Positions 1 to 64,000 are shown, counted from the first letter of the stretch. The stretch: 64,000 nucleotides of DNA from Ignavibacteriota bacterium (GCA_963787835.1 CAWBEI010000002.1:256001-320000); one strand, 5' to 3'. Translations and numbers: made by a program. The notes: generated by a model from the letters alone, not told the origin.

Positions 1-467
1 GGACTGGCTGCTGTTGATGTCAATGAAACGGTCTGAGCAGCAGACCACAAATTGCTGTGCGCAAGGTTCAGTGCTAGGTTCGACGTAATTCCATTGCCCG
101 TGAGCAAGGCATCCGTCGAGAATGCAGTCCACCCGACAACACTGCTGTTGTTGGTAGTTGAAAACGTGTTGGCCGTTCCTGGGGTTAGGTCCGTGACGGG
201 GGTGGGAATCACCCAGCTACATCCGCCGGTCGTGGTATTCGTAATCTGAAGCACTCCGCTGGCATTCGTGCCAGGGAACATGACAGGAATGCTTGCGCTC
301 AAGGTCGGGGAAGAGATCGTCAGGGTATTCGTAAGATCCGTTCCGTTCCCAGCAAGCGTGATCGATTTCGCATACATCTTATCGAACGCTTGCGCATAAC
401 TCCCCTGGCTCGTGCCAAGCAGAATGAGCACAATGGCTGCGACTCCAATAATGATCTTATGCGTCAT
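1..467 (-). CDS. Secreted fibre-like protein, paralogue of the array (3' end runs off the window; missing from ORF track)
   Basis: Manual translation from ATG at 467: MTHKIIIGVAAIVLILLGTSQGSYA-QAFDKMYAKSITLAGNGTDLTNTLTISSPT...GGCSW...LAHSNLWSAAQT, open to position 1; N-terminal module matches the neighbouring genes. Confidence 0.85.
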   Translation of the reverse strand, partial: MTHKIIIGVAAIVLILLGTSQGSYAQAFDKMYAKSITLAGNGTDLTNTLTISSPTLSASIPVMFPGTNASGVLQITNTTTGGCSWVIPTPVTDLTPGTANTFSTTNNSSVVGWTAFSTDALLTGNGITSNLALNLAHSNLWSAAQTVSLTSTAAS

Positions 468-473
468 GGCCGT

Positions 474-1814
474 TCAAAATTCTATCACCGTGATCGTTAC
501 GTTGTTGATGCTCGACGTAAAGGAAGTGGCTTCCGCCGTTAGATCAAGATCGATCCAGTAGGTGTTTGTGGATGACAATCCGGTAACAACGCTGGTTGCA
601 CTGAAAAAAAAGTAGTTGTCCGCGCTATAACTCTGCTCGGAAACCAAAGAGCCAGTGGTGGTTCCCACAGGGCCTGTGGTTTGGTAGGTCGGGGCAGCAC
701 CGGTCCCGAAGCAGATCTGTGCAGTCGAAATATCCGGGGGATTTCCGCTGCTGTTCCACAAATTCCCGGTGGCGATAATGAGCACCGTACCACTGAGCGA
801 CGGTTTGAAGGTCGCAGTCCCCCCAAATCCAAGCATAACATTATCTTTACTGTTCGTAGTCACATACGGGCCAGCGGTGAAGGTAAAGTTCGTGGCATTG
901 GGTGCGCCGGAAATAAAATTCGTACCGTCGGACCGAAGAATATTCCCGCTTGCGCCAGCCGACGCGGGGTAGGTTGCTGTGGAGGGAACGAAGTCCGTGC
1001 CGTTCCCGATCAACAGAGTTCCATTCGCCGCTGCGCCGTTAACTTTAATACCCGTGCCAAAACTTAATACTCCGCTGCCGGGGTCCGTCGGGGATGCAAT
1101 CCCGAGCGTGGCGCCACTGCTTGAAAAAAGATCGAAATCCGATGAATACCCGCCCGTACCGTTTTGTTGATCCTCGATGTCGAGATAGGAAGAGGTCGGA
1201 CTGCTGGAAGAATTGACAGGCACCACCTGCGCGATCCAGTCGATCGCTTCGCTCGAACCACCCCATCCCCGACCGTTCCAATGCAGGCGCGGCGAATATT
1301 CCTGCGTACCGGATGCTGCGGGAGTAGTATTGCTAAGCACAATTCCATCGGTCGAAGTGGCGCCGATGCTTTGAGATGAACCTTGCGCGGCCGTCCAGAC
1401 ATTCGTATGCGTGAGAATCATCGCAAGCGCCGTACTGACCCCGTTTCCGGTCAGCGTTACGCCATCGACGCCGAGCGAAGCCCATGCGATAGCGCTGCTG
1501 TTGTTGGTGATGAGAAACTGGTTTGCAGAACCGGTTGGAATATCACCCACAGGAAGCCCACTCCACGATAGCCCGCCGGAACCATTATTGACGAGCGCAC
1601 CCGCTGCGTTCGATGCCGGAAGCGTGAGTGTGATCGAACTGGTGGGGGTAGCTGCTGAGATCGTGAGCTTATTCGCCGTGCTCGTGCCGCCGCCAGCGAG
1701 AATGAGCGATTGAGCATATTTTTTATCGTACGCCTGGGCGCCAGCTCGCGTCGATATCCCTGCCGCAAATGCGAGCAGGGCTAAGCCAACCACGGCAAGG
1801 TTATTCACTTTCAT
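474..1814 (-). CDS. Secreted fibre-like protein, 446 aa, head type 1 (ends TVIEF)
   Basis: Signal peptide ending RAGA-Q; conserved N-module AYDKKYAQSLILAGGGT...GGLSW; NVWTAAQ motif; beta-rich C-terminal domain similar to that of 2461-4149. Confidence 0.85.
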   Translation of the reverse strand: MKVNNLAVVGLALLAFAAGISTRAGAQAYDKKYAQSLILAGGGTSTANKLTISAATPTSSITLTLPASNAAGALVNNGSGGLSWSGLPVGDIPTGSANQFLITNNSSAIAWASLGVDGVTLTGNGVSTALAMILTHTNVWTAAQGSSQSIGATSTDGIVLSNTTPAASGTQEYSPRLHWNGRGWGGSSEAIDWIAQVVPVNSSSSPTSSYLDIEDQQNGTGGYSSDFDLFSSSGATLGIASPTDPGSGVLSFGTGIKVNGAAANGTLLIGNGTDFVPSTATYPASAGASGNILRSDGTNFISGAPNATNFTFTAGPYVTTNSKDNVMLGFGGTATFKPSLSGTVLIIATGNLWNSSGNPPDISTAQICFGTGAAPTYQTTGPVGTTTGSLVSEQSYSADNYFFFSATSVVTGLSSTNTYWIDLDLTAEATSFTSSINNVTITVIEF

Positions 1815-2014
1815 GTGTTAGTGTACGATCCTGCGAATGATGTGGAACATCCCAGGACTTGGGGAAAAATCGTTCTTTCGATCAATTGCCAACGTTCGAG
1901 CAGCAATAAGCGAGTTATGCCATCCCCTGATTCAGCAACCTGATATCAAACGCTCTGGGGTGGTAATAGGTTTTCAGCCATTGTACAGTTCATAGAATGA
2001 AAATATTCCTATTG

Positions 2015-2446
2015 CTATTCAAGTTCAAACTGCTGCCATTGATGATCGAACCCGAACATTAGCAAATGAGTCTGCTGCCCTAACATTCCTTTTACCTGGG
2101 GATGATCGGATCGGTCAAAGAACAGCCGGAAAAACATTCTATTATGTGCGGAATTATCGCAAATCAGGATAAGGAATGTTCCGGGAGCCACATTATCCGT
2201 AGGAAGATAAACCGATACCACTCGGCTCGGCGTATCGTTTAACACCGGCAATCCGTTCAGCAAGTGCTGAACAGGCGGATAGGAATTAAGTTCTTTATCT
2301 TCGGTGAGTGTATATTGTGCCGAAGGAAATACAAAAGGCCCGCCGCCCGATGAAACGGAGATCGGAGGCGGAATCGTGCGCGGTGCGGAGCAACCGCTCC
2401 ACACACAGGTTGCAACAGTGAAAAGCCCTGCCGCCATTCTAGACAT
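2015..2446 (-). CDS. Small putative lipoprotein, 143 aa, stand-alone fibre-head-like domain
   Basis: ATG at 2446 with GAGGA 9 nt upstream; MSRMAAGLFTVATCVWSG-C lipobox-like signal; C-terminal PGTFLILICDN...LLMFGFDHQWQQF resembles head type 2; the ORF-track start (2536) overlaps the upstream gene. Confidence 0.6.
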   Translation of the reverse strand: MSRMAAGLFTVATCVWSGCSAPRTIPPPISVSSGGGPFVFPSAQYTLTEDKELNSYPPVQHLLNGLPVLNDTPSRVVSVYLPTDNVAPGTFLILICDNSAHNRMFFRLFFDRSDHPQVKGMLGQQTHLLMFGFDHQWQQFELE

Positions 2447-2460
2447 GTAGGGCAATCCTC

Positions 2461-4149
2461 TTATGGCAGTTCTATAACCGTGAACTGCACATTGTTCAAG
2501 GCCGAGCCCTGGCACCCACTCGCCCAGGTAGTCCAACCGTCAATCCAATAGGAGTGACCAACGGTCAAGCCGCTAACATAGGCGCTGACACAGAACGGCG
2601 CCTGCTCATCATGCTGACCAGACTCGACAGAAATAGTGCAAAGAGGTCCTAATGACGTTGCTGTTGAAGTAGCTGGTGTGGTACCCGCATGAGTTGGTGC
2701 TACATTCGTGGCGGCATCCTCATAATACATTTGGACCGCCGCTAAGGCGGTGGCTGTGCTGCTGCTGCTATTGGACATAAACAAATTTCCGGTGATGTTT
2801 ATGAGAAACCTTCCCGTCGATTTTGGCGTGAACGTATAGCTAGCCGAGTGTGAAAGCCCGACCCATTGCCCACTGGTCGTGGTATCATTACCTGGAGATG
2901 CGATGTTCGTGGACTGGTTATAATACTGCGGCGGTGAAGTGCTGCTGTTCCACTGCATGGTCACGGTATTACCCGTGATGTTTGAAACCTCCATTAATTG
3001 GCCGACTGCAGTAGGACCAGCAGCGGGAAGGATGTACGTGTATCCCGTAGTAGCCGCACCACCCTGAATCGTGGTTACAGTGGTTCCCGCCGTGGAATTT
3101 GCAAGGGCAAGAGATCCAGTCGTCGATGCAGCCTTGCCAAGGGTAAGCGCACCGGCAGAAGAAACCGACCAGTTCGAACTGGTGCCGAGGATATCCGTAT
3201 TGGTCGTCCCACCGGTAACATTGAGCGTGAGTCCGGTATTCGTTGCCGTGGTACCACTCCACGATCCGGTGGAACTTAAAGAAAGACCGGTCTTCGCAAT
3301 GCTTGTCGTGCTGCTGGTTGCATCGTTCAGGATGGTCGCTTCAGTGAAGGCGGTCGTCTTAGCAGGAGCGCCAGCCGTAACATCGAACCCTGCGCTGGTT
3401 TGCGCGGTGTATTGATTCGCGATAAAAGCGCCAGTCACGTCAGCAGCGACCAGCGAACGGAACGTTGGTGCCCCTGCTGATCCATTTGGCGCAGCAAATA
3501 CTGTGTTCGCCGCCTCAGAAGCCAGCGTGCCTGTTAATGTGCCCGTCGTAGTGACTGGGGAACCTGATATGGTAAAGATCGAGGGAAGTGCAAGGGCTAC
3601 GCTTGTCACGCCGGTATTAGCTATGGAGATGGAGCCGACGCCGTTCGTCACCGATACTCCGGTTCCTGCTGTAAGAGTGGTGAGCGAGTAATTCGTACCA
3701 TTCCCGATGAGCAGCTGACCGTTCGTAGGTGTCGTCGTCAGCCCCGTGCCGCCATTAGCGACCGGCAGTGCTGTGCCAGAAAGGGTTAACGCAAGCGTGC
3801 CGTTACTCGTGATCGGAGAACCACTGATCGAAAGGAAACTCGGAACCGTCATAGCAACTGAAGTGACAGTACCAATCGCCGACGTGGACCACGTTAGCCC
3901 ACCCGTTGTAGTATTAGAAACAAGGGCCAAACCGGTGGAACCCGGCAACGCCGCTGGCAGGGTAAGCGAGAAAGCTGTAGTCGGCGTCGGAGCAAGGATG
4001 GTGACCGTATGAACAACATCCGCCTGACTCCCTGCGAGCGTGATCGATTTAGCATACTCTTTATCCACTGCTTGTGCATGGGCACGCCCAGCCATGCCCA
4101 CTACCGCAGCGAGCATGATCAAATATACAAAGAAATGTTTGGTCTTCAT
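2461..4149 (-). CDS. Secreted fibre-like protein, 562 aa, head type 1 (ends TVIELP)
   Basis: Signal peptide RAHA-Q; N-module AVDKEYAKSITLAGS...GGLTW; GTVTSV and LPVANGGTG fibre motifs. Confidence 0.88.
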   Translation of the reverse strand: MKTKHFFVYLIMLAAVVGMAGRAHAQAVDKEYAKSITLAGSQADVVHTVTILAPTPTTAFSLTLPAALPGSTGLALVSNTTTGGLTWSTSAIGTVTSVAMTVPSFLSISGSPITSNGTLALTLSGTALPVANGGTGLTTTPTNGQLLIGNGTNYSLTTLTAGTGVSVTNGVGSISIANTGVTSVALALPSIFTISGSPVTTTGTLTGTLASEAANTVFAAPNGSAGAPTFRSLVAADVTGAFIANQYTAQTSAGFDVTAGAPAKTTAFTEATILNDATSSTTSIAKTGLSLSSTGSWSGTTATNTGLTLNVTGGTTNTDILGTSSNWSVSSAGALTLGKAASTTGSLALANSTAGTTVTTIQGGAATTGYTYILPAAGPTAVGQLMEVSNITGNTVTMQWNSSTSPPQYYNQSTNIASPGNDTTTSGQWVGLSHSASYTFTPKSTGRFLINITGNLFMSNSSSSTATALAAVQMYYEDAATNVAPTHAGTTPATSTATSLGPLCTISVESGQHDEQAPFCVSAYVSGLTVGHSYWIDGWTTWASGCQGSALNNVQFTVIELP

Positions 4150-4191
4150 GTATTAATTTTTACCGTTAATTCCGAAGATCTGACAGGATGC

Positions 4192-7100
4192 TTATTTGGA
4201 TGAGACCACTCTCCACCCGCCGGTAGTATTATAGGTGGAATCATAGATCAATGTCAATATTCCGTCGGGCGCGAGGATCAGGCTATTACCGCTACCACCG
4301 ACGAGATGAATCACGTCCCCAGCCGTACCTGCATCACTATTGAAAGTGATATTATAACTGCCCGTATTCACTAGGATCATGACGCGACCGTCCGCGCCAC
4401 CTGTGATACCGTTTACAGTAGCTCCCGACGGACCTCCTGCGGAAATTTTGAAATAGCTGTTGGTTGTGCTTAACGCCCAGGCATTAGTGCTGCTACCGCT
4501 GGTTAGTTGCGTTGGGCTGTTAGAAGTCAGCGCCGCGCCACCGAATGTTTGGGTACCGGTCCAGGTGTTAGCATTGGTAAGATTGATGCCGAGTTCATGC
4601 GCTGCAACGGTGCCTACCTGCAAGGTTGCATCGTAATTGAGCACATCCGCATTCAGGGTTTTATTAGCGGTGGAACTATTCACCGAACTCACAAGCGCTG
4701 CAGCCTGCGCCGCCGTCGTTGGGAGGGTTTGTGTACCGGTCCAAGTATTAGCATGAGTGACATCAAGCGTGAGCGTAGTGGTTCCACCAAGGGCAACCGA
4801 ACCGCCGCCGGCCAAACCAGAACCCGCCGTGACCGTAAGGCTCGGATTTGCAAGTGCTGAGTTCGGAACCGCAGAAGCGTTGATCGTCACCGCGCCTGTT
4901 CCTCCGCTTAAGCTGATACCCGTGCCAGCGACTGCGGAAGTTACACCTGTATTAGAAAGTGTTACCGTACCGCCAAGCGAAACCGGCGAACCCGATACCC
5001 CAAGACCCGTACCGCCTGTCACCGTGATGCTCGAATTGGCAAGCGCAGAGTTCGGAACCGACGTCGCGTTGACCGTGATCGACCCAGCGCCGTTCGTGAT
5101 TGAAATTCCCGTGCCACTCGTAAGTGTTCCAAGCGAAAGAGTATTACCCGTCGTGTTGCCGATCAGCAACTGGCCGTTCGTGTAAGAGGTCTGACCCGTG
5201 CCGCCATTGGCAACCGGAAGGGCTGTGCCCGAAAGTGTTACTCCAAAGGTGCCACTTGATGTAATCGTTGCAGGAGAAACGGAAAGAAATGTTGGAACCG
5301 TCATGCCGACCGAAGTGACCGACCCGCTATTCGTAGTATTCAGCACTGTACCCGTAAAACTGAGACCCGAGCCAAGCGTGATTTCCTCCGGAACCTGATT
5401 TGTAGAGGCCGTCGGATTACCGAGTAGCGTAGTGTGCGTCTCGCTCTGCATCTTGGCATAAGTAACCTTATTCGCCCCGATCGTAATGAGACCGGCATCG
5501 GTAATCGTCGCATCACCGCTCATTGCAACAGGGTTCCACGCAGGTGTGGATGAATTATAGATGAGCATGTTTGCATCTGCCACGCTTGCCATCGAACCGA
5601 GTGGGGATCCGTTGATCTTCTTTACAGCCGTTGTGCCCTGCGGTCCCGTTACATCACCGGCGAGATTACCACTGAAATTCGTTGCCGTAGTTCCTGCGGG
5701 AAGCGTCACGGTTCCCGTGAAGTTCACCGTGCCAGCAACCGTAGTGTTGCTCGGGCCGGTGTTATTGCCAATGTTAATGTTCATGGCACCGGAGGTATCG
5801 CCAATATTGATAGGATTCGTACCGGTCACATCGATATCGGTCGCTCCTCCCGTTGTGCGCAGCGTTCCAGTGTTGTTAAAGCTGGTATTCGAGGTCAGTG
5901 TGGTGAAAGCACCCGTGCCTGGAGTGGTTGCACCGACCGTGCCATTGAATGCTCCCGCGATGTTGTTGCTCGCGTTCGTGGCTGTGACGGCACCGGTGAG
6001 CGTTGAAGCATTGGTAACCGTGAGGCCTGTGCCTGCGCCATTGAAGGTAGCATCTCCGCCAACCGTCATGGCATTCGCTACGGCAAATGTTGTTGCATGA
6101 GAACCGTTGACCGTTGCCTGTGCTACGTGTGTCGAGGTGTTCTGAAGCGTCACGTCCTGCGTCATCATCGCGGTATCGGCAGTGGCCGAAGTAGCATCGC
6201 CGATGAAAATATCATTCTTCGCTAAACCGAGAGATGAGGAGGATAACGAACCTGCGGGAAGCGTCACCGTGCCAGTGAAGTTAACCGTGCCGGCAAGCGT
6301 GGTCACGCTCGGGCCGGTATTATTGCCAATGTTGATGTTCATGGCACCGGAGGTATCGCCAATATTGATGGGATTTGTGCCCGTCGTACTGATATCTGTC
6401 GTTCCCGTAGTGCGCAGCGTTCCGGTCGTTTGGATGCTTCCGGTCGTATTGATCACCGTCGAACCGCCGATATTGCCGGCGCCCGTGATCTGTGCTGCCG
6501 GATAGGTCAGTCCGCTCGGGAGCGTCTGTGACCATTGCGGCGTGCCGATCGGAGATGCCGCATTAGTGATAAGAACCGAATTAGCCGATGGGGCAAGTGG
6601 CGTAGCTACGTTGCTCGTATTGCCGACCAACATATATTGATTGGTAAGCCCGATAGAACCCGCTGTAACTGAACCGGAAGGTAACGTAACCGTGCCCGTG
6701 AAACTTACGGCACCGGCGAGATATGTGGTGCTGCTGTCGCCGGGACTGCCAGCGCTGCCGTTATTACCGATGGTAACCACACCGCCTGTGCCCGCAGTCG
6801 CATCGATACTCGTGTTCGCAGCCGGCGCTGAAGCCGGGCTGTTAATATTTGTGTTGCCATAGACATTGGTCGTGCTCGTGCTGTTACCAATGTTGTTCGT
6901 TCCACCCGTCGCGCTGTTATCAATATTGGTGGTCGGATTCGAACCGCTGTTATTGAGGCCACCACCGCTCGGTGTGAGGATTCCACCTGTGAAGCTTGCC
7001 TGACCGGTATTCGTAACATACCATGAATCACCTGTGATGTCATTCACACCGGAACCCGGCGTGGCAGCATTCGACAGGGTAAGCGGCGTTCCAGATCCAG

Positions 7101-7644
7101 CACCACTTGCTGGGGTGTTAATCGTTTGCTTAGCCGTCCATGTGTTAGAATTCGCAAGGTTGATACCAAGTTTATTTGAACTAACCGTCAATGTGGAATT
7201 GATGTTGAGGACATTAGCATCTAACGAGCCAACAGCAACTTGACCTGTTCCACTGCCATAGTTATTGAGCGCGCCAACAATATCCGTTCCAGCAGTATTT
7301 TCAATGACTGTCGCCAGGGAGGTTCCCCCAACATCACCGGATAAGTTCACAGTGAGTCCGGAGGCTGGGTTGGTCCAGCTAAGACCGCCCGTCGTGGTGT
7401 TCATGGTAAGGACATATCCGACAACGCCACCAGGCTCCGTGCCAGGGAACGTCAGCGTGAACGATCCTGCGGCCGGAGTCGCCGCCGAGATCGAAAGCGT
7501 GTGCTTCGTATCCGTCCCATTGCCGGCGAGGACCACCCCTGTGGCATGAACGGAATCGTAGGTTTGAGAAAAGGCGCGAGGGGCAATGCCAGCCAGTAAG
7601 GCAAGCGTCACCGCAACCGTCAAAAAAGTGATCTTGTTTTTCAT
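4192..7644 (-). CDS. Secreted fibre-like protein, ~1150 aa, head type 2
   Basis: Probable ATG at 7644 (MKNKITFLTVAVTLALLAGIAPRAFS-Q); three NTWTxxQ motifs, LPVANGGTG, VTYAKMQ..LLGNPT; ends GRVMILVN...LTLIYD...WRVVSSK. Confidence 0.88.
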   Translation of the reverse strand: MKNKITFLTVAVTLALLAGIAPRAFSQTYDSVHATGVVLAGNGTDTKHTLSISAATPAAGSFTLTFPGTEPGGVVGYVLTMNTTTGGLSWTNPASGLTVNLSGDVGGTSLATVIENTAGTDIVGALNNYGSGTGQVAVGSLDANVLNINSTLTVSSNKLGINLANSNTWTAKQTINTPASGAGSGTPLTLSNAATPGSGVNDITGDSWYVTNTGQASFTGGILTPSGGGLNNSGSNPTTNIDNSATGGTNNIGNSTSTTNVYGNTNINSPASAPAANTSIDATAGTGGVVTIGNNGSAGSPGDSSTTYLAGAVSFTGTVTLPSGSVTAGSIGLTNQYMLVGNTSNVATPLAPSANSVLITNAASPIGTPQWSQTLPSGLTYPAAQITGAGNIGGSTVINTTGSIQTTGTLRTTGTTDISTTGTNPINIGDTSGAMNINIGNNTGPSVTTLAGTVNFTGTVTLPAGSLSSSSLGLAKNDIFIGDATSATADTAMMTQDVTLQNTSTHVAQATVNGSHATTFAVANAMTVGGDATFNGAGTGLTVTNASTLTGAVTATNASNNIAGAFNGTVGATTPGTGAFTTLTSNTSFNNTGTLRTTGGATDIDVTGTNPINIGDTSGAMNINIGNNTGPSNTTVAGTVNFTGTVTLPAGTTATNFSGNLAGDVTGPQGTTAVKKINGSPLGSMASVADANMLIYNSSTPAWNPVAMSGDATITDAGLITIGANKVTYAKMQSETHTTLLGNPTASTNQVPEEITLGSGLSFTGTVLNTTNSGSVTSVGMTVPTFLSVSPATITSSGTFGVTLSGTALPVANGGTGQTSYTNGQLLIGNTTGNTLSLGTLTSGTGISITNGAGSITVNATSVPNSALANSSITVTGGTGLGVSGSPVSLGGTVTLSNTGVTSAVAGTGISLSGGTGAVTINASAVPNSALANPSLTVTAGSGLAGGGSVALGGTTTLTLDVTHANTWTGTQTLPTTAAQAAALVSSVNSSTANKTLNADVLNYDATLQVGTVAAHELGINLTNANTWTGTQTFGGAALTSNSPTQLTSGSSTNAWALSTTNSYFKISAGGPSGATVNGITGGADGRVMILVNTGSYNITFNSDAGTAGDVIHLVGGSGNSLILAPDGILTLIYDSTYNTTGGWRVVSSK

Positions 7645-7780
7645 TGCACTATTCTGAATCATATGGTTGGGACCCTGCTCGCGCACAACGTCCCCTGAAA
7701 ATTAAATTCCAAAAAATCGTTCAACTACTAATAACCGTGTCGTGATCTATTGGAAAAAGATCCCGAGGATCCGGGCCGCA

Positions 7781-7806
7781 GCAGCACATCGTTGATGATG
7801 TGCTGC
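7781..7806. terminator. Intergenic stem-loop (terminator or mRNA-stabilising hairpin) between fibre genes
   Basis: Perfect 10-bp stem GCAGCACATC / GATGTGCTGC with 6-nt loop; a weaker hairpin followed by TTTTT lies just downstream on the minus strand (~7754-7775). Confidence 0.45.
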
Positions 7807-7872
7807 AATGCGCGACCCGATCTCTTCGATATTCATTTCCATTACTCTTATCCTTCGATGCGTCGATCGCGA

Positions 7873-10800
7873 TTACTCCGCACCGATAAGACGCCACTTC
7901 GAACCGTCATAGATGAGCGTGACGGATCCACCGGGTGTCATAATCACATCACCGCCGTTAAGGACAAGGCTACCGTTGCTATGCAGCGTGATGTTGTTCG
8001 TTGGGTCGGTATTCACAAGCGTGATGATCTGACCCGCCGTCGTATTCGCACCCGTAATACTGTTAACCGTAACCGGCGCTGCCGTAGCTGTTAGCAGGTA
8101 AGCCGAATTGCTGGTGGTAAGCGTAAGCGTTGCCGCTGCAGCAACCGTTGCAGACGAAAGAGCCGTGCTTCCGAGGGTTGTCTGGCCAACCGCCGTAAGA
8201 GTTCCATTTAGCTGCGTAGCGTTCGTAACGGTAAAGCCACTTGCGCCGCTTGCTGCGGAAACAGTTACCTTCCCAACATCAGGTGTACCCGCCGTGAAAA
8301 CGATCCCGGCATCACCCGTCATCCCAACGTCCTCGGCATCACTGCTGGCATTGCCAACAAACAGATGACTGGTCGTCAGGCTAAGTGAACTCGGCGTTAC
8401 CGAACCCGCAGGCAACTTGACGGTACCTGTAAAATCGACATTGCCAGTAAGATTTACATCGCCATTGATGGTGGTTAAGCTGCTATCGAGTGTTCCGATT
8501 GTATGAGCTGTCCCGTTGTTACCAATGTTGATGTTTCCGAGCGTTGTTCCTGTACCCGCGTTAATGTTCGTGGTTCCCGTTGCACCGGCTGGGGACGGTA
8601 CATCGATCGTCGTGTTGCCCGTCGAGGTAACCGTGGAGAACGTCTGCAACGTGCTCCAGGAGTTACTATAAGCATCGTTGATGCTCAAGGTCGTACCAGA
8701 GCCAAGAACTGCAGAACCTCCACCGGAAAGTCCCGAACCGGCAGTGACCGTCGTCGCATCGTTCGCAAGATCGCCGTTCGTAACAGCCGAAGGTTGGATG
8801 GTCGTTTTGCCGGTGTTGTCAATATGCACATCACCACTCATCGCAACGCCTGTCGCTATGCTGGGAGTCGCGCCGTTGCCAACGAAGATGTCGGCAGAGG
8901 CAAGGCCGAGGTTAAGATCGCCGGCCGGGATATTCACGGCACCCGTGAAATTCACTGCGCCGGCGATATTCGTCGTGCTGCTGTCGCCAGGGTTTCCGAC
9001 GCTACCGTTGTTACCAATGTTGATCACGCCCTCGCTGCCCACTCCAGCATCGAGGTTTGTCGTGGAATTTACGATGCTGCCGGTAGTTGAGTTGTTAATG
9101 TTCGTATTCGCACCGTTGATCGTCGTCGTGCTACCAGTACCAGATGAGCCGATCGTGTTCGAGATATTGGAGGCATTACCATCCGATGTGTTCACGCCAC
9201 CGTTGAAGGTCGCTACACCCGTGTTTGTAACGTTCCATGTGTTGCCAGTGCCGCTAACATCGAGTGACGTGCCTGAAACATCCGTGTTATTCAAAGACAG
9301 CGCTGCACCCGCGACTCCGTTGGTACTACTCGAAGCCGTAAGCGTTGGGATCGTTAAGTCGCTTGGAAGCGTCGTTGCCCATTCTGGCGTGGTGTGGTCG
9401 CTTCCAGCTGTGATGAACACCGAATTGGAAGATGGCGCAAGTGGCGCAGCCACGTTCGGAGTTCCGTTGTTGCCTACAAAGATGTTCTCATACGCAAGGC
9501 CGAGGTTAAGATCGCCGGCAGGAATATTAACCGCGCCAGTGAAATTAACCGTGCCAGCCATATTCGTCGTGCTGCTGTCGCCAGGGGTTGTCCCACCGTT
9601 GTTACCGATGTTGATCACACCTTCAGTGCCAGTTCCCGCATCGATGTTAGTCGTCGAGTTTACGACCGTATTGGCAGGCGAGTTGTTGAGGTTGGCATTC
9701 CCCGTCTCAGTCAAACCACCATTGAACGTCTGCAAGGTGCTCCAGGTGTTCCCATAAGCATCGTTAATGCTCAAGGTCGTACCAGAGCCAAGAACTGCAG
9801 AACCTCCACCGGAAAGTCCCGAACCGGCAGTGACCGTCGTCGCATCGTTCGCAAGATCGCCGTTCGTAACAGCCGAAGGTTGGATGGTCGTTTTGCCGGT
9901 GTTGTCAATATGTACGTCACCGCTCATCGCAACGCCTGTTGCTATGCTGGGAGTAGCGCCGTTGCCAACGAAGATGTCGGCAGAGGCAAGGCCGAGGTTA
10001 AGATCGCCCGCTGGGATATTCACCGTTCCAGTGAAATTAACTGCACCAGCAAGATAGGTTGTGCTGCTGTCGCTGTAAGGAGGTGTAGCACCGGCAGTGC
10101 CGTTGTTACCAATCGTGACGACCCCCATCGAGCCCGTCGCGTCGATGTCTGTATTATTATCCGGCCCTGTTGCTGGGCTGTTAATATTCGTGTTGCCCAG
10201 CACAGTGGTCGTGCTCGGGCCGGCGCTATTGCCAATGTTAATGTTCATGGCGCCGGAGGTATCACCAATATTGACAGGACTCGTACCCGTCGTATTGATA
10301 TCTGCCGCTCCTCCTCCAGTAGTGCGAAGGATTCCGGTTGTCTGGATGCTACCCGTCGTGTTGATAACCGTCGAACCGCCGATATTGCCAGCGCCGGTGA
10401 TCTGTGCAGCCGGGTAGGTCAATCCGCTCGGAAGCGTCTGAGACCATTGCGGCGTGCCGATCGGAGATGCCGCATTGGTGATAAGAACCGAATTGGCCGA
10501 TGGCGCAAGTGGCGTAGCATCGTTGCTTGTATTACCAACCAACATGTATTGATTGGTAAGCCCGATCGAACCTGCCGTGACCGAGCCGGAAGGCAATTGA
10601 ACCGTTCCAGTGAAATCAACCGCACCGGCGAGATACGTCGTGCTGCTATCTCCGGAACCAGTGCCATTATTACCAATTGTTACGACGCCCTTATCGCCAG
10701 TCGCATCAATGTCGGTGTTAGCATCCGGCCCCGTAACTGGGCTGTTAATATTCGTGTTGCCATAGACATTGGTTGTGCTCGTGCTGTTACCAATGTTGTT

Positions 10801-11532
10801 CGTACCACCCGTCGCGCTATTATCAATGTTGGTGGTCGGATTCGAACCACTGTTATTGAGGCCACCGCCGCTTGGCGTGAGGATTCCACCAGAGAAGCTT
10901 GCCTGGCCCTGGTTCGTTACATACCATGAGTCGCCAGAAATGTCATCACTGCCCGCCGCACCAGTATTTGTTACCGTAAGTGGGGTGGTAGCCGTTGAGG
11001 AGCTGAAGTTTTGCGCACCCGTCCATGTGTTAGGATTCGTAAGGTTGATACCGAGAGCATTGGTGCTAACCGTCAACGTGCTATTGATGTCCAGCACATT
11101 AGCATCCAAGGAGCCAACGGCAACTTGGCCGATTCCACTGCCGTAGTTATTGAGTGCTCCAACGATGTCCGTTCCAGCGGTATTTTCAATGACCGTAGCT
11201 GCGGACGTCCCCCCCACATCACCGCTCAAATTCACGGTGAGTCCGGAGGCAGGGTTGGTCCAGCTCAGACCCCCCGTCGTGGTGTTCATGGTAAGCACAT
11301 ACCCGACAACGCCGCCAGGCTCCGTGCCCGGGAACGTCAGCGTGAACGAGTTTGCCGCAGGAACGGCCGCGTTAAGCGTCACCGTTTTTCCGGTGTTCGT
11401 TCCCCCTCCGGCAAGTATCACTTCCGTGCTGAAGTCGGATTTATAGGTTTGCGCGTTCACAGTAGTGGCCGGCAGCAGCATCGCATATGCAGCAAGCATC
11501 GCGACTGGAATCGCAAGTTTAAGGTATTTCAT
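7873..11532 (-). CDS. Secreted fibre-like protein, 1219 aa, head type 2
   Basis: Signal peptide TVNA-Q; N-terminal third nearly identical in protein to 4192-7644; repeated DSSTTxxAGxVxFTGxV units; ends GQIITLVN...VTLIYDGSKWRLIGAE. Confidence 0.9.
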   Translation of the reverse strand: MKYLKLAIPVAMLAAYAMLLPATTVNAQTYKSDFSTEVILAGGGTNTGKTVTLNAAVPAANSFTLTFPGTEPGGVVGYVLTMNTTTGGLSWTNPASGLTVNLSGDVGGTSAATVIENTAGTDIVGALNNYGSGIGQVAVGSLDANVLDINSTLTVSTNALGINLTNPNTWTGAQNFSSSTATTPLTVTNTGAAGSDDISGDSWYVTNQGQASFSGGILTPSGGGLNNSGSNPTTNIDNSATGGTNNIGNSTSTTNVYGNTNINSPVTGPDANTDIDATGDKGVVTIGNNGTGSGDSSTTYLAGAVDFTGTVQLPSGSVTAGSIGLTNQYMLVGNTSNDATPLAPSANSVLITNAASPIGTPQWSQTLPSGLTYPAAQITGAGNIGGSTVINTTGSIQTTGILRTTGGGAADINTTGTSPVNIGDTSGAMNINIGNSAGPSTTTVLGNTNINSPATGPDNNTDIDATGSMGVVTIGNNGTAGATPPYSDSSTTYLAGAVNFTGTVNIPAGDLNLGLASADIFVGNGATPSIATGVAMSGDVHIDNTGKTTIQPSAVTNGDLANDATTVTAGSGLSGGGSAVLGSGTTLSINDAYGNTWSTLQTFNGGLTETGNANLNNSPANTVVNSTTNIDAGTGTEGVINIGNNGGTTPGDSSTTNMAGTVNFTGAVNIPAGDLNLGLAYENIFVGNNGTPNVAAPLAPSSNSVFITAGSDHTTPEWATTLPSDLTIPTLTASSSTNGVAGAALSLNNTDVSGTSLDVSGTGNTWNVTNTGVATFNGGVNTSDGNASNISNTIGSSGTGSTTTINGANTNINNSTTGSIVNSTTNLDAGVGSEGVINIGNNGSVGNPGDSSTTNIAGAVNFTGAVNIPAGDLNLGLASADIFVGNGATPSIATGVAMSGDVHIDNTGKTTIQPSAVTNGDLANDATTVTAGSGLSGGGSAVLGSGTTLSINDAYSNSWSTLQTFSTVTSTGNTTIDVPSPAGATGTTNINAGTGTTLGNINIGNNGTAHTIGTLDSSLTTINGDVNLTGNVDFTGTVKLPAGSVTPSSLSLTTSHLFVGNASSDAEDVGMTGDAGIVFTAGTPDVGKVTVSAASGASGFTVTNATQLNGTLTAVGQTTLGSTALSSATVAAAATLTLTTSNSAYLLTATAAPVTVNSITGANTTAGQIITLVNTDPTNNITLHSNGSLVLNGGDVIMTPGGSVTLIYDGSKWRLIGAE
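8670..10045. repeat. Near-identical ~290-bp direct repeat pair inside the 1219-aa fibre gene (~8670-8960 and ~9755-10045)
   Basis: ATGCTCAAGGTCGTACCAGAGCCAAGAACTGCAGAACC... at 8681 and 9767 (offset 1086); encodes duplicated GDLNLGLASADIFVGNG...SGTTLSINDAY. Confidence 0.9.
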
Positions 11533-11616
11533 GTGTTGTTTCGTGAATTAGATTAATGGAGATGAAGTTAGGAATAATCGCAAAAATCGCTAAGTTATCG
11601 CAAAAACACTTTGTAG

Positions 11617-13017
11617 CTAATCGTTTGTCGAGACCAGTACCCACTTACCAAGGTGAGATGGGTCCGCATTGTCGTTCGTGTCGTAAAGAAATGTTGCCGC
11701 CCCTTTTTGGCCAAGTAGAATGGGCTTGCCGCCAGGGAGATCGAACTCGTCCACGGAAGCAGAATTCGCATCCAGGTTCGTGATCTGGATGATGTCGCCA
11801 GGATCGCTGCTCACGTTTGCGATCGTTACCATTCTACCGTCTGGAACGCTCGTGCTTGAAATTCCGCTGACGTTGATCTGCTTCGCAGGACTATTGGTGT
11901 TCGAAAGACGAATATACCCAACGGAATTAGCAACTGTATAAGGACTTTGATCCGTCGAGACGGCGTCAGATGCAATTGTTGGGGTTACTGTCGCCCCGTT
12001 GGTGATGTAGGACACCGCATGGGTGGTAGGATCCACGCCAAGCACCTGTCCGTCTGTACCCTGAGGAAGTCTTGAGAGGGCCGTTGTAGAACTTGCAACA
12101 AGAATGTCTCCGGTGGCGTACGTGCTATTGCCAGTTCCTCCTGCGACAGCGTTGACGGGTGCTGCCGGAGCATTCGCATTCAGCGAGGCCGCGATGTCGG
12201 TGCTGGCCGATTGGTTCGCCGCGATCGTTGGATTTGGATAGGTATTTGCAAGGTCGCCTCCGGCATTTCCGGAGGGAGCCGCTCCGATGGCGGTAAGTTG
12301 TCCGCCTGGGGTGACCGTGATGGTCGTATTATCAACAGAAACCACGCCAACGGAACTGGACGTTGCGATCGGAAGGTCTCCCGTGGGAATCGTTCCGGTG
12401 TTCGTTAAATTATCATTAGCATCGGTAAAGACCGGCATCGAGGCCGTAAGGCCAGCGATGTTCACATTTCCGGAGGTAACCGAAAGCGCGGTACCGCTCG
12501 CAACGGTATTGCTCGCTACGATCGGTGCGTTCGCATTAGATATATTCGAAAAGCTTTTTTGACCACTAATTGCCTGAGCGCCCTGGGTCATGACGAAACT
12601 CGCATTGGCTCCGGATGCTGGGATTGTGTCGATAAATGTGGATGTGCCTGGGTTCGCGGCCTGAATTTTAACATAGCCGTTTCCTCCAACATTGTAGAAT
12701 TTGAGCGTTCCCGTAAGCGGGGTGTAGGGAGTGAGCGCATTAGATGGTTCGCCGATATTAGCGTTTTGAAGATGAAGTATTTGCTCCTCACCCATATTGA
12801 GATTGGAGACGGAACGGCCGTTAAACGTGAGCGTGTTCGAGTTTGAACCGCCGAGGACCAGATTCCCGTCGATCGTGGTGTTGCCAGAAGATGTATTAAG
12901 AAATACATCCTGCTGAACGGTCAGGGTTCCATTGATGACTTGATTCTGCGCGAATACCGTATCAACTCCTCCGAGCAGGAAGAGGCACGCTAAGCCTATT
13001 TTAGTTATTTTTTGCAT
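11617..13017 (-). CDS. Secreted fibre-like protein, ~466 aa, head type 2
   Basis: Probable ATG at 13017; signal peptide TVFA-Q; QAISGQKSF, GGDLANTYPNPT and AGGTG motifs; ends GRMVTIAN...ATFLYD...WVLVSTND. Confidence 0.85.
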   Translation of the reverse strand: MQKITKIGLACLFLLGGVDTVFAQNQVINGTLTVQQDVFLNTSSGNTTIDGNLVLGGSNSNTLTFNGRSVSNLNMGEEQILHLQNANIGEPSNALTPYTPLTGTLKFYNVGGNGYVKIQAANPGTSTFIDTIPASGANASFVMTQGAQAISGQKSFSNISNANAPIVASNTVASGTALSVTSGNVNIAGLTASMPVFTDANDNLTNTGTIPTGDLPIATSSSVGVVSVDNTTITVTPGGQLTAIGAAPSGNAGGDLANTYPNPTIAANQSASTDIAASLNANAPAAPVNAVAGGTGNSTYATGDILVASSTTALSRLPQGTDGQVLGVDPTTHAVSYITNGATVTPTIASDAVSTDQSPYTVANSVGYIRLSNTNSPAKQINVSGISSTSVPDGRMVTIANVSSDPGDIIQITNLDANSASVDEFDLPGGKPILLGQKGAATFLYDTNDNADPSHLGKWVLVSTND

Positions 13018-13112
13018 GTTTCGCAATGTTCACAAAATTCGCACTTGTAACCCTCATCCAGCCCCGCGATGCATCACCATAATGCGGCGCGAAACCGGAA
13101 AAAAGACCGAAC

Positions 13113-16100
13113 CTATCGGCTCGGATTCACAATTATATAACCTACATTCACCGTCTTATTTGCCGTTGAAGTTTTACCGCTCAGTACATTCTGAGTAAGC
13201 ACCAAAGTAAAGTGACCGCTTGTCTGCCCCGTCGCTTGCACCGTGTATGTTGACTTTCCAGCATCGGGATCATTTTGAACCGTCGCCATAATAATGCTTG
13301 TAGATGAGCAGTACTCATTGCCCACCTGAAAATCTGCTTCTTGAATGTAAGGACCAGATTCAGATGCAAATCCCGACGCAAGTTGAACCAACCCCGAAGG
13401 GCCTTCCGATCCGGATACAGCGTTGTTTACCGTCGTGACACCGCTGCCGTTTTCGCCGTTCGGATTCGACGTCATTCCCATCGTCAGCTCACCGTTCTCG
13501 ACATCCAGCGCCACATTTGTTTGGCCGTCTCCCGTTTCCCCATTTCCGCCCTGCGCAAGCACGCCGATGCTTTCAGTGTTGGTGGCAGAATTGCCGCTCG
13601 CAAGACCCCAAACGCCAATTACGGTTCTTCCCGAGGAATTACCTGCGGTTCCGACCGCCTCACCACGAACGCCAAAGGAGCCCGTGAAACCAGAGCCGCC
13701 AAAATTATAGTCATTATTCAGTTCACTATACGAGGTGGTCGCGTTGGTTACACCATAGATTCCAGAAATAGAGCCTTGTGCAAGAATACCGTTCGGGTAA
13801 TTAGCACTTGTAATTCCGATAGCAGCACCTGAATGGTTTGTATTGTCGGAGTTCGAACCCGCCATCTTGATCGAGTAAGTAGGAGTCGATGCCGTGCTGG
13901 AAAGCCCACCCGCAGTAAAAATATCACCTGAAACGCCCTCCAATTTGGCTGCGATGTCCGGTGCATGTGTGGTACCTACAAGGAGGCCAAAAGAACCCGC
14001 TGTAGCAGTAGTCGTTCCGTTGACGGTAATTCCAGCCGAGGATGCACCCGGTGTGAAAGTCGCCGCGATTGCAGTGTTGGTCGATGTGCTGCCGGTTGCA
14101 GAAACATTCAGACCGGTTGCAGTTCCACCGGATGTAGCAATAGACTTAATAGTGGCCCCCAACGCGCTTGCAACACCCGCAGAAGGGTATTCCACATCAA
14201 ATAGCTCATCTCCCGTAGTCGCCGTAATCTGTGCATTGGCAGGAGCGACATTATAATTCACGGCTGTACCGGTGTTCACAGTATTAAGCACTGTACCGTT
14301 AAAGGTTAGCCCCGATCCCAGCGTGATCTCGCTCGGAGCGGCCGATGCTCCGGTCGGATTACCGAGAAGAGTGACCGTGCTTTCCTGCTGAATATCGCCA
14401 TACGTCACTGCATTCGCGGTGATCGATGTGGCATTACCAACCGACGTCACCGGACCCGTCAGGTTCGCATCCGTCGTTACCGTGGCCGCATTACCAGAGA
14501 TGCTGATCCCCGCTGTGCCCGCCGAAATATTCGCCGCCGTCAGGTTCGTGAGTGCCGAGCCATTACCCGCAGCATAGTTCGTACCTGTTAACGTATTCAT
14601 CGCCGCAGTCACCGTGATCGGCGCAGCGCCCGTGAACGTCACACCGTTGATCGTTGCACCCGGAGAAAGCGCGGAAGCCGTCGCTGCATTACCCGATGTG
14701 TTCGACGTGATCGTAGCCGGAAGGTCCGTCGCTGCGATCGAACGGAAGGCCGGAACACTGCCCGCCGTCGTATTCGCAAAAAATTGATTTGCACTCGCTA
14801 CCGTCGATAATGTAAACGACAGTGCAGGAGTCGATGTCGGCGTGGCAACCGACGTCGTGAACAATGGGCTCAAGTTGCCGCTCGAGAACGAGGTAACTGT
14901 GCCGCCGCTACCGGTGGCTGTCAGGGTCGTTCCACTAAAGGCAAGACCGGAGCCGAGCGTGATCTCGCTCGGAGCGGCCGATGCTCCGGTCGGATTACCG
15001 AGAAGAGTGACCGTGCTTTCCTGCTGAATATCGCCATACGTCACTGCATTCGCGGTGATCGATGTGGCATTACCAACCGACGTCACCGGACCCGTCAGGT
15101 TCGCATCCGTCGTTACCGTGGCCGCATTACCAGAGATGCTGATCCCCGCTGTGCCCGCCGAAATATTCGCCGCCGTCAGGTTCGTGAGTGCCGAGCCATT
15201 ACCCGCAGCATAGTTCGTACCTGTTAACGTATTCATCGCCGCAGTCACCGTGATCGGCGCAGCGCCCGTGAACGTCACACCGTTGATCGTTGCACCCGGA
15301 GAAAGCGCGGAAGCCGTCGCTGCATTACCCGATGTGTTCGACGTGATCGTAGCCGGAAGATCCGTTGCCGCGATCGAACGGAACGCCGGAGTGCTGCCAC
15401 CGGTCGTGTTCGCGAAAAATTGATTCGCTGCAGTCACCGTCGATAATGTGAATGACAGTGCAGGAGTCGATGTCGGCGTGGCAACCGACGTCGTGAACAA
15501 TGGGCTCAAGTTGCCGCTCGAGAACGAGGTAACTGTGCCGCCGCTACCGGTGGCTGTCAGGGTCGTTCCACTAAAGGCAAGACCGGAGCCGAGCGTGATC
15601 TCGCTCGGAGCGGCCGATGCTCCGGTCGGATTACCGAGAAGGGTGACCGTACTTTCCTTCTGAATATCGCCGTACGTCACTGCATTCGCCGTGATCGATG
15701 TGGCATTACCAACCGACGTGACCGGACCCGTCAGGTTCGCATCCGTCGTTACCGTCGCCGCATTGCCACTGGTGCTGTTCGTGATCGCGCCGCTGCATCG
15801 ATAACCGATGCCGAGATGCTGCCCACTGTCGGGTTCGGATAGGTGCCCGTCAGGCCGCCGCCCGCTGTGCCGCTGGGTGCCGCTGTCACCGTAATGTTCG
15901 AACCGCCTGTGAAGAGTACACCATTGATCTGGGCACCCGGAGAAAGCGCGGAAGCCGTCGCTGCATTACCCGATGTGTTCGATGTGATCGTAGCCGGAAG
16001 GTCCGTTGCTGCGATCGAACGGAAGGCCGGAACACTGCCCGCCGTCGTATTCGCAAAAAATTGATTTGCACTCGCTACCGTCGATAATGTGAATGACAGT

Positions 16101-18835
16101 GCAGGGGTCGAGGTCGGCGTGGCAACCGACGTTGTGAACAATGGGCTCAAATTCCCGCTTGAGAACGAGGTAACCGTTCCGCCGCTACCGGTAGCCGTCA
16201 GGGTCGTTCCACTAAAGGCGAGACCGGAGCCAAGCGTGATCTCGCTCGGAGCGGCCGATGCTCCGGTCGGATTACCAAGAAGGGTGACCGTGCTTTCCTT
16301 CTGAATATCGCCGTACGTCACCGCATTTGCTGTGATCGATGTGGCATTACCAACCGACGTCACCGGACCCGTCAGGTTCGCATCCGTCGTTACCGTGGCC
16401 GCATTACCAGAGATGCTGATCCCCGCTGTGCCCGCCGAAATATTCGCCGCCGTCAGGTTCGTGAGTGCCGAGCCATTACCCGCAGCATAGTTCGTACCTG
16501 TTAACGTATTCATCGCCGCAGTCACCGTGATCGGCGCAGCGCCCGTGAACGTCACACCGTTGATCGTTGCACCCGGAGAAAGCGCGGAAGCCGTCGCTGC
16601 ATTACCCGATGTGTTCGACGTGATCGTAGCCGGAAGGTCCGTTGCTGCGATCGAACGGAACGCAGGAACACTGCCCGCCGTCGTATTCGCAAAAAATTGA
16701 TTTGCACTCGCTACCGTCGATAATGTGAATGACAGTGCAGGAGTCGAGGTCGGCGTGGCAACTGACGTCGTGAACAATGGGCTCAAGTTGCCGCTCGAGA
16801 ACGAGGTGAGCGATCCACTGTTTGTAGTGTTCAAAACAGAGCCCGTAAAGCTTAAACCCGAACCCAGCGTGATCTCGCTCGGAGCCTGGTTCGTCGCAGC
16901 CGTCGGATTGCCAAGCAATGTGGTGTGCGTCTCGTTCTGAATATTCGCATACGTCACTGCACCATTCGTGATCGTCGTCGCATTACCGACCGATGTGACC
17001 GGACCCGTCAGGTTCGCATCCGTCGTTACCGTGGCCGCATTGCCACTGGTGCTGTTCGTGATCGCGCCCGCTGCATCGATAACCGATGCCGAGATGCTGC
17101 CTACCGTCGGGTTCGGATAGGTGCCCGTCAGGCCGCCGCCCGCTGTGCCGCTGGGTGCCGCTGTCACCGTAATGTTCGAACCGCCTGTGAAGAGTACACC
17201 ATTGATCTGGGCACCCGGAGAAAGCGCGGAAGCCGTCGCTGCATTACCCGATGTGTTCGATGTGATCGTAGCCGGAAGGTCCGTTGCTGCGATCGAACGG
17301 AAGGCCGGAACACTGCCCGCCGTCGTATTCGCAAAAAATTGATTTGCACTCGCTACCGTCGATAATGTGAATGACAGTGCAGGGGTCGAGGTCGGCGTGG
17401 CAACCGACGTTGTGAACAATGGGCTCAAATTCCCGCTCGAAAATGAGGTGAGCGATCCACTATTCGTGGTGTTCAAAACAGAGCCCGTAAAGCTTAAACC
17501 CGATCCCAACGTGATCTCGCTCGGAGCCTGGTTCGTCGCAGCCGTCGGATTGCCAAGCAATGTGGTGTGCGTCTCGTTCTGAATATTCGCATACGTCACT
17601 GCACCATTCGTGATCGTCGTCGCATTACCAACCGAGGTCACCGGACCCGTCAGATTCGCATCCGTGGTTACCGTGGCCGCATTGCCACTGGTGCTGTTCG
17701 TGATCGCGCCCGCTGCATCGATAACCGATGCCGAGATGCTGCCTACTGTGGGGTTCGGATAGGTGCCCGTCAGGCCGCCGCCCGCTGTGCCGCTGGGTGC
17801 CGCTGTCACCGTAATGTTCGAAGCACCCGTGAAGTTTACACCGTTGATCTGGGCACCCGGAGAAAGCGCTGAAGCCGTCGCTGCATTACCCGTCGTGTTC
17901 GACGTGATCGTAGCCGGAAGGTCCGTTGCTGCGATCGAACGGAACGCCGGAGCGCTACCACCCGCTAAGTTAGCGAAAAATTGATTTGCACCCGCCACCG
18001 TCGATAACGTGAACGACAGCGCTGGGGTCGTCGTCGGTGTCGCAACCGATGTTGTGAACAATGGACTCAGGTTCCCACTTGAAAACGACGTCACGGTACC
18101 ACTGCTCGCCGTGACATTCAATGTGGTTCCGGAAAAGCTAAGCCCAGAACCCAGCGTGATCTCCTCCGGAGCCTGTCCTGATCCCGTCGGATTGCCCAAC
18201 AAAGAGTGAGCACCCTCATTCTGGATCTTACCGTAGGAAATGGTGCTATTTGTGATGTCATTGTTAACTATGGCACTCCAGCTTGGCGGCGTTGAGCCAT
18301 GCAACACCGTGTTCGCACCACCGTTCGCGATAGTAACGAAATTCCCGCTGCCATCGGTCGAGACATTCGAATTCGGAGTCAAGGCACCGGCTGCCGTTAC
18401 GATCCCAAGTTGTGCCGTCGTGGCATAGTCCCACGCACCATCGCTTCCGCCGTTATGGCCATCGCCGCTTAAGCTTGGCTGGTTCGGATACAGCCAGTAG
18501 GGAATAGTTACCGTGGTAGGATACGGAGACGCTGTTGGTGTTAATGGGCCAACATAAAGAAATCCGCTCTGGGCATTATTCGTCGGAGGAATGGGAACTT
18601 CCCAGATAAGAGGCGCATACGGCGGCGAGGTATGAGACCAGGCATTTGCTTCCGGACTTCCATAGAGCGGCGCCTGAATTGAAACGGTGTGTCCATGATA
18701 ATCATCCAGCACGAGCGCACCGCCCGCAATACCTCGAACCTGACCGATGGCATCTTGAGTTAACACGGTTCCCGCAAAGGCAACGAGAAAAAGGCATGCA
18801 CGAAAGGGAGAAGGGGAAAGATTGGCTTTTTTCAT
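13113..18835 (-). CDS. Giant secreted fibre-like protein (~1907 aa if the 1-nt deletion at ~15790 is repaired), head type 3
   Basis: ATG at 18835 (MKKANLSPSPFRACLFLVAFAGTVLTQDAIG-Q); ORFs 15749-18982 and 13113-15680 join by restoring one C: GATCGCGCCGCTGCA at ~15783 versus GATCGCGCCCGCTGCA in sister repeats at ~17060 and ~17702. Confidence 0.85.
14270..18230. repeat. About six tandem 636/642-bp intragenic repeats (212/214 aa)
   Basis: Equivalent positions at 14812, 15448, 16089, 16725, 17367 and 18009 (spacings 636, 641, 636, 642, 642). Confidence 0.92.
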
Positions 18836-19609
18836 CACAAAACTATGAATGCTATTAAGAGTAATGATCCACCCGAAAAAGTACTTTTTAATTTTTATCG
18901 CAGCTCGACTATTCCTCACCGTCACGCAGGAACTATTGTATCCCGGAACTATAACGCGCGACATTCTCTCACGTGCGACCAATGAGAAACAGATTTACGT
19001 AATCCGGTCGTTTCCAACCCGTTCCACGCAAACATCGTTCGATGTCACCATCGAAGCAGGATGAAAGTTTTCGGCCCGCACCCTCTCGTTCGTTATACTT
19101 TATGCAACCAAGAAACATCTCGCAGACGGGATCGCAAAAAACCCGCCCATCGATACATGCTCGCCGCCATAAGCGAGATTCAAGTCAGAATCCGAGGCTC
19201 CAACGATCCTATTCGCAAAAACAAGGATGAAAGAGAATATCGCATTCCCATAGATCGCACTAGCTCCCGGCCTCCCAGCTAACAGATAAGCGTTAGTAAA
19301 CATTATGCCAACCGGGAAAACCGCTTTATTTTGCCAATTTCAAAGGTTGTCTTTATGACATTGTCCGTTTATGAAACAAAAATATCAAATTGTTTTTCAA
19401 AATCGGACAAGAACAGAAAACGCTTTTAATTAGAAAACTAAGTGCTAAATAAATGCAGGGATCTAAGGTTTGAAATCAATATACTATGATTATAGCTCTA
19501 TTCTGATTTCTTTCGTTAGAAGTGATGTCATGACAGCATCCATCTGAAATAGGTTTCTTAAAAAAATAACGGAGAAAAGTATTTCTTTCAGAAACCCCAT
19601 CTTCCTCGT

Positions 19610-22600
19610 CTAAACACTAAGTCCGCTATCCGATGCAAGAAACAATGGAGAATCGAAGTTCGAGTACTCGATATCGGGAAGAGAACGGTCGATCACATCC
19701 AGGAGCTGCGATCTGGTGAATGGCTTCGAAAGAAAATCCGTACAGCCAGCCCTGATCGCTTCGTCTCGATCTGACTTTTTTGCGTAAGCGGTCAGCGCGA
19801 TGATCGGAAGGCTGGCTAATTGTTTATCCTGGCGAAACTCCGTCGTTAATTCTAGGCCAGTTGTAAACTCACCCAGATTAATGTCCATAAGAATGAGATC
19901 GGGGATCGTTTCATTTACGATTTTCTTGGCAGTTCCGATCCTTGGGGCATGGATGATCTCAAATCGGTCTTGCAGATGCGCCTGCACTAACTTCACGGTA
20001 TCGATGGAATCCTCAACCAGCAAGAGCAAGGGCTTTGGTGCATTATCTTGCGTTTGCTGCTGCTCCTCAGAGGGCGGGACTGGATGCAATGGAAGACAAA
20101 CAATGAAAATACTCCCAACACCTCTGCTGCTTCGAACCTCGATCGAGCCACCCATGGCTAACGCCAGACGGCTCGTGATCGTAAGCCCCAAACCCGACCC
20201 CTCATAGTAGCGATGCATTCCAGTCGATTCCTGAGTGAATTCTTCGAAGATCGATGCCAGGTTCTCTGAACCGATCCCCAACCCGGTATCTTCAACAACA
20301 ATGCGGAAATAATCCTGCTGCGGAGGCTGCCCTATACTATATGATGCATATCCTTGAGGCATCGGAAGCGACGCATCCAGCTCTTGTCCGAATTGCACCG
20401 TTACAGTCACTTCTCCACGTCGAGTGAATTTTATTGCGTTGCCAAGGAGATTGGTTACAATATGATCAAATCGCTGTGGGTCGATCATGGCGTGAGGGTC
20501 TTCCATGGATGGATGGAACAGAAGCCGGATCTGCTTGGAAGATGCAAGTGGTTCGACCGAAGCAAAAATCTGTTGGATGGCTTCATTGACCTCTACGAGT
20601 TCTGGTGAAAGCTTTAGCTTTTTCGATTCGATCTGCGCATGATCGAGAATATTGTTGATGGTGCTAAGGCAGGCGATTCGCGCTCGACTCGATGGTTGCA
20701 GCATGATCCGCCAAAGCCCGATCCGGTATTCTCTCTTTGAGAATTTCAGCGAAGCCAAGAATAGCGGTCATAGGCGTTCGGATCTCGTGACTCATATTGG
20801 CGAGGAAATTCGATTTCAATTGTGTCATTTCCTCGGCCTTTTCTTTGGCACGCATCGCGTGGTTTCGCTGCTCTTCCAACTGGATCTCCATTTGCCTTCG
20901 AACAGTAATGTCCTGCGTACATCCGACCATTCGATAGGGCTTTCCACGGTCGTTCAAGGAGAGCATCGAACGATCCCACACATAGACCCAATGGCCGTCT
21001 TTATGGCGCATGCGGTATTCGGATTCATACAATTTCTTGTCTGGACAAAGGTCGGCAATGGCCTCATTTGCCAGAGCAAGGTCATCGGGATGGATACGCG
21101 ATCTCCACCATTCGATGGTGCCAGTTTCTGGCTCCTCAATGGGATCGAAACCAAGAAGCTGCTTCAGGCCAGAGGATCGTTCACAAAAACCGGTTGATAG
21201 GTCGAGATCATAGATCAGGGATGAAACAGCTTCCGATGCAAGCTGGAAACGCTCGTTAGCTTGCATCAACTGCTGCTGCATTTGGGCACGCTCGGTAATA
21301 TCGCGAATCGATCCGATGACTCGAATGGCTATTCCATGTTCGTCGCGAAATATCTGACCGGCGTCCCACACATGGATCCAGTGACCGTCTTTATGCTGCA
21401 TCCGGCATTCCAGTTCGTAGCGCATACGTTCAGGATTCGTATTTTCGATGAGATCCTTGACTAAACCAACATCGTCCGGATGAACGCGGCTAAGCCACCA
21501 CTCCACGGAGGCTGTCTCTGGTTCCAACTCCGGATCGAATCCCAGGAGATTTTTCAATTCCGGCGAACGGTGAGAGCGCATGGTAACGGGATCGAAATCA
21601 TAAATAACCGTTGTGATCGCATCCGATGCAAGTTTATACCGCTCGTTCATTTCCCTTAATTTTTGTTCCATCTGGACGCGTTCGGAAATGTCCCGATGTA
21701 TTCCAAGCACTCGTGCCGCTTTGCCGCTCTCATCGGTAAAAATTTGGGCACTATCCCACAGATACACCCAGTGCCCATCCTTATGCTGTACACGATACTC
21801 GAGTTCTGAATTTCCCAGACTCTTGACGACGGCAGCAGCGTGAGCTCGAACCATGCCTATATCATCCGGGTGGACACGACTCATTAACCACTCGAACGTC
21901 CCGGTTTCGGGCTCTGTGTCAGGGTCGAACCCCAACATTCTTAAGAATCCTCTGGAACGTTCGACTGCTCCTGTTGCTAAGTTCAACTCAAAAATACAGA
22001 TGTTAACCGATTCAGAGGCAAGGTGGTACCGTTCGTTCACTCGCTCCAATTCAAGGTTCACCTTTAATTGGTCGGTCACATCCTCAATAAAGGCGAACCG
22101 GGCATTCCGACCTTCATACTGTACGGCATGGTGAAAAACCTGTACGCTTATCCGATCCCCATTTTTCTTCACATGCGTTACACTGACGGATGGCTCATTG
22201 TTTGGGCCGCGTATCACCTTCGCATATTTCTCAAAAAAAGCTTCCTGGCTCTCTACAGGGTGCAAATCATAAACGAAAAGCTTCAAAAATTCTTCTTCCG
22301 AATAACCATAGAGCTGGCAAGCAGCGCGGTTCACTTTCAAATATTGGAACGTTTCAATATCTAAAATCCACATCGGCAAGGGGCTGTCTTCGAAGAGCAG
22401 ACGATACTGGGATTCCGATCGGAGGAGTTCCTGTGCAATGCGGTGACGCTCCGTGATCTCGGTCAGCAAGTAGAGCCAACCTGTTGACGTTCCATCCTGC
22501 CGGAGGGAAAAGATGGACATCGAAAAAAAACGAGTCTCGAAGTTCGTAAGCTTTAATTGACAGATCCCTTGCCATACTCCCTGCTCTTTGATGATAGCTC

Positions 22601-23283
22601 CAATATCCTCATTCGGTGTGGAAGGAATCCACTCTTCTCCAAGAACCATTGGCCCATATTTCCCGATGGCGTCTGCGCTCGAAATACCAGTTACCTGTTC
22701 GGCCGCTTGATTCCAGTAGGTGATGATGCCGGCGGTGTCACTGGCAATAACGGCATCACCGATCTGGGAAATAACGTTTGCCTGTAATTGAATTTGCTCT
22801 CGTGATTTCCATTCTTTAGTAATATTCCTTCCAAATACTGCGACACTCACGACCGCATCACCCTCGAAAACGGGATCGAACGTGAATTCAACAATATGGC
22901 CACTTAGTTCAGGGGTGAAATGGCGAACTTCTGTCACCTTTTCACCCTGGAAAGCGCGCGCATAAGCCGCAGCCCAAAATGGTTGTTCTGTTGGCGGCAA
23001 GTAGGAGCTGATCTCCATCCCTTCAATCAACTCCACATGATAGAAGTGATGAAAAATATTTTTTAAGAACGAGATTGAATGTCAGAAGTCGTGCTTCCCG
23101 ATCCACCAGGCAGATGGCATCGTTCGAGTTATCGAGCACGAACCGGAGCATTGCATTAACCTGCATTGTCCCGGAGTTGGGGCTAAGACTACCCATACTT
23201 CCGTTCTCTTTATTATGTAGGTTCGCGCCGGTTTTACTCGGTGGGGCTGATTCAACCGTTAATGCGCGATTGACTTTATTCAT
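19610..23283 (-). CDS. Cytoplasmic multi-PAS hybrid sensor histidine kinase/response regulator (~1223 aa; two frameshifts, ~20668 and ~23054)
   Basis: H-box FLANMSHEIRTPMTAILG, N-box NLLGNAIKFT, DTGLGI, GSGLGL, receiver LLVEDS/ILMDINL/KPF; several PAS/PAC domains; pieces 23023-23283, 20664-23036 and 19610-20758 join by removing one base at each junction. Confidence 0.88.
20880..22040. repeat. Three tandem PAS/PAC domain repeats with 390-bp period
   Basis: HKDGHW Trp codons at 20988, 21378 and 21768; each unit LLGFDPxxEPET..EWxxSRxHPDD. Confidence 0.85.
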
Positions 23284-23430
23284 AAGATGTGATCACATCG
23301 AACCAATAACTAAAGAACGAGAAGCTGTAACAAATGGGGATAGAGCACAGGTCAGATCCAAGCTTCTCAATCTATGCTTTAGTACATTGAGTACAAGGCT
23401 CCATCCCTAAAAAGTTTCCAATACGGAAAA

Positions 23431-24731
23431 TTAGGCTGCCGTGGCCAACAACCGCTCCACGCGTTCTTTATTTCGAACATGTACCCGTAATCGAAGCCTA
23501 ACATGGGTCTCAGAGAATACGCGCTCACTGACTTCCCCCAATTCATAGAGCCGTGAAGCAATATCGTAATGCGCTATGGGGATCTCGACCGTTAGTTCGA
23601 ACGAAGATTCTGTGATCACTTTCTCGATCTCGCTCTTCAAGCGTTCGATCCCGATCCCTTTCTGGGCAGAAATGAACACCGCATGAGGATAGCGCCGCAT
23701 TTCTGCGAGCAGAAACTTTCGATCTTCATCAAGCGCATCGAGCTTGTTGAATACCATAATAGTCGGTTTCAAGTGCGAACCAAGGTCTTGAAGCGTACCA
23801 TTGACTACTTCGATCTGTTCCTCGAATTGCGGATTTGCCATATCGACAACATGCAGCAGAATATCCGCTTCCTCAACTTCAGAGAGCGTTGTCCTGAACG
23901 ATGCTATAAGCTTCGGTGGCAGTTTCCGTATAAATCCGACGGTGTCCGTCACGAGTGCTCGGCGACCTGTGCGAATTCGACAGCTCGTGTGGTTGCATCC
24001 AGCGTCGCAAACAGCCGGTTCTCGACAAACACATTCGAATCGCCTGCGGTCAGCGCATTAATGAGCGATGATTTTCCAGCATTGGTATATCCAACGAGCG
24101 CAACTCGTGCAAGCTCATCACTGCGGCCCAGCCGCCGAGTAGCATGCTGCTGTTCGATCGCGACCAGCTTCTCTTTTAAGAGGGAGATGCGTGTTTTGAC
24201 GAGCCTGCGATCCGTTTCGATCTGCGTTTCGCCGGGTCCTTTGGTTCCGATACCACCATGCTGCTTGGATAAGTGCGTCCACGCACGAGTAAGGCGTGGG
24301 AGGATATATTCTAATTGGGCAAGCTCGATCTGCGTTTTTGCTTCCCGTGTTCGGGCGCGGCTTGCGAAAATATCGAGAATAAGACTGGAACGATCGAGAA
24401 CTTTAATGTTTAATTCCTTCTCGAGATTCCGGAGTTGGACTGGCGTTAACTCATCATCGAAGATCGCGATCTGAATTTCAAGCGCCTCCACATGGCGCTT
24501 CAACTCTTCTACTTTACCCTTACCAAGATAGAGCGCCCCGTCCGGTGTGGCTCGCTCCTGCGTCATACGATAAAGGACGTCAGCGCCTGCGGTATCGGCA
24601 AGGAGGGCAAGCTCGTTTAGATGTTCCAGAGCTTCTCGTCTGGTTTCTTCATCGTTCGAACGAATGAGTGTTACGATCGCCGCCCGCTCACGGGCTTTAT
24701 GGGTTTCGAAAAATTTAAATGATTCTCTCAA
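23431..24731 (-). CDS. hflX: GTPase HflX (frameshift at ~23967)
   Basis: GGIGTKGPGETQIETDRR, VGYTNAGKSSL, LFATLD, TDTVGFI, NKLD motifs split over ORFs 23949-24731 and 23431-23952. Confidence 0.93.
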
Positions 24732-24765
24732 TAGTATGCTTTTCTAATAGAGCGCCATTTCCGTG

Positions 24766-25599
24766 TTAATGTGATGTGACGCTGTCAATTATTCTCCCTA
24801 ATGAATCGTACGCCAATCCCGACTCCGTGTTCCGCGACGTAATAATATGATAAACTGTTTCCGCGATCTCTTCCGGTTCGATGATGCGGCCTTCGCGGTT
24901 CAGCATGGCAAACATGGCTTCGGCTTTCTCTTCCGACCTGCCCCGTGCCATCGTTGCTTGTATGGCTTCGTGCAAAATTTGTGTGCGAGTAAACCCCGGG
25001 CAGATCGTACTGAATTTCACTCCGGATTGCTTGTATTCCGCCGCTAAAGCTCGCATCATCCCTAAAAGGGCGTGCTTCGAAGCCGTGTATGCAGCAGTAA
25101 AACGAAATCCTTCCAAGGCTGCGGTGGAGGCAATGGAGACAACATGCCTGGCGGGGATGGTGGACATTGTGGACGACGTGGACGTAGATGCAAGCATCCC
25201 CGGTAAAAATGCACGGGTCATGTAGAACGCACCATCTACGTTTACAGCAAATGTTTCGCGCCACATTTCGTCGGTTATTTCTTCAAATTTTGTGGAGGGA
25301 GCAACTCCGGCATTATTGATGAGAATCGTCACTGGCCCAAGTTCATCCAAAATGTCATTTGCAAGAGCGTTCACCTCGTCGGCAATACCAACATCGCACG
25401 GCGTGGCATAGGCTTTCCCGCCGCAGTCTATGATCTCATTGCGAAGCTCGGAAATTCCTTCGCTCGAGCGCGCAACGAGCACCACCGGAATACCTGGCGC
25501 ATCATCACTGCCAAGCGCGAGCCGCCGCGCGATCGCGCGGCCTATGCCGCGGCCTGCACCAGTTACGAGAGCGAGTTCTTTCGTTTCATTCGAGTTCAA
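24766..25599 (-). CDS. SDR-family NAD(P)-dependent oxidoreductase
   Basis: TGAGRGIG, NNAG, YTASK, ICPG motifs; short Ser/Thr insertion encoded by 9-mer repeats. Confidence 0.9.
   Translation of the reverse strand: MNSNETKELALVTGAGRGIGRAIARRLALGSDDAPGIPVVLVARSSEGISELRNEIIDCGGKAYATPCDVGIADEVNALANDILDELGPVTILINNAGVAPSTKFEEITDEMWRETFAVNVDGAFYMTRAFLPGMLASTSTSSTMSTIPARHVVSIASTAALEGFRFTAAYTASKHALLGMMRALAAEYKQSGVKFSTICPGFTRTQILHEAIQATMARGRSEEKAEAMFAMLNREGRIIEPEEIAETVYHIITSRNTESGLAYDSLGRIIDSVTSH
25157..25183. repeat. 9-bp period NNNGTGGAC repeat x3 inside the SDR gene
   Basis: ATGGTGGAC ATTGTGGAC GACGTGGAC. Confidence 0.7.
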
Positions 25600-26254
25600 C
25601 GGTTTGCCTTCCTTGTGCGATATAGTCGTTCAGTGAACCCACCCTCTTCAATAAAAGATTTCGCAAGAGCGTTAATCTGTCTGTCCAAAAGAGTGCAGGC
25701 TACATTGATCAGAACAAGCGCACCATTGGCAGCAATTTCAGGGATAGAATTGTGCTCCGTGAAAGTGGACTTAATGGACATAGGGGACTTTGGGGAAACC
25801 GATTGAGTTTTCTTTTGTCCACTATGCCCATCAAGTCCACTTTGTCCATCAAGAGCTAATCGCTGCATATCCACAGCCCATTGCACAACGACATCGGCAG
25901 TAGCAGGCCGGCGGCGCACCAGTTCGGCGCGGCGAGGGTCGATGGGTTCCCAAAGCAGCATTCCTTGTTGCCGAAGAAAATCCTCATAATCCAAACGAAG
26001 TTCTTCCAAGCTGGCGCGTGCTACATTGGTCAGTTTCATCTCCATTTTTCGGGAGGTGCTGGAAGCCTGGCTTCCTTCTGCAATATTTTGCACACCGGAA
26101 CGCGCGGCCTGCACCATTTGGTCATGAGTGCGGCTGCGTTTATCGATGTACTTACCACAGAACCGAACCGTCACATCATACACAAGCTGCGAAACCTGAA
26201 AGCTTTTTAGCTTGCGCTAGCCACCATGCTTGGGATGAGGGGAGAGGGGGTCAT
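25596..26254 (-). pseudogene. Four-helix-bundle (23S rRNA IVP-like, suffix-domain type) protein with disrupted 5' end
   Basis: RTHDQMVQAARSGVQNIAEGS...VARASLEELRLDYEDFLRQ...F.EEGGFTERLY signature; upstream reads LIP(frameshift)KHGG*RKLKSFQ from ATG at 26254, with an in-frame TAG at 26217-26219. Confidence 0.75.
25762..25849. repeat. Inverted arrays of 9-bp GTGGAC-type repeats forming a long hairpin within the four-helix-bundle gene
   Basis: AAAGTGGACTT (25762-25772) is the reverse complement of AAGTCCACTTT (25833-25843); inner ATGGACATAG / CTATGCCCAT pair with one mismatch. Confidence 0.8.
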
Positions 26255-26265
26255 TGCAAGCTAAG

Positions 26266-27549
26266 CTATTGAATATCGAAAACCCAGACGGCATTTACCG
26301 CAGGTGGACTACCTGTCCCACTATATTTTATTGAGATTAGATCACCTGCTGAAACGGGATATGTATCAGTGTTATCTGTTGCAGTCACGTTTGTGCCAGA
26401 AATACTCACGGTTACTCCCGTTGAAGTCTGTCCGTCATAGACGGTAAATTTATATGTCGAAGTACTTCCATCCGCTGTGGCAATGGTGACAGTAAGATTT
26501 TTTAGAGTTCCACTCCGATCCAGAATCATTTGGTTGTTATTCGAAATGGAAGCTGTACTTGGAAAGGGCGACAAGCTCGTCAGCCCTAATGGATAATTAA
26601 ACCCAACAGGGTTCCCGCCAAATGTCTGCGTTGAGCTCCCGGTTATCATCAAAGCGGATGAGCCCCCCGGTGCTACCCACGTCGCATCCTCTCTCAAATA
26701 CCTTGTGGTACCGGCAGTCGATCCTGGGTCGGGAACCGCACCAACGGCGTGCGTTGAACCAGATTTGATGAATACGGGAACATCGGATCCTGCGATAGTA
26801 GCCCAAACGGGAGCAGTTGCGGCACCGCTGGCTCCCGTTGAGGTCAGGAATTCCTTGGTTGTAGTGGTATTCCCCGAAAGCACAGCCGCTGCCGGAGTAG
26901 CATTCTCATACTCGATATCTCCGAGCGTTGCCATAGGCGAGAGCGCATTAAAAGCGGCGTTCGCCGTCGTTTTACTTGTACCACCATTAGCTATCGGAAG
27001 CGCAGTTCCTGAAAGCGTCACCGCAAACGTGCCACTTGTTGTTATCGGCGTTGCAGTAACAGAAAGGAAGCTCGGTACTGTCATCGCAACCGAAGTTACG
27101 GTTCCGCTGCCGCCAGCTGCGTTCTGCCATGTTGGAAGCGCACTGGGGCCATTCGAGGTAAGAACTTGATTGCTCGATCCTAACCCGGAAATCTGTTGCA
27201 AATTACCCGTTGCGGTCGTGCCACCAGCAAGCAACGCATACGGAGTATACGTAGCAAGCCCCGTACCGCCATATTGGGGCACAACCACCGTTCCCTGCCA
27301 TACCCCGCTCGATATGGTGCCAAGTGCTGTGATCGACGTAGAATTTCCAGAAGTATAAAGCATGCCTCCTCCTACGGGAAAGGTGAAGGATCCCCCACCG
27401 GTTGCTCCCGAAAAAATCGATATGTGGCCAGAGCCATCATCAAGATAAAGAGCGGTCTGCCGAACCTGAGCAGTGGAAGTGGAAGCCAAAAGAGTAAAAG
27501 CGATTACTGCGAATAATGCTGTACGAACAACGAGCGATTTATCAGACAT
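26266..27549 (-). CDS. Secreted fibre-like protein, ~427 aa, outlying member, head type 4
   Basis: Probable ATG at 27549; signal peptide TSTA-Q; GTVTSVAMTVPSFLS...LSGTALPIANGGT shared with 2461-4149; QYGGTG; C-terminal AGDLISI beta domain. Confidence 0.85.
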   Translation of the reverse strand: MSDKSLVVRTALFAVIAFTLLASTSTAQVRQTALYLDDGSGHISIFSGATGGGSFTFPVGGGMLYTSGNSTSITALGTISSGVWQGTVVVPQYGGTGLATYTPYALLAGGTTATGNLQQISGLGSSNQVLTSNGPSALPTWQNAAGGSGTVTSVAMTVPSFLSVTATPITTSGTFAVTLSGTALPIANGGTSKTTANAAFNALSPMATLGDIEYENATPAAAVLSGNTTTTKEFLTSTGASGAATAPVWATIAGSDVPVFIKSGSTHAVGAVPDPGSTAGTTRYLREDATWVAPGGSSALMITGSSTQTFGGNPVGFNYPLGLTSLSPFPSTASISNNNQMILDRSGTLKNLTVTIATADGSTSTYKFTVYDGQTSTGVTVSISGTNVTATDNTDTYPVSAGDLISIKYSGTGSPPAVNAVWVFDIQ

Positions 27550-27795
27550 AGGGGTATTCAGGGAAAAAACAACCAAAAGTGACACAACGAAAAATAGATG
27601 TTCGCTACGTCTTCAACGAGTGAAATGCGTGTTCAAAGAACTTATTTTTCCAAATTTACGACCATTTTGGAACCACGAGTGAAAAATGCGATAAAATATT
27701 CACAGAGACCACCAGAAGTCCCAGCGAATCAGGTTCTGTGAACGACTCTTTGCATCTTCCTCGTTATTCCTCATTCTTCTTAAATTGCCATTTTC

Positions 27796-28529
27796 ATGCG
27801 AAAATTCGAACGTGTACTTATAATCGGAGCTTCTTCCGGCATCGGCCTTGCGCTTGCGGAGCAGTTATTAAAGGCGGGCGCATCGGTGGCTATGGTTGCG
27901 CGCCGCCGAGAACCTATGGCTGAGCTTGCAGCGCAACACTCCGGCAAAGCGTTCGTCTATCCGCATGATGTCACTAATTATGCAGAGGCTCCCACGCTTT
28001 TTCAGCAGATCACAAAAGATCTCGGCGGCTGGATTGCGTGATCTACTCCTCCGGCGTGATGCCCAGCATGGATGAGCACGAGTATAATTTCGAAAAAGAT
28101 CGTGAGATCATAGAGGTGAATGTGTTGGGTGCCTTTGCGTGGTTGAATGAAGCGGCTAATCGTTTCGAGCGTTTGAAGAGCGGCACCATCATAGGAATTT
28201 CTTCTGTAGCCGGTGAACGCGGCCGCCGTGGGAACCCAGCATATTGCACCTCGAAAGCAGCTCTCACGACGTATCTGGAATCGCTCCGTAACCGACTTTC
28301 ACAGTATGGCGTCCGCGTGGTAACGATCAAACCCGGAATGGTGGATACTGCGATGACGCGTGGCAAGCCCGGCCAGCTTTGGGTGATCTCTGCCGACGAA
28401 GCTGCGAAACGAATCCTTGCTTACGCACACATCGGAAAGAACACTGCCTACATTCCCTCCCGTTGGAGACTGCTCATGTTCGTGTTGAAGTGTATGCCCT
28501 CCTTCATCTTCCGCAGATTGCCGATATGA
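27796..28529 (+). CDS. SDR oxidoreductase, DprE2-like (frameshift at ~28028)
   Basis: GASSGIG, SSVAGERGR..N..YCTSK, IKPG.VDT.MT; adding one base restores LGGLDCVIYSSG; ATGA overlap with the DprE1-like gene. Confidence 0.8.
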
Positions 28530-29944
28530 CCGAATCGCGATCGCTTCCAACAGAACGACTGGAACCCCTTGAAGGCTGGGGTGGCGCTATCCATGGCGCG
28601 GGATATGTTTTTCGACCATCGACAACCCTCCAATTAAAGGAGGCGATTGCATCTGCAAAAACGGCCGGGCGAAACATAACCCTTCGCGGTGCGGGACGAA
28701 GCTACGGCGATGCTGCACTGGGCCGCGAAAATGTGGTGATCGATCTCACGCGCATGAACCGGATCCTTTCCTGGGATCCCACGAGTGGAATTATTACCTG
28801 TGAACCGGGCGTAACCATCAAGCAGCTATGGGAATACACGATCGAGGATGGCTGGTGGCCGCCCGTTGTGCCGGGAACGATGTTTCCCACGCTCGGCGGA
28901 GTGCTCGGAATGAACATTCACGGCAAGAATAATGCAAAAGCAGGGACGATCGGTGAGCATGTGCTGGCCTTCGATTTTCTTGCCCCCTCCGGCGAGGAAC
29001 TTCATGTGGACCGTGAGGCCGATCCCGGACTTTTTCATTCCATCATCGGCAGTTTTGGAATGCTCGGGTGCTTCACTTCCATTTCGCTCAAACTGAAAAA
29101 GGTGTATTCGGGCGATCTCGATGTGAAGGTCTATATTGCTGATAACTTGCACGAGTTGTTCCGTATTTACGAGAATAATATCCCTGAATCCGATTACCTT
29201 GTTGGATGGATCGATGCGTTCGCGGGGGGCAAAGCATTAGGGCGGGCGATTGTGCATCAGGCAAATTATCTTGCGCAGGGTGTGGACCCAACGCCTACGC
29301 AATCGCTCCGGCTGAATCATCAGAATTTACCGGATAGCATAATGGGACTCATTCCGAAATCTATTGTATGGATATTCATGAGACCGTTCACAAATAATTT
29401 CGGCGTCCGTTTTGTGAATTGGGCAAAATTCATCTCTTCGAAATTCAGCCCGAAGAAACAATTCCGGCAGGCGCATGCGGCGTTTGCATTTTTGCTCGAT
29501 TATGTTCCCAACTGGAAGAAGTCCTATGGCAAAGGCGGACTTATCCAGTTTCAATCTTTTATTCCAAAGGAATCTGCGGAAGATGCCTTTCGTAAGCAGA
29601 TCGAACTATGCCAGCGTGAGAATCTTGCTCCCTTTCTTGCCGTCTTCAAACGGCACCGTCCCGATAATTTCCTGATGACACATGCCGTCGATGGGTACTC
29701 GCTCGCACTCGATTTCAAAGTGACCGCAGCCAACCGTGTACGGCTTTGGGAACTTTCGGAGCAACTAAACGAGATCGTGCTCGCTGCTGGTGGAAGATTC
29801 TACATGGCAAAAGACCTCACACTGACACCCGAGGCATTCCGGCAGTATCTCGGCGAAGAAACGCTCGCCAAATTCAAAGCACTGAAAGCCCGCTTTGACC
29901 CCGAAGGATTATTGGAAACCGAGCTATCAAAACGGCTATTGTAG
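28526..29944 (+). CDS. FAD-binding oxidoreductase, DprE1 (polyprenylphosphoryl-ribose oxidase)-like, 472 aa
   Basis: RGAGRSYGD, PGT..PTLGG...NIHGKN, GYSLALDF, GGRFYMAKD motifs; probable ATG at 28526. Confidence 0.85.
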   Translation: MTESRSLPTERLEPLEGWGGAIHGAGYVFRPSTTLQLKEAIASAKTAGRNITLRGAGRSYGDAALGRENVVIDLTRMNRILSWDPTSGIITCEPGVTIKQLWEYTIEDGWWPPVVPGTMFPTLGGVLGMNIHGKNNAKAGTIGEHVLAFDFLAPSGEELHVDREADPGLFHSIIGSFGMLGCFTSISLKLKKVYSGDLDVKVYIADNLHELFRIYENNIPESDYLVGWIDAFAGGKALGRAIVHQANYLAQGVDPTPTQSLRLNHQNLPDSIMGLIPKSIVWIFMRPFTNNFGVRFVNWAKFISSKFSPKKQFRQAHAAFAFLLDYVPNWKKSYGKGGLIQFQSFIPKESAEDAFRKQIELCQRENLAPFLAVFKRHRPDNFLMTHAVDGYSLALDFKVTAANRVRLWELSEQLNEIVLAAGGRFYMAKDLTLTPEAFRQYLGEETLAKFKALKARFDPEGLLETELSKRLL

Positions 29945-30095
29945 CCAAACCAGGCATGTTTGCCACAAGAAGCCTATTTGGTTGAAAGTTTTTTTGTAAC
30001 CCAAGCAACCCTGCGCGTTTTAAAAGGATGTGGGCTTTATCTGCAAGAAAGCGTTATTTAGCCTGTGACTCTTTAAATGTTAACGTGTTAGGGTA

Positions 30096-30938
30096 ATGAT
30101 GTCGATCGGATCGCTGAGCCTGAAACGGGCACGGACTGCCGGTGAGCGACCAAGCGGGACTCGTCCCGTAATGGCCGTTGGCGGTCGCGTGGCTCAGAGT
30201 GGATCTCCGGCAACCTCTGTATTTCCTGCAACGAATGGCTCGAACATTCCCAGCCTTCGGCCTGCTTCGGATGCGATAGCCCCTCCTATCGACACACAAA
30301 AGATCAACATGGTCCGTCCGCCCAAAGAGGTGACCGATAATGAACTATTGGAGCGATTTCAGCGCGGCGATGAGGATGGATATGTAGAACTTTATCTGCG
30401 GCGTCAAGCGGAAGTTTATACCTTCGCGCTTCGGCTCGCCGGCGGCGACCGCGATCTTGCGAGCGATCTTTTTCAGGATACCTTTATCAAGGTCTATCGA
30501 AAGGCACATACGTTCCGGCCCATCGTTTCGGAAGATGGGCAGTCAAGTACCAACGTGCTTGGCTGGTTGTACACCATTGTCCGCACGACCTATTTGAATC
30601 ACAAGCGGCGGCGCACGATGGTCGGCCTGGACGATACTGCGAACGAGATCCCCTCGACCGACCGAACCCTCGATCCGGAATTCCGCGAGGAGCAATCGAC
30701 TTTGCGCGAGTGTGTCGAAGGTGCGATCATGAACCTGTCGCCTGAGATACGCGAACCGTTCATACTTCGCGAGTTCGATGGGCTTTCCTATCAGGAAATA
30801 TCCGACGAATTGCATCTCACGCTCGGCGCTGTGCGCCAGCGTATCTACCGCGCAAAGCTTGCGATGCGCGAACAACTGTGGGACCTTGTTCACGATGATA
30901 CCGGCGGCGATATTCAGCATTCAGCACTCAGCACTTAG
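30096..30938 (+). CDS. ECF RNA polymerase sigma factor (start uncertain; alternative ATG at 30309)
   Basis: DLFQDTFIKVY (region 2), WLYTIVR, REPFILREFDGLSYQEIS...GAVRQRIYRAK (region 4). Confidence 0.92.
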   Translation: MMSIGSLSLKRARTAGERPSGTRPVMAVGGRVAQSGSPATSVFPATNGSNIPSLRPASDAIAPPIDTQKINMVRPPKEVTDNELLERFQRGDEDGYVELYLRRQAEVYTFALRLAGGDRDLASDLFQDTFIKVYRKAHTFRPIVSEDGQSSTNVLGWLYTIVRTTYLNHKRRRTMVGLDDTANEIPSTDRTLDPEFREEQSTLRECVEGAIMNLSPEIREPFILREFDGLSYQEISDELHLTLGAVRQRIYRAKLAMREQLWDLVHDDTGGDIQHSALST

Positions 30939-30940
30939 CA
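30913..30940. repeat. Heptamer tandem repeat YTCAGCA x4 spanning the sigma stop codon
   Basis: TTCAGCA TTCAGCA CTCAGCA CTTAGCA. Confidence 0.75.
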
Positions 30941-30947
30941 TGTTGCT

Positions 30948-32504
30948 ATGGCAAACTTTGAAGAAAAAATATTAGGGTACCTCGATGGCTCGCTCTCGGA
31001 AGCGGATCGTGAGGACGTGCTTGCCGGAATCTCCGGCGAACGCGCCAACACCCCCGAGCGCGCGCTCTTCGATGCGCACCTGCGTTTGCAGGAGCTGTAC
31101 TCGGTCGTCCGAACACCGGTGAGCGCGCCACTTTCCGTCCAGCGCGAACTCGCTTCCCAGGTGCCGCTGCTTGCAATAAAACTTCCCTATCTTGCGCCTG
31201 CCGAACGACGCGACCGTGCTGCGGCTGGATGGCTCAGTTATATTCGTTCGTCGTGGGTCAATGTGTTCCTGATCTTCTCAAGTGTATTGCTTTTAGGTGG
31301 GGTCTGGTATGCCGTCAATACAAATGCAAGTAATGGAACTCCTTCATCCGTTACAAATCCAATTACAATAGGATCGTTCGGTGGAGGATTGTCGGGAGCC
31401 GCTTCTAATAGCGCTCCGCAGAACATCTCCCCTGCAAATATTGCTACTTCCAGTAGCACAGCATCCGGCTCAAGTACGAGAGGAACTGTTGTGACACATC
31501 CCATCGGTTCGTCGATCGCAAGCACCGTCTCGAACAGCTCCCCATCATCACGATCTAAATTAGATAGAATGGATGGGTCGTATTCCAATTGGGTGTCATC
31601 CCGATCCACAAGTGCTCACCGGTCTGGAAGCGCCGATCGTCTATCGAACGCTCGCTATATGATGCGAACTCGCCAAAATGCTTCCGCGAACAAAACCCCT
31701 GCATCGACAGAGAGTATCCCGCAAACAGCAACTCCACCCTCGCAAGCAAATGCCCCAGCAGGAGTGAATGCACCCACTACACCTGAGGAACCACCGGCTC
31801 TGCCTCCGCTAACGCTTCATTCGATCGATGTGCAAGAAAAAGCGATAGGATTCGACCCTCAACATGCCATGCCGATCGGCTCAGAATTGCAAGATAATTC
31901 CTCAAGCTTTGAGCCACTGCATGTGTATGCTTCGGGCGGCTCGCGGTATTTGATCCCTTTATCGAAAATTACTTCGCATGTGATCGAAGCGAAACAAGGA
32001 GTTACTGGCAATACTATGGTTCCTTCCTCTGAAGTAGGTGCTGAATATGAATTTACTCCATGGACTTCCGCAGGTGTACACATCGGATGGACGAATTTTG
32101 CACAATATCAGTCGATCGCATATACAGGTTCCGCTTCAGCCTTACCGAAGGAAGTCCTGGATGTTGATGTGGTAGCAGTTCCGGCGGTTTGGTCTGCACT
32201 GGCGGTGACACAAACATTTAACCCGCAGGACAGGGCACGATATTCTCTTTCACTTGCCGGAGGCCCTGCATTCACGCAGCCGATGGGATGGCTTGGCATG
32301 ATCGAAGCAAATCTAACCTACGATCTTAGCTCAACGCTAATGTTTCGTGGAGGTGTATCCTACGATATTGCACAACTGAAGCAATCCACTCAAAGCCCGA
32401 ATGTTTCTTCCAATTCCACCACCGGAATTATTGTGGCATCGAATGGCGGCACGCTTCTCTCGAATGCATTTGGCGTCACACTCGGCATTACTTTTCGCCC
32501 CTAA
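30948..32504 (+). CDS. Putative anti-sigma factor: N-terminal ASD-like domain, TM helix, disordered linker, C-terminal outer-membrane beta-barrel-like domain
   Basis: 9 nt after sigma; ILGYLDGSLS..R motif; hydrophobic VFLIFSSVLLLGGVWYAV; Ser/Thr/Pro-rich linker; amphipathic strands ending FGVTLGITFRP. Confidence 0.7.
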   Translation: MANFEEKILGYLDGSLSEADREDVLAGISGERANTPERALFDAHLRLQELYSVVRTPVSAPLSVQRELASQVPLLAIKLPYLAPAERRDRAAAGWLSYIRSSWVNVFLIFSSVLLLGGVWYAVNTNASNGTPSSVTNPITIGSFGGGLSGAASNSAPQNISPANIATSSSTASGSSTRGTVVTHPIGSSIASTVSNSSPSSRSKLDRMDGSYSNWVSSRSTSAHRSGSADRLSNARYMMRTRQNASANKTPASTESIPQTATPPSQANAPAGVNAPTTPEEPPALPPLTLHSIDVQEKAIGFDPQHAMPIGSELQDNSSSFEPLHVYASGGSRYLIPLSKITSHVIEAKQGVTGNTMVPSSEVGAEYEFTPWTSAGVHIGWTNFAQYQSIAYTGSASALPKEVLDVDVVAVPAVWSALAVTQTFNPQDRARYSLSLAGGPAFTQPMGWLGMIEANLTYDLSSTLMFRGGVSYDIAQLKQSTQSPNVSSNSTTGIIVASNGGTLLSNAFGVTLGITFRP

Positions 32505-32507
32505 TTT

Positions 32508-34091
32508 ATGCGTGGACTGATCATCATCGGCTGCACAGCCCTCGCGGCTGTGTTCGCGAGTTGTGCACAGCAGGTCTCGCCCATTATTTCGCAGCAGCCG
32601 GTTGGGAACATTACAAGCTACTTTTGGTGGAACAGTGAAGCGCCCATGCCATTCGAGGATACGTCCACCCATCTTCCTCTCACGCTTAGCTTCGCAAACA
32701 ATGCTCAGGGAATGCTTGCTGTCAGTGTGTTTCCCCCGCTGTTCTCTCCGATCGATTGTATCGTGAACGAAGACAGCGTCTATGCTACCGGGTTCTCTCA
32801 TGGCTCAACCATCGATCTCGCTCCCGGTTCCTACTTCAGCTCAGATGATACGGAAGTACTCGTTTCCCAGCCGCCTAATGCAGTCGTAACGACAGATGGT
32901 AGTCATCAGGTGATCGTTGCTACCGATTCAGGAGTTTATTTCTCTTCTGGAGGTGCAGCGTTCCAATTGGGAGGTCTCTATGGAGAAAACATCACTGCCC
33001 TTACCTTGAACTCGAAGTCATCACTGAACGTTTTTGCGGGAACTTCTACCGGAAAAATTTATCGCACAACTGCACCGCTCAGTACAAGTTCAACGTGGGC
33101 TCTTTATCCCTATTCACTACCGGTCAATGGAGCTATCGGGCAATTGTTATATCTTTCCGGCGATAGCATCGCCACAATAGTCTCCGGACAACCTGGAATT
33201 TATATTTCAACGCTCGGCCCCTGGACCCAACCTACCTATTTATCGGGCAGCAAAGTAAGGGCTCTCGGGAAATTCTCAGTATCAGTTACCAGTTACCTTC
33301 TTGCTGCAACAACCGATGGATACATCGGTGCACATTCTCTGAATAGCTTTGGAACCGATGTTACACCCATGAATATGACCGCTGCGGGAAATATCTATTG
33401 CTTTAGCGCGTCTCCATATCAAACTGTTGCCGGAACCGATGGCGGTGTGTATCAATGGTCGGGGCCTTCTTCGAATACGTGGACTCCTGTGCAGAAACTC
33501 GCCAACTATAAACCGGTAACCTCGCTCGCTCTTGATGCCGATACTCTTATCTTCGTTTCAAAAGGAATTATCGATACAGCCGAACTTGGCACGAATGGAA
33601 CATCAGGGGGACCGAGGCTGCCGATCGACAAGGACTCCGCTGTACAAGTTGGATGGACTTCATCCCTTCCCTGGGCGATCACAACAAAAGGCTATGAGGC
33701 ATCCACTACTCCTGGGAGTTCCCTCGCGCTCATTCCCGGGTTACCCATTGGATTTTGCCCTGACGATACCGGCGGACTTCTTTTGCTTCGCAGCAACCTT
33801 TTTGCGAATGATTCTTCCTGGCGCGCCGGTACGCTCGTAACGGTCACCGATTCCTCCTACCCGATCACGGCACATGTGTTAGCGCATCTCGATAGCCTTC
33901 ATATCTCCGGAATTGCAAAGTCCTTTCCAGATGTTATAATGGTGCGCTACTCCTACGAGGTACCGGGCGAAAAACCGGCAAGTTTTCTTCCGTATTGGAT
34001 CGTTTATTATGCGAAGAACGAGGGTCCGGTCATGTTCGACAATTTCCTTGCAACGGGCAGCCTCTATGAACGGTGGAGTATCCAGCCGTAA
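32508..34091 (+). CDS. Lipoprotein, probable beta-propeller
   Basis: Lipobox VFAS-C; repeated VATDSGVYFS / FAGTSTGKIYR / AGTDGGVYQW blades. Confidence 0.7.
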   Translation: MRGLIIIGCTALAAVFASCAQQVSPIISQQPVGNITSYFWWNSEAPMPFEDTSTHLPLTLSFANNAQGMLAVSVFPPLFSPIDCIVNEDSVYATGFSHGSTIDLAPGSYFSSDDTEVLVSQPPNAVVTTDGSHQVIVATDSGVYFSSGGAAFQLGGLYGENITALTLNSKSSLNVFAGTSTGKIYRTTAPLSTSSTWALYPYSLPVNGAIGQLLYLSGDSIATIVSGQPGIYISTLGPWTQPTYLSGSKVRALGKFSVSVTSYLLAATTDGYIGAHSLNSFGTDVTPMNMTAAGNIYCFSASPYQTVAGTDGGVYQWSGPSSNTWTPVQKLANYKPVTSLALDADTLIFVSKGIIDTAELGTNGTSGGPRLPIDKDSAVQVGWTSSLPWAITTKGYEASTTPGSSLALIPGLPIGFCPDDTGGLLLLRSNLFANDSSWRAGTLVTVTDSSYPITAHVLAHLDSLHISGIAKSFPDVIMVRYSYEVPGEKPASFLPYWIVYYAKNEGPVMFDNFLATGSLYERWSIQP

Positions 34092-34143
34092 GGTCAAATC
34101 TGATTTTGTGTGCAAGCTGATTTTTTTTCGTATATTTACATAT

Positions 34144-36759
34144 ATGCGTTCCGTCTCTCTGAGGTCGTTGGTCATATTTCTTCTGTTTTTTTTCGTTGCG
34201 GACACTTCCTGCATCGTTGGTGATGCGTGTGCGCAATGGAATAACGTTACACCAAACTTATTAAAAGGAGCCGACACCGTTAGCGCCATGCAATTCCGAG
34301 ATGGGATCGTCTGGGTCGGCAGTTCGAGCCTTTATTCGTCTCCAGATTCTGGAAAAACGTGGTTGCCATGCGTAGCTTTCCCTACGTCTCACATTTCGGA
34401 TATTTCCTTCTACGATAGGCTCCGTGGGCTTGTTGCTACGCTGGATATGGGTTTTTTTATCACGACTGACGGTGGGCTCCATTGGTCGCAGGAATTCCAA
34501 AAGATCAACAGTAGCTTTGTAAAGGTGGGCTATGGCGGATCGGCAACCATCCTGCTCGCGCTCACGATCGATGGGCAATTCTATGAAAGCTCAGATGGTG
34601 GATCGAATTGGAATCCTTCAATCACGGCAGCAAATGGTGTCGTCAACTCCTTTGCCGTTGCATCTGATGGCACCATATACTCCAACAACTCGCAAAGTGT
34701 TTGGGGATCTGTTTCAGTCTCCAGCGATACGGGCCAAACATGGAATCCAAAAGGTGGAACCTATAATAACGATTGCTGGTCCATTTCTGCAGATTCCTGC
34801 GATCCAAACCGGCTCTATCTTGCAAATGAGGAATGGCAGGAAACCGGTAGCAACTCGAATTTTTATCTGAGTACCGATGGCGGGCAAAGCTGGCAAAGCA
34901 CCGATTCCCATCCGGCGCCGTATCTTTCGGGTGCGATGAGCACCACGACCGATGGAATCTTTCTCGGCACTCGCGATGGCAGTGGAATTCACCGATCGAT
35001 GGATCGAGGATTGACATGGAAAAATATCGGCGGACCGAATATCAGCCCCGATACACGAGATCTTGCTACGATAACCGATAATATCCTACTTGCGGCAGAT
35101 TCCGCCGGGAACATTTGGCTCACCACGAATGGCGGTGGCGATTCCGTTCAAAGCCAGCCTGCCGGTACGCTTACGCTTTCACCCAACCAACTTTTCAGCA
35201 CCGATACACTTGCCTGCGTACCCATTCAGCGAGCCATCTCGATCGTGCGCGTTGGCTGCCCGGCGCCACGCTTTGATACTGCCGTTATCGTTGGAGTAGA
35301 TTCAGCCAATTATACAATAGATTATTCGGTCGGTGCTGATTCTATCTATGTTACGTTCCTGCCACAAAAGCCCGGTGCAAATAATGCCGTGCTACGTGCC
35401 CAACTTAACGATGGCACCATCAAAACCGTACAACTTTTTGGCTTTGTCGATACGAGTGTTGGAACGCTTTCAATGACGCCGAATTCTCTCTTTACTTCGG
35501 ACACGCTTCGCTGCGATTCCTTGATCGGTTCGGTGCATCTATCACTGAACGGCTGTCGGCCACCGCAACTTTCTCATATTGGTATCGCGGGGCCGGACAT
35601 GGGCAGCTATCGAATTGTCGATAGCACCAGCGACTCCATCTCTGTGCTCTGGACGTCCCAAAAGCCGGGAGCGCAGCAAGCCTGGCTTGTCGGAACCTTA
35701 AATAACGGCCAGCGGGACAGCGTTAGCCTCAATGGGTTTAGCGCAACAATTCCACTTACCTACTCGATCACGCCATCCAGCCTTTTTAACTCGGACAGCA
35801 TTTATTTCGCTTGCCAGTCTGCCACGCCCTCGAAAATAATGTTGTATGACACCGCATGCATCTGGCCCGATGTGACATCTGAACAGATCGTTGGTGCCGA
35901 TTCCGAAGATTACATTATTTCTAATCCGATCGCTTCGCCGGTCGCAGGATTCGATTCGGTCACTATTTTATTTCAACCAACGGCTCCCGGGCTTCGATCG
36001 GCCACATATCAGCTTACACTTAACGATGGCACCGTCATCAACGTACCCCTTTCGGGAGTCGGACTTGCCGAACACGCCCTCACAGTCTCGGCAGGATCCG
36101 CAACCATATACGCAGATACCATTGGAGATAGTGTTGCAGTTCCGATCACGATCAATGGCCTTGCACACTCGGAAACGGTAGAGATGGTGCTTCATTATCC
36201 GCTTCCCGATCTTGTCTATCGTGGTTCATTCGATGCATCGGGAACGAACGTCGATGTGGCAGGCCAACAATGGCCGGGACGCTCTTTACTCCGAATTCCG
36301 AACGCACAACCCGGCGTAGTCGCCGCGTATGCGCGATTCACTGTATTCAGCGATACGAATTATGAGCCACTTATTTCGTTCGACTCCATGACAGTGCCGA
36401 CAGCAGCGGTAGCATGTGAGTACTCTCTCCCACCTGCAGTCACAACAACTATCATTCCATTGGAAGGCTGTGGGGTCCCAACTCTATCTCGTCTTATCCA
36501 TTTCGGAGAGCTCCCGGAGTTTAGCATTCAGCCCAACCCAACGTCCAGTGGCATGATAGAATTGTCTTCATCGCTGGACTTAGGCGATGTCTCGATCGAA
36601 GTGTATGACATGCTCGGCTCCAAACGAGAAGGTATTGCTGCAACCTTACTGAAGAATGCTCCAACTACTCTTTCCCTCCCATTTGAAAGTGGAATCTATC
36701 TATTGCATATCACAACAGCAGATAACGTATCGAATCTTCGGGTTCTGATCCAGAAATAG
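34144..36759 (+). CDS. T9SS-secreted protein: Asp-box beta-propeller, Ig-like repeats, type A CTD (~871 aa)
   Basis: Probable ATG at 34144; multiple SxDGGxxW Asp-boxes; C-terminal IQPNPT...VYDMLG...SGIYLL...VLIQK. Confidence 0.85.
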   Translation: MRSVSLRSLVIFLLFFFVADTSCIVGDACAQWNNVTPNLLKGADTVSAMQFRDGIVWVGSSSLYSSPDSGKTWLPCVAFPTSHISDISFYDRLRGLVATLDMGFFITTDGGLHWSQEFQKINSSFVKVGYGGSATILLALTIDGQFYESSDGGSNWNPSITAANGVVNSFAVASDGTIYSNNSQSVWGSVSVSSDTGQTWNPKGGTYNNDCWSISADSCDPNRLYLANEEWQETGSNSNFYLSTDGGQSWQSTDSHPAPYLSGAMSTTTDGIFLGTRDGSGIHRSMDRGLTWKNIGGPNISPDTRDLATITDNILLAADSAGNIWLTTNGGGDSVQSQPAGTLTLSPNQLFSTDTLACVPIQRAISIVRVGCPAPRFDTAVIVGVDSANYTIDYSVGADSIYVTFLPQKPGANNAVLRAQLNDGTIKTVQLFGFVDTSVGTLSMTPNSLFTSDTLRCDSLIGSVHLSLNGCRPPQLSHIGIAGPDMGSYRIVDSTSDSISVLWTSQKPGAQQAWLVGTLNNGQRDSVSLNGFSATIPLTYSITPSSLFNSDSIYFACQSATPSKIMLYDTACIWPDVTSEQIVGADSEDYIISNPIASPVAGFDSVTILFQPTAPGLRSATYQLTLNDGTVINVPLSGVGLAEHALTVSAGSATIYADTIGDSVAVPITINGLAHSETVEMVLHYPLPDLVYRGSFDASGTNVDVAGQQWPGRSLLRIPNAQPGVVAAYARFTVFSDTNYEPLISFDSMTVPTAAVACEYSLPPAVTTTIIPLEGCGVPTLSRLIHFGELPEFSIQPNPTSSGMIELSSSLDLGDVSIEVYDMLGSKREGIAATLLKNAPTTLSLPFESGIYLLHITTADNVSNLRVLIQK

Positions 36760-36771
36760 GATGCTCGGGTC

Positions 36772-37767
36772 TCACACCAAGCTCATAATCTTCCCCAGCA
36801 CGTCGCTGACACTAATTCCCTCCATACATTCGTGGGTATAAACGGGACACTCCTTGCTTCCGTGTGGCGTGCATGGCCGGCACCATAATCTGGGCAACTC
36901 GATCACTTCAGCAATTGGCGCAGGAGGCACAAAACCAAATGCGGGACTTGTTGGACCAAAGATAGCGAGAACTCTTGTGCCTATTGCTACTGCGGCATGA
37001 ACAGGCGCACTATCGTTTGCTACCAGCAACGTTGCAGCTTGAATGGCGGCCATCGACACAAGAAAGCTCGCTCGACCGGCGAGATCGAGCACCGTATTTT
37101 CAGCATTCGCATCTCGGATATTCATGGCCAGCGCGCGTTCCTCCTCGCCGCCAATGACGATCACACCTATTCCACGATCTGTCAATGCCTTTGCAAGCTC
37201 AAAGAATTTTTTATTGCCCCATTTTTTCGTTTCCCATGCACTGCCGGGAGCAAGTGCAACGATTTTCTTCCATCGAGAAAGGAATGGCACTAATAGTGGC
37301 GCTGCCGGTGGAGCAATGCGTGGGAGGGATTGAATATCTGCGCCTGGAACGATAGCCCGAAGCAGAAGAATAGATCGTTCATAACGATCGGACCAGCCTT
37401 CATCAGACACGGAGTGTGTCAACCCGGCATGCGCCATCGCTTGGAATCCGATCTTTACGTTGCACCCAATACGAGCAGCTACCGCTTGCGACCGGCGAGA
37501 AGCATGTAAAAGAAAAAGCGTATCGAACCCATATTGATTGAGTTCGTCAGCTTTCGCATTAATGCCGGCGATGCCGCGCTCGGAACCATATTTGTCGAAA
37601 GTGATAACCTGATCGACATCCGGCGAACTTGCGACCACGTCCTCAATTCCTGGTCGGACCAAATAGGTGACACGCGCAGAAGATTCTTGCCGCTTTACCT
37701 CACGAGCAAGCCCCAGCGATATGATCGCGTCACCGAGGAAAGCGGTTTCTATGATAAGCGCATTCAT
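36772..37767 (-). CDS. Glycosyltransferase family 9 (LPS heptosyltransferase WaaF-like)
   Basis: AFLGDAI, APGSAWETKKW, NDSAPVHAA, IFGPT, CRPC...C...HECM. Confidence 0.9.
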   Translation of the reverse strand: MNALIIETAFLGDAIISLGLAREVKRQESSARVTYLVRPGIEDVVASSPDVDQVITFDKYGSERGIAGINAKADELNQYGFDTLFLLHASRRSQAVAARIGCNVKIGFQAMAHAGLTHSVSDEGWSDRYERSILLLRAIVPGADIQSLPRIAPPAAPLLVPFLSRWKKIVALAPGSAWETKKWGNKKFFELAKALTDRGIGVIVIGGEEERALAMNIRDANAENTVLDLAGRASFLVSMAAIQAATLLVANDSAPVHAAVAIGTRVLAIFGPTSPAFGFVPPAPIAEVIELPRLWCRPCTPHGSKECPVYTHECMEGISVSDVLGKIMSLV

Positions 37768-38618
37768 GGATTGCCAGTATCTGATGTTTCCTCATTTACA
37801 TGCTTCCATCGCTTGTGCTGCCACAGCCAAAGTTCCGGGCATTCTCGTATGGCTTTTTCCAGAACGGTAGTATGTCTGGCGGTAAGTTCGCGGACGTTCT
37901 CCGGGCTTGCATCGACAAGGTCATCATATGAGACATGATGAAACCGGCAGCGGTATCCATGCCGCGTGCGTTCATACGGTTGAAGAAGAAAAATTGGAGC
38001 ACGCGTTGCAAGCGCAAGCCGAGCGGTGCCTTCGAACGTAGGCACATTCACTCCAAAAAAAGGAACGCGGACATCGTCGGCAGACGCAGCCTGATCGCCG
38101 AGCACCGCGATCACCTCATTGGTACGAAGCGCCCGAAAGATCGCGCGTACATTACCAGCATCGAGCATCCTGTTCCCAAAACGAGACCGCATGCGAACAA
38201 GGAATCGCTCGGCGATCCGAGACCGTTGATTTTTGATAATAACATCGAGCGGCATTTCGAGGCGTAATCCACATCCAAGAGCCAGCCACTCCCAATTCCC
38301 TATGTGTCCTGATAATAAGATAGCTCCGGAAGTAATGGTGGAACCGCTCTGGCCGGGAATTAAAGGTCTGAATTCCTCAAAGTTGGTTATTTCCAAACCT
38401 CGCTCGATCGTGGCTTTGCTAGCAAAACGTAGAAATAGGAATTCGAAAAAAACTTTTCCAAGCGAGGAATAGCACCGCGCAGCGATCAGCCTGCGTTTCG
38501 AGAGCGTCCAATCCGGATAGGCTCTCGAAAGATTATTGAGCGTGACCTGGGATCGAATTCCACACCAAAACGCGATTCGACCGAGCACGCCTCCTACGCA
38601 CCTGAGCAACCACAACAT
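37764..38618 (-). CDS. Lipid A late acyltransferase (LpxL/HtrB family)
   Basis: GHIGNWE, GDQ, VPFFG, WLWQHKRWK. Confidence 0.9.
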   Translation of the reverse strand: MLWLLRCVGGVLGRIAFWCGIRSQVTLNNLSRAYPDWTLSKRRLIAARCYSSLGKVFFEFLFLRFASKATIERGLEITNFEEFRPLIPGQSGSTITSGAILLSGHIGNWEWLALGCGLRLEMPLDVIIKNQRSRIAERFLVRMRSRFGNRMLDAGNVRAIFRALRTNEVIAVLGDQAASADDVRVPFFGVNVPTFEGTARLALATRAPIFLLQPYERTRHGYRCRFHHVSYDDLVDASPENVRELTARHTTVLEKAIRECPELWLWQHKRWKHVNEETSDTGNP

Positions 38619-40072
38619 TAGTGCATGAGGCGTTCAGCCTCATTCGCCAGCCAATTAGCGTCATACGTTTCGCCAATCACGTTTGCGCTGACTAAAGAAT
38701 AGCTCCCGCCGCCCTGCCGATCGACAAAATCGAACTCCGCGAAAGATCCGGTCGAGAGACGAATATTGGGGTCAGGGTCGTATTGCCAAATAATGTACGG
38801 CTTATAGCCAGGATCAAAGCTGACGGTTTGGACTGCCTTCGGTGGGCCATAGGTGATATAGACTCGGCCCTGACTTGTTTTCCATCCCGGCGTCCGCTGA
38901 TATGAGTACTTCTTATTCGCGTCATCGACGCGCTTTCTAAAAAGATGGTATTGATCCAGCGGTTGTGACGATTGCATGGCCAGATCCTCATGACGCCAGA
39001 ATGTGAACAGAAATGCTTGCTTTTGGCTTGCAGTCGTTAACTTTTTTGCTGCCTTCTGATCCGTTTCTGTTCCCCAGTACATGGACTGAGCAAGCACTTC
39101 ATCGAGTTCCGCGTCGGACATCTTGACGAAGTCGGAACCCGCAAACAGCACGGAGTCGCTGCCCGCAGACGAGGTATTTTGCTCTGGCGGCTCTTCCGAA
39201 AGATGGATCCCCGAGGAATAGAAAAATGCTTTTTCCGCTTCTGCCTGAACGGCATCCTCGACCTTTGCACGAACACGTAATTTATAGGAGTCGCTGGCAA
39301 GTCCATCGATATCAAGTCCGAGAATGATTGGAACGATCGTGCCGCCGAGCTGAACCTTTTCATCACTCGTGAGAATGGTTTTGCCGGACGCATCGACAAC
39401 ATCCGTGATAACATCGGCAGTTTGTCCGACCGATGTCTGCGGCACATAGATCTCTGAATAATAATAGAGCTTGGTATAATTCTCTCCAAAAACGGCGGAG
39501 GGGTTCGGGGTCACATTAAATCCGGCCTTTTCAAAAGGGCCGGGAGTTCCAACAGACTTCTCGACGGCAGACGCAAGCTCGATCCCGCCAAAGGAATATT
39601 TTGTGGTATCGCGGTCGGGAAGTATAATGGGGATCACAATAGTATCGAAGCCCGCTTTAGAACTTTCACCGCGCTGCCAAATAAAGGCTGCTGCAGTGGA
39701 ACGAGCATACGGCACGATGAACCCCATGGCACCAAGCAGTTTATTCGCGCCGGCAGAATCAAGCTGCGTGCGCGTGCAGGGACAGCGAACCGTGTCGCGA
39801 ATTTCTTTTCGTTGGGCAACACCACCATTCTGCCAAATTTCAATTTTGGAAAAGGTGATGGCTGTATAGACACCGGCGTTTAGTTTAAACAAGAGGGCAC
39901 GCTCGATCACACCGTATTCCAACTCAACTTCGGCCCTGGAACTATCGTAGCGAAGCGCCATCGCATCGGCTTCGAGCGGGCTTTGCGAGCGTGAGATGCG
40001 AGGCATCGCTAGAACGCCGATCGCTATGGCCATCGCAATGGCAAGATTGGAAAAAAATACTTTAGTGTTCAT
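38618..40072 (-). CDS. GWxTD-domain secreted protein
   Basis: Signal peptide; FW...RVDDANKKY...GWKTSQGRVYITYGPP...IWQY. Confidence 0.85.
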   Translation of the reverse strand: MNTKVFFSNLAIAMAIAIGVLAMPRISRSQSPLEADAMALRYDSSRAEVELEYGVIERALLFKLNAGVYTAITFSKIEIWQNGGVAQRKEIRDTVRCPCTRTQLDSAGANKLLGAMGFIVPYARSTAAAFIWQRGESSKAGFDTIVIPIILPDRDTTKYSFGGIELASAVEKSVGTPGPFEKAGFNVTPNPSAVFGENYTKLYYYSEIYVPQTSVGQTADVITDVVDASGKTILTSDEKVQLGGTIVPIILGLDIDGLASDSYKLRVRAKVEDAVQAEAEKAFFYSSGIHLSEEPPEQNTSSAGSDSVLFAGSDFVKMSDAELDEVLAQSMYWGTETDQKAAKKLTTASQKQAFLFTFWRHEDLAMQSSQPLDQYHLFRKRVDDANKKYSYQRTPGWKTSQGRVYITYGPPKAVQTVSFDPGYKPYIIWQYDPDPNIRLSTGSFAEFDFVDRQGGGSYSLVSANVIGETYDANWLANEAERLMH

Positions 40073-40148
40073 GATCCAAATTCTAAGTTCATCCTTGCTC
40101 TGATTTCAAGCTCTATTCATACCTTGCCACGAACGTCCGAAAACAGCA

Positions 40149-40175
40149 CGGGCGTCCCTTGTTCCGGGACGCCCG
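40149..40175 (-). terminator. Probable intrinsic terminator after the PorV-family gene
   Basis: 10-bp stem CGGGCGTCCC / GGGACGCCCG, then TGCTGTTTT on the minus strand. Confidence 0.65.
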
Positions 40176-40216
40176 CTTTACCTTAAAAAGATCGACTCCT
40201 GGAAAGCCCCGACAGT

Positions 40217-41344
40217 TTATTGGAAGGTAGCGCTGATCGAAATTTGATGGATTCCGCCAAGATTCTTCGTGGTATTAAAAGAATAGTCGATGATGCCGGA
40301 AAAATCTTCACTCTTATAGTGAAAACCTGCACCGATTCCAAAGCCAAGCTCGTCCTGATTGAATGCATACCCTGCACGGAGCGAAGCCAGATCATTCCAT
40401 ACATATTCCGCGCCAAGATTATACTGTTCCGGTCCATCGGAATGCGTAGAAAAATCGAAGTCCATATTTAGCTTTTGGTTCTCGACCGTTCCTTGCAGGA
40501 GATCGGTAGCGGCACCGATGCGAAAAATAAGTGGGAGCTGATAGTTTCCGGTATTCAACGAACCCGAAAGCGAATCGCGTACGGCATTGATGTTTCCATT
40601 ATTCGCGATAAAATCCAAGCTGTTGCCAGAGAAATTTCGATCGGGTCCGAGATTTGCAAGATCCATCGAGATCCGTGTATGGTAGAAATCGGTTCGGTAT
40701 TCCGATCCTGCGTCAAAGGCAAATCCACTGGCGCTCATGTCGAGTATGGAGCTTTGCAAATATTTTGCAGTGGCGCCAAAGGAGAAGCGGTCGGTCAGCG
40801 CGCCAGCGATCGTCGCTGCGAACGAAAGATCGTTCGCATTATAATTACCGGCATTTGCAGGCTGCTGGATCGTGGACTGAGCAATGTTACCGTAATCGAC
40901 AAGGGTAAGCGCAAAACCTGCACGGTATTTATCGCTGACGGGAATCGTTACGCCGATAAAATTCTCGGTCACATTACCAAACCAGAGCATTGTGGATGCT
41001 CCGACATTAATGCCTGGAAGGCTTGCAATTCCAGCAGGGTTCCAATAGAGCGAGTAAATATCGTCGGTAAGCGCACTATAAGCGCCGGCCATACCGGAGG
41101 CACGCGCGCCGACCCACAGTTTTGTGAACACAGAACCCGACGAACCCACATTCGTAAAATTCGCACCCGTCGTGCCCTGCGTAACACCGCCTGTTTGCCC
41201 GAACGCATTATGGATCGATACCGAGCACAAAAGCGCAACTGCGATCGCAAGCACTCGCGATCCACGCTTGAATGGGACGTGTCCATGCTGGCTTAGACTC
41301 TTCCGAATCGGGTACTCATTCATCATTTCTATGGTCGATTTCAC
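40217..41344 (-). CDS. PorV/PorQ-family outer-membrane beta-barrel (T9SS shuttle-like); start may be ATG 41326/41323
   Basis: FTKLWVGARASGMAGAY...YWNPAG, FDAG, LPLIFRIG, LRAGY, terminal HQISISATFQ. Confidence 0.88.
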   Translation of the reverse strand: MKSTIEMMNEYPIRKSLSQHGHVPFKRGSRVLAIAVALLCSVSIHNAFGQTGGVTQGTTGANFTNVGSSGSVFTKLWVGARASGMAGAYSALTDDIYSLYWNPAGIASLPGINVGASTMLWFGNVTENFIGVTIPVSDKYRAGFALTLVDYGNIAQSTIQQPANAGNYNANDLSFAATIAGALTDRFSFGATAKYLQSSILDMSASGFAFDAGSEYRTDFYHTRISMDLANLGPDRNFSGNSLDFIANNGNINAVRDSLSGSLNTGNYQLPLIFRIGAATDLLQGTVENQKLNMDFDFSTHSDGPEQYNLGAEYVWNDLASLRAGYAFNQDELGFGIGAGFHYKSEDFSGIIDYSFNTTKNLGGIHQISISATFQ

Positions 41345-41370
41345 TCTGTTAAAATTGATCTATTATTTCG

Positions 41371-44300
41371 TTACTTAGAAAGCCCAACAACCACGGCGAA
41401 TTTGGTCGTAACCTCGCCAATTTCGGCACCGGAGATCGGGTCCTTCGCAACGACACGCGCAAAGAGTACCTGGCTGCCCACGCGCTGCTGGCCACTCGTC
41501 AAAAGATTCCACGTCTCGACGGAGGACTGATTACTGAGCTGACTGTAATTATAGACCGTCTGGGTAACCGTTGGATTTAAAGGGTTTGGAATTATGGTTG
41601 AATCCACGTAGCCAATATGCTCGATCGTATTGATAAGGGTACCATCGAGTGCGTAGATCTGAATGGTGCAGCGCGGTGGTAATCGCGTAAAGAATAGCTT
41701 GGCGTTGTCGGTGGAGGTCTGGCCCAAATGGGTCACGATATATGGGTTCGGAACGACCTGGACTTGAGCCAATATGGAATCCACATAGTTATTCGCATTA
41801 GCAAAATTTACGCCTGGGCCATTATCGGTCTTGATCGTAAATTTAGCACCAGGGAACGGGAGGTTCTTCATGACGCCTGTGAACGATAACGTCACTTTAT
41901 CCCCATTCATAAAATCGTTCATGTGGGGATTGATATGACCGGGAACTGAACCTGCGATCGAATCACCGGTCTCATTGATTGACTGATCGGAAATTTCCGG
42001 GGCATTAAAAATGATCTCTGCGCCACCGACGCTGAGTTTATGCACGACAAGATGATATGGAGACAATGCACCGTTATCCGTATTGCCGGGTAAGCCAATT
42101 GGATAATAGTACGGTCCAACGGTTGCACCGGTTGAGGATGGGCCTTGACCGTCGAATGCAGCGCCCGTGTGTGGTTGATCGAACGCGGCGGCATCGGTAT
42201 AATGAAATGCCGACATTTCATACCAACCGGGATTCGGAACCCACATTTCGTCGGGGTCATTAAAGAATAGCGTTCCGGTCGTCGGGTTTATACTTTGGTT
42301 GCTATAAAATTGTGCGGAGAGTTCCGTAGTCATATTATCCGTGCTGTCCGTGTGTGAAATAGACACTGGGCGCAAGACGGATTGCGGACATCCGGCGATC
42401 GAGACCGTGATAGGTAATACAGCGGGATGGATCGTGTCTCCACTTAGGAGACCTATCGCTACAGGCCCTGGATTGATCTCCTGTCCAAAATCTACCTCAT
42501 ACGACGTCTGACCTAACGATCCAAGGAACGAGGGCCGTGTGCTTTGAGCAGTATAGTTATACACTGCTGAGGCTGAGTAGGTCGTTGAAGTCGTATCGGG
42601 GGTAGGCGGGGTAGTCGTACTGTCAAAAGTTACGCTTACTTTTGTAACTTTATTCAGCGTATAGACCGTATCGTTGGATGTTCCCGGCTGTATTCGGGTG
42701 ATCGTTTGACCAAGCGTGATCGGAGAGCCAGGAAGCGTGATCGAACTTGTGGTCAAGAAAACCGGTGGGCGGGGCGCCGAGTCTCCCGGTAAATTGAAAA
42801 TATTTTGATTTGTATCGTTTGAGCTCCCATAGTTTGTACGCCGTGAAAGTCTCAGGATATTCTGATCGAGGCTGGGGTTGCTCGGTCCCGGCGTGACGAC
42901 GACGGAACTGAGCCGGTAAAGCCCACTTAATTGCTCGAGATTGACATCCGCCAGCACGGTAAACGCCTGATCGATCGTTTGGTTAGGAGCGAACGCAGAA
43001 TTATCCGTCGTGAACTGCGCCGCGAACACGGAGTCCGGCGCGATCGTACCATCAACATGATACACGATGGTTCCCGGCAGGCTGACCGGGAAAGAATAGG
43101 CGATCGTATTATTGGCAGGTACCTGAAGATTCTGGTAGGTATTTTGGATACCGTTCTTATTATCCGTCACATCAACATACATGATAAGAGGGCTCTGATT
43201 GACGGCTATGTACTCCGTCCATCGAGGCTGGAAGCTCACGTTGATCGTATCGTTCGTGAACAGCTTCGCGAAAATACCTGTATCGGCAATATCAAGCCGT
43301 ACATCCTGTACGCCGCCAAAACTGGAGCCGATCTTTCCGGTGCCTGCAAGGCAGTTCCCAGAGATACCCGTTGCCGTATCGGCAGTAAAGGGAGCAAGAA
43401 ATACAGGCTTGTTTGGTATTCCTGTGACAAAATTTTGCGGCGAAACAATCGCCGTGTACAGCGGGCCTATCTGATTAGTAGAGTCATACTCGTCATACGC
43501 GAGGAGATAGTAATAGTATGTTACATTATCATACAATCCTTCCGTGCCCGTGAGGATGCCGTCATGGTTGTCGTCACCGACATCGAGATAGGAATGCGGG
43601 ATCGGATTTGGCACATTGCTCGTGCGAGTATAATGGAAATGATTGAAATGTCCTTTTGAATCAAAGACCGAATCTGTTGTGAAATTATAAAGCTGCCACT
43701 GACCGATCATCACATCCGGGTTGACGCCATCCGGACGGATGGTGCTGTCATGGTCCGAACGGGTGGTTCTCCACAATTGGTATCCGAGGAAGTCAAGCGT
43801 GGCTTTCGTCCGGAATGACGAGTCATAGCTTAATAGGTCACTCACGGGATCGGTACTGTGCTCCGCAGCGCTATCCCAGGTTACGAGCACTGCCTGGTCC
43901 AGCGCGGTAGTCGTGACGGTTGGAAGAAATGGAGGTCTTGGCGAAAGAAAATGATTAACATAATAGCTTTGGGTTGAATCCGGAAGTTTTGTTGAATCAA
44001 CCTCACCAAACACCTGGTGGGCAAAATCCATCAGAAGCAGCAACGCACCGAAATTTTTCTTATAGTCGCTATTATCGACCTGTGCAATTCCGATGCCCAC
44101 CACGGTTTCCACCGATTTACCTGGAGGCAATGTGAACGGGCCGGTTGACATCAGGAGACGCTGATCCTGATAAACCCCATTGAAAAGATCTTTCTCTCCG
44201 GAGGAGACAAAATTGTATCGAAGATCTTCCGTTGATGGATCATTGAGAATGATCCAGTCGCGGAATGTGGCTAAACCAAGCTGATTTTTCTGAAAAAGAC

Positions 44301-45549
44301 TATTGGGTCCATAACCATTGAGATGAACGCTATCGCTGTTCGGAATAATGTTCCCAGCAGAATCAATAACCGGACTTTCGAGGAAGCTGAAGCCGATCCA
44401 ACCGAACTGCTGACCATTCGGGGGCTGGTTATAATTTCGCCATTGCACACCCATATTAAGTTTGGTTGCATCCGACCGGTACGGCTCACGCAATTCGGAA
44501 ACATCGGTCGGGTCGGCGTCTGTTTTGACCAAACTATCGGTGACATAGCTATTGCCATCGTTAGCAGCCCCACCAACGGCAGCGTCAAGATCGGGATCGA
44601 ATGCGGGAGCCATCCAGCAATTGAGCAAGGAGTCTCCGGAGGAGTTGGTCACCTTATGCCGCAGGAAGATCATGTCACGATAGCGCCCAAAGCTCCAGGA
44701 ATAGATCTCCTCTTGAATATCGATACCGAACGGATACCCCGTGCCGGGACGATACTCGGGATTATTGGATGGATCCTCATCGCTGTAAAAGTTGAGGATG
44801 TCTTCTTCGGATGTGATAGCAGGCACAGGATTTGGCTTACTGCCTGCAGCAATAAGCTTAGTCGGGTTGCGCATGGTAACATCCGAAATGTAGTCGCCAA
44901 AGTAAAAATTATGATTGAGGGTCTTCGCATTGGCAGTATCCCACAAAGGCCACGAATAGTACGGGCTGGGCACGACGCTTGAAGAGCCATTGATATAGTT
45001 TCCTGTACTTTTGTCGTATCGCGGGCCGACGTATGAAATGTATTTAGCAGCAGGAATCGCACCGTCCGTGCCGGTTGGAAGGCCTACCTGACTGGCCTCG
45101 CCTTCTAAATACCACCCAGCGCCAGAATTAGGATTATACCCAAGCTCGCAGAGCTTATGCCGTTTTCCCTGAATTTCTTTTTGAGTAGCGAACCAAAGTC
45201 CTTCTCCAAAAATGTAGCTGTCGCCAGAGCCACGAGGCCAAAAGCATCCTTCGTTCTCGCCCTGACCTGCATTAAAAAGTACGCCTCGATTTGTATAAAA
45301 AAATTCAAGATTGCTATAAACATTGATCTGACGCAAGAACGACTCCGTCTGCATGCTTGGCTGCTTGCTCTTCGATACCGGGCGAGCGCCTGCACCCCGT
45401 GTCATCATCATGGTCAAGGTAATGATGGCCATGAAACAGAACATTGAAAATGCTGATGTGCGGAAGCGGGAGATTCCCGTTAGGGGCGGCTTAGCCATGC
45501 GTTGACGGCCGTTTAACCCCGATGAAATTAATGCGATCATACTGTTCAT
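41371..45549 (-). CDS. Large secreted protein, 1392 aa, with variant T9SS-like C-terminal domain
   Basis: WPRGSG..YIF, GPFTLPPG, FLGYQLWR, YYYYLLAYD (FN3-like); C-terminal VVPNPY...FTRLPPRCTIQIYALDGTLINTI...WNL...KFAVV. Confidence 0.82.
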   Translation of the reverse strand: MNSMIALISSGLNGRQRMAKPPLTGISRFRTSAFSMFCFMAIITLTMMMTRGAGARPVSKSKQPSMQTESFLRQINVYSNLEFFYTNRGVLFNAGQGENEGCFWPRGSGDSYIFGEGLWFATQKEIQGKRHKLCELGYNPNSGAGWYLEGEASQVGLPTGTDGAIPAAKYISYVGPRYDKSTGNYINGSSSVVPSPYYSWPLWDTANAKTLNHNFYFGDYISDVTMRNPTKLIAAGSKPNPVPAITSEEDILNFYSDEDPSNNPEYRPGTGYPFGIDIQEEIYSWSFGRYRDMIFLRHKVTNSSGDSLLNCWMAPAFDPDLDAAVGGAANDGNSYVTDSLVKTDADPTDVSELREPYRSDATKLNMGVQWRNYNQPPNGQQFGWIGFSFLESPVIDSAGNIIPNSDSVHLNGYGPNSLFQKNQLGLATFRDWIILNDPSTEDLRYNFVSSGEKDLFNGVYQDQRLLMSTGPFTLPPGKSVETVVGIGIAQVDNSDYKKNFGALLLLMDFAHQVFGEVDSTKLPDSTQSYYVNHFLSPRPPFLPTVTTTALDQAVLVTWDSAAEHSTDPVSDLLSYDSSFRTKATLDFLGYQLWRTTRSDHDSTIRPDGVNPDVMIGQWQLYNFTTDSVFDSKGHFNHFHYTRTSNVPNPIPHSYLDVGDDNHDGILTGTEGLYDNVTYYYYLLAYDEYDSTNQIGPLYTAIVSPQNFVTGIPNKPVFLAPFTADTATGISGNCLAGTGKIGSSFGGVQDVRLDIADTGIFAKLFTNDTINVSFQPRWTEYIAVNQSPLIMYVDVTDNKNGIQNTYQNLQVPANNTIAYSFPVSLPGTIVYHVDGTIAPDSVFAAQFTTDNSAFAPNQTIDQAFTVLADVNLEQLSGLYRLSSVVVTPGPSNPSLDQNILRLSRRTNYGSSNDTNQNIFNLPGDSAPRPPVFLTTSSITLPGSPITLGQTITRIQPGTSNDTVYTLNKVTKVSVTFDSTTTPPTPDTTSTTYSASAVYNYTAQSTRPSFLGSLGQTSYEVDFGQEINPGPVAIGLLSGDTIHPAVLPITVSIAGCPQSVLRPVSISHTDSTDNMTTELSAQFYSNQSINPTTGTLFFNDPDEMWVPNPGWYEMSAFHYTDAAAFDQPHTGAAFDGQGPSSTGATVGPYYYPIGLPGNTDNGALSPYHLVVHKLSVGGAEIIFNAPEISDQSINETGDSIAGSVPGHINPHMNDFMNGDKVTLSFTGVMKNLPFPGAKFTIKTDNGPGVNFANANNYVDSILAQVQVVPNPYIVTHLGQTSTDNAKLFFTRLPPRCTIQIYALDGTLINTIEHIGYVDSTIIPNPLNPTVTQTVYNYSQLSNQSSVETWNLLTSGQQRVGSQVLFARVVAKDPISGAEIGEVTTKFAVVVGLSK

Positions 45550-45587
45550 TCTACTAAAAAATTATTACCGAGAAGAGCGCCGAAGAA

Positions 45588-48500
45588 TTAGAAACGGAGC
45601 GTGAAGTTCAAATAGACGCGCCGAGGAATCTGATAATTCGTTTCGCGTGCGTAGTTATCGTTGATATATTGTGTATAGGCAACCTGCTGCTCTGCCGCGC
45701 TGACACGTCCATCGTGATTCAGATCAAGGCGTGGGTTGTAATACAGATTGCCGAGTGCATCGATCTGGCCACCGCGGCTGTTGGTCGGATCGTTATAATA
45801 ATCTTGCGTAGCACCAAGCAGGTTCGTCTGGCCATTGTTATTTCCCTGGCCAGTCGTTGCATAGACGTACAGTGGCGTTACGCGATTAAACACGTTTGTC
45901 ACCTCCAACTGAATATCGAGGAATAACTTACTCACCCCTGTGCCAAAAAGATCCGAGAGCGGGATCGTGCGAGTCAGCGAGGCATCGGTCTGGAAATAAT
46001 CTGGCTCGCGGTCGCCGTTGGTCGGCCCCACTTGAGCACCCTTTAGATTAAGCGCTGTGTAGGGCGTACCGGTTTCATACAGAGTGGTGGTTTGTAACGA
46101 GAACCATTGCAGCAATTTCTGTCCAAAGATTGTGGGACCTTCGTTTCGATTGTAACTAAGATCGAAAAGGAAATTTGCGACATTGGTCCGGTCATAGCTG
46201 AATGGGAACGGAGTTAGCGGAAGAACAGCTTGTGGCGAATTCGGATCCTGATTGATAAGCGCTGCATAATTCTCGGTAGCTGAGGAGGATGTGCCGCTCG
46301 CTGCCCCGTAGGTGTAATTCAGCTTCATCGAATAATTGTCTGACATCCTCTTTTCCGCGACAAGCTCGATCGAGCGGTCGCTGCCATATTGATCGCTGGA
46401 ATAGATCGTGTAACCAATCGGTAGGAGCGGACTGGAAATTTGTTCCAGACCGTCCTGATTGCGAAGGTCCTTAAAAACTCCCGTAATGCTAAATCCAAAA
46501 ATATCAGAAAGCTGCGTGTGGAATCCAACATCGACCTCCTTGGTCTGATCAGCCTGAAGGTTGGCATTACCAAGGATCTGGTTTCCACGCTGTAATACTT
46601 GCGTCAGTTCCGCGAGATTTCCGCCGGCGGTGTTTGTCAGTACATCGTTGAGGTTCGGCTGTTTAAAGTACCAATTGTATCCAAAGTTGAACGTCGTCTG
46701 GTCCGTAACAGCATACGTGATCGCCAATCGTGGAGAAACCTGTGACTGAAGCTTCGTAGGAGAGAGGGCGGAACCGAGGGGATTATAAAGATCCGCTATG
46801 GCGCTTGCATCCGGTTGGTACAAATCATACCGGATACCGGGTGCGAACGTAATATCGCTAAACTCCATTTTGTCGGTGAAGTACACTGCCCCAGTATAGG
46901 GATGGACAAGGAACGAGTCTTTGAATGGATTAGCATCCCAGGGAAGGTCGTTCTCGTATTTATAGACGGACATGATATTTCCTTCGAAGCCAGCATTCAG
47001 GAAGTGGGAACCTATCTGAACGGAATAATTACCGCTGAACTGGGCCTGACCGGTATTTTCTGTTACAAACCCCCCTGAATTTCCTGCAACCGCAAAAAGC
47101 CCCACGATACCATAGGCGTTTGCACTCGATTGTGTAATAACAGGCCCTTCGATATGTCCTGTAAACGGGTTCAGCCCGGGAACCTGCGAGGAATAGGGCT
47201 GCGTAGGGTTAGCGGGGTCAGGAATCTGTTTGCTGACAGGTGTATAAATATCAATGATACCATCCGGTCCGGGAGTAATAGTATTATCGATCGAATTGTA
47301 GGTATATTTGTCAGCCGTTGACAAAAATTGCGGCTCATGCAACGCATCGACGGGCTGCGATTGATCGTAAAGTCCAGATTGAATATCGTACTCCGAATAC
47401 GCACCCGTGAGTTCGAGCACACCATCACCGATCTGTCCTCGAGCAGTAAGAGAATAGACATCGTTCGTATATTCGGTAGCTGGAATATAATAAGAGGGTT
47501 CATACAATGTGCTCCACCCATTATCAAGATCGCTTTCTGTATTGAGCGCGGCGTTCGCCTGAACGGAAAATCCGAACGCATCGAAGGAGAGCTTTCCTGT
47601 CGCAGTACGTCGATATCGTTCGGTTAGAGGCATTTCCCCGAGATTATTTCCAAGGGGATCGATCACACCCAATCCATCGTCCTGGAACGAAGGGTTGTCG
47701 AACACATTATAGTGATCGAAAGAATTGAGTCTTGCAGTAAGATAGAACTTTACGGATTGATCGAAGAGAGGACCACCGAGAGCGAACTCATCAATTTGAT
47801 CGCCGGAAGGCATTAGCTTGATTCCGTTATCCGCGGAGCCAAACAACGAGGGAACCTCGGTTCGAAAGTGAGCATTGAATGAAAGATCTGTTCCTCCTGC
47901 TCGTGTTTGCGTATTAATTGCACCACCGGTGAAGCCACCCTTTGAGGCATCAGCAGAACCTGTAACGATATCCACCTCCGAGATCGCCAAGCGAGACAGG
48001 CCATATTGAAGGGAACTCGCTTGACCGGTGAGTGGATCGGTGATCTGAACCCCATTCAGCATGATCGAATTATCCGACCCTCTGCTGCCATGGAAGCTGA
48101 CGCCTCCATTGGAATTGTCCTGCACCGCGCCGGGTGTAAGCAAAATCACCTCGTCAACTCGTTGACGTCCCGGCATCTGGGTAAGTTCGGTCGTTTCGAA
48201 CTTGGTCGAGATATCGGTTTTGGTCTTTTCCACGATCGGCGCCTGCGCGGTGACGATAACGGTCTGTTCTTTGGTTCCAAGCTTGTACGTCAGCGATGTG
48301 GTAATGTCAGAGTTTACCTTGACATGGTAAAGCGTGTCTGGAAGATAACCCGCATACTTTGCGACCACGGTATAGTTCTCATCCGGAGGCACACCGATGA
48401 TCGTCGCCACACCATTGTCTTTCGAAAGGGCACCCATCCTGTTCTGAAGGATCTGCACCACCGCATGCGTCAGTGGTTCACCAGATTTTGCATCGAGAAT

Positions 48501-48656
48501 TTTGGCACTGATCTTTCCATACTGCGCGTGAGCGCCGATGGCGCCCACAGTCATCGCGGCAAGCACGAATAGGAAGCTCCGAACAAGGAACATACTGCTC
48601 CGAAGAAGCCGGAACGCAGGACTCTCACCAAACCAATTTCGTTTCATTTCTCTCAT
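45588..48656 (-). CDS. TonB-dependent receptor with N-terminal carboxypeptidase-regulatory-like domain (start uncertain)
   Basis: GKISAKILDAKSGEPL, plug LTPG...HGSRG...NGV, GIRYD, SPRLAI, terminal PRRVYLNFTLRF. Confidence 0.9.
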   Translation of the reverse strand: MREMKRNWFGESPAFRLLRSSMFLVRSFLFVLAAMTVGAIGAHAQYGKISAKILDAKSGEPLTHAVVQILQNRMGALSKDNGVATIIGVPPDENYTVVAKYAGYLPDTLYHVKVNSDITTSLTYKLGTKEQTVIVTAQAPIVEKTKTDISTKFETTELTQMPGRQRVDEVILLTPGAVQDNSNGGVSFHGSRGSDNSIMLNGVQITDPLTGQASSLQYGLSRLAISEVDIVTGSADASKGGFTGGAINTQTRAGGTDLSFNAHFRTEVPSLFGSADNGIKLMPSGDQIDEFALGGPLFDQSVKFYLTARLNSFDHYNVFDNPSFQDDGLGVIDPLGNNLGEMPLTERYRRTATGKLSFDAFGFSVQANAALNTESDLDNGWSTLYEPSYYIPATEYTNDVYSLTARGQIGDGVLELTGAYSEYDIQSGLYDQSQPVDALHEPQFLSTADKYTYNSIDNTITPGPDGIIDIYTPVSKQIPDPANPTQPYSSQVPGLNPFTGHIEGPVITQSSANAYGIVGLFAVAGNSGGFVTENTGQAQFSGNYSVQIGSHFLNAGFEGNIMSVYKYENDLPWDANPFKDSFLVHPYTGAVYFTDKMEFSDITFAPGIRYDLYQPDASAIADLYNPLGSALSPTKLQSQVSPRLAITYAVTDQTTFNFGYNWYFKQPNLNDVLTNTAGGNLAELTQVLQRGNQILGNANLQADQTKEVDVGFHTQLSDIFGFSITGVFKDLRNQDGLEQISSPLLPIGYTIYSSDQYGSDRSIELVAEKRMSDNYSMKLNYTYGAASGTSSSATENYAALINQDPNSPQAVLPLTPFPFSYDRTNVANFLFDLSYNRNEGPTIFGQKLLQWFSLQTTTLYETGTPYTALNLKGAQVGPTNGDREPDYFQTDASLTRTIPLSDLFGTGVSKLFLDIQLEVTNVFNRVTPLYVYATTGQGNNNGQTNLLGATQDYYNDPTNSRGGQIDALGNLYYNPRLDLNHDGRVSAAEQQVAYTQYINDNYARETNYQIPRRVYLNFTLRF

Positions 48657-48804
48657 TCGAAAAACGCTCTTGCTCTGAAGCGAACCTACCGCGTTCGTTT
48701 GATTACGAACGGTTCGCTCTGGTGCAAGAACACATGAAGGGATTTTAAGTAGCGGAAAGCTCAAAAATTAATATGCAGATGGGGATGGAACAGCGGGATC
48801 GATA

Positions 48805-48830
48805 GGGCTCTCGCTAGAGAGCAAGAGCCC
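48805..48830. terminator. Intergenic hairpin
   Basis: GGGCTCTCGCT / AGCAAGAGCCC imperfect stem just downstream of the stop at 48843; no clear U-tract. Confidence 0.4.
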
Positions 48831-48842
48831 GTCTATAAATAT

Positions 48843-50807
48843 TTACCGAAGCAGCGACATGCTACCGGAAATACTCACCCCGTCCGCCTGCAACGTGTAG
48901 CGATACACTCCATTGGGAAGATCCCCGGCATTCAACGTCGAAGAATGTTCCCCGGCGCCGAGCCGTCCATCGACAAGCGTTGCCACGGTGCGTCCAAGCA
49001 CGTCGGTCACGGTCAAGAGAACATTCGATTCATTCGGAAGCGTAAATTGGATCGTCGTAGCAGAAGCGAAGGGATTCGGATAGCTCGAAATAACTTGTAG
49101 GGACGCCTGCCCACCATTGTTCGATACGCCCAACGTGCCCGTCACCGTAGCAACAGCGTGTCCATACCCAATAACATCAAAACCAGGCTGGCCGACACTA
49201 TCCACTTCTCCAGCAGCCGTATCGATGGAAATCGCGGTGTGATACGTTGCCTCCGATGCGGTAAAAGGATTGAATGAAGATGTTTGTGGATACCGGAAAT
49301 CGAATTTCTGTGATGCGGTTGGATCATTGACCATAAATGGTTGTGGATCCGTCCACGTATTTCCACCATCGGTGGTCGCAGAATAGAAGATGCTGCCATA
49401 AGCGAACGTGACCGACCCAGTATCGTCTGTGAACACTTCCGTGTCCCCCTCAATGTGTGTTTGGAAAAACACCGCAAAATGAGTCGTATCACCAGTCGTG
49501 GCTACAGTCGGGTAGCAAATAGGAAGTTCTTGCAAATTAACCACATTGCTGCTAAGATCAAGAATGTTTGGAACTGCGCCAGTCCCCGTCCCAGCATTTA
49601 AAGCGGCATTCGCAACCATGATTGAATCACCCTCATTAGGGTCTGGGACATAATAAATAGATGTGCTATATGGGAAATAAAGCCCCCCACCGGCATCGTC
49701 GAAATCGCCGACATAAATGAAATGCGGTACATCGCCAACATACCAAAAATCGAGAGAACCCGATGGAGTCCATGAATACGTGTTGCCCGAGTTATCGTTT
49801 ACGGTCCGGCTGGTGAATGAAGCACCTTCTAGGATATAGGGTATGGTCGAAGACCAGTTGTTGCCACCGTCAGTCGATTCAGAAAAGTAGATCGACCCAT
49901 CCGAGGATTGGGTATTTTCCCACATCACGCCGATATGACCGGATTTAGAAACTTCGATGCGGTATGCGCCACCGGATGTAATGCCAGCAGCACCATTGTT
50001 TGCATCGGTGCTTCCGGGTTCAGCAGTCCAACCCTGAAACACTGCGGTGTCGGCGCTCAAATTCCAGACACCGAACTGAAGCTGATCTTCAGCACCACCA
50101 GAGGTTGCAGGAGAAACCGATGCGATCATATACACAGACTTGCCATCCGGACTGACAGCAATGCAAGGCCAGATGATCAGGGAGATGCTGCCTTCCATTG
50201 TAGTGCCGCTTCCTTCACACTGAGCAAAATTTCCGTCGCCTGGGTTTCCTTTTTCGACCCATAATGCAGATTCCGTTTGAGAGCCGGAGCTGTTAAGATA
50301 GTGGTGCGCAGCGATGACCGGAATCCACACCCCTGGGCTGCGCTGAACTAACTGCATGTCAGCATAGCCACTACGATACTGGCTTAAAATGACAGGTGCT
50401 TTCCAGTGCTTGCCGGCATCGCTGCTGAACGTATAAAAACAATGGCGAGTGAGCGAACCGACATCTTTCCCAGAATTGTCGGTTAATCCGGTTATCACCG
50501 CATGAATATTATTCGGATTGGAAGGATCGACTTGAATATTGTGCAACGCCCGTGAGTTGCTTTGCTGCGGCCAGGTACCATTGACCGGTATTGAATCAAC
50601 ACCTGATGGCAGCTTGACCGATTGCGGTAATGGCACAAAAAGATGAGAGCCACTTGGCGCGACGTTGCCTAATCCTCCAGATTCATTTGGAAACGTATGC
50701 TGTGCGGTCTTCCTTATAGCCGTTTGATTTAAAATGGTCTGGCCCTGACAGAGTGACGGAAGTGGAACAAGAAGAATTAATAAAATGAGGCGTATCAAAG
50801 TCTTCAT
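48843..50807 (-). CDS. T9SS-secreted Asp-box (sialidase-like beta-propeller) protein with type A CTD
   Basis: Signal peptide; SSDAGKHW, STDGGNNW, TTDGGNTW; SYPNPF...TDVLGR...NGVYRYTL. Confidence 0.85.
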   Translation of the reverse strand: MKTLIRLILLILLVPLPSLCQGQTILNQTAIRKTAQHTFPNESGGLGNVAPSGSHLFVPLPQSVKLPSGVDSIPVNGTWPQQSNSRALHNIQVDPSNPNNIHAVITGLTDNSGKDVGSLTRHCFYTFSSDAGKHWKAPVILSQYRSGYADMQLVQRSPGVWIPVIAAHHYLNSSGSQTESALWVEKGNPGDGNFAQCEGSGTTMEGSISLIIWPCIAVSPDGKSVYMIASVSPATSGGAEDQLQFGVWNLSADTAVFQGWTAEPGSTDANNGAAGITSGGAYRIEVSKSGHIGVMWENTQSSDGSIYFSESTDGGNNWSSTIPYILEGASFTSRTVNDNSGNTYSWTPSGSLDFWYVGDVPHFIYVGDFDDAGGGLYFPYSTSIYYVPDPNEGDSIMVANAALNAGTGTGAVPNILDLSSNVVNLQELPICYPTVATTGDTTHFAVFFQTHIEGDTEVFTDDTGSVTFAYGSIFYSATTDGGNTWTDPQPFMVNDPTASQKFDFRYPQTSSFNPFTASEATYHTAISIDTAAGEVDSVGQPGFDVIGYGHAVATVTGTLGVSNNGGQASLQVISSYPNPFASATTIQFTLPNESNVLLTVTDVLGRTVATLVDGRLGAGEHSSTLNAGDLPNGVYRYTLQADGVSISGSMSLLR

Positions 50808-50887
50808 AGAAGGTTTTTTCAGATTGGATAATGCTATTTTTGATTATACGTGGCCACGCGACCGTTTCGCTGCCACAACGTATAGCA

Positions 50888-50897
50888 TGCAAAAATA
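50888..50897 (-). promoter_or_regulatory. Possible Bacteroidota-type -7 promoter element (TAnnTTTG)
   Basis: TATTTTTGCA on the minus strand ~80 nt upstream of the ATG at 50807; short motif that could occur by chance. Confidence 0.3.
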
Positions 50898-50940
50898 ACT
50901 CTTTTTTTCGAGCCGTGCGTGAAATTCATAATTTGAGCCT

Positions 50941-51561
50941 TCAAGCATGTTCAGAATGCAGGAACACACGAGCCGCCTCAGAGTTGCTCCCGGCCGCACT
51001 TTTCGCGATATAATTTCGCAATAAAGAAATTCCTTTTCCCGTCGAACTTGATGTGCTAAAAATTTCCACAACGGAGGAAGTCTCTTTAATCGAACGAATA
51101 TGCCGGGCCAGATCCTGCTGTTTTGCCTTATCGCATTTCGTTAGCACGATAAAGAACGGAAGCTGATTGTCACGAAACCAGCGAAGTACCACCTCGTCGC
51201 TCTCAAGTTGCGGATGGCGAGCGTCAATAAGAAGCCCGATCTCAGCAAGCTCCTTGCGTTCAAGAAAATACCGCTCCGTGAGCAACGCCCACTGCACCCG
51301 TTCCGATTTTGCAAGCTTGGCATATCCAAACCCTGGCATATCGACGAGAAAGAACTCCTTATTGATAAGGTAGTAATTCAGTGTGCGGGTTTTCCCAGGA
51401 GTGGAGCTTGTTTTTGCAAGCTGTTTCCTATCCGCAAGCGCGTTTATTAACGACGATTTGCCAACGTTCGACCTGCCTATCAATGCAACCTCCGGCTTGC
51501 CACCGATGGGCAGAGATTCGAAAGCGGAATAACTGGAAACAAACGCGGCTTCGAACTTCAT
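50941..51561 (-). CDS. yihA: Ribosome biogenesis GTP-binding protein YihA/YsxC (EngB)
   Basis: GRSNVGKSSLIN, TSSTPGKT, DMPGFGYA, TKCDK. Confidence 0.95.
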   Translation of the reverse strand: MKFEAAFVSSYSAFESLPIGGKPEVALIGRSNVGKSSLINALADRKQLAKTSSTPGKTRTLNYYLINKEFFLVDMPGFGYAKLAKSERVQWALLTERYFLERKELAEIGLLIDARHPQLESDEVVLRWFRDNQLPFFIVLTKCDKAKQQDLARHIRSIKETSSVVEIFSTSSSTGKGISLLRNYIAKSAAGSNSEAARVFLHSEHA

Positions 51562-51599
51562 AATGAAAGGCGGAACAATGAGGGGCTCTTCGAACGCCG

Positions 51600-52895
51600 T
51601 TATTCTTTATTATTGCTTTTAGGATCGGTGGTATCGGTATCCTCAGGATGAGCTTTCTTTTCGGCTTCGGCTTTTTCCACCTCTGACTTGAGTTTCTTAT
51701 AATACCCTAACTGCTGATTAAAATACGTATTGTCATCCTTCGGAGCGTGGCTAACGGCTGTTTCTTCATCATGGATCGCATCGTCCCAGTGGTGCAAACG
51801 CCCATTTACCAGCGCCCGGGTATCGAAATAATTGGGATCGGTATCGTTTTTCGAAATTGCCTCATTGATAAGTGCGAAGGCATGCTGAAAATCCGTGGAG
51901 AAGCTCGCAAGATTCCATGCGTAATCATTCAGAAGATCGGGATCTCTGTAGTTCGTAAATGCGAAGATTCGCTCGTACATTGCCGAGGCACTATCGTGCT
52001 TTTTGGTCTTTTCAAAATGGTCGAGCAGTCGATTAAGAAGATCTAAATGCAAAAGGCTATCCTGTTCCCCTTTGCCGAGTGAAGCAATAAAATTTTCGAT
52101 CGGCACTGTATTTCCTTCAACCTTAAGCCGAAGATAGGCATAACGTAATTCGGCTGTTCGAGCGATAGCCGGAAAATCCTTCGAGTGTGCCAGACCCTCG
52201 AGATGGTAGAGCACGCTATCATATTTCGAACGCTGCTCGAACATATCAATAAGTTGTTCTCGCATTACAATGGAAGTTGTGTCCTTCCAAAACGCAGCGA
52301 TCATGCTTTTCAGCGTGTTCCGGCCTGCGAGAATGTCTGTAAGGCGTTGTTCCAACTGAGAAGCAGTAAATTGCTGTGGAAAAACGATTCGATCCATTTC
52401 TGCCTTGTCTGGACCGATAACGATCATCGCGGGACGAACGGCAATGCCATAATCCTTCTCAAGGCCACTCAAGCGCCAGCCAAGATTTCGGAGACTATCC
52501 AACCCCACCGCTGGCGGCGGATCGACCGCGAAATCAACCATGGAGGGTTCGAAGTGGGTCTTAATAAATTTTTGAAGAGAATCGCTTGTGATCACTTCCC
52601 GTGCAAGACGAATGCTGTTCGAATCAATGAGGTCAAGATCAAATGCAAGCGTGGGTTTGCCCGAATGCGCGGATGTTAGCACCGCATCATCCCACATCGT
52701 TTGAAATGGGAATTCATAGTGGATCGCCGGCGTGGTACTGAGCCGAGGGTTAATTGGCTGCTGCTGCGACCGAATCGGGGCAGCGCCTGCAACCATTATG
52801 CAGGCAGCAATAATAGCAGGGAAAAATAGTGCGCGGATAGGAATATTTTGCTTTTCGATGCCCCAAGAACACGCGAAATGCCGCTCGGTTTCCAA
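51600..52895 (-). CDS. Exported protein with thioredoxin-like fold (no CxxC) and TPR repeats
   Basis: Signal-like segment; W.DA...A...GKP, YGIAVRPAMIVI; LLNDYAWNLA...YFDTRA TPR-like. Confidence 0.65.
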   Translation of the reverse strand: METERHFACSWGIEKQNIPIRALFFPAIIAACIMVAGAAPIRSQQQPINPRLSTTPAIHYEFPFQTMWDDAVLTSAHSGKPTLAFDLDLIDSNSIRLAREVITSDSLQKFIKTHFEPSMVDFAVDPPPAVGLDSLRNLGWRLSGLEKDYGIAVRPAMIVIGPDKAEMDRIVFPQQFTASQLEQRLTDILAGRNTLKSMIAAFWKDTTSIVMREQLIDMFEQRSKYDSVLYHLEGLAHSKDFPAIARTAELRYAYLRLKVEGNTVPIENFIASLGKGEQDSLLHLDLLNRLLDHFEKTKKHDSASAMYERIFAFTNYRDPDLLNDYAWNLASFSTDFQHAFALINEAISKNDTDPNYFDTRALVNGRLHHWDDAIHDEETAVSHAPKDDNTYFNQQLGYYKKLKSEVEKAEAEKKAHPEDTDTTDPKSNNKE

Positions 52896-52982
52896 TGATC
52901 TATGTTTTAATCAGAAAAGCAAGGATATAGAACGAAAAACAGCTTGCGTTGCGTTAGTTCTTCAGATCGAATGAGGTGAACC

Positions 52983-53549
52983 ATGCTCGCAGAAATTCAA
53001 GACCGAAAAACACTCTATCGGAAGACGTATGAGGATTATACAAAGCTCCCCGATTATCCCCGCTATGAGCTTATCGACGGAGAGTTCATTTTGACACCAA
53101 GCCCGACGTTCGATCATCAGGGAGTCAGCTTCGAACTCTCCTATTTGCTTGCTGAATATTTACGCCGGAACAAAATCGGACGCGCCGTGGCCGCACCGAT
53201 GGATGTGATATTCGATCAATGGAATGTCTGCCAGCCAGACCTTCTTTTTGTCTCGAACGAGCAGGCGTCCATTATAAAATCCGGCAGAGTGTTTGGAGCG
53301 CCTGATCTGGTTATGGAATTACTCTCCCCCTCCAACAGCTACCTCGATCTCACCAAAAAGAAAGAGCTGTACGAACGGTTTGGAGTCAATGAATATTGGA
53401 TCGTCGATCCGATGGAGCATTCCATTGACATATTCTCGAACCGAAATGGCACATTCGAACTCTCATTTTCCGGACGTGGCAATGGCAAAGCTCCCTCGGA
53501 AGTGTTGCCGGGGTTTATTGTAAATATTGAAGAATTGTTTGCACGGTAG
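52983..53549 (+). CDS. Uma2-family (PD-(D/E)XK) endonuclease-like protein
   Basis: RYELIDG, PSP...HQ, QPDLLFV, GAPDLVMELLSPS, KKELYERFGVNEYWIVDP. Confidence 0.92.
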   Translation: MLAEIQDRKTLYRKTYEDYTKLPDYPRYELIDGEFILTPSPTFDHQGVSFELSYLLAEYLRRNKIGRAVAAPMDVIFDQWNVCQPDLLFVSNEQASIIKSGRVFGAPDLVMELLSPSNSYLDLTKKKELYERFGVNEYWIVDPMEHSIDIFSNRNGTFELSFSGRGNGKAPSEVLPGFIVNIEELFAR

Positions 53550-53562
53550 AAATTCCGCACAC

Positions 53563-55837
53563 TCAATCATGACGCCTATGTTGTTCTGGCGGTGCGTGAT
53601 GGCGGCCCGGCGGATCGGGGAGCGGCCTTAACTCGATCTCTCGTGGAGGGTTTTCAAGAGTATTTGAATCCGCAACGTGATCTACTCCAGGGAAATCGGG
53701 CGAGGAAGTATTAGAATAGCTTGTGTTGAAATACTGCATCTTCGGGCGTAGTGCATCATAGGCGTATTTCATGAATAATCCCCAAATGGGCGCGGCAGCT
53801 CGTCCACCTTGTCCGTCGGCGCCATTGAAGGTGATGCGTTTATCGTCGAATCCGACCCACACGCCTGCAGTGTATTGCGGCGTGTATCCGACGAACCATG
53901 CATCGGCGTAGTTCTGCGTAGTACCCGTCTTGCCGGCTGCTGGAAAATGGAAGCCGACCGATCGAATGCGGGAACCCGTACCGGCATTGACCACATCGCT
54001 GAGCGCGGAGGTCATCTCGTGGCAGATCCCTGGATCAATCACGTTGTCGAGTTCGGGATGCGCACGGTAGATCACTTTACCATTGCGATCTTCGACGCGA
54101 AAAATTGCGTATGGCGTCGAGTGAACGCCTTCATTCGCGAACGTGCTGTAGGCACTCGTTATTTCCAGCGGGCTTACTTCCGCCGTTCCCAGCGCGATCG
54201 AGGGATAGGGTGGAACATTCGAATGGATACCAAGCCGCTTTGCCATTTTTACCACATCTTGTACAGAAGTGATCTCCAGGATCGCATGGACCGCACACAG
54301 ATTCACCGAATATTGCAGCGCCGTCCGGATGGTACGCATTCCGCCCGGCTCTTCACCTTCAAAATTGCCGGGCGTCCAGATATGATTCCCATCCTGCATG
54401 GAGATCGGCTCATTCGATACTTCTGTTTCCGGACTTGCACCGCGCTCAAAGCAGGATGCATAAATGATAGGCTTGAACGCTGAACCCGGCTGACGGACGA
54501 TCTGCGTTACATGGTTCAACCCGTAGCGCGCTTCCTTGAAATTGGAGCTCCCGACCATGGCAAGAATCTGACCCGTAGATTGATCGATGCACACAAAGCC
54601 ACATTGCATACGAATGGCCGCATGCTTCACGCTGTCAATAAAATTCGCATTTCCACGAAGCCGAGATTCGACGTCCTTTCGATTCCCGGACTGAGCTGTG
54701 CGATATTCCAGGCTTGCATGAATGGCTTTTGTGACGAGTGAATCGAATAGGCCTTTGTGAGCGTCCCAATTCCATCGCTTATCGACAACATTTTTTTGAT
54801 ACTGTGCAATATGCTCCTCGACCGCTTTGTTCGCCGCGCGCTGCATGGTAGCGTTCAGCGTTGTATAGACAATAAGGCCATCGCGATACAGATCGTAGCC
54901 GCGCAATTCCGGTTTGCGAGAGAGTTCCTGCCGGATCATCTCCACAAAATGTGGTGCAATCCCGGCATCGGCTTTTAATGGCTGAACTTTAATGGGTTCA
55001 GCTTTGCATGCCATCACCTTCTCAGAAGAGAGATACCTGGTTTCGACCATGTTTTGCAGCACGGTATTACGCCGTGCCATGGCGCGGTCATAATTCTCTT
55101 CCGGATCGTAATTCTCCGGCCCCTTGAGAATTCCGATGAGAAACGCACCTTCAGAGGTCGTAAGCTGACCCACATCCTTACCGAAATACACCTGGCTGCG
55201 CCGTCTCGATGCCATACGCGCCGCGCCCAAAATACGCGACGTTCAGATACATTTCCAGAATTTCGTTCTTAGTATGCGTGCGCTCGATCTGCACCGCCGA
55301 GGCCATTTCCCGCAGCTTGCGCATTGGGCTCTTCTTTTGGCTGAGATAAAGGTTCCTCGCGAGCTGCTGCGTGATCGTGCTGGCGCCTTGCCTCGGCGAG
55401 AACGTGACAAGATCCGTCCATGCAGCCCGAATATTGCCCCAAAAATTAATTCCCCAATGCTTGTAGAAATCCCGGTCTTCAGTGGCGATAAGTGCAGCGA
55501 CCACATCGGGGGGAACATCCTTCAATCGGGCGGCTCTGCGGTTCTTAATGTAATATTGATCGAGCCGTTCTCCATCGGCACTGATAAGCTGCGTGGCAAG
55601 TTCCGGATGCGGATTTTCTAATTGGTCGAGCGTAGGCATTCCGCGGGCGATCGCAAACCAAAGCCAAATAAAAATCCCCGCAGCGAGAAGAAGTGTACTG
55701 CCGGAGACGATCTGCCAGCGCTTGATGCGATGAACGCGGCTGTGTGAAAAAACAAAAGGATATTCGTTACCTTCGACAGATGCAGTATCATCCGCAGTCA
55801 CATCATCCTCATGGTCGAGCCACCAATGTTTAGGCAT
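53563..55837 (-). CDS. Class A penicillin-binding protein 1A (frameshift at ~55197)
   Basis: TM anchor; ATEDRDFYKH, QGASTITQQLARN (transglycosylase); SAFK, SVN, KTG (transpeptidase) across ORFs 55178-55837 and 53563-55230. Confidence 0.92.
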
Positions 55838-55845
55838 GCTTCAAT

Positions 55846-56586
55846 TTATGCGGCTTGTTCGATCCGGAACCCATTTTCATCAAAGACGCCATAGGTATAG
55901 CTGTGGATCCAATCCCCAAGATTCACATACGTACCCTCCGCAAAGGTTATCAACTGCGGCGAATGACGGTGTCCCATCACGACATAGTCGATCCCTCCCT
56001 GCTCAATTTGTTTTTCGGCAAAATTTCGAAGGCCATCCACTCTGTGAAGCGCATCCCGCTGATCGGTATAGGATCGCGAACGCCCGGAGATCCATTCAGC
56101 AAAACGGATCCCCAGATCGGGGTGGATAAGCCGGTATCCGGCCTGCAAAATGGGATTGCGAAGAATGCCGCGCAAGATCAGATACCCCCGGTCGTTCGCA
56201 GCCTTGCCATCGCCGTGTGAAATGTAGAAGTGTTTGCCAAGTAGCGTTCGCTCGATATCGCCACGACGCACAGGAATCGAAAGCTCCTTCTCGAAATAAT
56301 TTTGGTGGCCAAAATCGTGATTCCCCATGAGATATTCGACCGGAACAAGTTCGGCAATGCGGGCAAGCCCGGCGATCGTCCGAACATGGCGGCGTGGAAT
56401 AACGGAGGAAAACTCGAACCACGAATCGAAAAGGTCTCCCACGATAAAGAGTCCGCGTACTTCCCCAGCCCGTGCTTGGGCGAGAATGTCATCCAGCAGA
56501 CGCACGAGCCGGTTTTCACGCTCGTGGTCTTCGGCTGGAGGGCCATAGCCCAAATGCACATCGCTGATGAAGTAGTATTTCGACAT
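55846..56586 (-). CDS. lpxH: UDP-2,3-diacylglucosamine hydrolase (LpxH-like metallophosphoesterase)
   Basis: Probable ATG at 56586; ISDVHLG, GDLFD, GNHDF, HGD, GHRH, NLGDW. Confidence 0.85.
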   Translation of the reverse strand: MSKYYFISDVHLGYGPPAEDHERENRLVRLLDDILAQARAGEVRGLFIVGDLFDSWFEFSSVIPRRHVRTIAGLARIAELVPVEYLMGNHDFGHQNYFEKELSIPVRRGDIERTLLGKHFYISHGDGKAANDRGYLILRGILRNPILQAGYRLIHPDLGIRFAEWISGRSRSYTDQRDALHRVDGLRNFAEKQIEQGGIDYVVMGHRHSPQLITFAEGTYVNLGDWIHSYTYGVFDENGFRIEQAA

Positions 56587-56730
56587 AAATTCTTTCGAAA
56601 CGGCCAAACACCGTCTGAAGGCTAACACCGTAGAGCCTTCATCCGTCCTCACTGAAATAATTCTTCTGTTCTTGTAACAATCGGGCGTTCGCAGTGTTTT
56701 TATAGAAACAAACCCATCAGACGAATATTA

Positions 56731-58299
56731 ATGACCCGAAGAACAATCCGATCTCTCGCAGTAGCTGCTTGTTTGCTCATTGCTGCGATCGTAGCGATAG
56801 TGCCGGGTTGCCGGCCATCGTGTGACAGCATCCCCACCGAAGGGCTTGCCAGCGTGCGCATTTTGAATGCCGTCAGCAATTCGGCCTTACTCCTTGTGTA
56901 CGTCGATGGTAAACTGTTTGACAGTTGCTGGTACGACATCGATAACAAATACTATAATTGGAATCATAACCATGTGTTCGGGTATCGAAACACGTATCTT
57001 TCGGATGGATCTGAGCTTCGAGCTGGTTTTCACCATGTGGCAGGGATGGATGCTACTACGCGTGACACCGTTGCCACCTGGAATGGGGTGCTGAATCAAT
57101 ATCGCCAAAGTTTGATCTTTCCCGGAAAAATGAACGGCGCGCCATCGCAAACCCCGCAGGACAGACAAAACTCCGATCGTAGAGTCCGGTATATGAATGA
57201 CGTAACGCGCGGCCCAGAGGCACGCTCTTTTGCACGATTCATAAACGCCGTTCCGGATATTGGAGGCACAAGCGCAGGTGGCTTAGATGTCTATTTCGCC
57301 AACACTCCAACCACCGTTTCTGGAAAGGCTCATCCTGATCTCCGAATTCATTTCGATAGCATATCCTATAATAATGGCCTCGATATCGGGACTGGATTAG
57401 ATTCCAACGATTATTTGGAATTCCCTGCTCAAGTGCCGGGTCTGCTCATTATGCCGGTAAACGATACGAATACGAACGATGCGATCCTAAACTTTCCGCA
57501 TCCGCTTCCTACTTCGGAATTCCTCGCCACCATCGTGGTTCGGGGAGAGACCAACCCAAGCGGCACCGATCCGATCGCATCGGTGCTCGTGCTTGAAGAC
57601 GGCCAGCAGGCCCAGGGTAACTTTGCATTCGACATCCTGAGTCTCGGCGTGCGCATGGTGAACGCAACGAAATATGATTCCCTCAGCCTGTTAATTTCAA
57701 ATCCGTTAGATGAAACACCTTCTACTCCGCGCACTTTCTCTAATCTACCCTATCCGACTCAGATCAAAGTAACGGACATTACGCCGGATTCCGTCAGCGA
57801 TTACATGGCGCTTGGAACCACGCCACCCTATTACACTTTCTGGTTCGGTTCCTTTCCCAATTCGAGCGACACCTTATTCCACTTCAGCAGTAATGACTCT
57901 GACAAGGTCGCGACGGTTATTATCCCGCCACTGAACCCAAACACCCGTTATACCTTTGTGGCGATCGATACCATACCCCACGATGCCGGAAAGGCAGGCA
58001 TCAATTTACTGGAATTAGTGGACAGCGTTTCTACACCGGACAATGTGGCGTTGGGCCGGGTCCGTTTTGTGAATGCCACCTCTGATTATTCTGCGAGTTT
58101 CACATTCTCGGGTCAAAAGATAAGTTTAGGAAAGCGAGGCATCGCGTATGCCGATACAGCGGCTGGAACTTATACTATTTCCATAAATAGTGGTGCGGGA
58201 AGCATAACCCTCCCCGTTCAGTCTGGTTCGCCGACCACCGTATTTTTCATGCCCGCGCAGCCGGGCGATCCCATTCCATACCGCATCAGCACGCAATAA
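56731..58299 (+). CDS. Lipoprotein with tandem DUF4397-like domains
   Basis: Lipobox-like IVPG-C; four repeats VRILNA / ARFINAVPD / VRMVNA / VRFVNA. Confidence 0.75.
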   Translation: MTRRTIRSLAVAACLLIAAIVAIVPGCRPSCDSIPTEGLASVRILNAVSNSALLLVYVDGKLFDSCWYDIDNKYYNWNHNHVFGYRNTYLSDGSELRAGFHHVAGMDATTRDTVATWNGVLNQYRQSLIFPGKMNGAPSQTPQDRQNSDRRVRYMNDVTRGPEARSFARFINAVPDIGGTSAGGLDVYFANTPTTVSGKAHPDLRIHFDSISYNNGLDIGTGLDSNDYLEFPAQVPGLLIMPVNDTNTNDAILNFPHPLPTSEFLATIVVRGETNPSGTDPIASVLVLEDGQQAQGNFAFDILSLGVRMVNATKYDSLSLLISNPLDETPSTPRTFSNLPYPTQIKVTDITPDSVSDYMALGTTPPYYTFWFGSFPNSSDTLFHFSSNDSDKVATVIIPPLNPNTRYTFVAIDTIPHDAGKAGINLLELVDSVSTPDNVALGRVRFVNATSDYSASFTFSGQKISLGKRGIAYADTAAGTYTISINSGAGSITLPVQSGSPTTVFFMPAQPGDPIPYRISTQ

Positions 58300-58568
58300 T
58301 GGCCGAGAAACCACGCGTACAATTTATTACCAAAGAGGAAGGATGTTCCCTTTGCGATGACGCTTTCGAAGAGATCGAATCCGCAATGGACTACGTGGAG
58401 TTCGATCTCGATATCGTAAAGATCCGCCCAGGTGACGAGTTATGGGAGCGATATTGGGACAAGATCCCTGTGATCGTGATCGACGGCAAAGTTGCGTTCA
58501 CTCATAGGACGACAAGAGATCTCCTGATACGGAAGTTGCGTCCGAAACGCGGCTGGAAGTTCTGGTAA
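58299..58568 (+). CDS. Glutaredoxin-like protein (DUF836 type)
   Basis: CSLC motif, Y..KIPVIVIDG. Confidence 0.85.
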   Translation: MAEKPRVQFITKEEGCSLCDDAFEEIESAMDYVEFDLDIVKIRPGDELWERYWDKIPVIVIDGKVAFTHRTTRDLLIRKLRPKRGWKFW

Positions 58569-58575
58569 TGAAAAA

Positions 58576-58670
58576 CGTCATTGCGAGGAGAAATTGCGCA
58601 GCGAAGCGGAGCAATTTGGACGAAGCAATCTCTTCACATTATGCGACCAGATTGCTTCGTCGAGATTGAC
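58576..58670. repeat. CGTC-type REP/RPE-like palindromic element between convergent genes
   Basis: CGTCATTGCGAGG...GACGAAGCAATCT...AGATTGCTTCGTC...TGAC, with a nested AAATTGC..GCAATTT palindrome. Confidence 0.75.
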
Positions 58671-58686
58671 ATTAATAATACAATTC

Positions 58687-60391
58687 TTAATGTGCCACCA
58701 CCATCGGCCTCGTTACTGTTTGTGTGGCTGTTTTTAAGCGATAGAAATACGCACCGCTCGGCAGTTTGCTAACATCGAAGCTTACCTGCTGATTTCCGGC
58801 CGATTGCCAGCCATCCACCGGCCGCGCGATCTCTACCCCATCGCTCGAAAAGATCCCAAGCTGAACCGGACCCGCCACATCGAGCATGTAAGGGATTGTG
58901 GTCGAGGCTATTGCAGGATTCGGGTAATTCTGTAGAAGCATGAGACCAACAGTGCCTGGAGCAGAACCTACATAATTTACGGTCGAGTTTTTGAAAAGTC
59001 CCAGCGATTGCCACGGCGTCTTCGTTGTAGAATAGGTCGCACTCGAATCCTGCGTCAAGACATCCTGAACTACGGTGTTGATCGTACCCTGATCCGCGCC
59101 AGCCATGAGCCACTCGTTGATCATTGTGGCATAGACGTTGCGGAAATCGTGAGTTGGGTCGTAGGCAAGGTTTCCAGGCACGCCCTCATTATTATTGTTG
59201 ATCTCATTTGGATCGGATGTTGAGGTCGAAAGATCGGGATCGCTGCCATAGAACCGCGCCCTTGACCATCGTGCCAATAACGAAATGCGGCGCGGATGTT
59301 CCGTGATCGGTTCCGGAACCATTCTCCACCACGCGGCGGCCGAATTCGGAATAGGTCATCATGGCAACGGTATCGGCCATGTTCACGCCATTGATCGTTC
59401 CGAATGCTTCGAGGTCCTGCTGGAATGCAAGCACAGCCGCAGAGAGATCGGTGAGTAAACTCGCCTGCCGTGTGATCTGATCGGCATGTGTGTCGTAACT
59501 GCCTTGCGTGACAAGATAAATTTTGGTTTGGACAGGCCCATTCTGTAATTGGCTTGCGATCATTTGTGCAATACCAGCAAGCTGCGTGGCGAGCGCGCTC
59601 GATGGATAGGTTACTTTGTTCGTCATGACGCTACGCCCTACGATGGTCTGCGAATAAACTTGGGATTCCTGTTGAATAAGACGAACAAAAGCAAGTTCGT
59701 TGTATTGTGTTGTTGGGTTCGGTGGAATAGCGTCATAAGGATTTCCACCCGGCGCCGCTTTGGATGGCATAGAATTCATAGCAATCCCCATCCCTCCGTT
59801 CGCGCCTAAGAAAATATCGCTGAGCGCATTGCCGAATTCTATACCCAGCGGCCAATTGCCTAGGCCCGTTTGCGGTGCGCCATATTGATTGGCAAGGAAC
59901 CTTCCCACCCATCCGGTCGTGGCATAGATGCCGCTATCGGTTGCCGTGTTCCACACATCGGTGCCGCGAAAATGCGAAAGGATCGGGTTCGGGTAACCGA
60001 CGTTTTGGAGAATGGCCATCGGCCCGTTCCCGCCTCCGTTGCCGTAGAGCGTTAAAAAATCCCCCATTGCGCTATGGAACGCAAGGGACTGATGATCGGG
60101 AAGCGGGCCCGTAATGTCTGAACCAAAAAGCCCAAGCGTAGGCCGAAGCTGCTTATAATTGGCATACTGCGGACTGGAGCTTGTCGGCACGACGCAGTTT
60201 AGCCCATCGTTCCCACCCTGAAGCTGAATGATGACGAGCACATTGTTATTCGTGCTGCCCGAAGCTTCGAGCAAACTTCGCAGCGGTGAACGACCGAATG
60301 CGCGTATAGGCAAACCGCCGAGCAGTACCGGCAGCGTGTTCGCCGCCACACCAATCTTTAGTCCTGTTTTTAAGAAATCGCGACGTTTCAT
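58687..60391 (-). CDS. DUF1501-family protein with Tat signal and T9SS type A CTD (frameshift at ~59256)
   Basis: MKRRDFLK; IQLQGGNDGLN, GYPNP.LSHF, YDTH, YSEFGRR, GTDHG; second piece FYGSDP..DFRNVYA and QNYPNP...SGAYFYRL. Confidence 0.88.
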
Positions 60392-60406
60392 AGGTATTCT
60401 CCTCGT

Positions 60407-60515
60407 GTAGCTCCGACTTTTAGTCGGAGTGCGGGCTTTTCCAGCCCGTCATGTAAACGTTAGTTCAACCCGTTCGGGCTTGAAAGCCCGGGCAAAGACT
60501 AAAAGTCTGTGCTAC
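60407..60515. repeat. GTAG-type REP doublet (REPIN-like) with nested palindromes
   Basis: GTAGCTCCGACTTTTAGTCGGAG ... AGACTAAAAGTCTGTGCTAC, enclosing two CGGGCT..AGCCCG hairpins. Confidence 0.8.
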
Positions 60516-60528
60516 CCGTTTTTTTACT

Positions 60529-62322
60529 CTAAAATAATTGAAATTCCGGAAGTTGTGCTAAATCAGGAGCAAAAGTCGGTACTTGTGTTCCAATGACATC
60601 ATCGGTTTTGGTCGGATCCGGCGCAAGTTGCGTGGATTCGATCGGCCCCAGTGTGAAGGCCAGCGATATTTCTTCGAGATCGGAGAAAAGCACGCCTTCT
60701 GCGAGTGTATCTGCGTTGGCGATCTGATCGGCGTAGGTCGTCGCACTAAACGTCAATACCGATTTATTATTAAGTATGGAATTGCTATAATTCTGACGGC
60801 CCTGAAACGATCCCGCCGAGAGCCAGTTTTGCCCACCCGGCCAACCAGCCACATTCGGAGGGTTCAGCAATTGCTGTCCTTGGGAATTGTTCATGATCGT
60901 GTTCGTCATGTAGGAAATGTCCGGGTTGGTATCGGTATATTCTTCGTTTCCGTTTCCATCCTTCTTCAGAGCGTCTGGCGGATCGGCGGGATTAAATGCT
61001 GTATATGTCAGCCCAAATTCACGAACGAGGCTACCCATGTATTCCGCAGGACTCTTGATCTGCGCACCAATGACCTCATCCGAGTAAAAATGCGCGCTCG
61101 TCAGCAACGCCTGCATGACCGGCGCAATGTCGAACGGATTATACGGACTCGGAGGATTCAGCATGAGCTGCGCCATAGCATCGCGAATTTGCCCCTGAGG
61201 ATAGTCCGTAGTAGGCGGGTCGGTGATAGTAGGATCGTAATGGACGAACGTCTTATACAATCTCTGGCAGGCCCAATACGCAGCGGTATAACCTTCGGGG
61301 AACCCCGTGGGCAGTCCTAACAAGGCTGCGGATGCCGATGTTGGCTGCTGAAAGATAATATCGATCACATTCGTGGAAGCATTACTCGTCAACCCCAAAT
61401 TGCCCGTCACTCCCAAGAACGTTTTTGAATTCGGATCGAACCGGCTGCTACTGAACTGCCCCACAAAAGGCGAGGTAGTCGTCGGCGTCCATCCTGTAAG
61501 TGCCTGCGCGTTTGCTTCGACATCGTTCTGCGTGTAATTCGGGGTGTCGGTTCCCGGGAAGGTTATTCCGAGCGTAAACAGCTCCATGACCTCACGTGCG
61601 TAGTTTTCGTTGATGTCATTCGCTTTGCTCGTCCAGTAATTAGTATCTCCATTGAGATACAGGAGCATTGCAGGGTCGATGGTAATGGCTTGCGCAAACG
61701 TTTTGAAGTTCCCAAGCGCATTCGTCATGCAGGTGATGAGGTACTGATAGGCGTACGCCGAAATGTAATTGATGCTCGACGTGCCAATGACAAAATGATT
61801 CGTCCACATCAGCGTCATTTTCTGACGGATGGAGAGATTCTCCTGCATCATCTGGTCGAACCACCAATTTTCGATCTCCTGACATTGCAACGCCAGCAGG
61901 TTCGGGCCACCGCTGGAATTGATGGTGTTAAGCCATGATGCAAATGGTGCGGGAATTGGATCGGTCGTCAAATCCTGGCAGGCAAGAAGCTGTGTGACGA
62001 TGGCATTCATCGGCGTAGTCGCAACCGAGCCGAACGGCCCGATCTTTTGCGCAGCCAGAAATTGCGATTCCGGCACACCGAACATCGAGCGGCGCAGCAA
62101 ATGCCATAGCTGCGTTGCACCCCACGCCCCCGTATAAGGCGAAAGATCCGTCGAAAGTGGTTGCATCGAACCACCGGGGCCTGAACGCCCGGCATTACCC
62201 GCGAATTGAGACCGCTTGGCAAACGCGGCGGATGGATCCAATGCCCCGATCAAACTACCAGCACCTATCGTACCGCCTAACACGGATGCGCCAGTGCTCT
62301 TCAAAAATGTTCTTCGTTCCAT
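60529..62322 (-). CDS. DUF1800-family protein with Tat signal
   Basis: MERRTFLK; HLLRR..FG, KMTLMWTNHF, PAMLLYL, NENYAREVMELFTLG, KSP, PPNVAGW. Confidence 0.9.
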   Translation of the reverse strand: MERRTFLKSTGASVLGGTIGAGSLIGALDPSAAFAKRSQFAGNAGRSGPGGSMQPLSTDLSPYTGAWGATQLWHLLRRSMFGVPESQFLAAQKIGPFGSVATTPMNAIVTQLLACQDLTTDPIPAPFASWLNTINSSGGPNLLALQCQEIENWWFDQMMQENLSIRQKMTLMWTNHFVIGTSSINYISAYAYQYLITCMTNALGNFKTFAQAITIDPAMLLYLNGDTNYWTSKANDINENYAREVMELFTLGITFPGTDTPNYTQNDVEANAQALTGWTPTTTSPFVGQFSSSRFDPNSKTFLGVTGNLGLTSNASTNVIDIIFQQPTSASAALLGLPTGFPEGYTAAYWACQRLYKTFVHYDPTITDPPTTDYPQGQIRDAMAQLMLNPPSPYNPFDIAPVMQALLTSAHFYSDEVIGAQIKSPAEYMGSLVREFGLTYTAFNPADPPDALKKDGNGNEEYTDTNPDISYMTNTIMNNSQGQQLLNPPNVAGWPGGQNWLSAGSFQGRQNYSNSILNNKSVLTFSATTYADQIANADTLAEGVLFSDLEEISLAFTLGPIESTQLAPDPTKTDDVIGTQVPTFAPDLAQLPEFQLF

Positions 62323-62391
62323 AAAGAAGGCTCCCAGAAAAAAGCAGTTATTCCTAAGACGCTCGTTTTAACAAAATGGTTTAATAGTGGA

Positions 62392-62419
62392 AATTATGAA
62401 TTATGAATTATGAAGTACG
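62392..62419. repeat. Heptamer tandem repeat AATTATG x3 plus one degenerate unit
   Basis: AATTATG AATTATG AATTATG AAGTACG in the divergent intergenic region. Confidence 0.75.
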
Positions 62420-62502
62420 AAAGTCCTGCACATATTCATTGACACTCTGCATAATCACTAGGTGGGGAACATAACCACCCTCTCCGAACCTCTCACGCGC
62501 TC

Positions 62503-63144
62503 ATGCACGCAATTACAGATTTTTTTCATACCCTCAGCAGCCCCGATGGCTTGCAGCATTTGGTCAGCAGCGGCGGAATGATCGCGCTCGCAATCATTAT
62601 TTTCGCTGAGAACGGTTTACTCGTTGGATTTTTCCTCCCCGGAGATTCACTTCTCATCACAGCCGGAATTCTCATTGGCGGACATAAAGTGGATATTGAT
62701 TTCACCACTCTGGCGATTGTATTATGGATCGCGGCGATCGTTGGCGAAAGCGTAGGGTATTATTTAGGGAGATTAGCAGGCGAAACGTTGTACAAGCGGC
62801 CCGATTCTCGGTTTTTCAAGCGCGAACATCTCGCGCGAACACATGCCTTTTATGAAAAACACGGAGGAAAAACAATTGTGCTGGCGCGCTTTATCCCGAT
62901 CATCCGAACCTTCGTTCCCGTCGTAGCTGGCGCTGCGAGAATGGACCTGAAAAAATTCACGATCTACAATATTGCAGGAGGGTTGATCTGGACATTCGGT
63001 GTTCTGTTGCTTGGTCTTGTCCTTGGAAAGTCCGTGGCGAACATCGGGGATTATCTTTATTTGATAATCGGAATTGTGATAGTTCTTTCCATGCTGCCAC
63101 CTGGCATCGAATATTTCAAGAGCCGAAGACGACACAAAGGGTAG
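62503..63144 (+). CDS. dedA: DedA-family membrane protein
   Basis: FAENGLLVGFFLPGDSLL, FYEKHGGKTIVLARFIPIIRTF. Confidence 0.93.
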   Translation: MHAITDFFHTLSSPDGLQHLVSSGGMIALAIIIFAENGLLVGFFLPGDSLLITAGILIGGHKVDIDFTTLAIVLWIAAIVGESVGYYLGRLAGETLYKRPDSRFFKREHLARTHAFYEKHGGKTIVLARFIPIIRTFVPVVAGAARMDLKKFTIYNIAGGLIWTFGVLLLGLVLGKSVANIGDYLYLIIGIVIVLSMLPPGIEYFKSRRRHKG

Positions 63145-63219
63145 GGACGTGCTGCGCACGTCCTCTTCCCTTGTCGGAATTTATTCTAACACAAAAGGAC
63201 GTGCGCAGCAAGTCCCTAC
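63141..63219. repeat. GTAG-type REP inverted pair; its GTAG supplies the dedA stop codon
   Basis: GTAGGGACGTGCTGCGCACGTCC ... GGACGTGCGCAGCAAGTCCCTAC. Confidence 0.85.
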
Positions 63220-63226
63220 GGTTTAG

Positions 63227-64000
63227 TTACTGAACAGCCGCGACCTTCTGCGTGGTCTTTACGCCGTTGGACTCCACGGTAACATAATAGGTGCCAGCCC
63301 CCGGCAAATGCGTGCCTAGCGTGACAGTGTGATCTCCGGGACCCTCCGTATCATTTGCGATCTCCTGAACGGTATTTCCCGAACCATCGGTGACCACGAT
63401 CTTCACCGGGCCAGACTGCGTGGTGTGATACGAAATAGTGGCCGGTGCGCCTCCAAGATGCACGGGATTGGGATACACCGGATCCAAGAGCGAACCGGTT
63501 GTCGTCGATGGCGTTGCAAATTTATATTTTGCAATAATGTCGATAATGGTTCTGTGGTCGGTGAGTAATTGATCGAAATTCGGCCGGGAGCTTTTTTCAA
63601 GCTGGTATAACGCTGCTGAATCATGCGCTATCCGAGCGGTTTTGTATTGCGGACGAAGCCCTTTAAGCGTTTGTATATTGCTCTTTGCATCGGCAACGGC
63701 GGATTCGATCGCTTGCTTGTCCGCGCTCGTCATTGGTGCTTCGATGCCTGCTCGATAATTTTCATCGTTGAGAAATTTCATCGCCTTGGCAATGCGGGGA
63801 TGCTTTGCAAGGAAGGGAGCGGCCTCGAAATCCATCGAGGACCAATCCTCCCCATTAACAGCGCCTCGAACCGACGCCGAGCCATGTACAGGAGTGGTTC
63901 CAGAAGAACTTGGTTGCACCCAGGGATTCTGAGTGGAAGATGAACCGGTTTGCGCTTGAGTATTGCCCGATACGAAAAGAAGAATGGTGAAGATGGAAGC
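63227..64000 (-). CDS. Small T9SS-secreted protein, helical domain plus type A CTD (5' end runs off the window)
   Basis: Frame open to 64000 (...ASIFTILLFVSGNTQA-QTG signal peptide end); VYPNP...AGTYYV...TQKV. Confidence 0.8.
   Translation of the reverse strand, partial: ASIFTILLFVSGNTQAQTGSSSTQNPWVQPSSSGTTPVHGSASVRGAVNGEDWSSMDFEAAPFLAKHPRIAKAMKFLNDENYRAGIEAPMTSADKQAIESAVADAKSNIQTLKGLRPQYKTARIAHDSAALYQLEKSSRPNFDQLLTDHRTIIDIIAKYKFATPSTTTGSLLDPVYPNPVHLGGAPATISYHTTQSGPVKIVVTDGSGNTVQEIANDTEGPGDHTVTLGTHLPGAGTYYVTVESNGVKTTQKVAAVQ

Follow-up and report, generated by a model that had tools for sequence, protein, structure and literature searches.

A lineage-wide chromosomal array of genes for signal-peptide-bearing, phage-fibre-like proteins related to Bdellovibrio MAT fibres, with an ordered pairing of heads and N-termini

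A row of genes for signal-peptide-bearing, phage-fibre-like proteins, located at the left end of a 64,000-nucleotide stretch of DNA (the window; G000:C2:256001-320000) from an uncultured soil bacterium, is real, chromosomal and lineage-wide, and on sequence comparison its products are mosaic relatives of the MAT fibres of Bdellovibrio. The genes follow a grammar that is new, in which the C-terminal head of one gene goes with the N-terminus of the next, and the strictness of this order suggests that several of the fibres likely clip end to end, giving a single long fibre that is probably displayed at the surface and has exchangeable tips.

Genes, setting and distribution of the array

The first-pass annotation had described a tandem set of co-directional fibre genes. 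Such genes are indeed present, nine in number (g0 to g8) and all on the minus strand, but the length of ~1907 residues given for the largest is obtained only when a frameshift is bridged, and a 143-residue lipobox gene had been overlooked. The reading order runs from g7 to g0, between hflX and mdh, with the small lipoprotein gene among them. g7 (13113..18835, minus strand), ~1907 aa long once a one-base frameshift near 15789 is bridged, is of the root type, with an LDD start and DUF5907 repeats. The terminator-like hairpin at its end (13107..13124, minus strand) is a consensus match only; 16 such hairpins were observed in the region against 20 expected by chance, and the promoter count was likewise near chance. 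g6 (11617..13017, minus strand; 466 aa), the proposed first segment, ends in a head designated B′ (11620..12009, minus strand), whose model (pLDDT 75.6) is a beta jelly-roll resembling the domains of phage tailspikes and the XD domains of gp9/gp10. g5 (7873..11532, minus strand; 1219 aa), the proposed middle segment, has a class K start and a B-type head (7891..8142, minus strand) that matched Pfam Phage_depo_C (PF25692) above the cut-off, with an E-value of 1.6e-7. Its class K peptide (11413..11451, minus strand), the conserved first 13 mature residues, is the proposed docking peptide. g4 (4192..7644, minus strand; 1150 aa from its ATG), the proposed third segment, combines a class C start with a B-type head and matched a PHROG tail-fibre family (E 3.7e-18).

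The genes that follow are tip-type. g3 (2461..4149, minus strand; 562 aa) has a TNF-like head by homology and matched a PHROG tail-fibre family with an E-value of 3.8e-8. The lipobox gene (2015..2446, minus strand) separates it from g2 (474..1814, minus strand; 446 aa), a tip-type fibre whose TNF/C1q-like head (477..899, minus strand; mature residues 280-420) was modelled with a pLDDT mostly of 70-92. g1 (1..467, minus strand; whole gene G000:C2:255082-256467, 461 aa) has a class C start and, by homology to g2, a TNF-like head, and g0 (G000:C2:253740-255077, 445 aa) comes directly after it, wholly left of the window. At least three types of C-terminal head occur within the array, g3 clustering by its head with g0-g2. 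A further root-type family member, g8 (26266..27549, minus strand), lies apart from the rest, beyond hflX, and has a counterpart at the same place in relative G202. The lipobox gene has a homologue at the same place in relative G206, and another follows the array on contig C1. We considered its product as a lipid-anchored B head and general anchor and found no support for this: profile comparisons were not significant, and the gene occurs in 2 of 35 family genomes.

The frameshift in g7 is likely an assembly error, since two other copies of the repeat near 15789 carry one more G, one short-read contig from run X2 shows the extra base (though it stops short of copy-specific sequence), and the same assembly also breaks hflX and a gene for a penicillin-binding protein.

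The genome that contains the window is 3.57 Mb in size and 97.9% complete. The array is flanked by mdh, mutL and ftsY on one side and by a sensor kinase gene, hflX and an oxidoreductase gene on the other. A Pfam scan of 42 flanking proteins returned 0 matches to phage structural families, with no capsid, tail, sheath, baseplate or integrase gene linked to the array, and the contractile sheath family was absent from a search of the whole genome. Metagenome runs containing part of the window came from soil and peat, a test stretch being covered by three of the four runs compared. The closest relatives of HflX belong to metagenome-assembled genomes labelled Bacteroidetes or Ignavibacteria (73-88% identity), Kapaibacterium standing at ~60%, and one homologue of a fibre paralogue is assigned to Ca. 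Kapabacteria; the host lineage appears to be Kapaibacteriia-like.

Within the family, the array is widespread. Matches to g2 came from 19 of 34 further genomes of the family and from 0 of 26 genomes from other families of the class; 200 genomes of the phylum gave one weak match, and a scan of named genomes for g2 relatives gave none. The N-module was present in 24/24 and a B-type head in 21/24 of the good family genomes. Fibre genes occupied the hflX-mdh locus in all seven congeners fetched, which had been picked for having g2 matches. No viral contig carried the K motif.

Signal peptides, heads and the relation to MAT fibres

Every array member has a signal peptide, called by eye from a basic start, a hydrophobic core and cleavage before Gln, in agreement with the Sec-type signals reported earlier. 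A Gln at this position is ordinary in this genome (132 of 161 CTD-bearing ORFs by a loose pattern) and recalls the Q-rule of Bacteroidetes as given in the available part of PMC5837995. The low-charge stalk was also borne out: T, G, S, A and N make up 58-65% and charged residues 4-7% of the g2-g6 stalks, the values for genome ORFs longer than 300 aa being 36% and 20%. The motif NxW(T/S)xxQ recurs in eight copies in four genes (g1, g2, g4 and g5), whereas 500 shuffles gave a mean of 0.018 copies and a maximum of 1, and the other motifs listed in the first-pass annotation proved equally real on re-examination.

The array proteins had been said to end in no T9SS CTD, and we found none: the pattern PNP..GxY occurred in 0/10 ORFs, and neither a type A (TIGR04183) nor a type B sorting domain matched any of the 11 array ORFs, as against both of two control neighbours. 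Among the export families searched, T9SS (SprA) alone scored above the cut-off in the genome, which encodes at least 150 type A tails. Secretin, autotransporter and YadA anchor families were not found; the statement that a YadA anchor is missing can be extended from the array to the 97.9% complete genome, from which PF03895 is absent, and ShlB gave one sub-threshold match. YadA-family trimeric autotransporter adhesins are Sec-exported trimeric fibres with modular stalks. They differ from the array in their anchor, which array and genome lack, and the variable head of the array proteins is C-terminal. A barrel or secretin gene had been thought worth seeking left of the window; none linked to the array was found there, the nearest TonB-dependent barrels belonging to an uptake operon of iron/cobalamin type ~14.5 kb to the left of g0. 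A PorE-like/OmpA gene that follows the array in some relatives was set aside as an export partner, its best match in this genome being on another contig. For passage across the outer membrane, the leads are CTD-independent transport by the T9SS and a barrel that escaped recognition.

Family and fold comparisons agree with the earlier description of phage-fibre-like proteins with a signal peptide, in which neither an anchor nor a tail for export can be recognised. PHROG tail-fibre families matched g3, g4 and g7, DUF5907 matched stalk repeats, and Phage_depo_C matched the g5 head. The g2 head model resembled the PLTL lectin (Z 12.6, rmsd 2.4, 122 residues aligned), Pgp3 (Z 11.7) and the Bdellovibrio MAT protein Bd2734 (Z 10.9, rmsd 2.5, 120 aligned), while the g2 stalk, modelled as a monomer, gave low confidence (pLDDT <50, residues 1-251). 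The g6 head model matched a tailspike C-terminus (Z 8.1, rmsd 2.7, 85 aligned) and entry 6o38 (Z 7.6). It scored Z 5.4 with a KP1 baseplate chain, weakly with CBA120 TSP4 residues 80-179 (Z 5.3, Foldseek E above 0.001), and weakly with gp10 and gp9 (E about 0.5). The TSP4 segment is XD1, which the available part of PMC8825819 describes as a spacer that binds no trimeric partner, the docking domains being XD2 and XD3. The g6 head also matched phage fibre proteins in the viral library; against 50,697 phage records it had no match, and the g4 sequence had 0 matches in the PDB. In the ESM Atlas, the N-terminal region of g5 lay nearest to viral clusters at 0.90, a lead only. From the head folds and family matches we infer that the array products are trimeric fibres, and the TNF-like heads of g0-g3 are probably sugar-binding.

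The array belongs to a family of ~35 genes in the genome, laid out as three arrays and singletons: 23 ORFs have the short N-module of the array type, 10 a 125-aa YQG domain and two a GIGT module. Six YQG paralogues matched Bdello_MAT_N, all below the cut-off (best E 6e-9). The MAT base domain model NF053851 matched none of the 11 array ORFs, and the YQG profile did not align with that of the array N-module. The two groups nevertheless share long segments. g7 is 78-81% identical to a YQG-domain paralogue over up to ~840 aa; the heads of g0-g3 are 30-42% identical to another YQG-type paralogue; the body of the array N-module recurs within giant fibres. With a profile of the g5 N-terminus, all four of the top library matches tested were MAT proteins, above the cut-off and at internal repeats. 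The single S74 copy of the genome sits at the end of one YQG protein, so that the array itself, as had been noted, has no S74 chaperone.

MAT fibres, as the available part of PMC10769870 presents them, have a signal peptide, are trimeric and phage-like, end in non-S74 tips and have a surface partner left unidentified; the portion of PMC13689555 at hand has nothing on their export. Array and MAT proteins are alike in the signal peptide, the mosaic phage-like stalk with a repeat common to both, the variable tips (S74, TNF-like and other beta-sandwiches in MAT; TNF-like ones included in the array), the large paralogue family and the lack of an autotransporter anchor. They differ in that a MAT protein has a conserved, beta-rich base domain of ~130 aa right after its signal peptide and an array gene starts with a short fibre module, and the array genes, unlike those for MAT, stand in an ordered, operon-like row. 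Thus, the array resembles MAT in its workings and takes its parts from a common pool, but lacks the base domain that defines MAT. The suggestion that these proteins are of an unprecedented kind falls, because PMC10769870, in the part available, already describes such fibres, and the family is a mosaic with MAT-like proteins.

The order of heads and N-termini

We sorted the N-termini into root classes (LDD, YQG, GIGT and g6-type), class K (QT[YF]KxD[FWY]AT) and class C; that of g6 fits none of the classes previously recognised. Of 33 loci from three families with a B′ jelly-roll head on a non-K gene, 32 had a K gene next, although these loci are kin rather than independent and may reflect few events. 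We then scored the 61 C-terminal heads in the fetched loci, with a score threshold and K and C patterns that were set after the data had been seen and with nine of the heads in the training alignment. Heads scoring 76 bits or more preceded a K gene in 30 of 32 cases, and the remaining two were themselves K genes that preceded C genes. By contrast, 0 of the 29 heads below 76 bits preceded a K gene; 19 preceded a C gene by pattern, or 20 with g4 added by eye. The 30 genes upstream of a K gene could be of any root class and ranged from <300 to ~2000 aa in length, and at the first-segment position relatives have at least four interchangeable N-terminal modules, one of them the MAT_N-like YQG. B-like heads without a K or C gene after them also occur (9 of the 29 weak heads, with g4 counted by eye, and 3/3 in a separate check).

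Later material mostly followed the same order. Three further loci gave two added cases, in families f7 and f6, and one miss, in which a strong head precedes mdh; in f6, the K-like gene has a terminal coiled coil that to the eye resembles S74. A motif-first scan of metagenomes returned nine matches, seven of them K genes, all seven with a B′ gene upstream, two of these repeating genome loci. Matches to a DNA pattern for WxLVSxN-stop outside known loci were mostly chance. Over 35 sequences of the class K peptide, Q1, K4, T9 and L13 reached 3.8-4.3 bits, a conservation that stems partly from the selection pattern.

Of the 24 K genes of this family, 21 carried a terminal B-type head; two of the others were frameshifted and one had another head. 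Among 23 new K proteins in the library (293-855 aa), 18 ended in a B-type head and five ended mid-stalk. K genes can nonetheless be tips, since three of the six in family f7 bear other heads, and one relative genome has, besides its linked K gene, five scattered ones with varied tips. The 36 class C genes fell into 14 head clusters. An anatomy emerges in which a root has a variable base and a fixed head, a connector has fixed ends and a variable length, and a tip has a fixed start and a variable head.

Segmented fibres and alternative explanations

The array products likely form three-chain, adhesive fibres outside the cell, and gene order and domain pairing suggest that g6, g5, g4 and g0-g3 are chained head to tail, a reading to which we give an even chance. 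The earlier remark that the proteins are possibly co-assembled gains support from the B′-before-K rule (32 of 33 loci). In the proposed mechanism, each trimer would form from a single gene product. The B′ jelly-roll trimer of g6 would capture the N-terminal QT[YF]KxD[FWY]AT peptides of g5. The B head of g5 would bind the class C N-terminus of g4, and g4, with a B head of its own, would accept g3, g2, g1 or g0 as alternative tips; these four end in heads that are TNF-like and probably bind sugars. A cell anchor would be required for the first segment only, and g7 and g8, of root type, would stand alone. Recombination among the stalk repeats, whose sharing itself is evident, would alter fibre length and tips. 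Several observations weigh against a chain. The TSP4 segment that the g6 head resembles is the spacer XD1, B-like heads occur with no K or C gene after them, one strong head precedes mdh, half of the f7 K genes bear other heads, and the N-terminus of g6, which fits no recognised class, leaves the anchoring of the first segment unexplained. In its most specific form, the proposal is that Sec-exported trimers polymerise through two head-peptide codes (B′/K and B/C), so that one anchored root, with a MAT_N-like base or one of three other modules, shows extensions and a cassette of alternative lectin tips. We advance this form tentatively, at somewhat under even confidence.

Chained fibres are known from phages. 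In the T4 long tail fibre, according to the available part of PMC5537660, gp34, gp35, gp36 and gp37 are joined serially, and the likeness lies in separate trimeric proteins in series with the receptor tip on the last; unlike the array proteins, they are part of a virion, lack signal peptides, include a monomeric knee protein and have dedicated chaperones, and we found no sequence or fold match between the T4 junctions and the array. KP32-like phages combine a branching domain with a conserved N-terminal docking peptide (PMC13352976, in the part available). In these and in CBA120 TSP1-4 with gp10-like XD domains (PMC8825819), one fibre has a small jelly-roll trimer and its partner a conserved peptide or domain at the N-terminus, as proposed for the array, whereas their docking domain is near the N-terminus and branches the fibre and that of the array would be C-terminal and extend it. 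For cells, the literature searched held no description of chained fibres, only the phage cases, the supplementary tables of relatives in the MAT paper lying outside this search; in the available part of PMC10769870, no head-to-tail joining of MAT proteins is described.

The array products could instead be independent MAT-like trimeric adhesins, held by a common surface partner or released, with a gene order that is inherited synteny in which stalk recombination spared the junctions. If recombination occurs only inside stalks, the junction DNA, that is, a head and the next N-terminus, stays linked. Large, near-identical stalk blocks are common to distant paralogues, the loci are kin, and giant fibres contain many internal copies of the body of the N-module, a general stalk repeat. 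Moreover, the B-type folds match depolymerase tips, so the B heads may be plain ligand-binding tips. On the other hand, the array tip genes swap heads (14 clusters among 36 genes), an exchange almost absent from the K genes of this family; the B′-to-K link is seen in three families, at other chromosomal sites and with four root modules; and profile matches that cover the first residues sit at protein N-termini in the library list. We regard this explanation as clearly possible, while leaning against it.

Alternatively, the B′/K pairing might serve export or folding, by piggy-back secretion or a chaperone-like step, and leave no lasting chain. The same linkage data would be expected, the array proteins have no known export tail in a genome with SprA and at least 150 T9SS tails, and the relative with five scattered, varied-tip K genes besides its linked one also fits. 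However, stand-alone root-type fibres without B′ heads exist, so export cannot generally depend on B′, and a chain accounts better for an order of three tiers with two different head-peptide pairs. This explanation is improbable. Monomeric, beta-rich S-layer or matrix proteins are more improbable still: the low-charge composition would suit them and the low-confidence stalk model leaves the fold undecided, but the heads match trimeric TNF-family and phage-fibre folds and the stalks match phage-fibre and MAT families. That the locus is the relic or the domesticated form of a phage tail or contractile-injection system, with fibres decorating a particle, is the least probable reading and already largely refuted, since homology of stalks and heads to phage fibres is outweighed by signal peptides on all members, housekeeping flanks with 0/42 phage structural families, a genome with no sheath, the hflX-mdh position in 7/7 congeners fetched and the lack of viral contigs with the K motif in the search made for it.

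To the single predator from which MAT-type fibres are known, the locus adds a Bacteroidota-related soil lineage with ~35 genes and four base modules. How anchorless fibres are displayed becomes a question of binding between two fragments, a 130-aa head and an N-terminus of 13 to 70 aa. If that binding is real, it would offer a new route to long adhesive appendages from short secreted pieces, together with a modular docking pair. A chain of the kind proposed here, if true, would be the cellular counterpart of the segmented and branched fibres of phages and would provide a portable trimer-to-trimer docking tag.

Further fibre arrays and YQG-domain fibres

Two further fibre arrays (loci L002–L004) lie in the source genome (G000), at C1:10003–33200 and C4:4240–17452. 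The order of a B′-headed fibre, a class K-start gene and class C-start genes is present again in the C4 array; the C1 array contains root-type starts only and is closed by a second copy of the lipoprotein encoded inside the g0–g7 array. As for individual fibres bearing the YQG domain, an N-terminal root module, one (L190; C2:368775–370946) carries the sole S74 chaperone of G000. This fibre has the most MAT-like architecture in the genome, although it gave no match to Bdello_MAT_N, the model of the Bdellovibrio MAT fibre base domain, at E 0.001. A giant YQG-domain fibre of more than 4,100 aa (L010; C4:370147–383480) shares long, near-identical repeat blocks with the repeat fibre g7.

In the loci of three relatives (L050:19342–20000, L150:7681–9594 and L164:10501–12041), the gene immediately after the fibre array encodes a PorE-like OmpA-domain lipoprotein; this is not the case for the G000 array.

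Split genes and a compositionally odd stretch

Both hflX (window 23431–24731) and a class A penicillin-binding-protein gene (window 53563–55837) are broken into two overlapping frames, and these splits point to indel errors in the assembly. On C4, two fibre paralogues show similar splits. The ORFs of C2:1907869–1916767 are Ala/Arg-rich and foreign-looking in composition, and one protein ends, as judged by eye, in a myxobacterial-type sorting-like tail; contamination or transfer is possible.

T9SS and other secreted-protein loci

The products of one gene run (window 40217–48764) are a TonB-like barrel of 1058 aa, a secreted protein of 1392 aa with no Pfam match, a PorV-like barrel and a GWxTD protein. 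In another stretch (window 30096–36759), the gene for an ECF sigma factor precedes those for an anti-sigma-like protein with a barrel-like domain at its end, a lipoprotein and a T9SS beta-propeller protein. At window 58687–62322, a DUF1800-DUF1501 pair precedes a T9SS-tail frame that overlaps DUF1501, with which it possibly forms one frameshifted gene. The 3.57-Mb genome encodes at least 150 type A T9SS tails, a large secretome relative to genome size.
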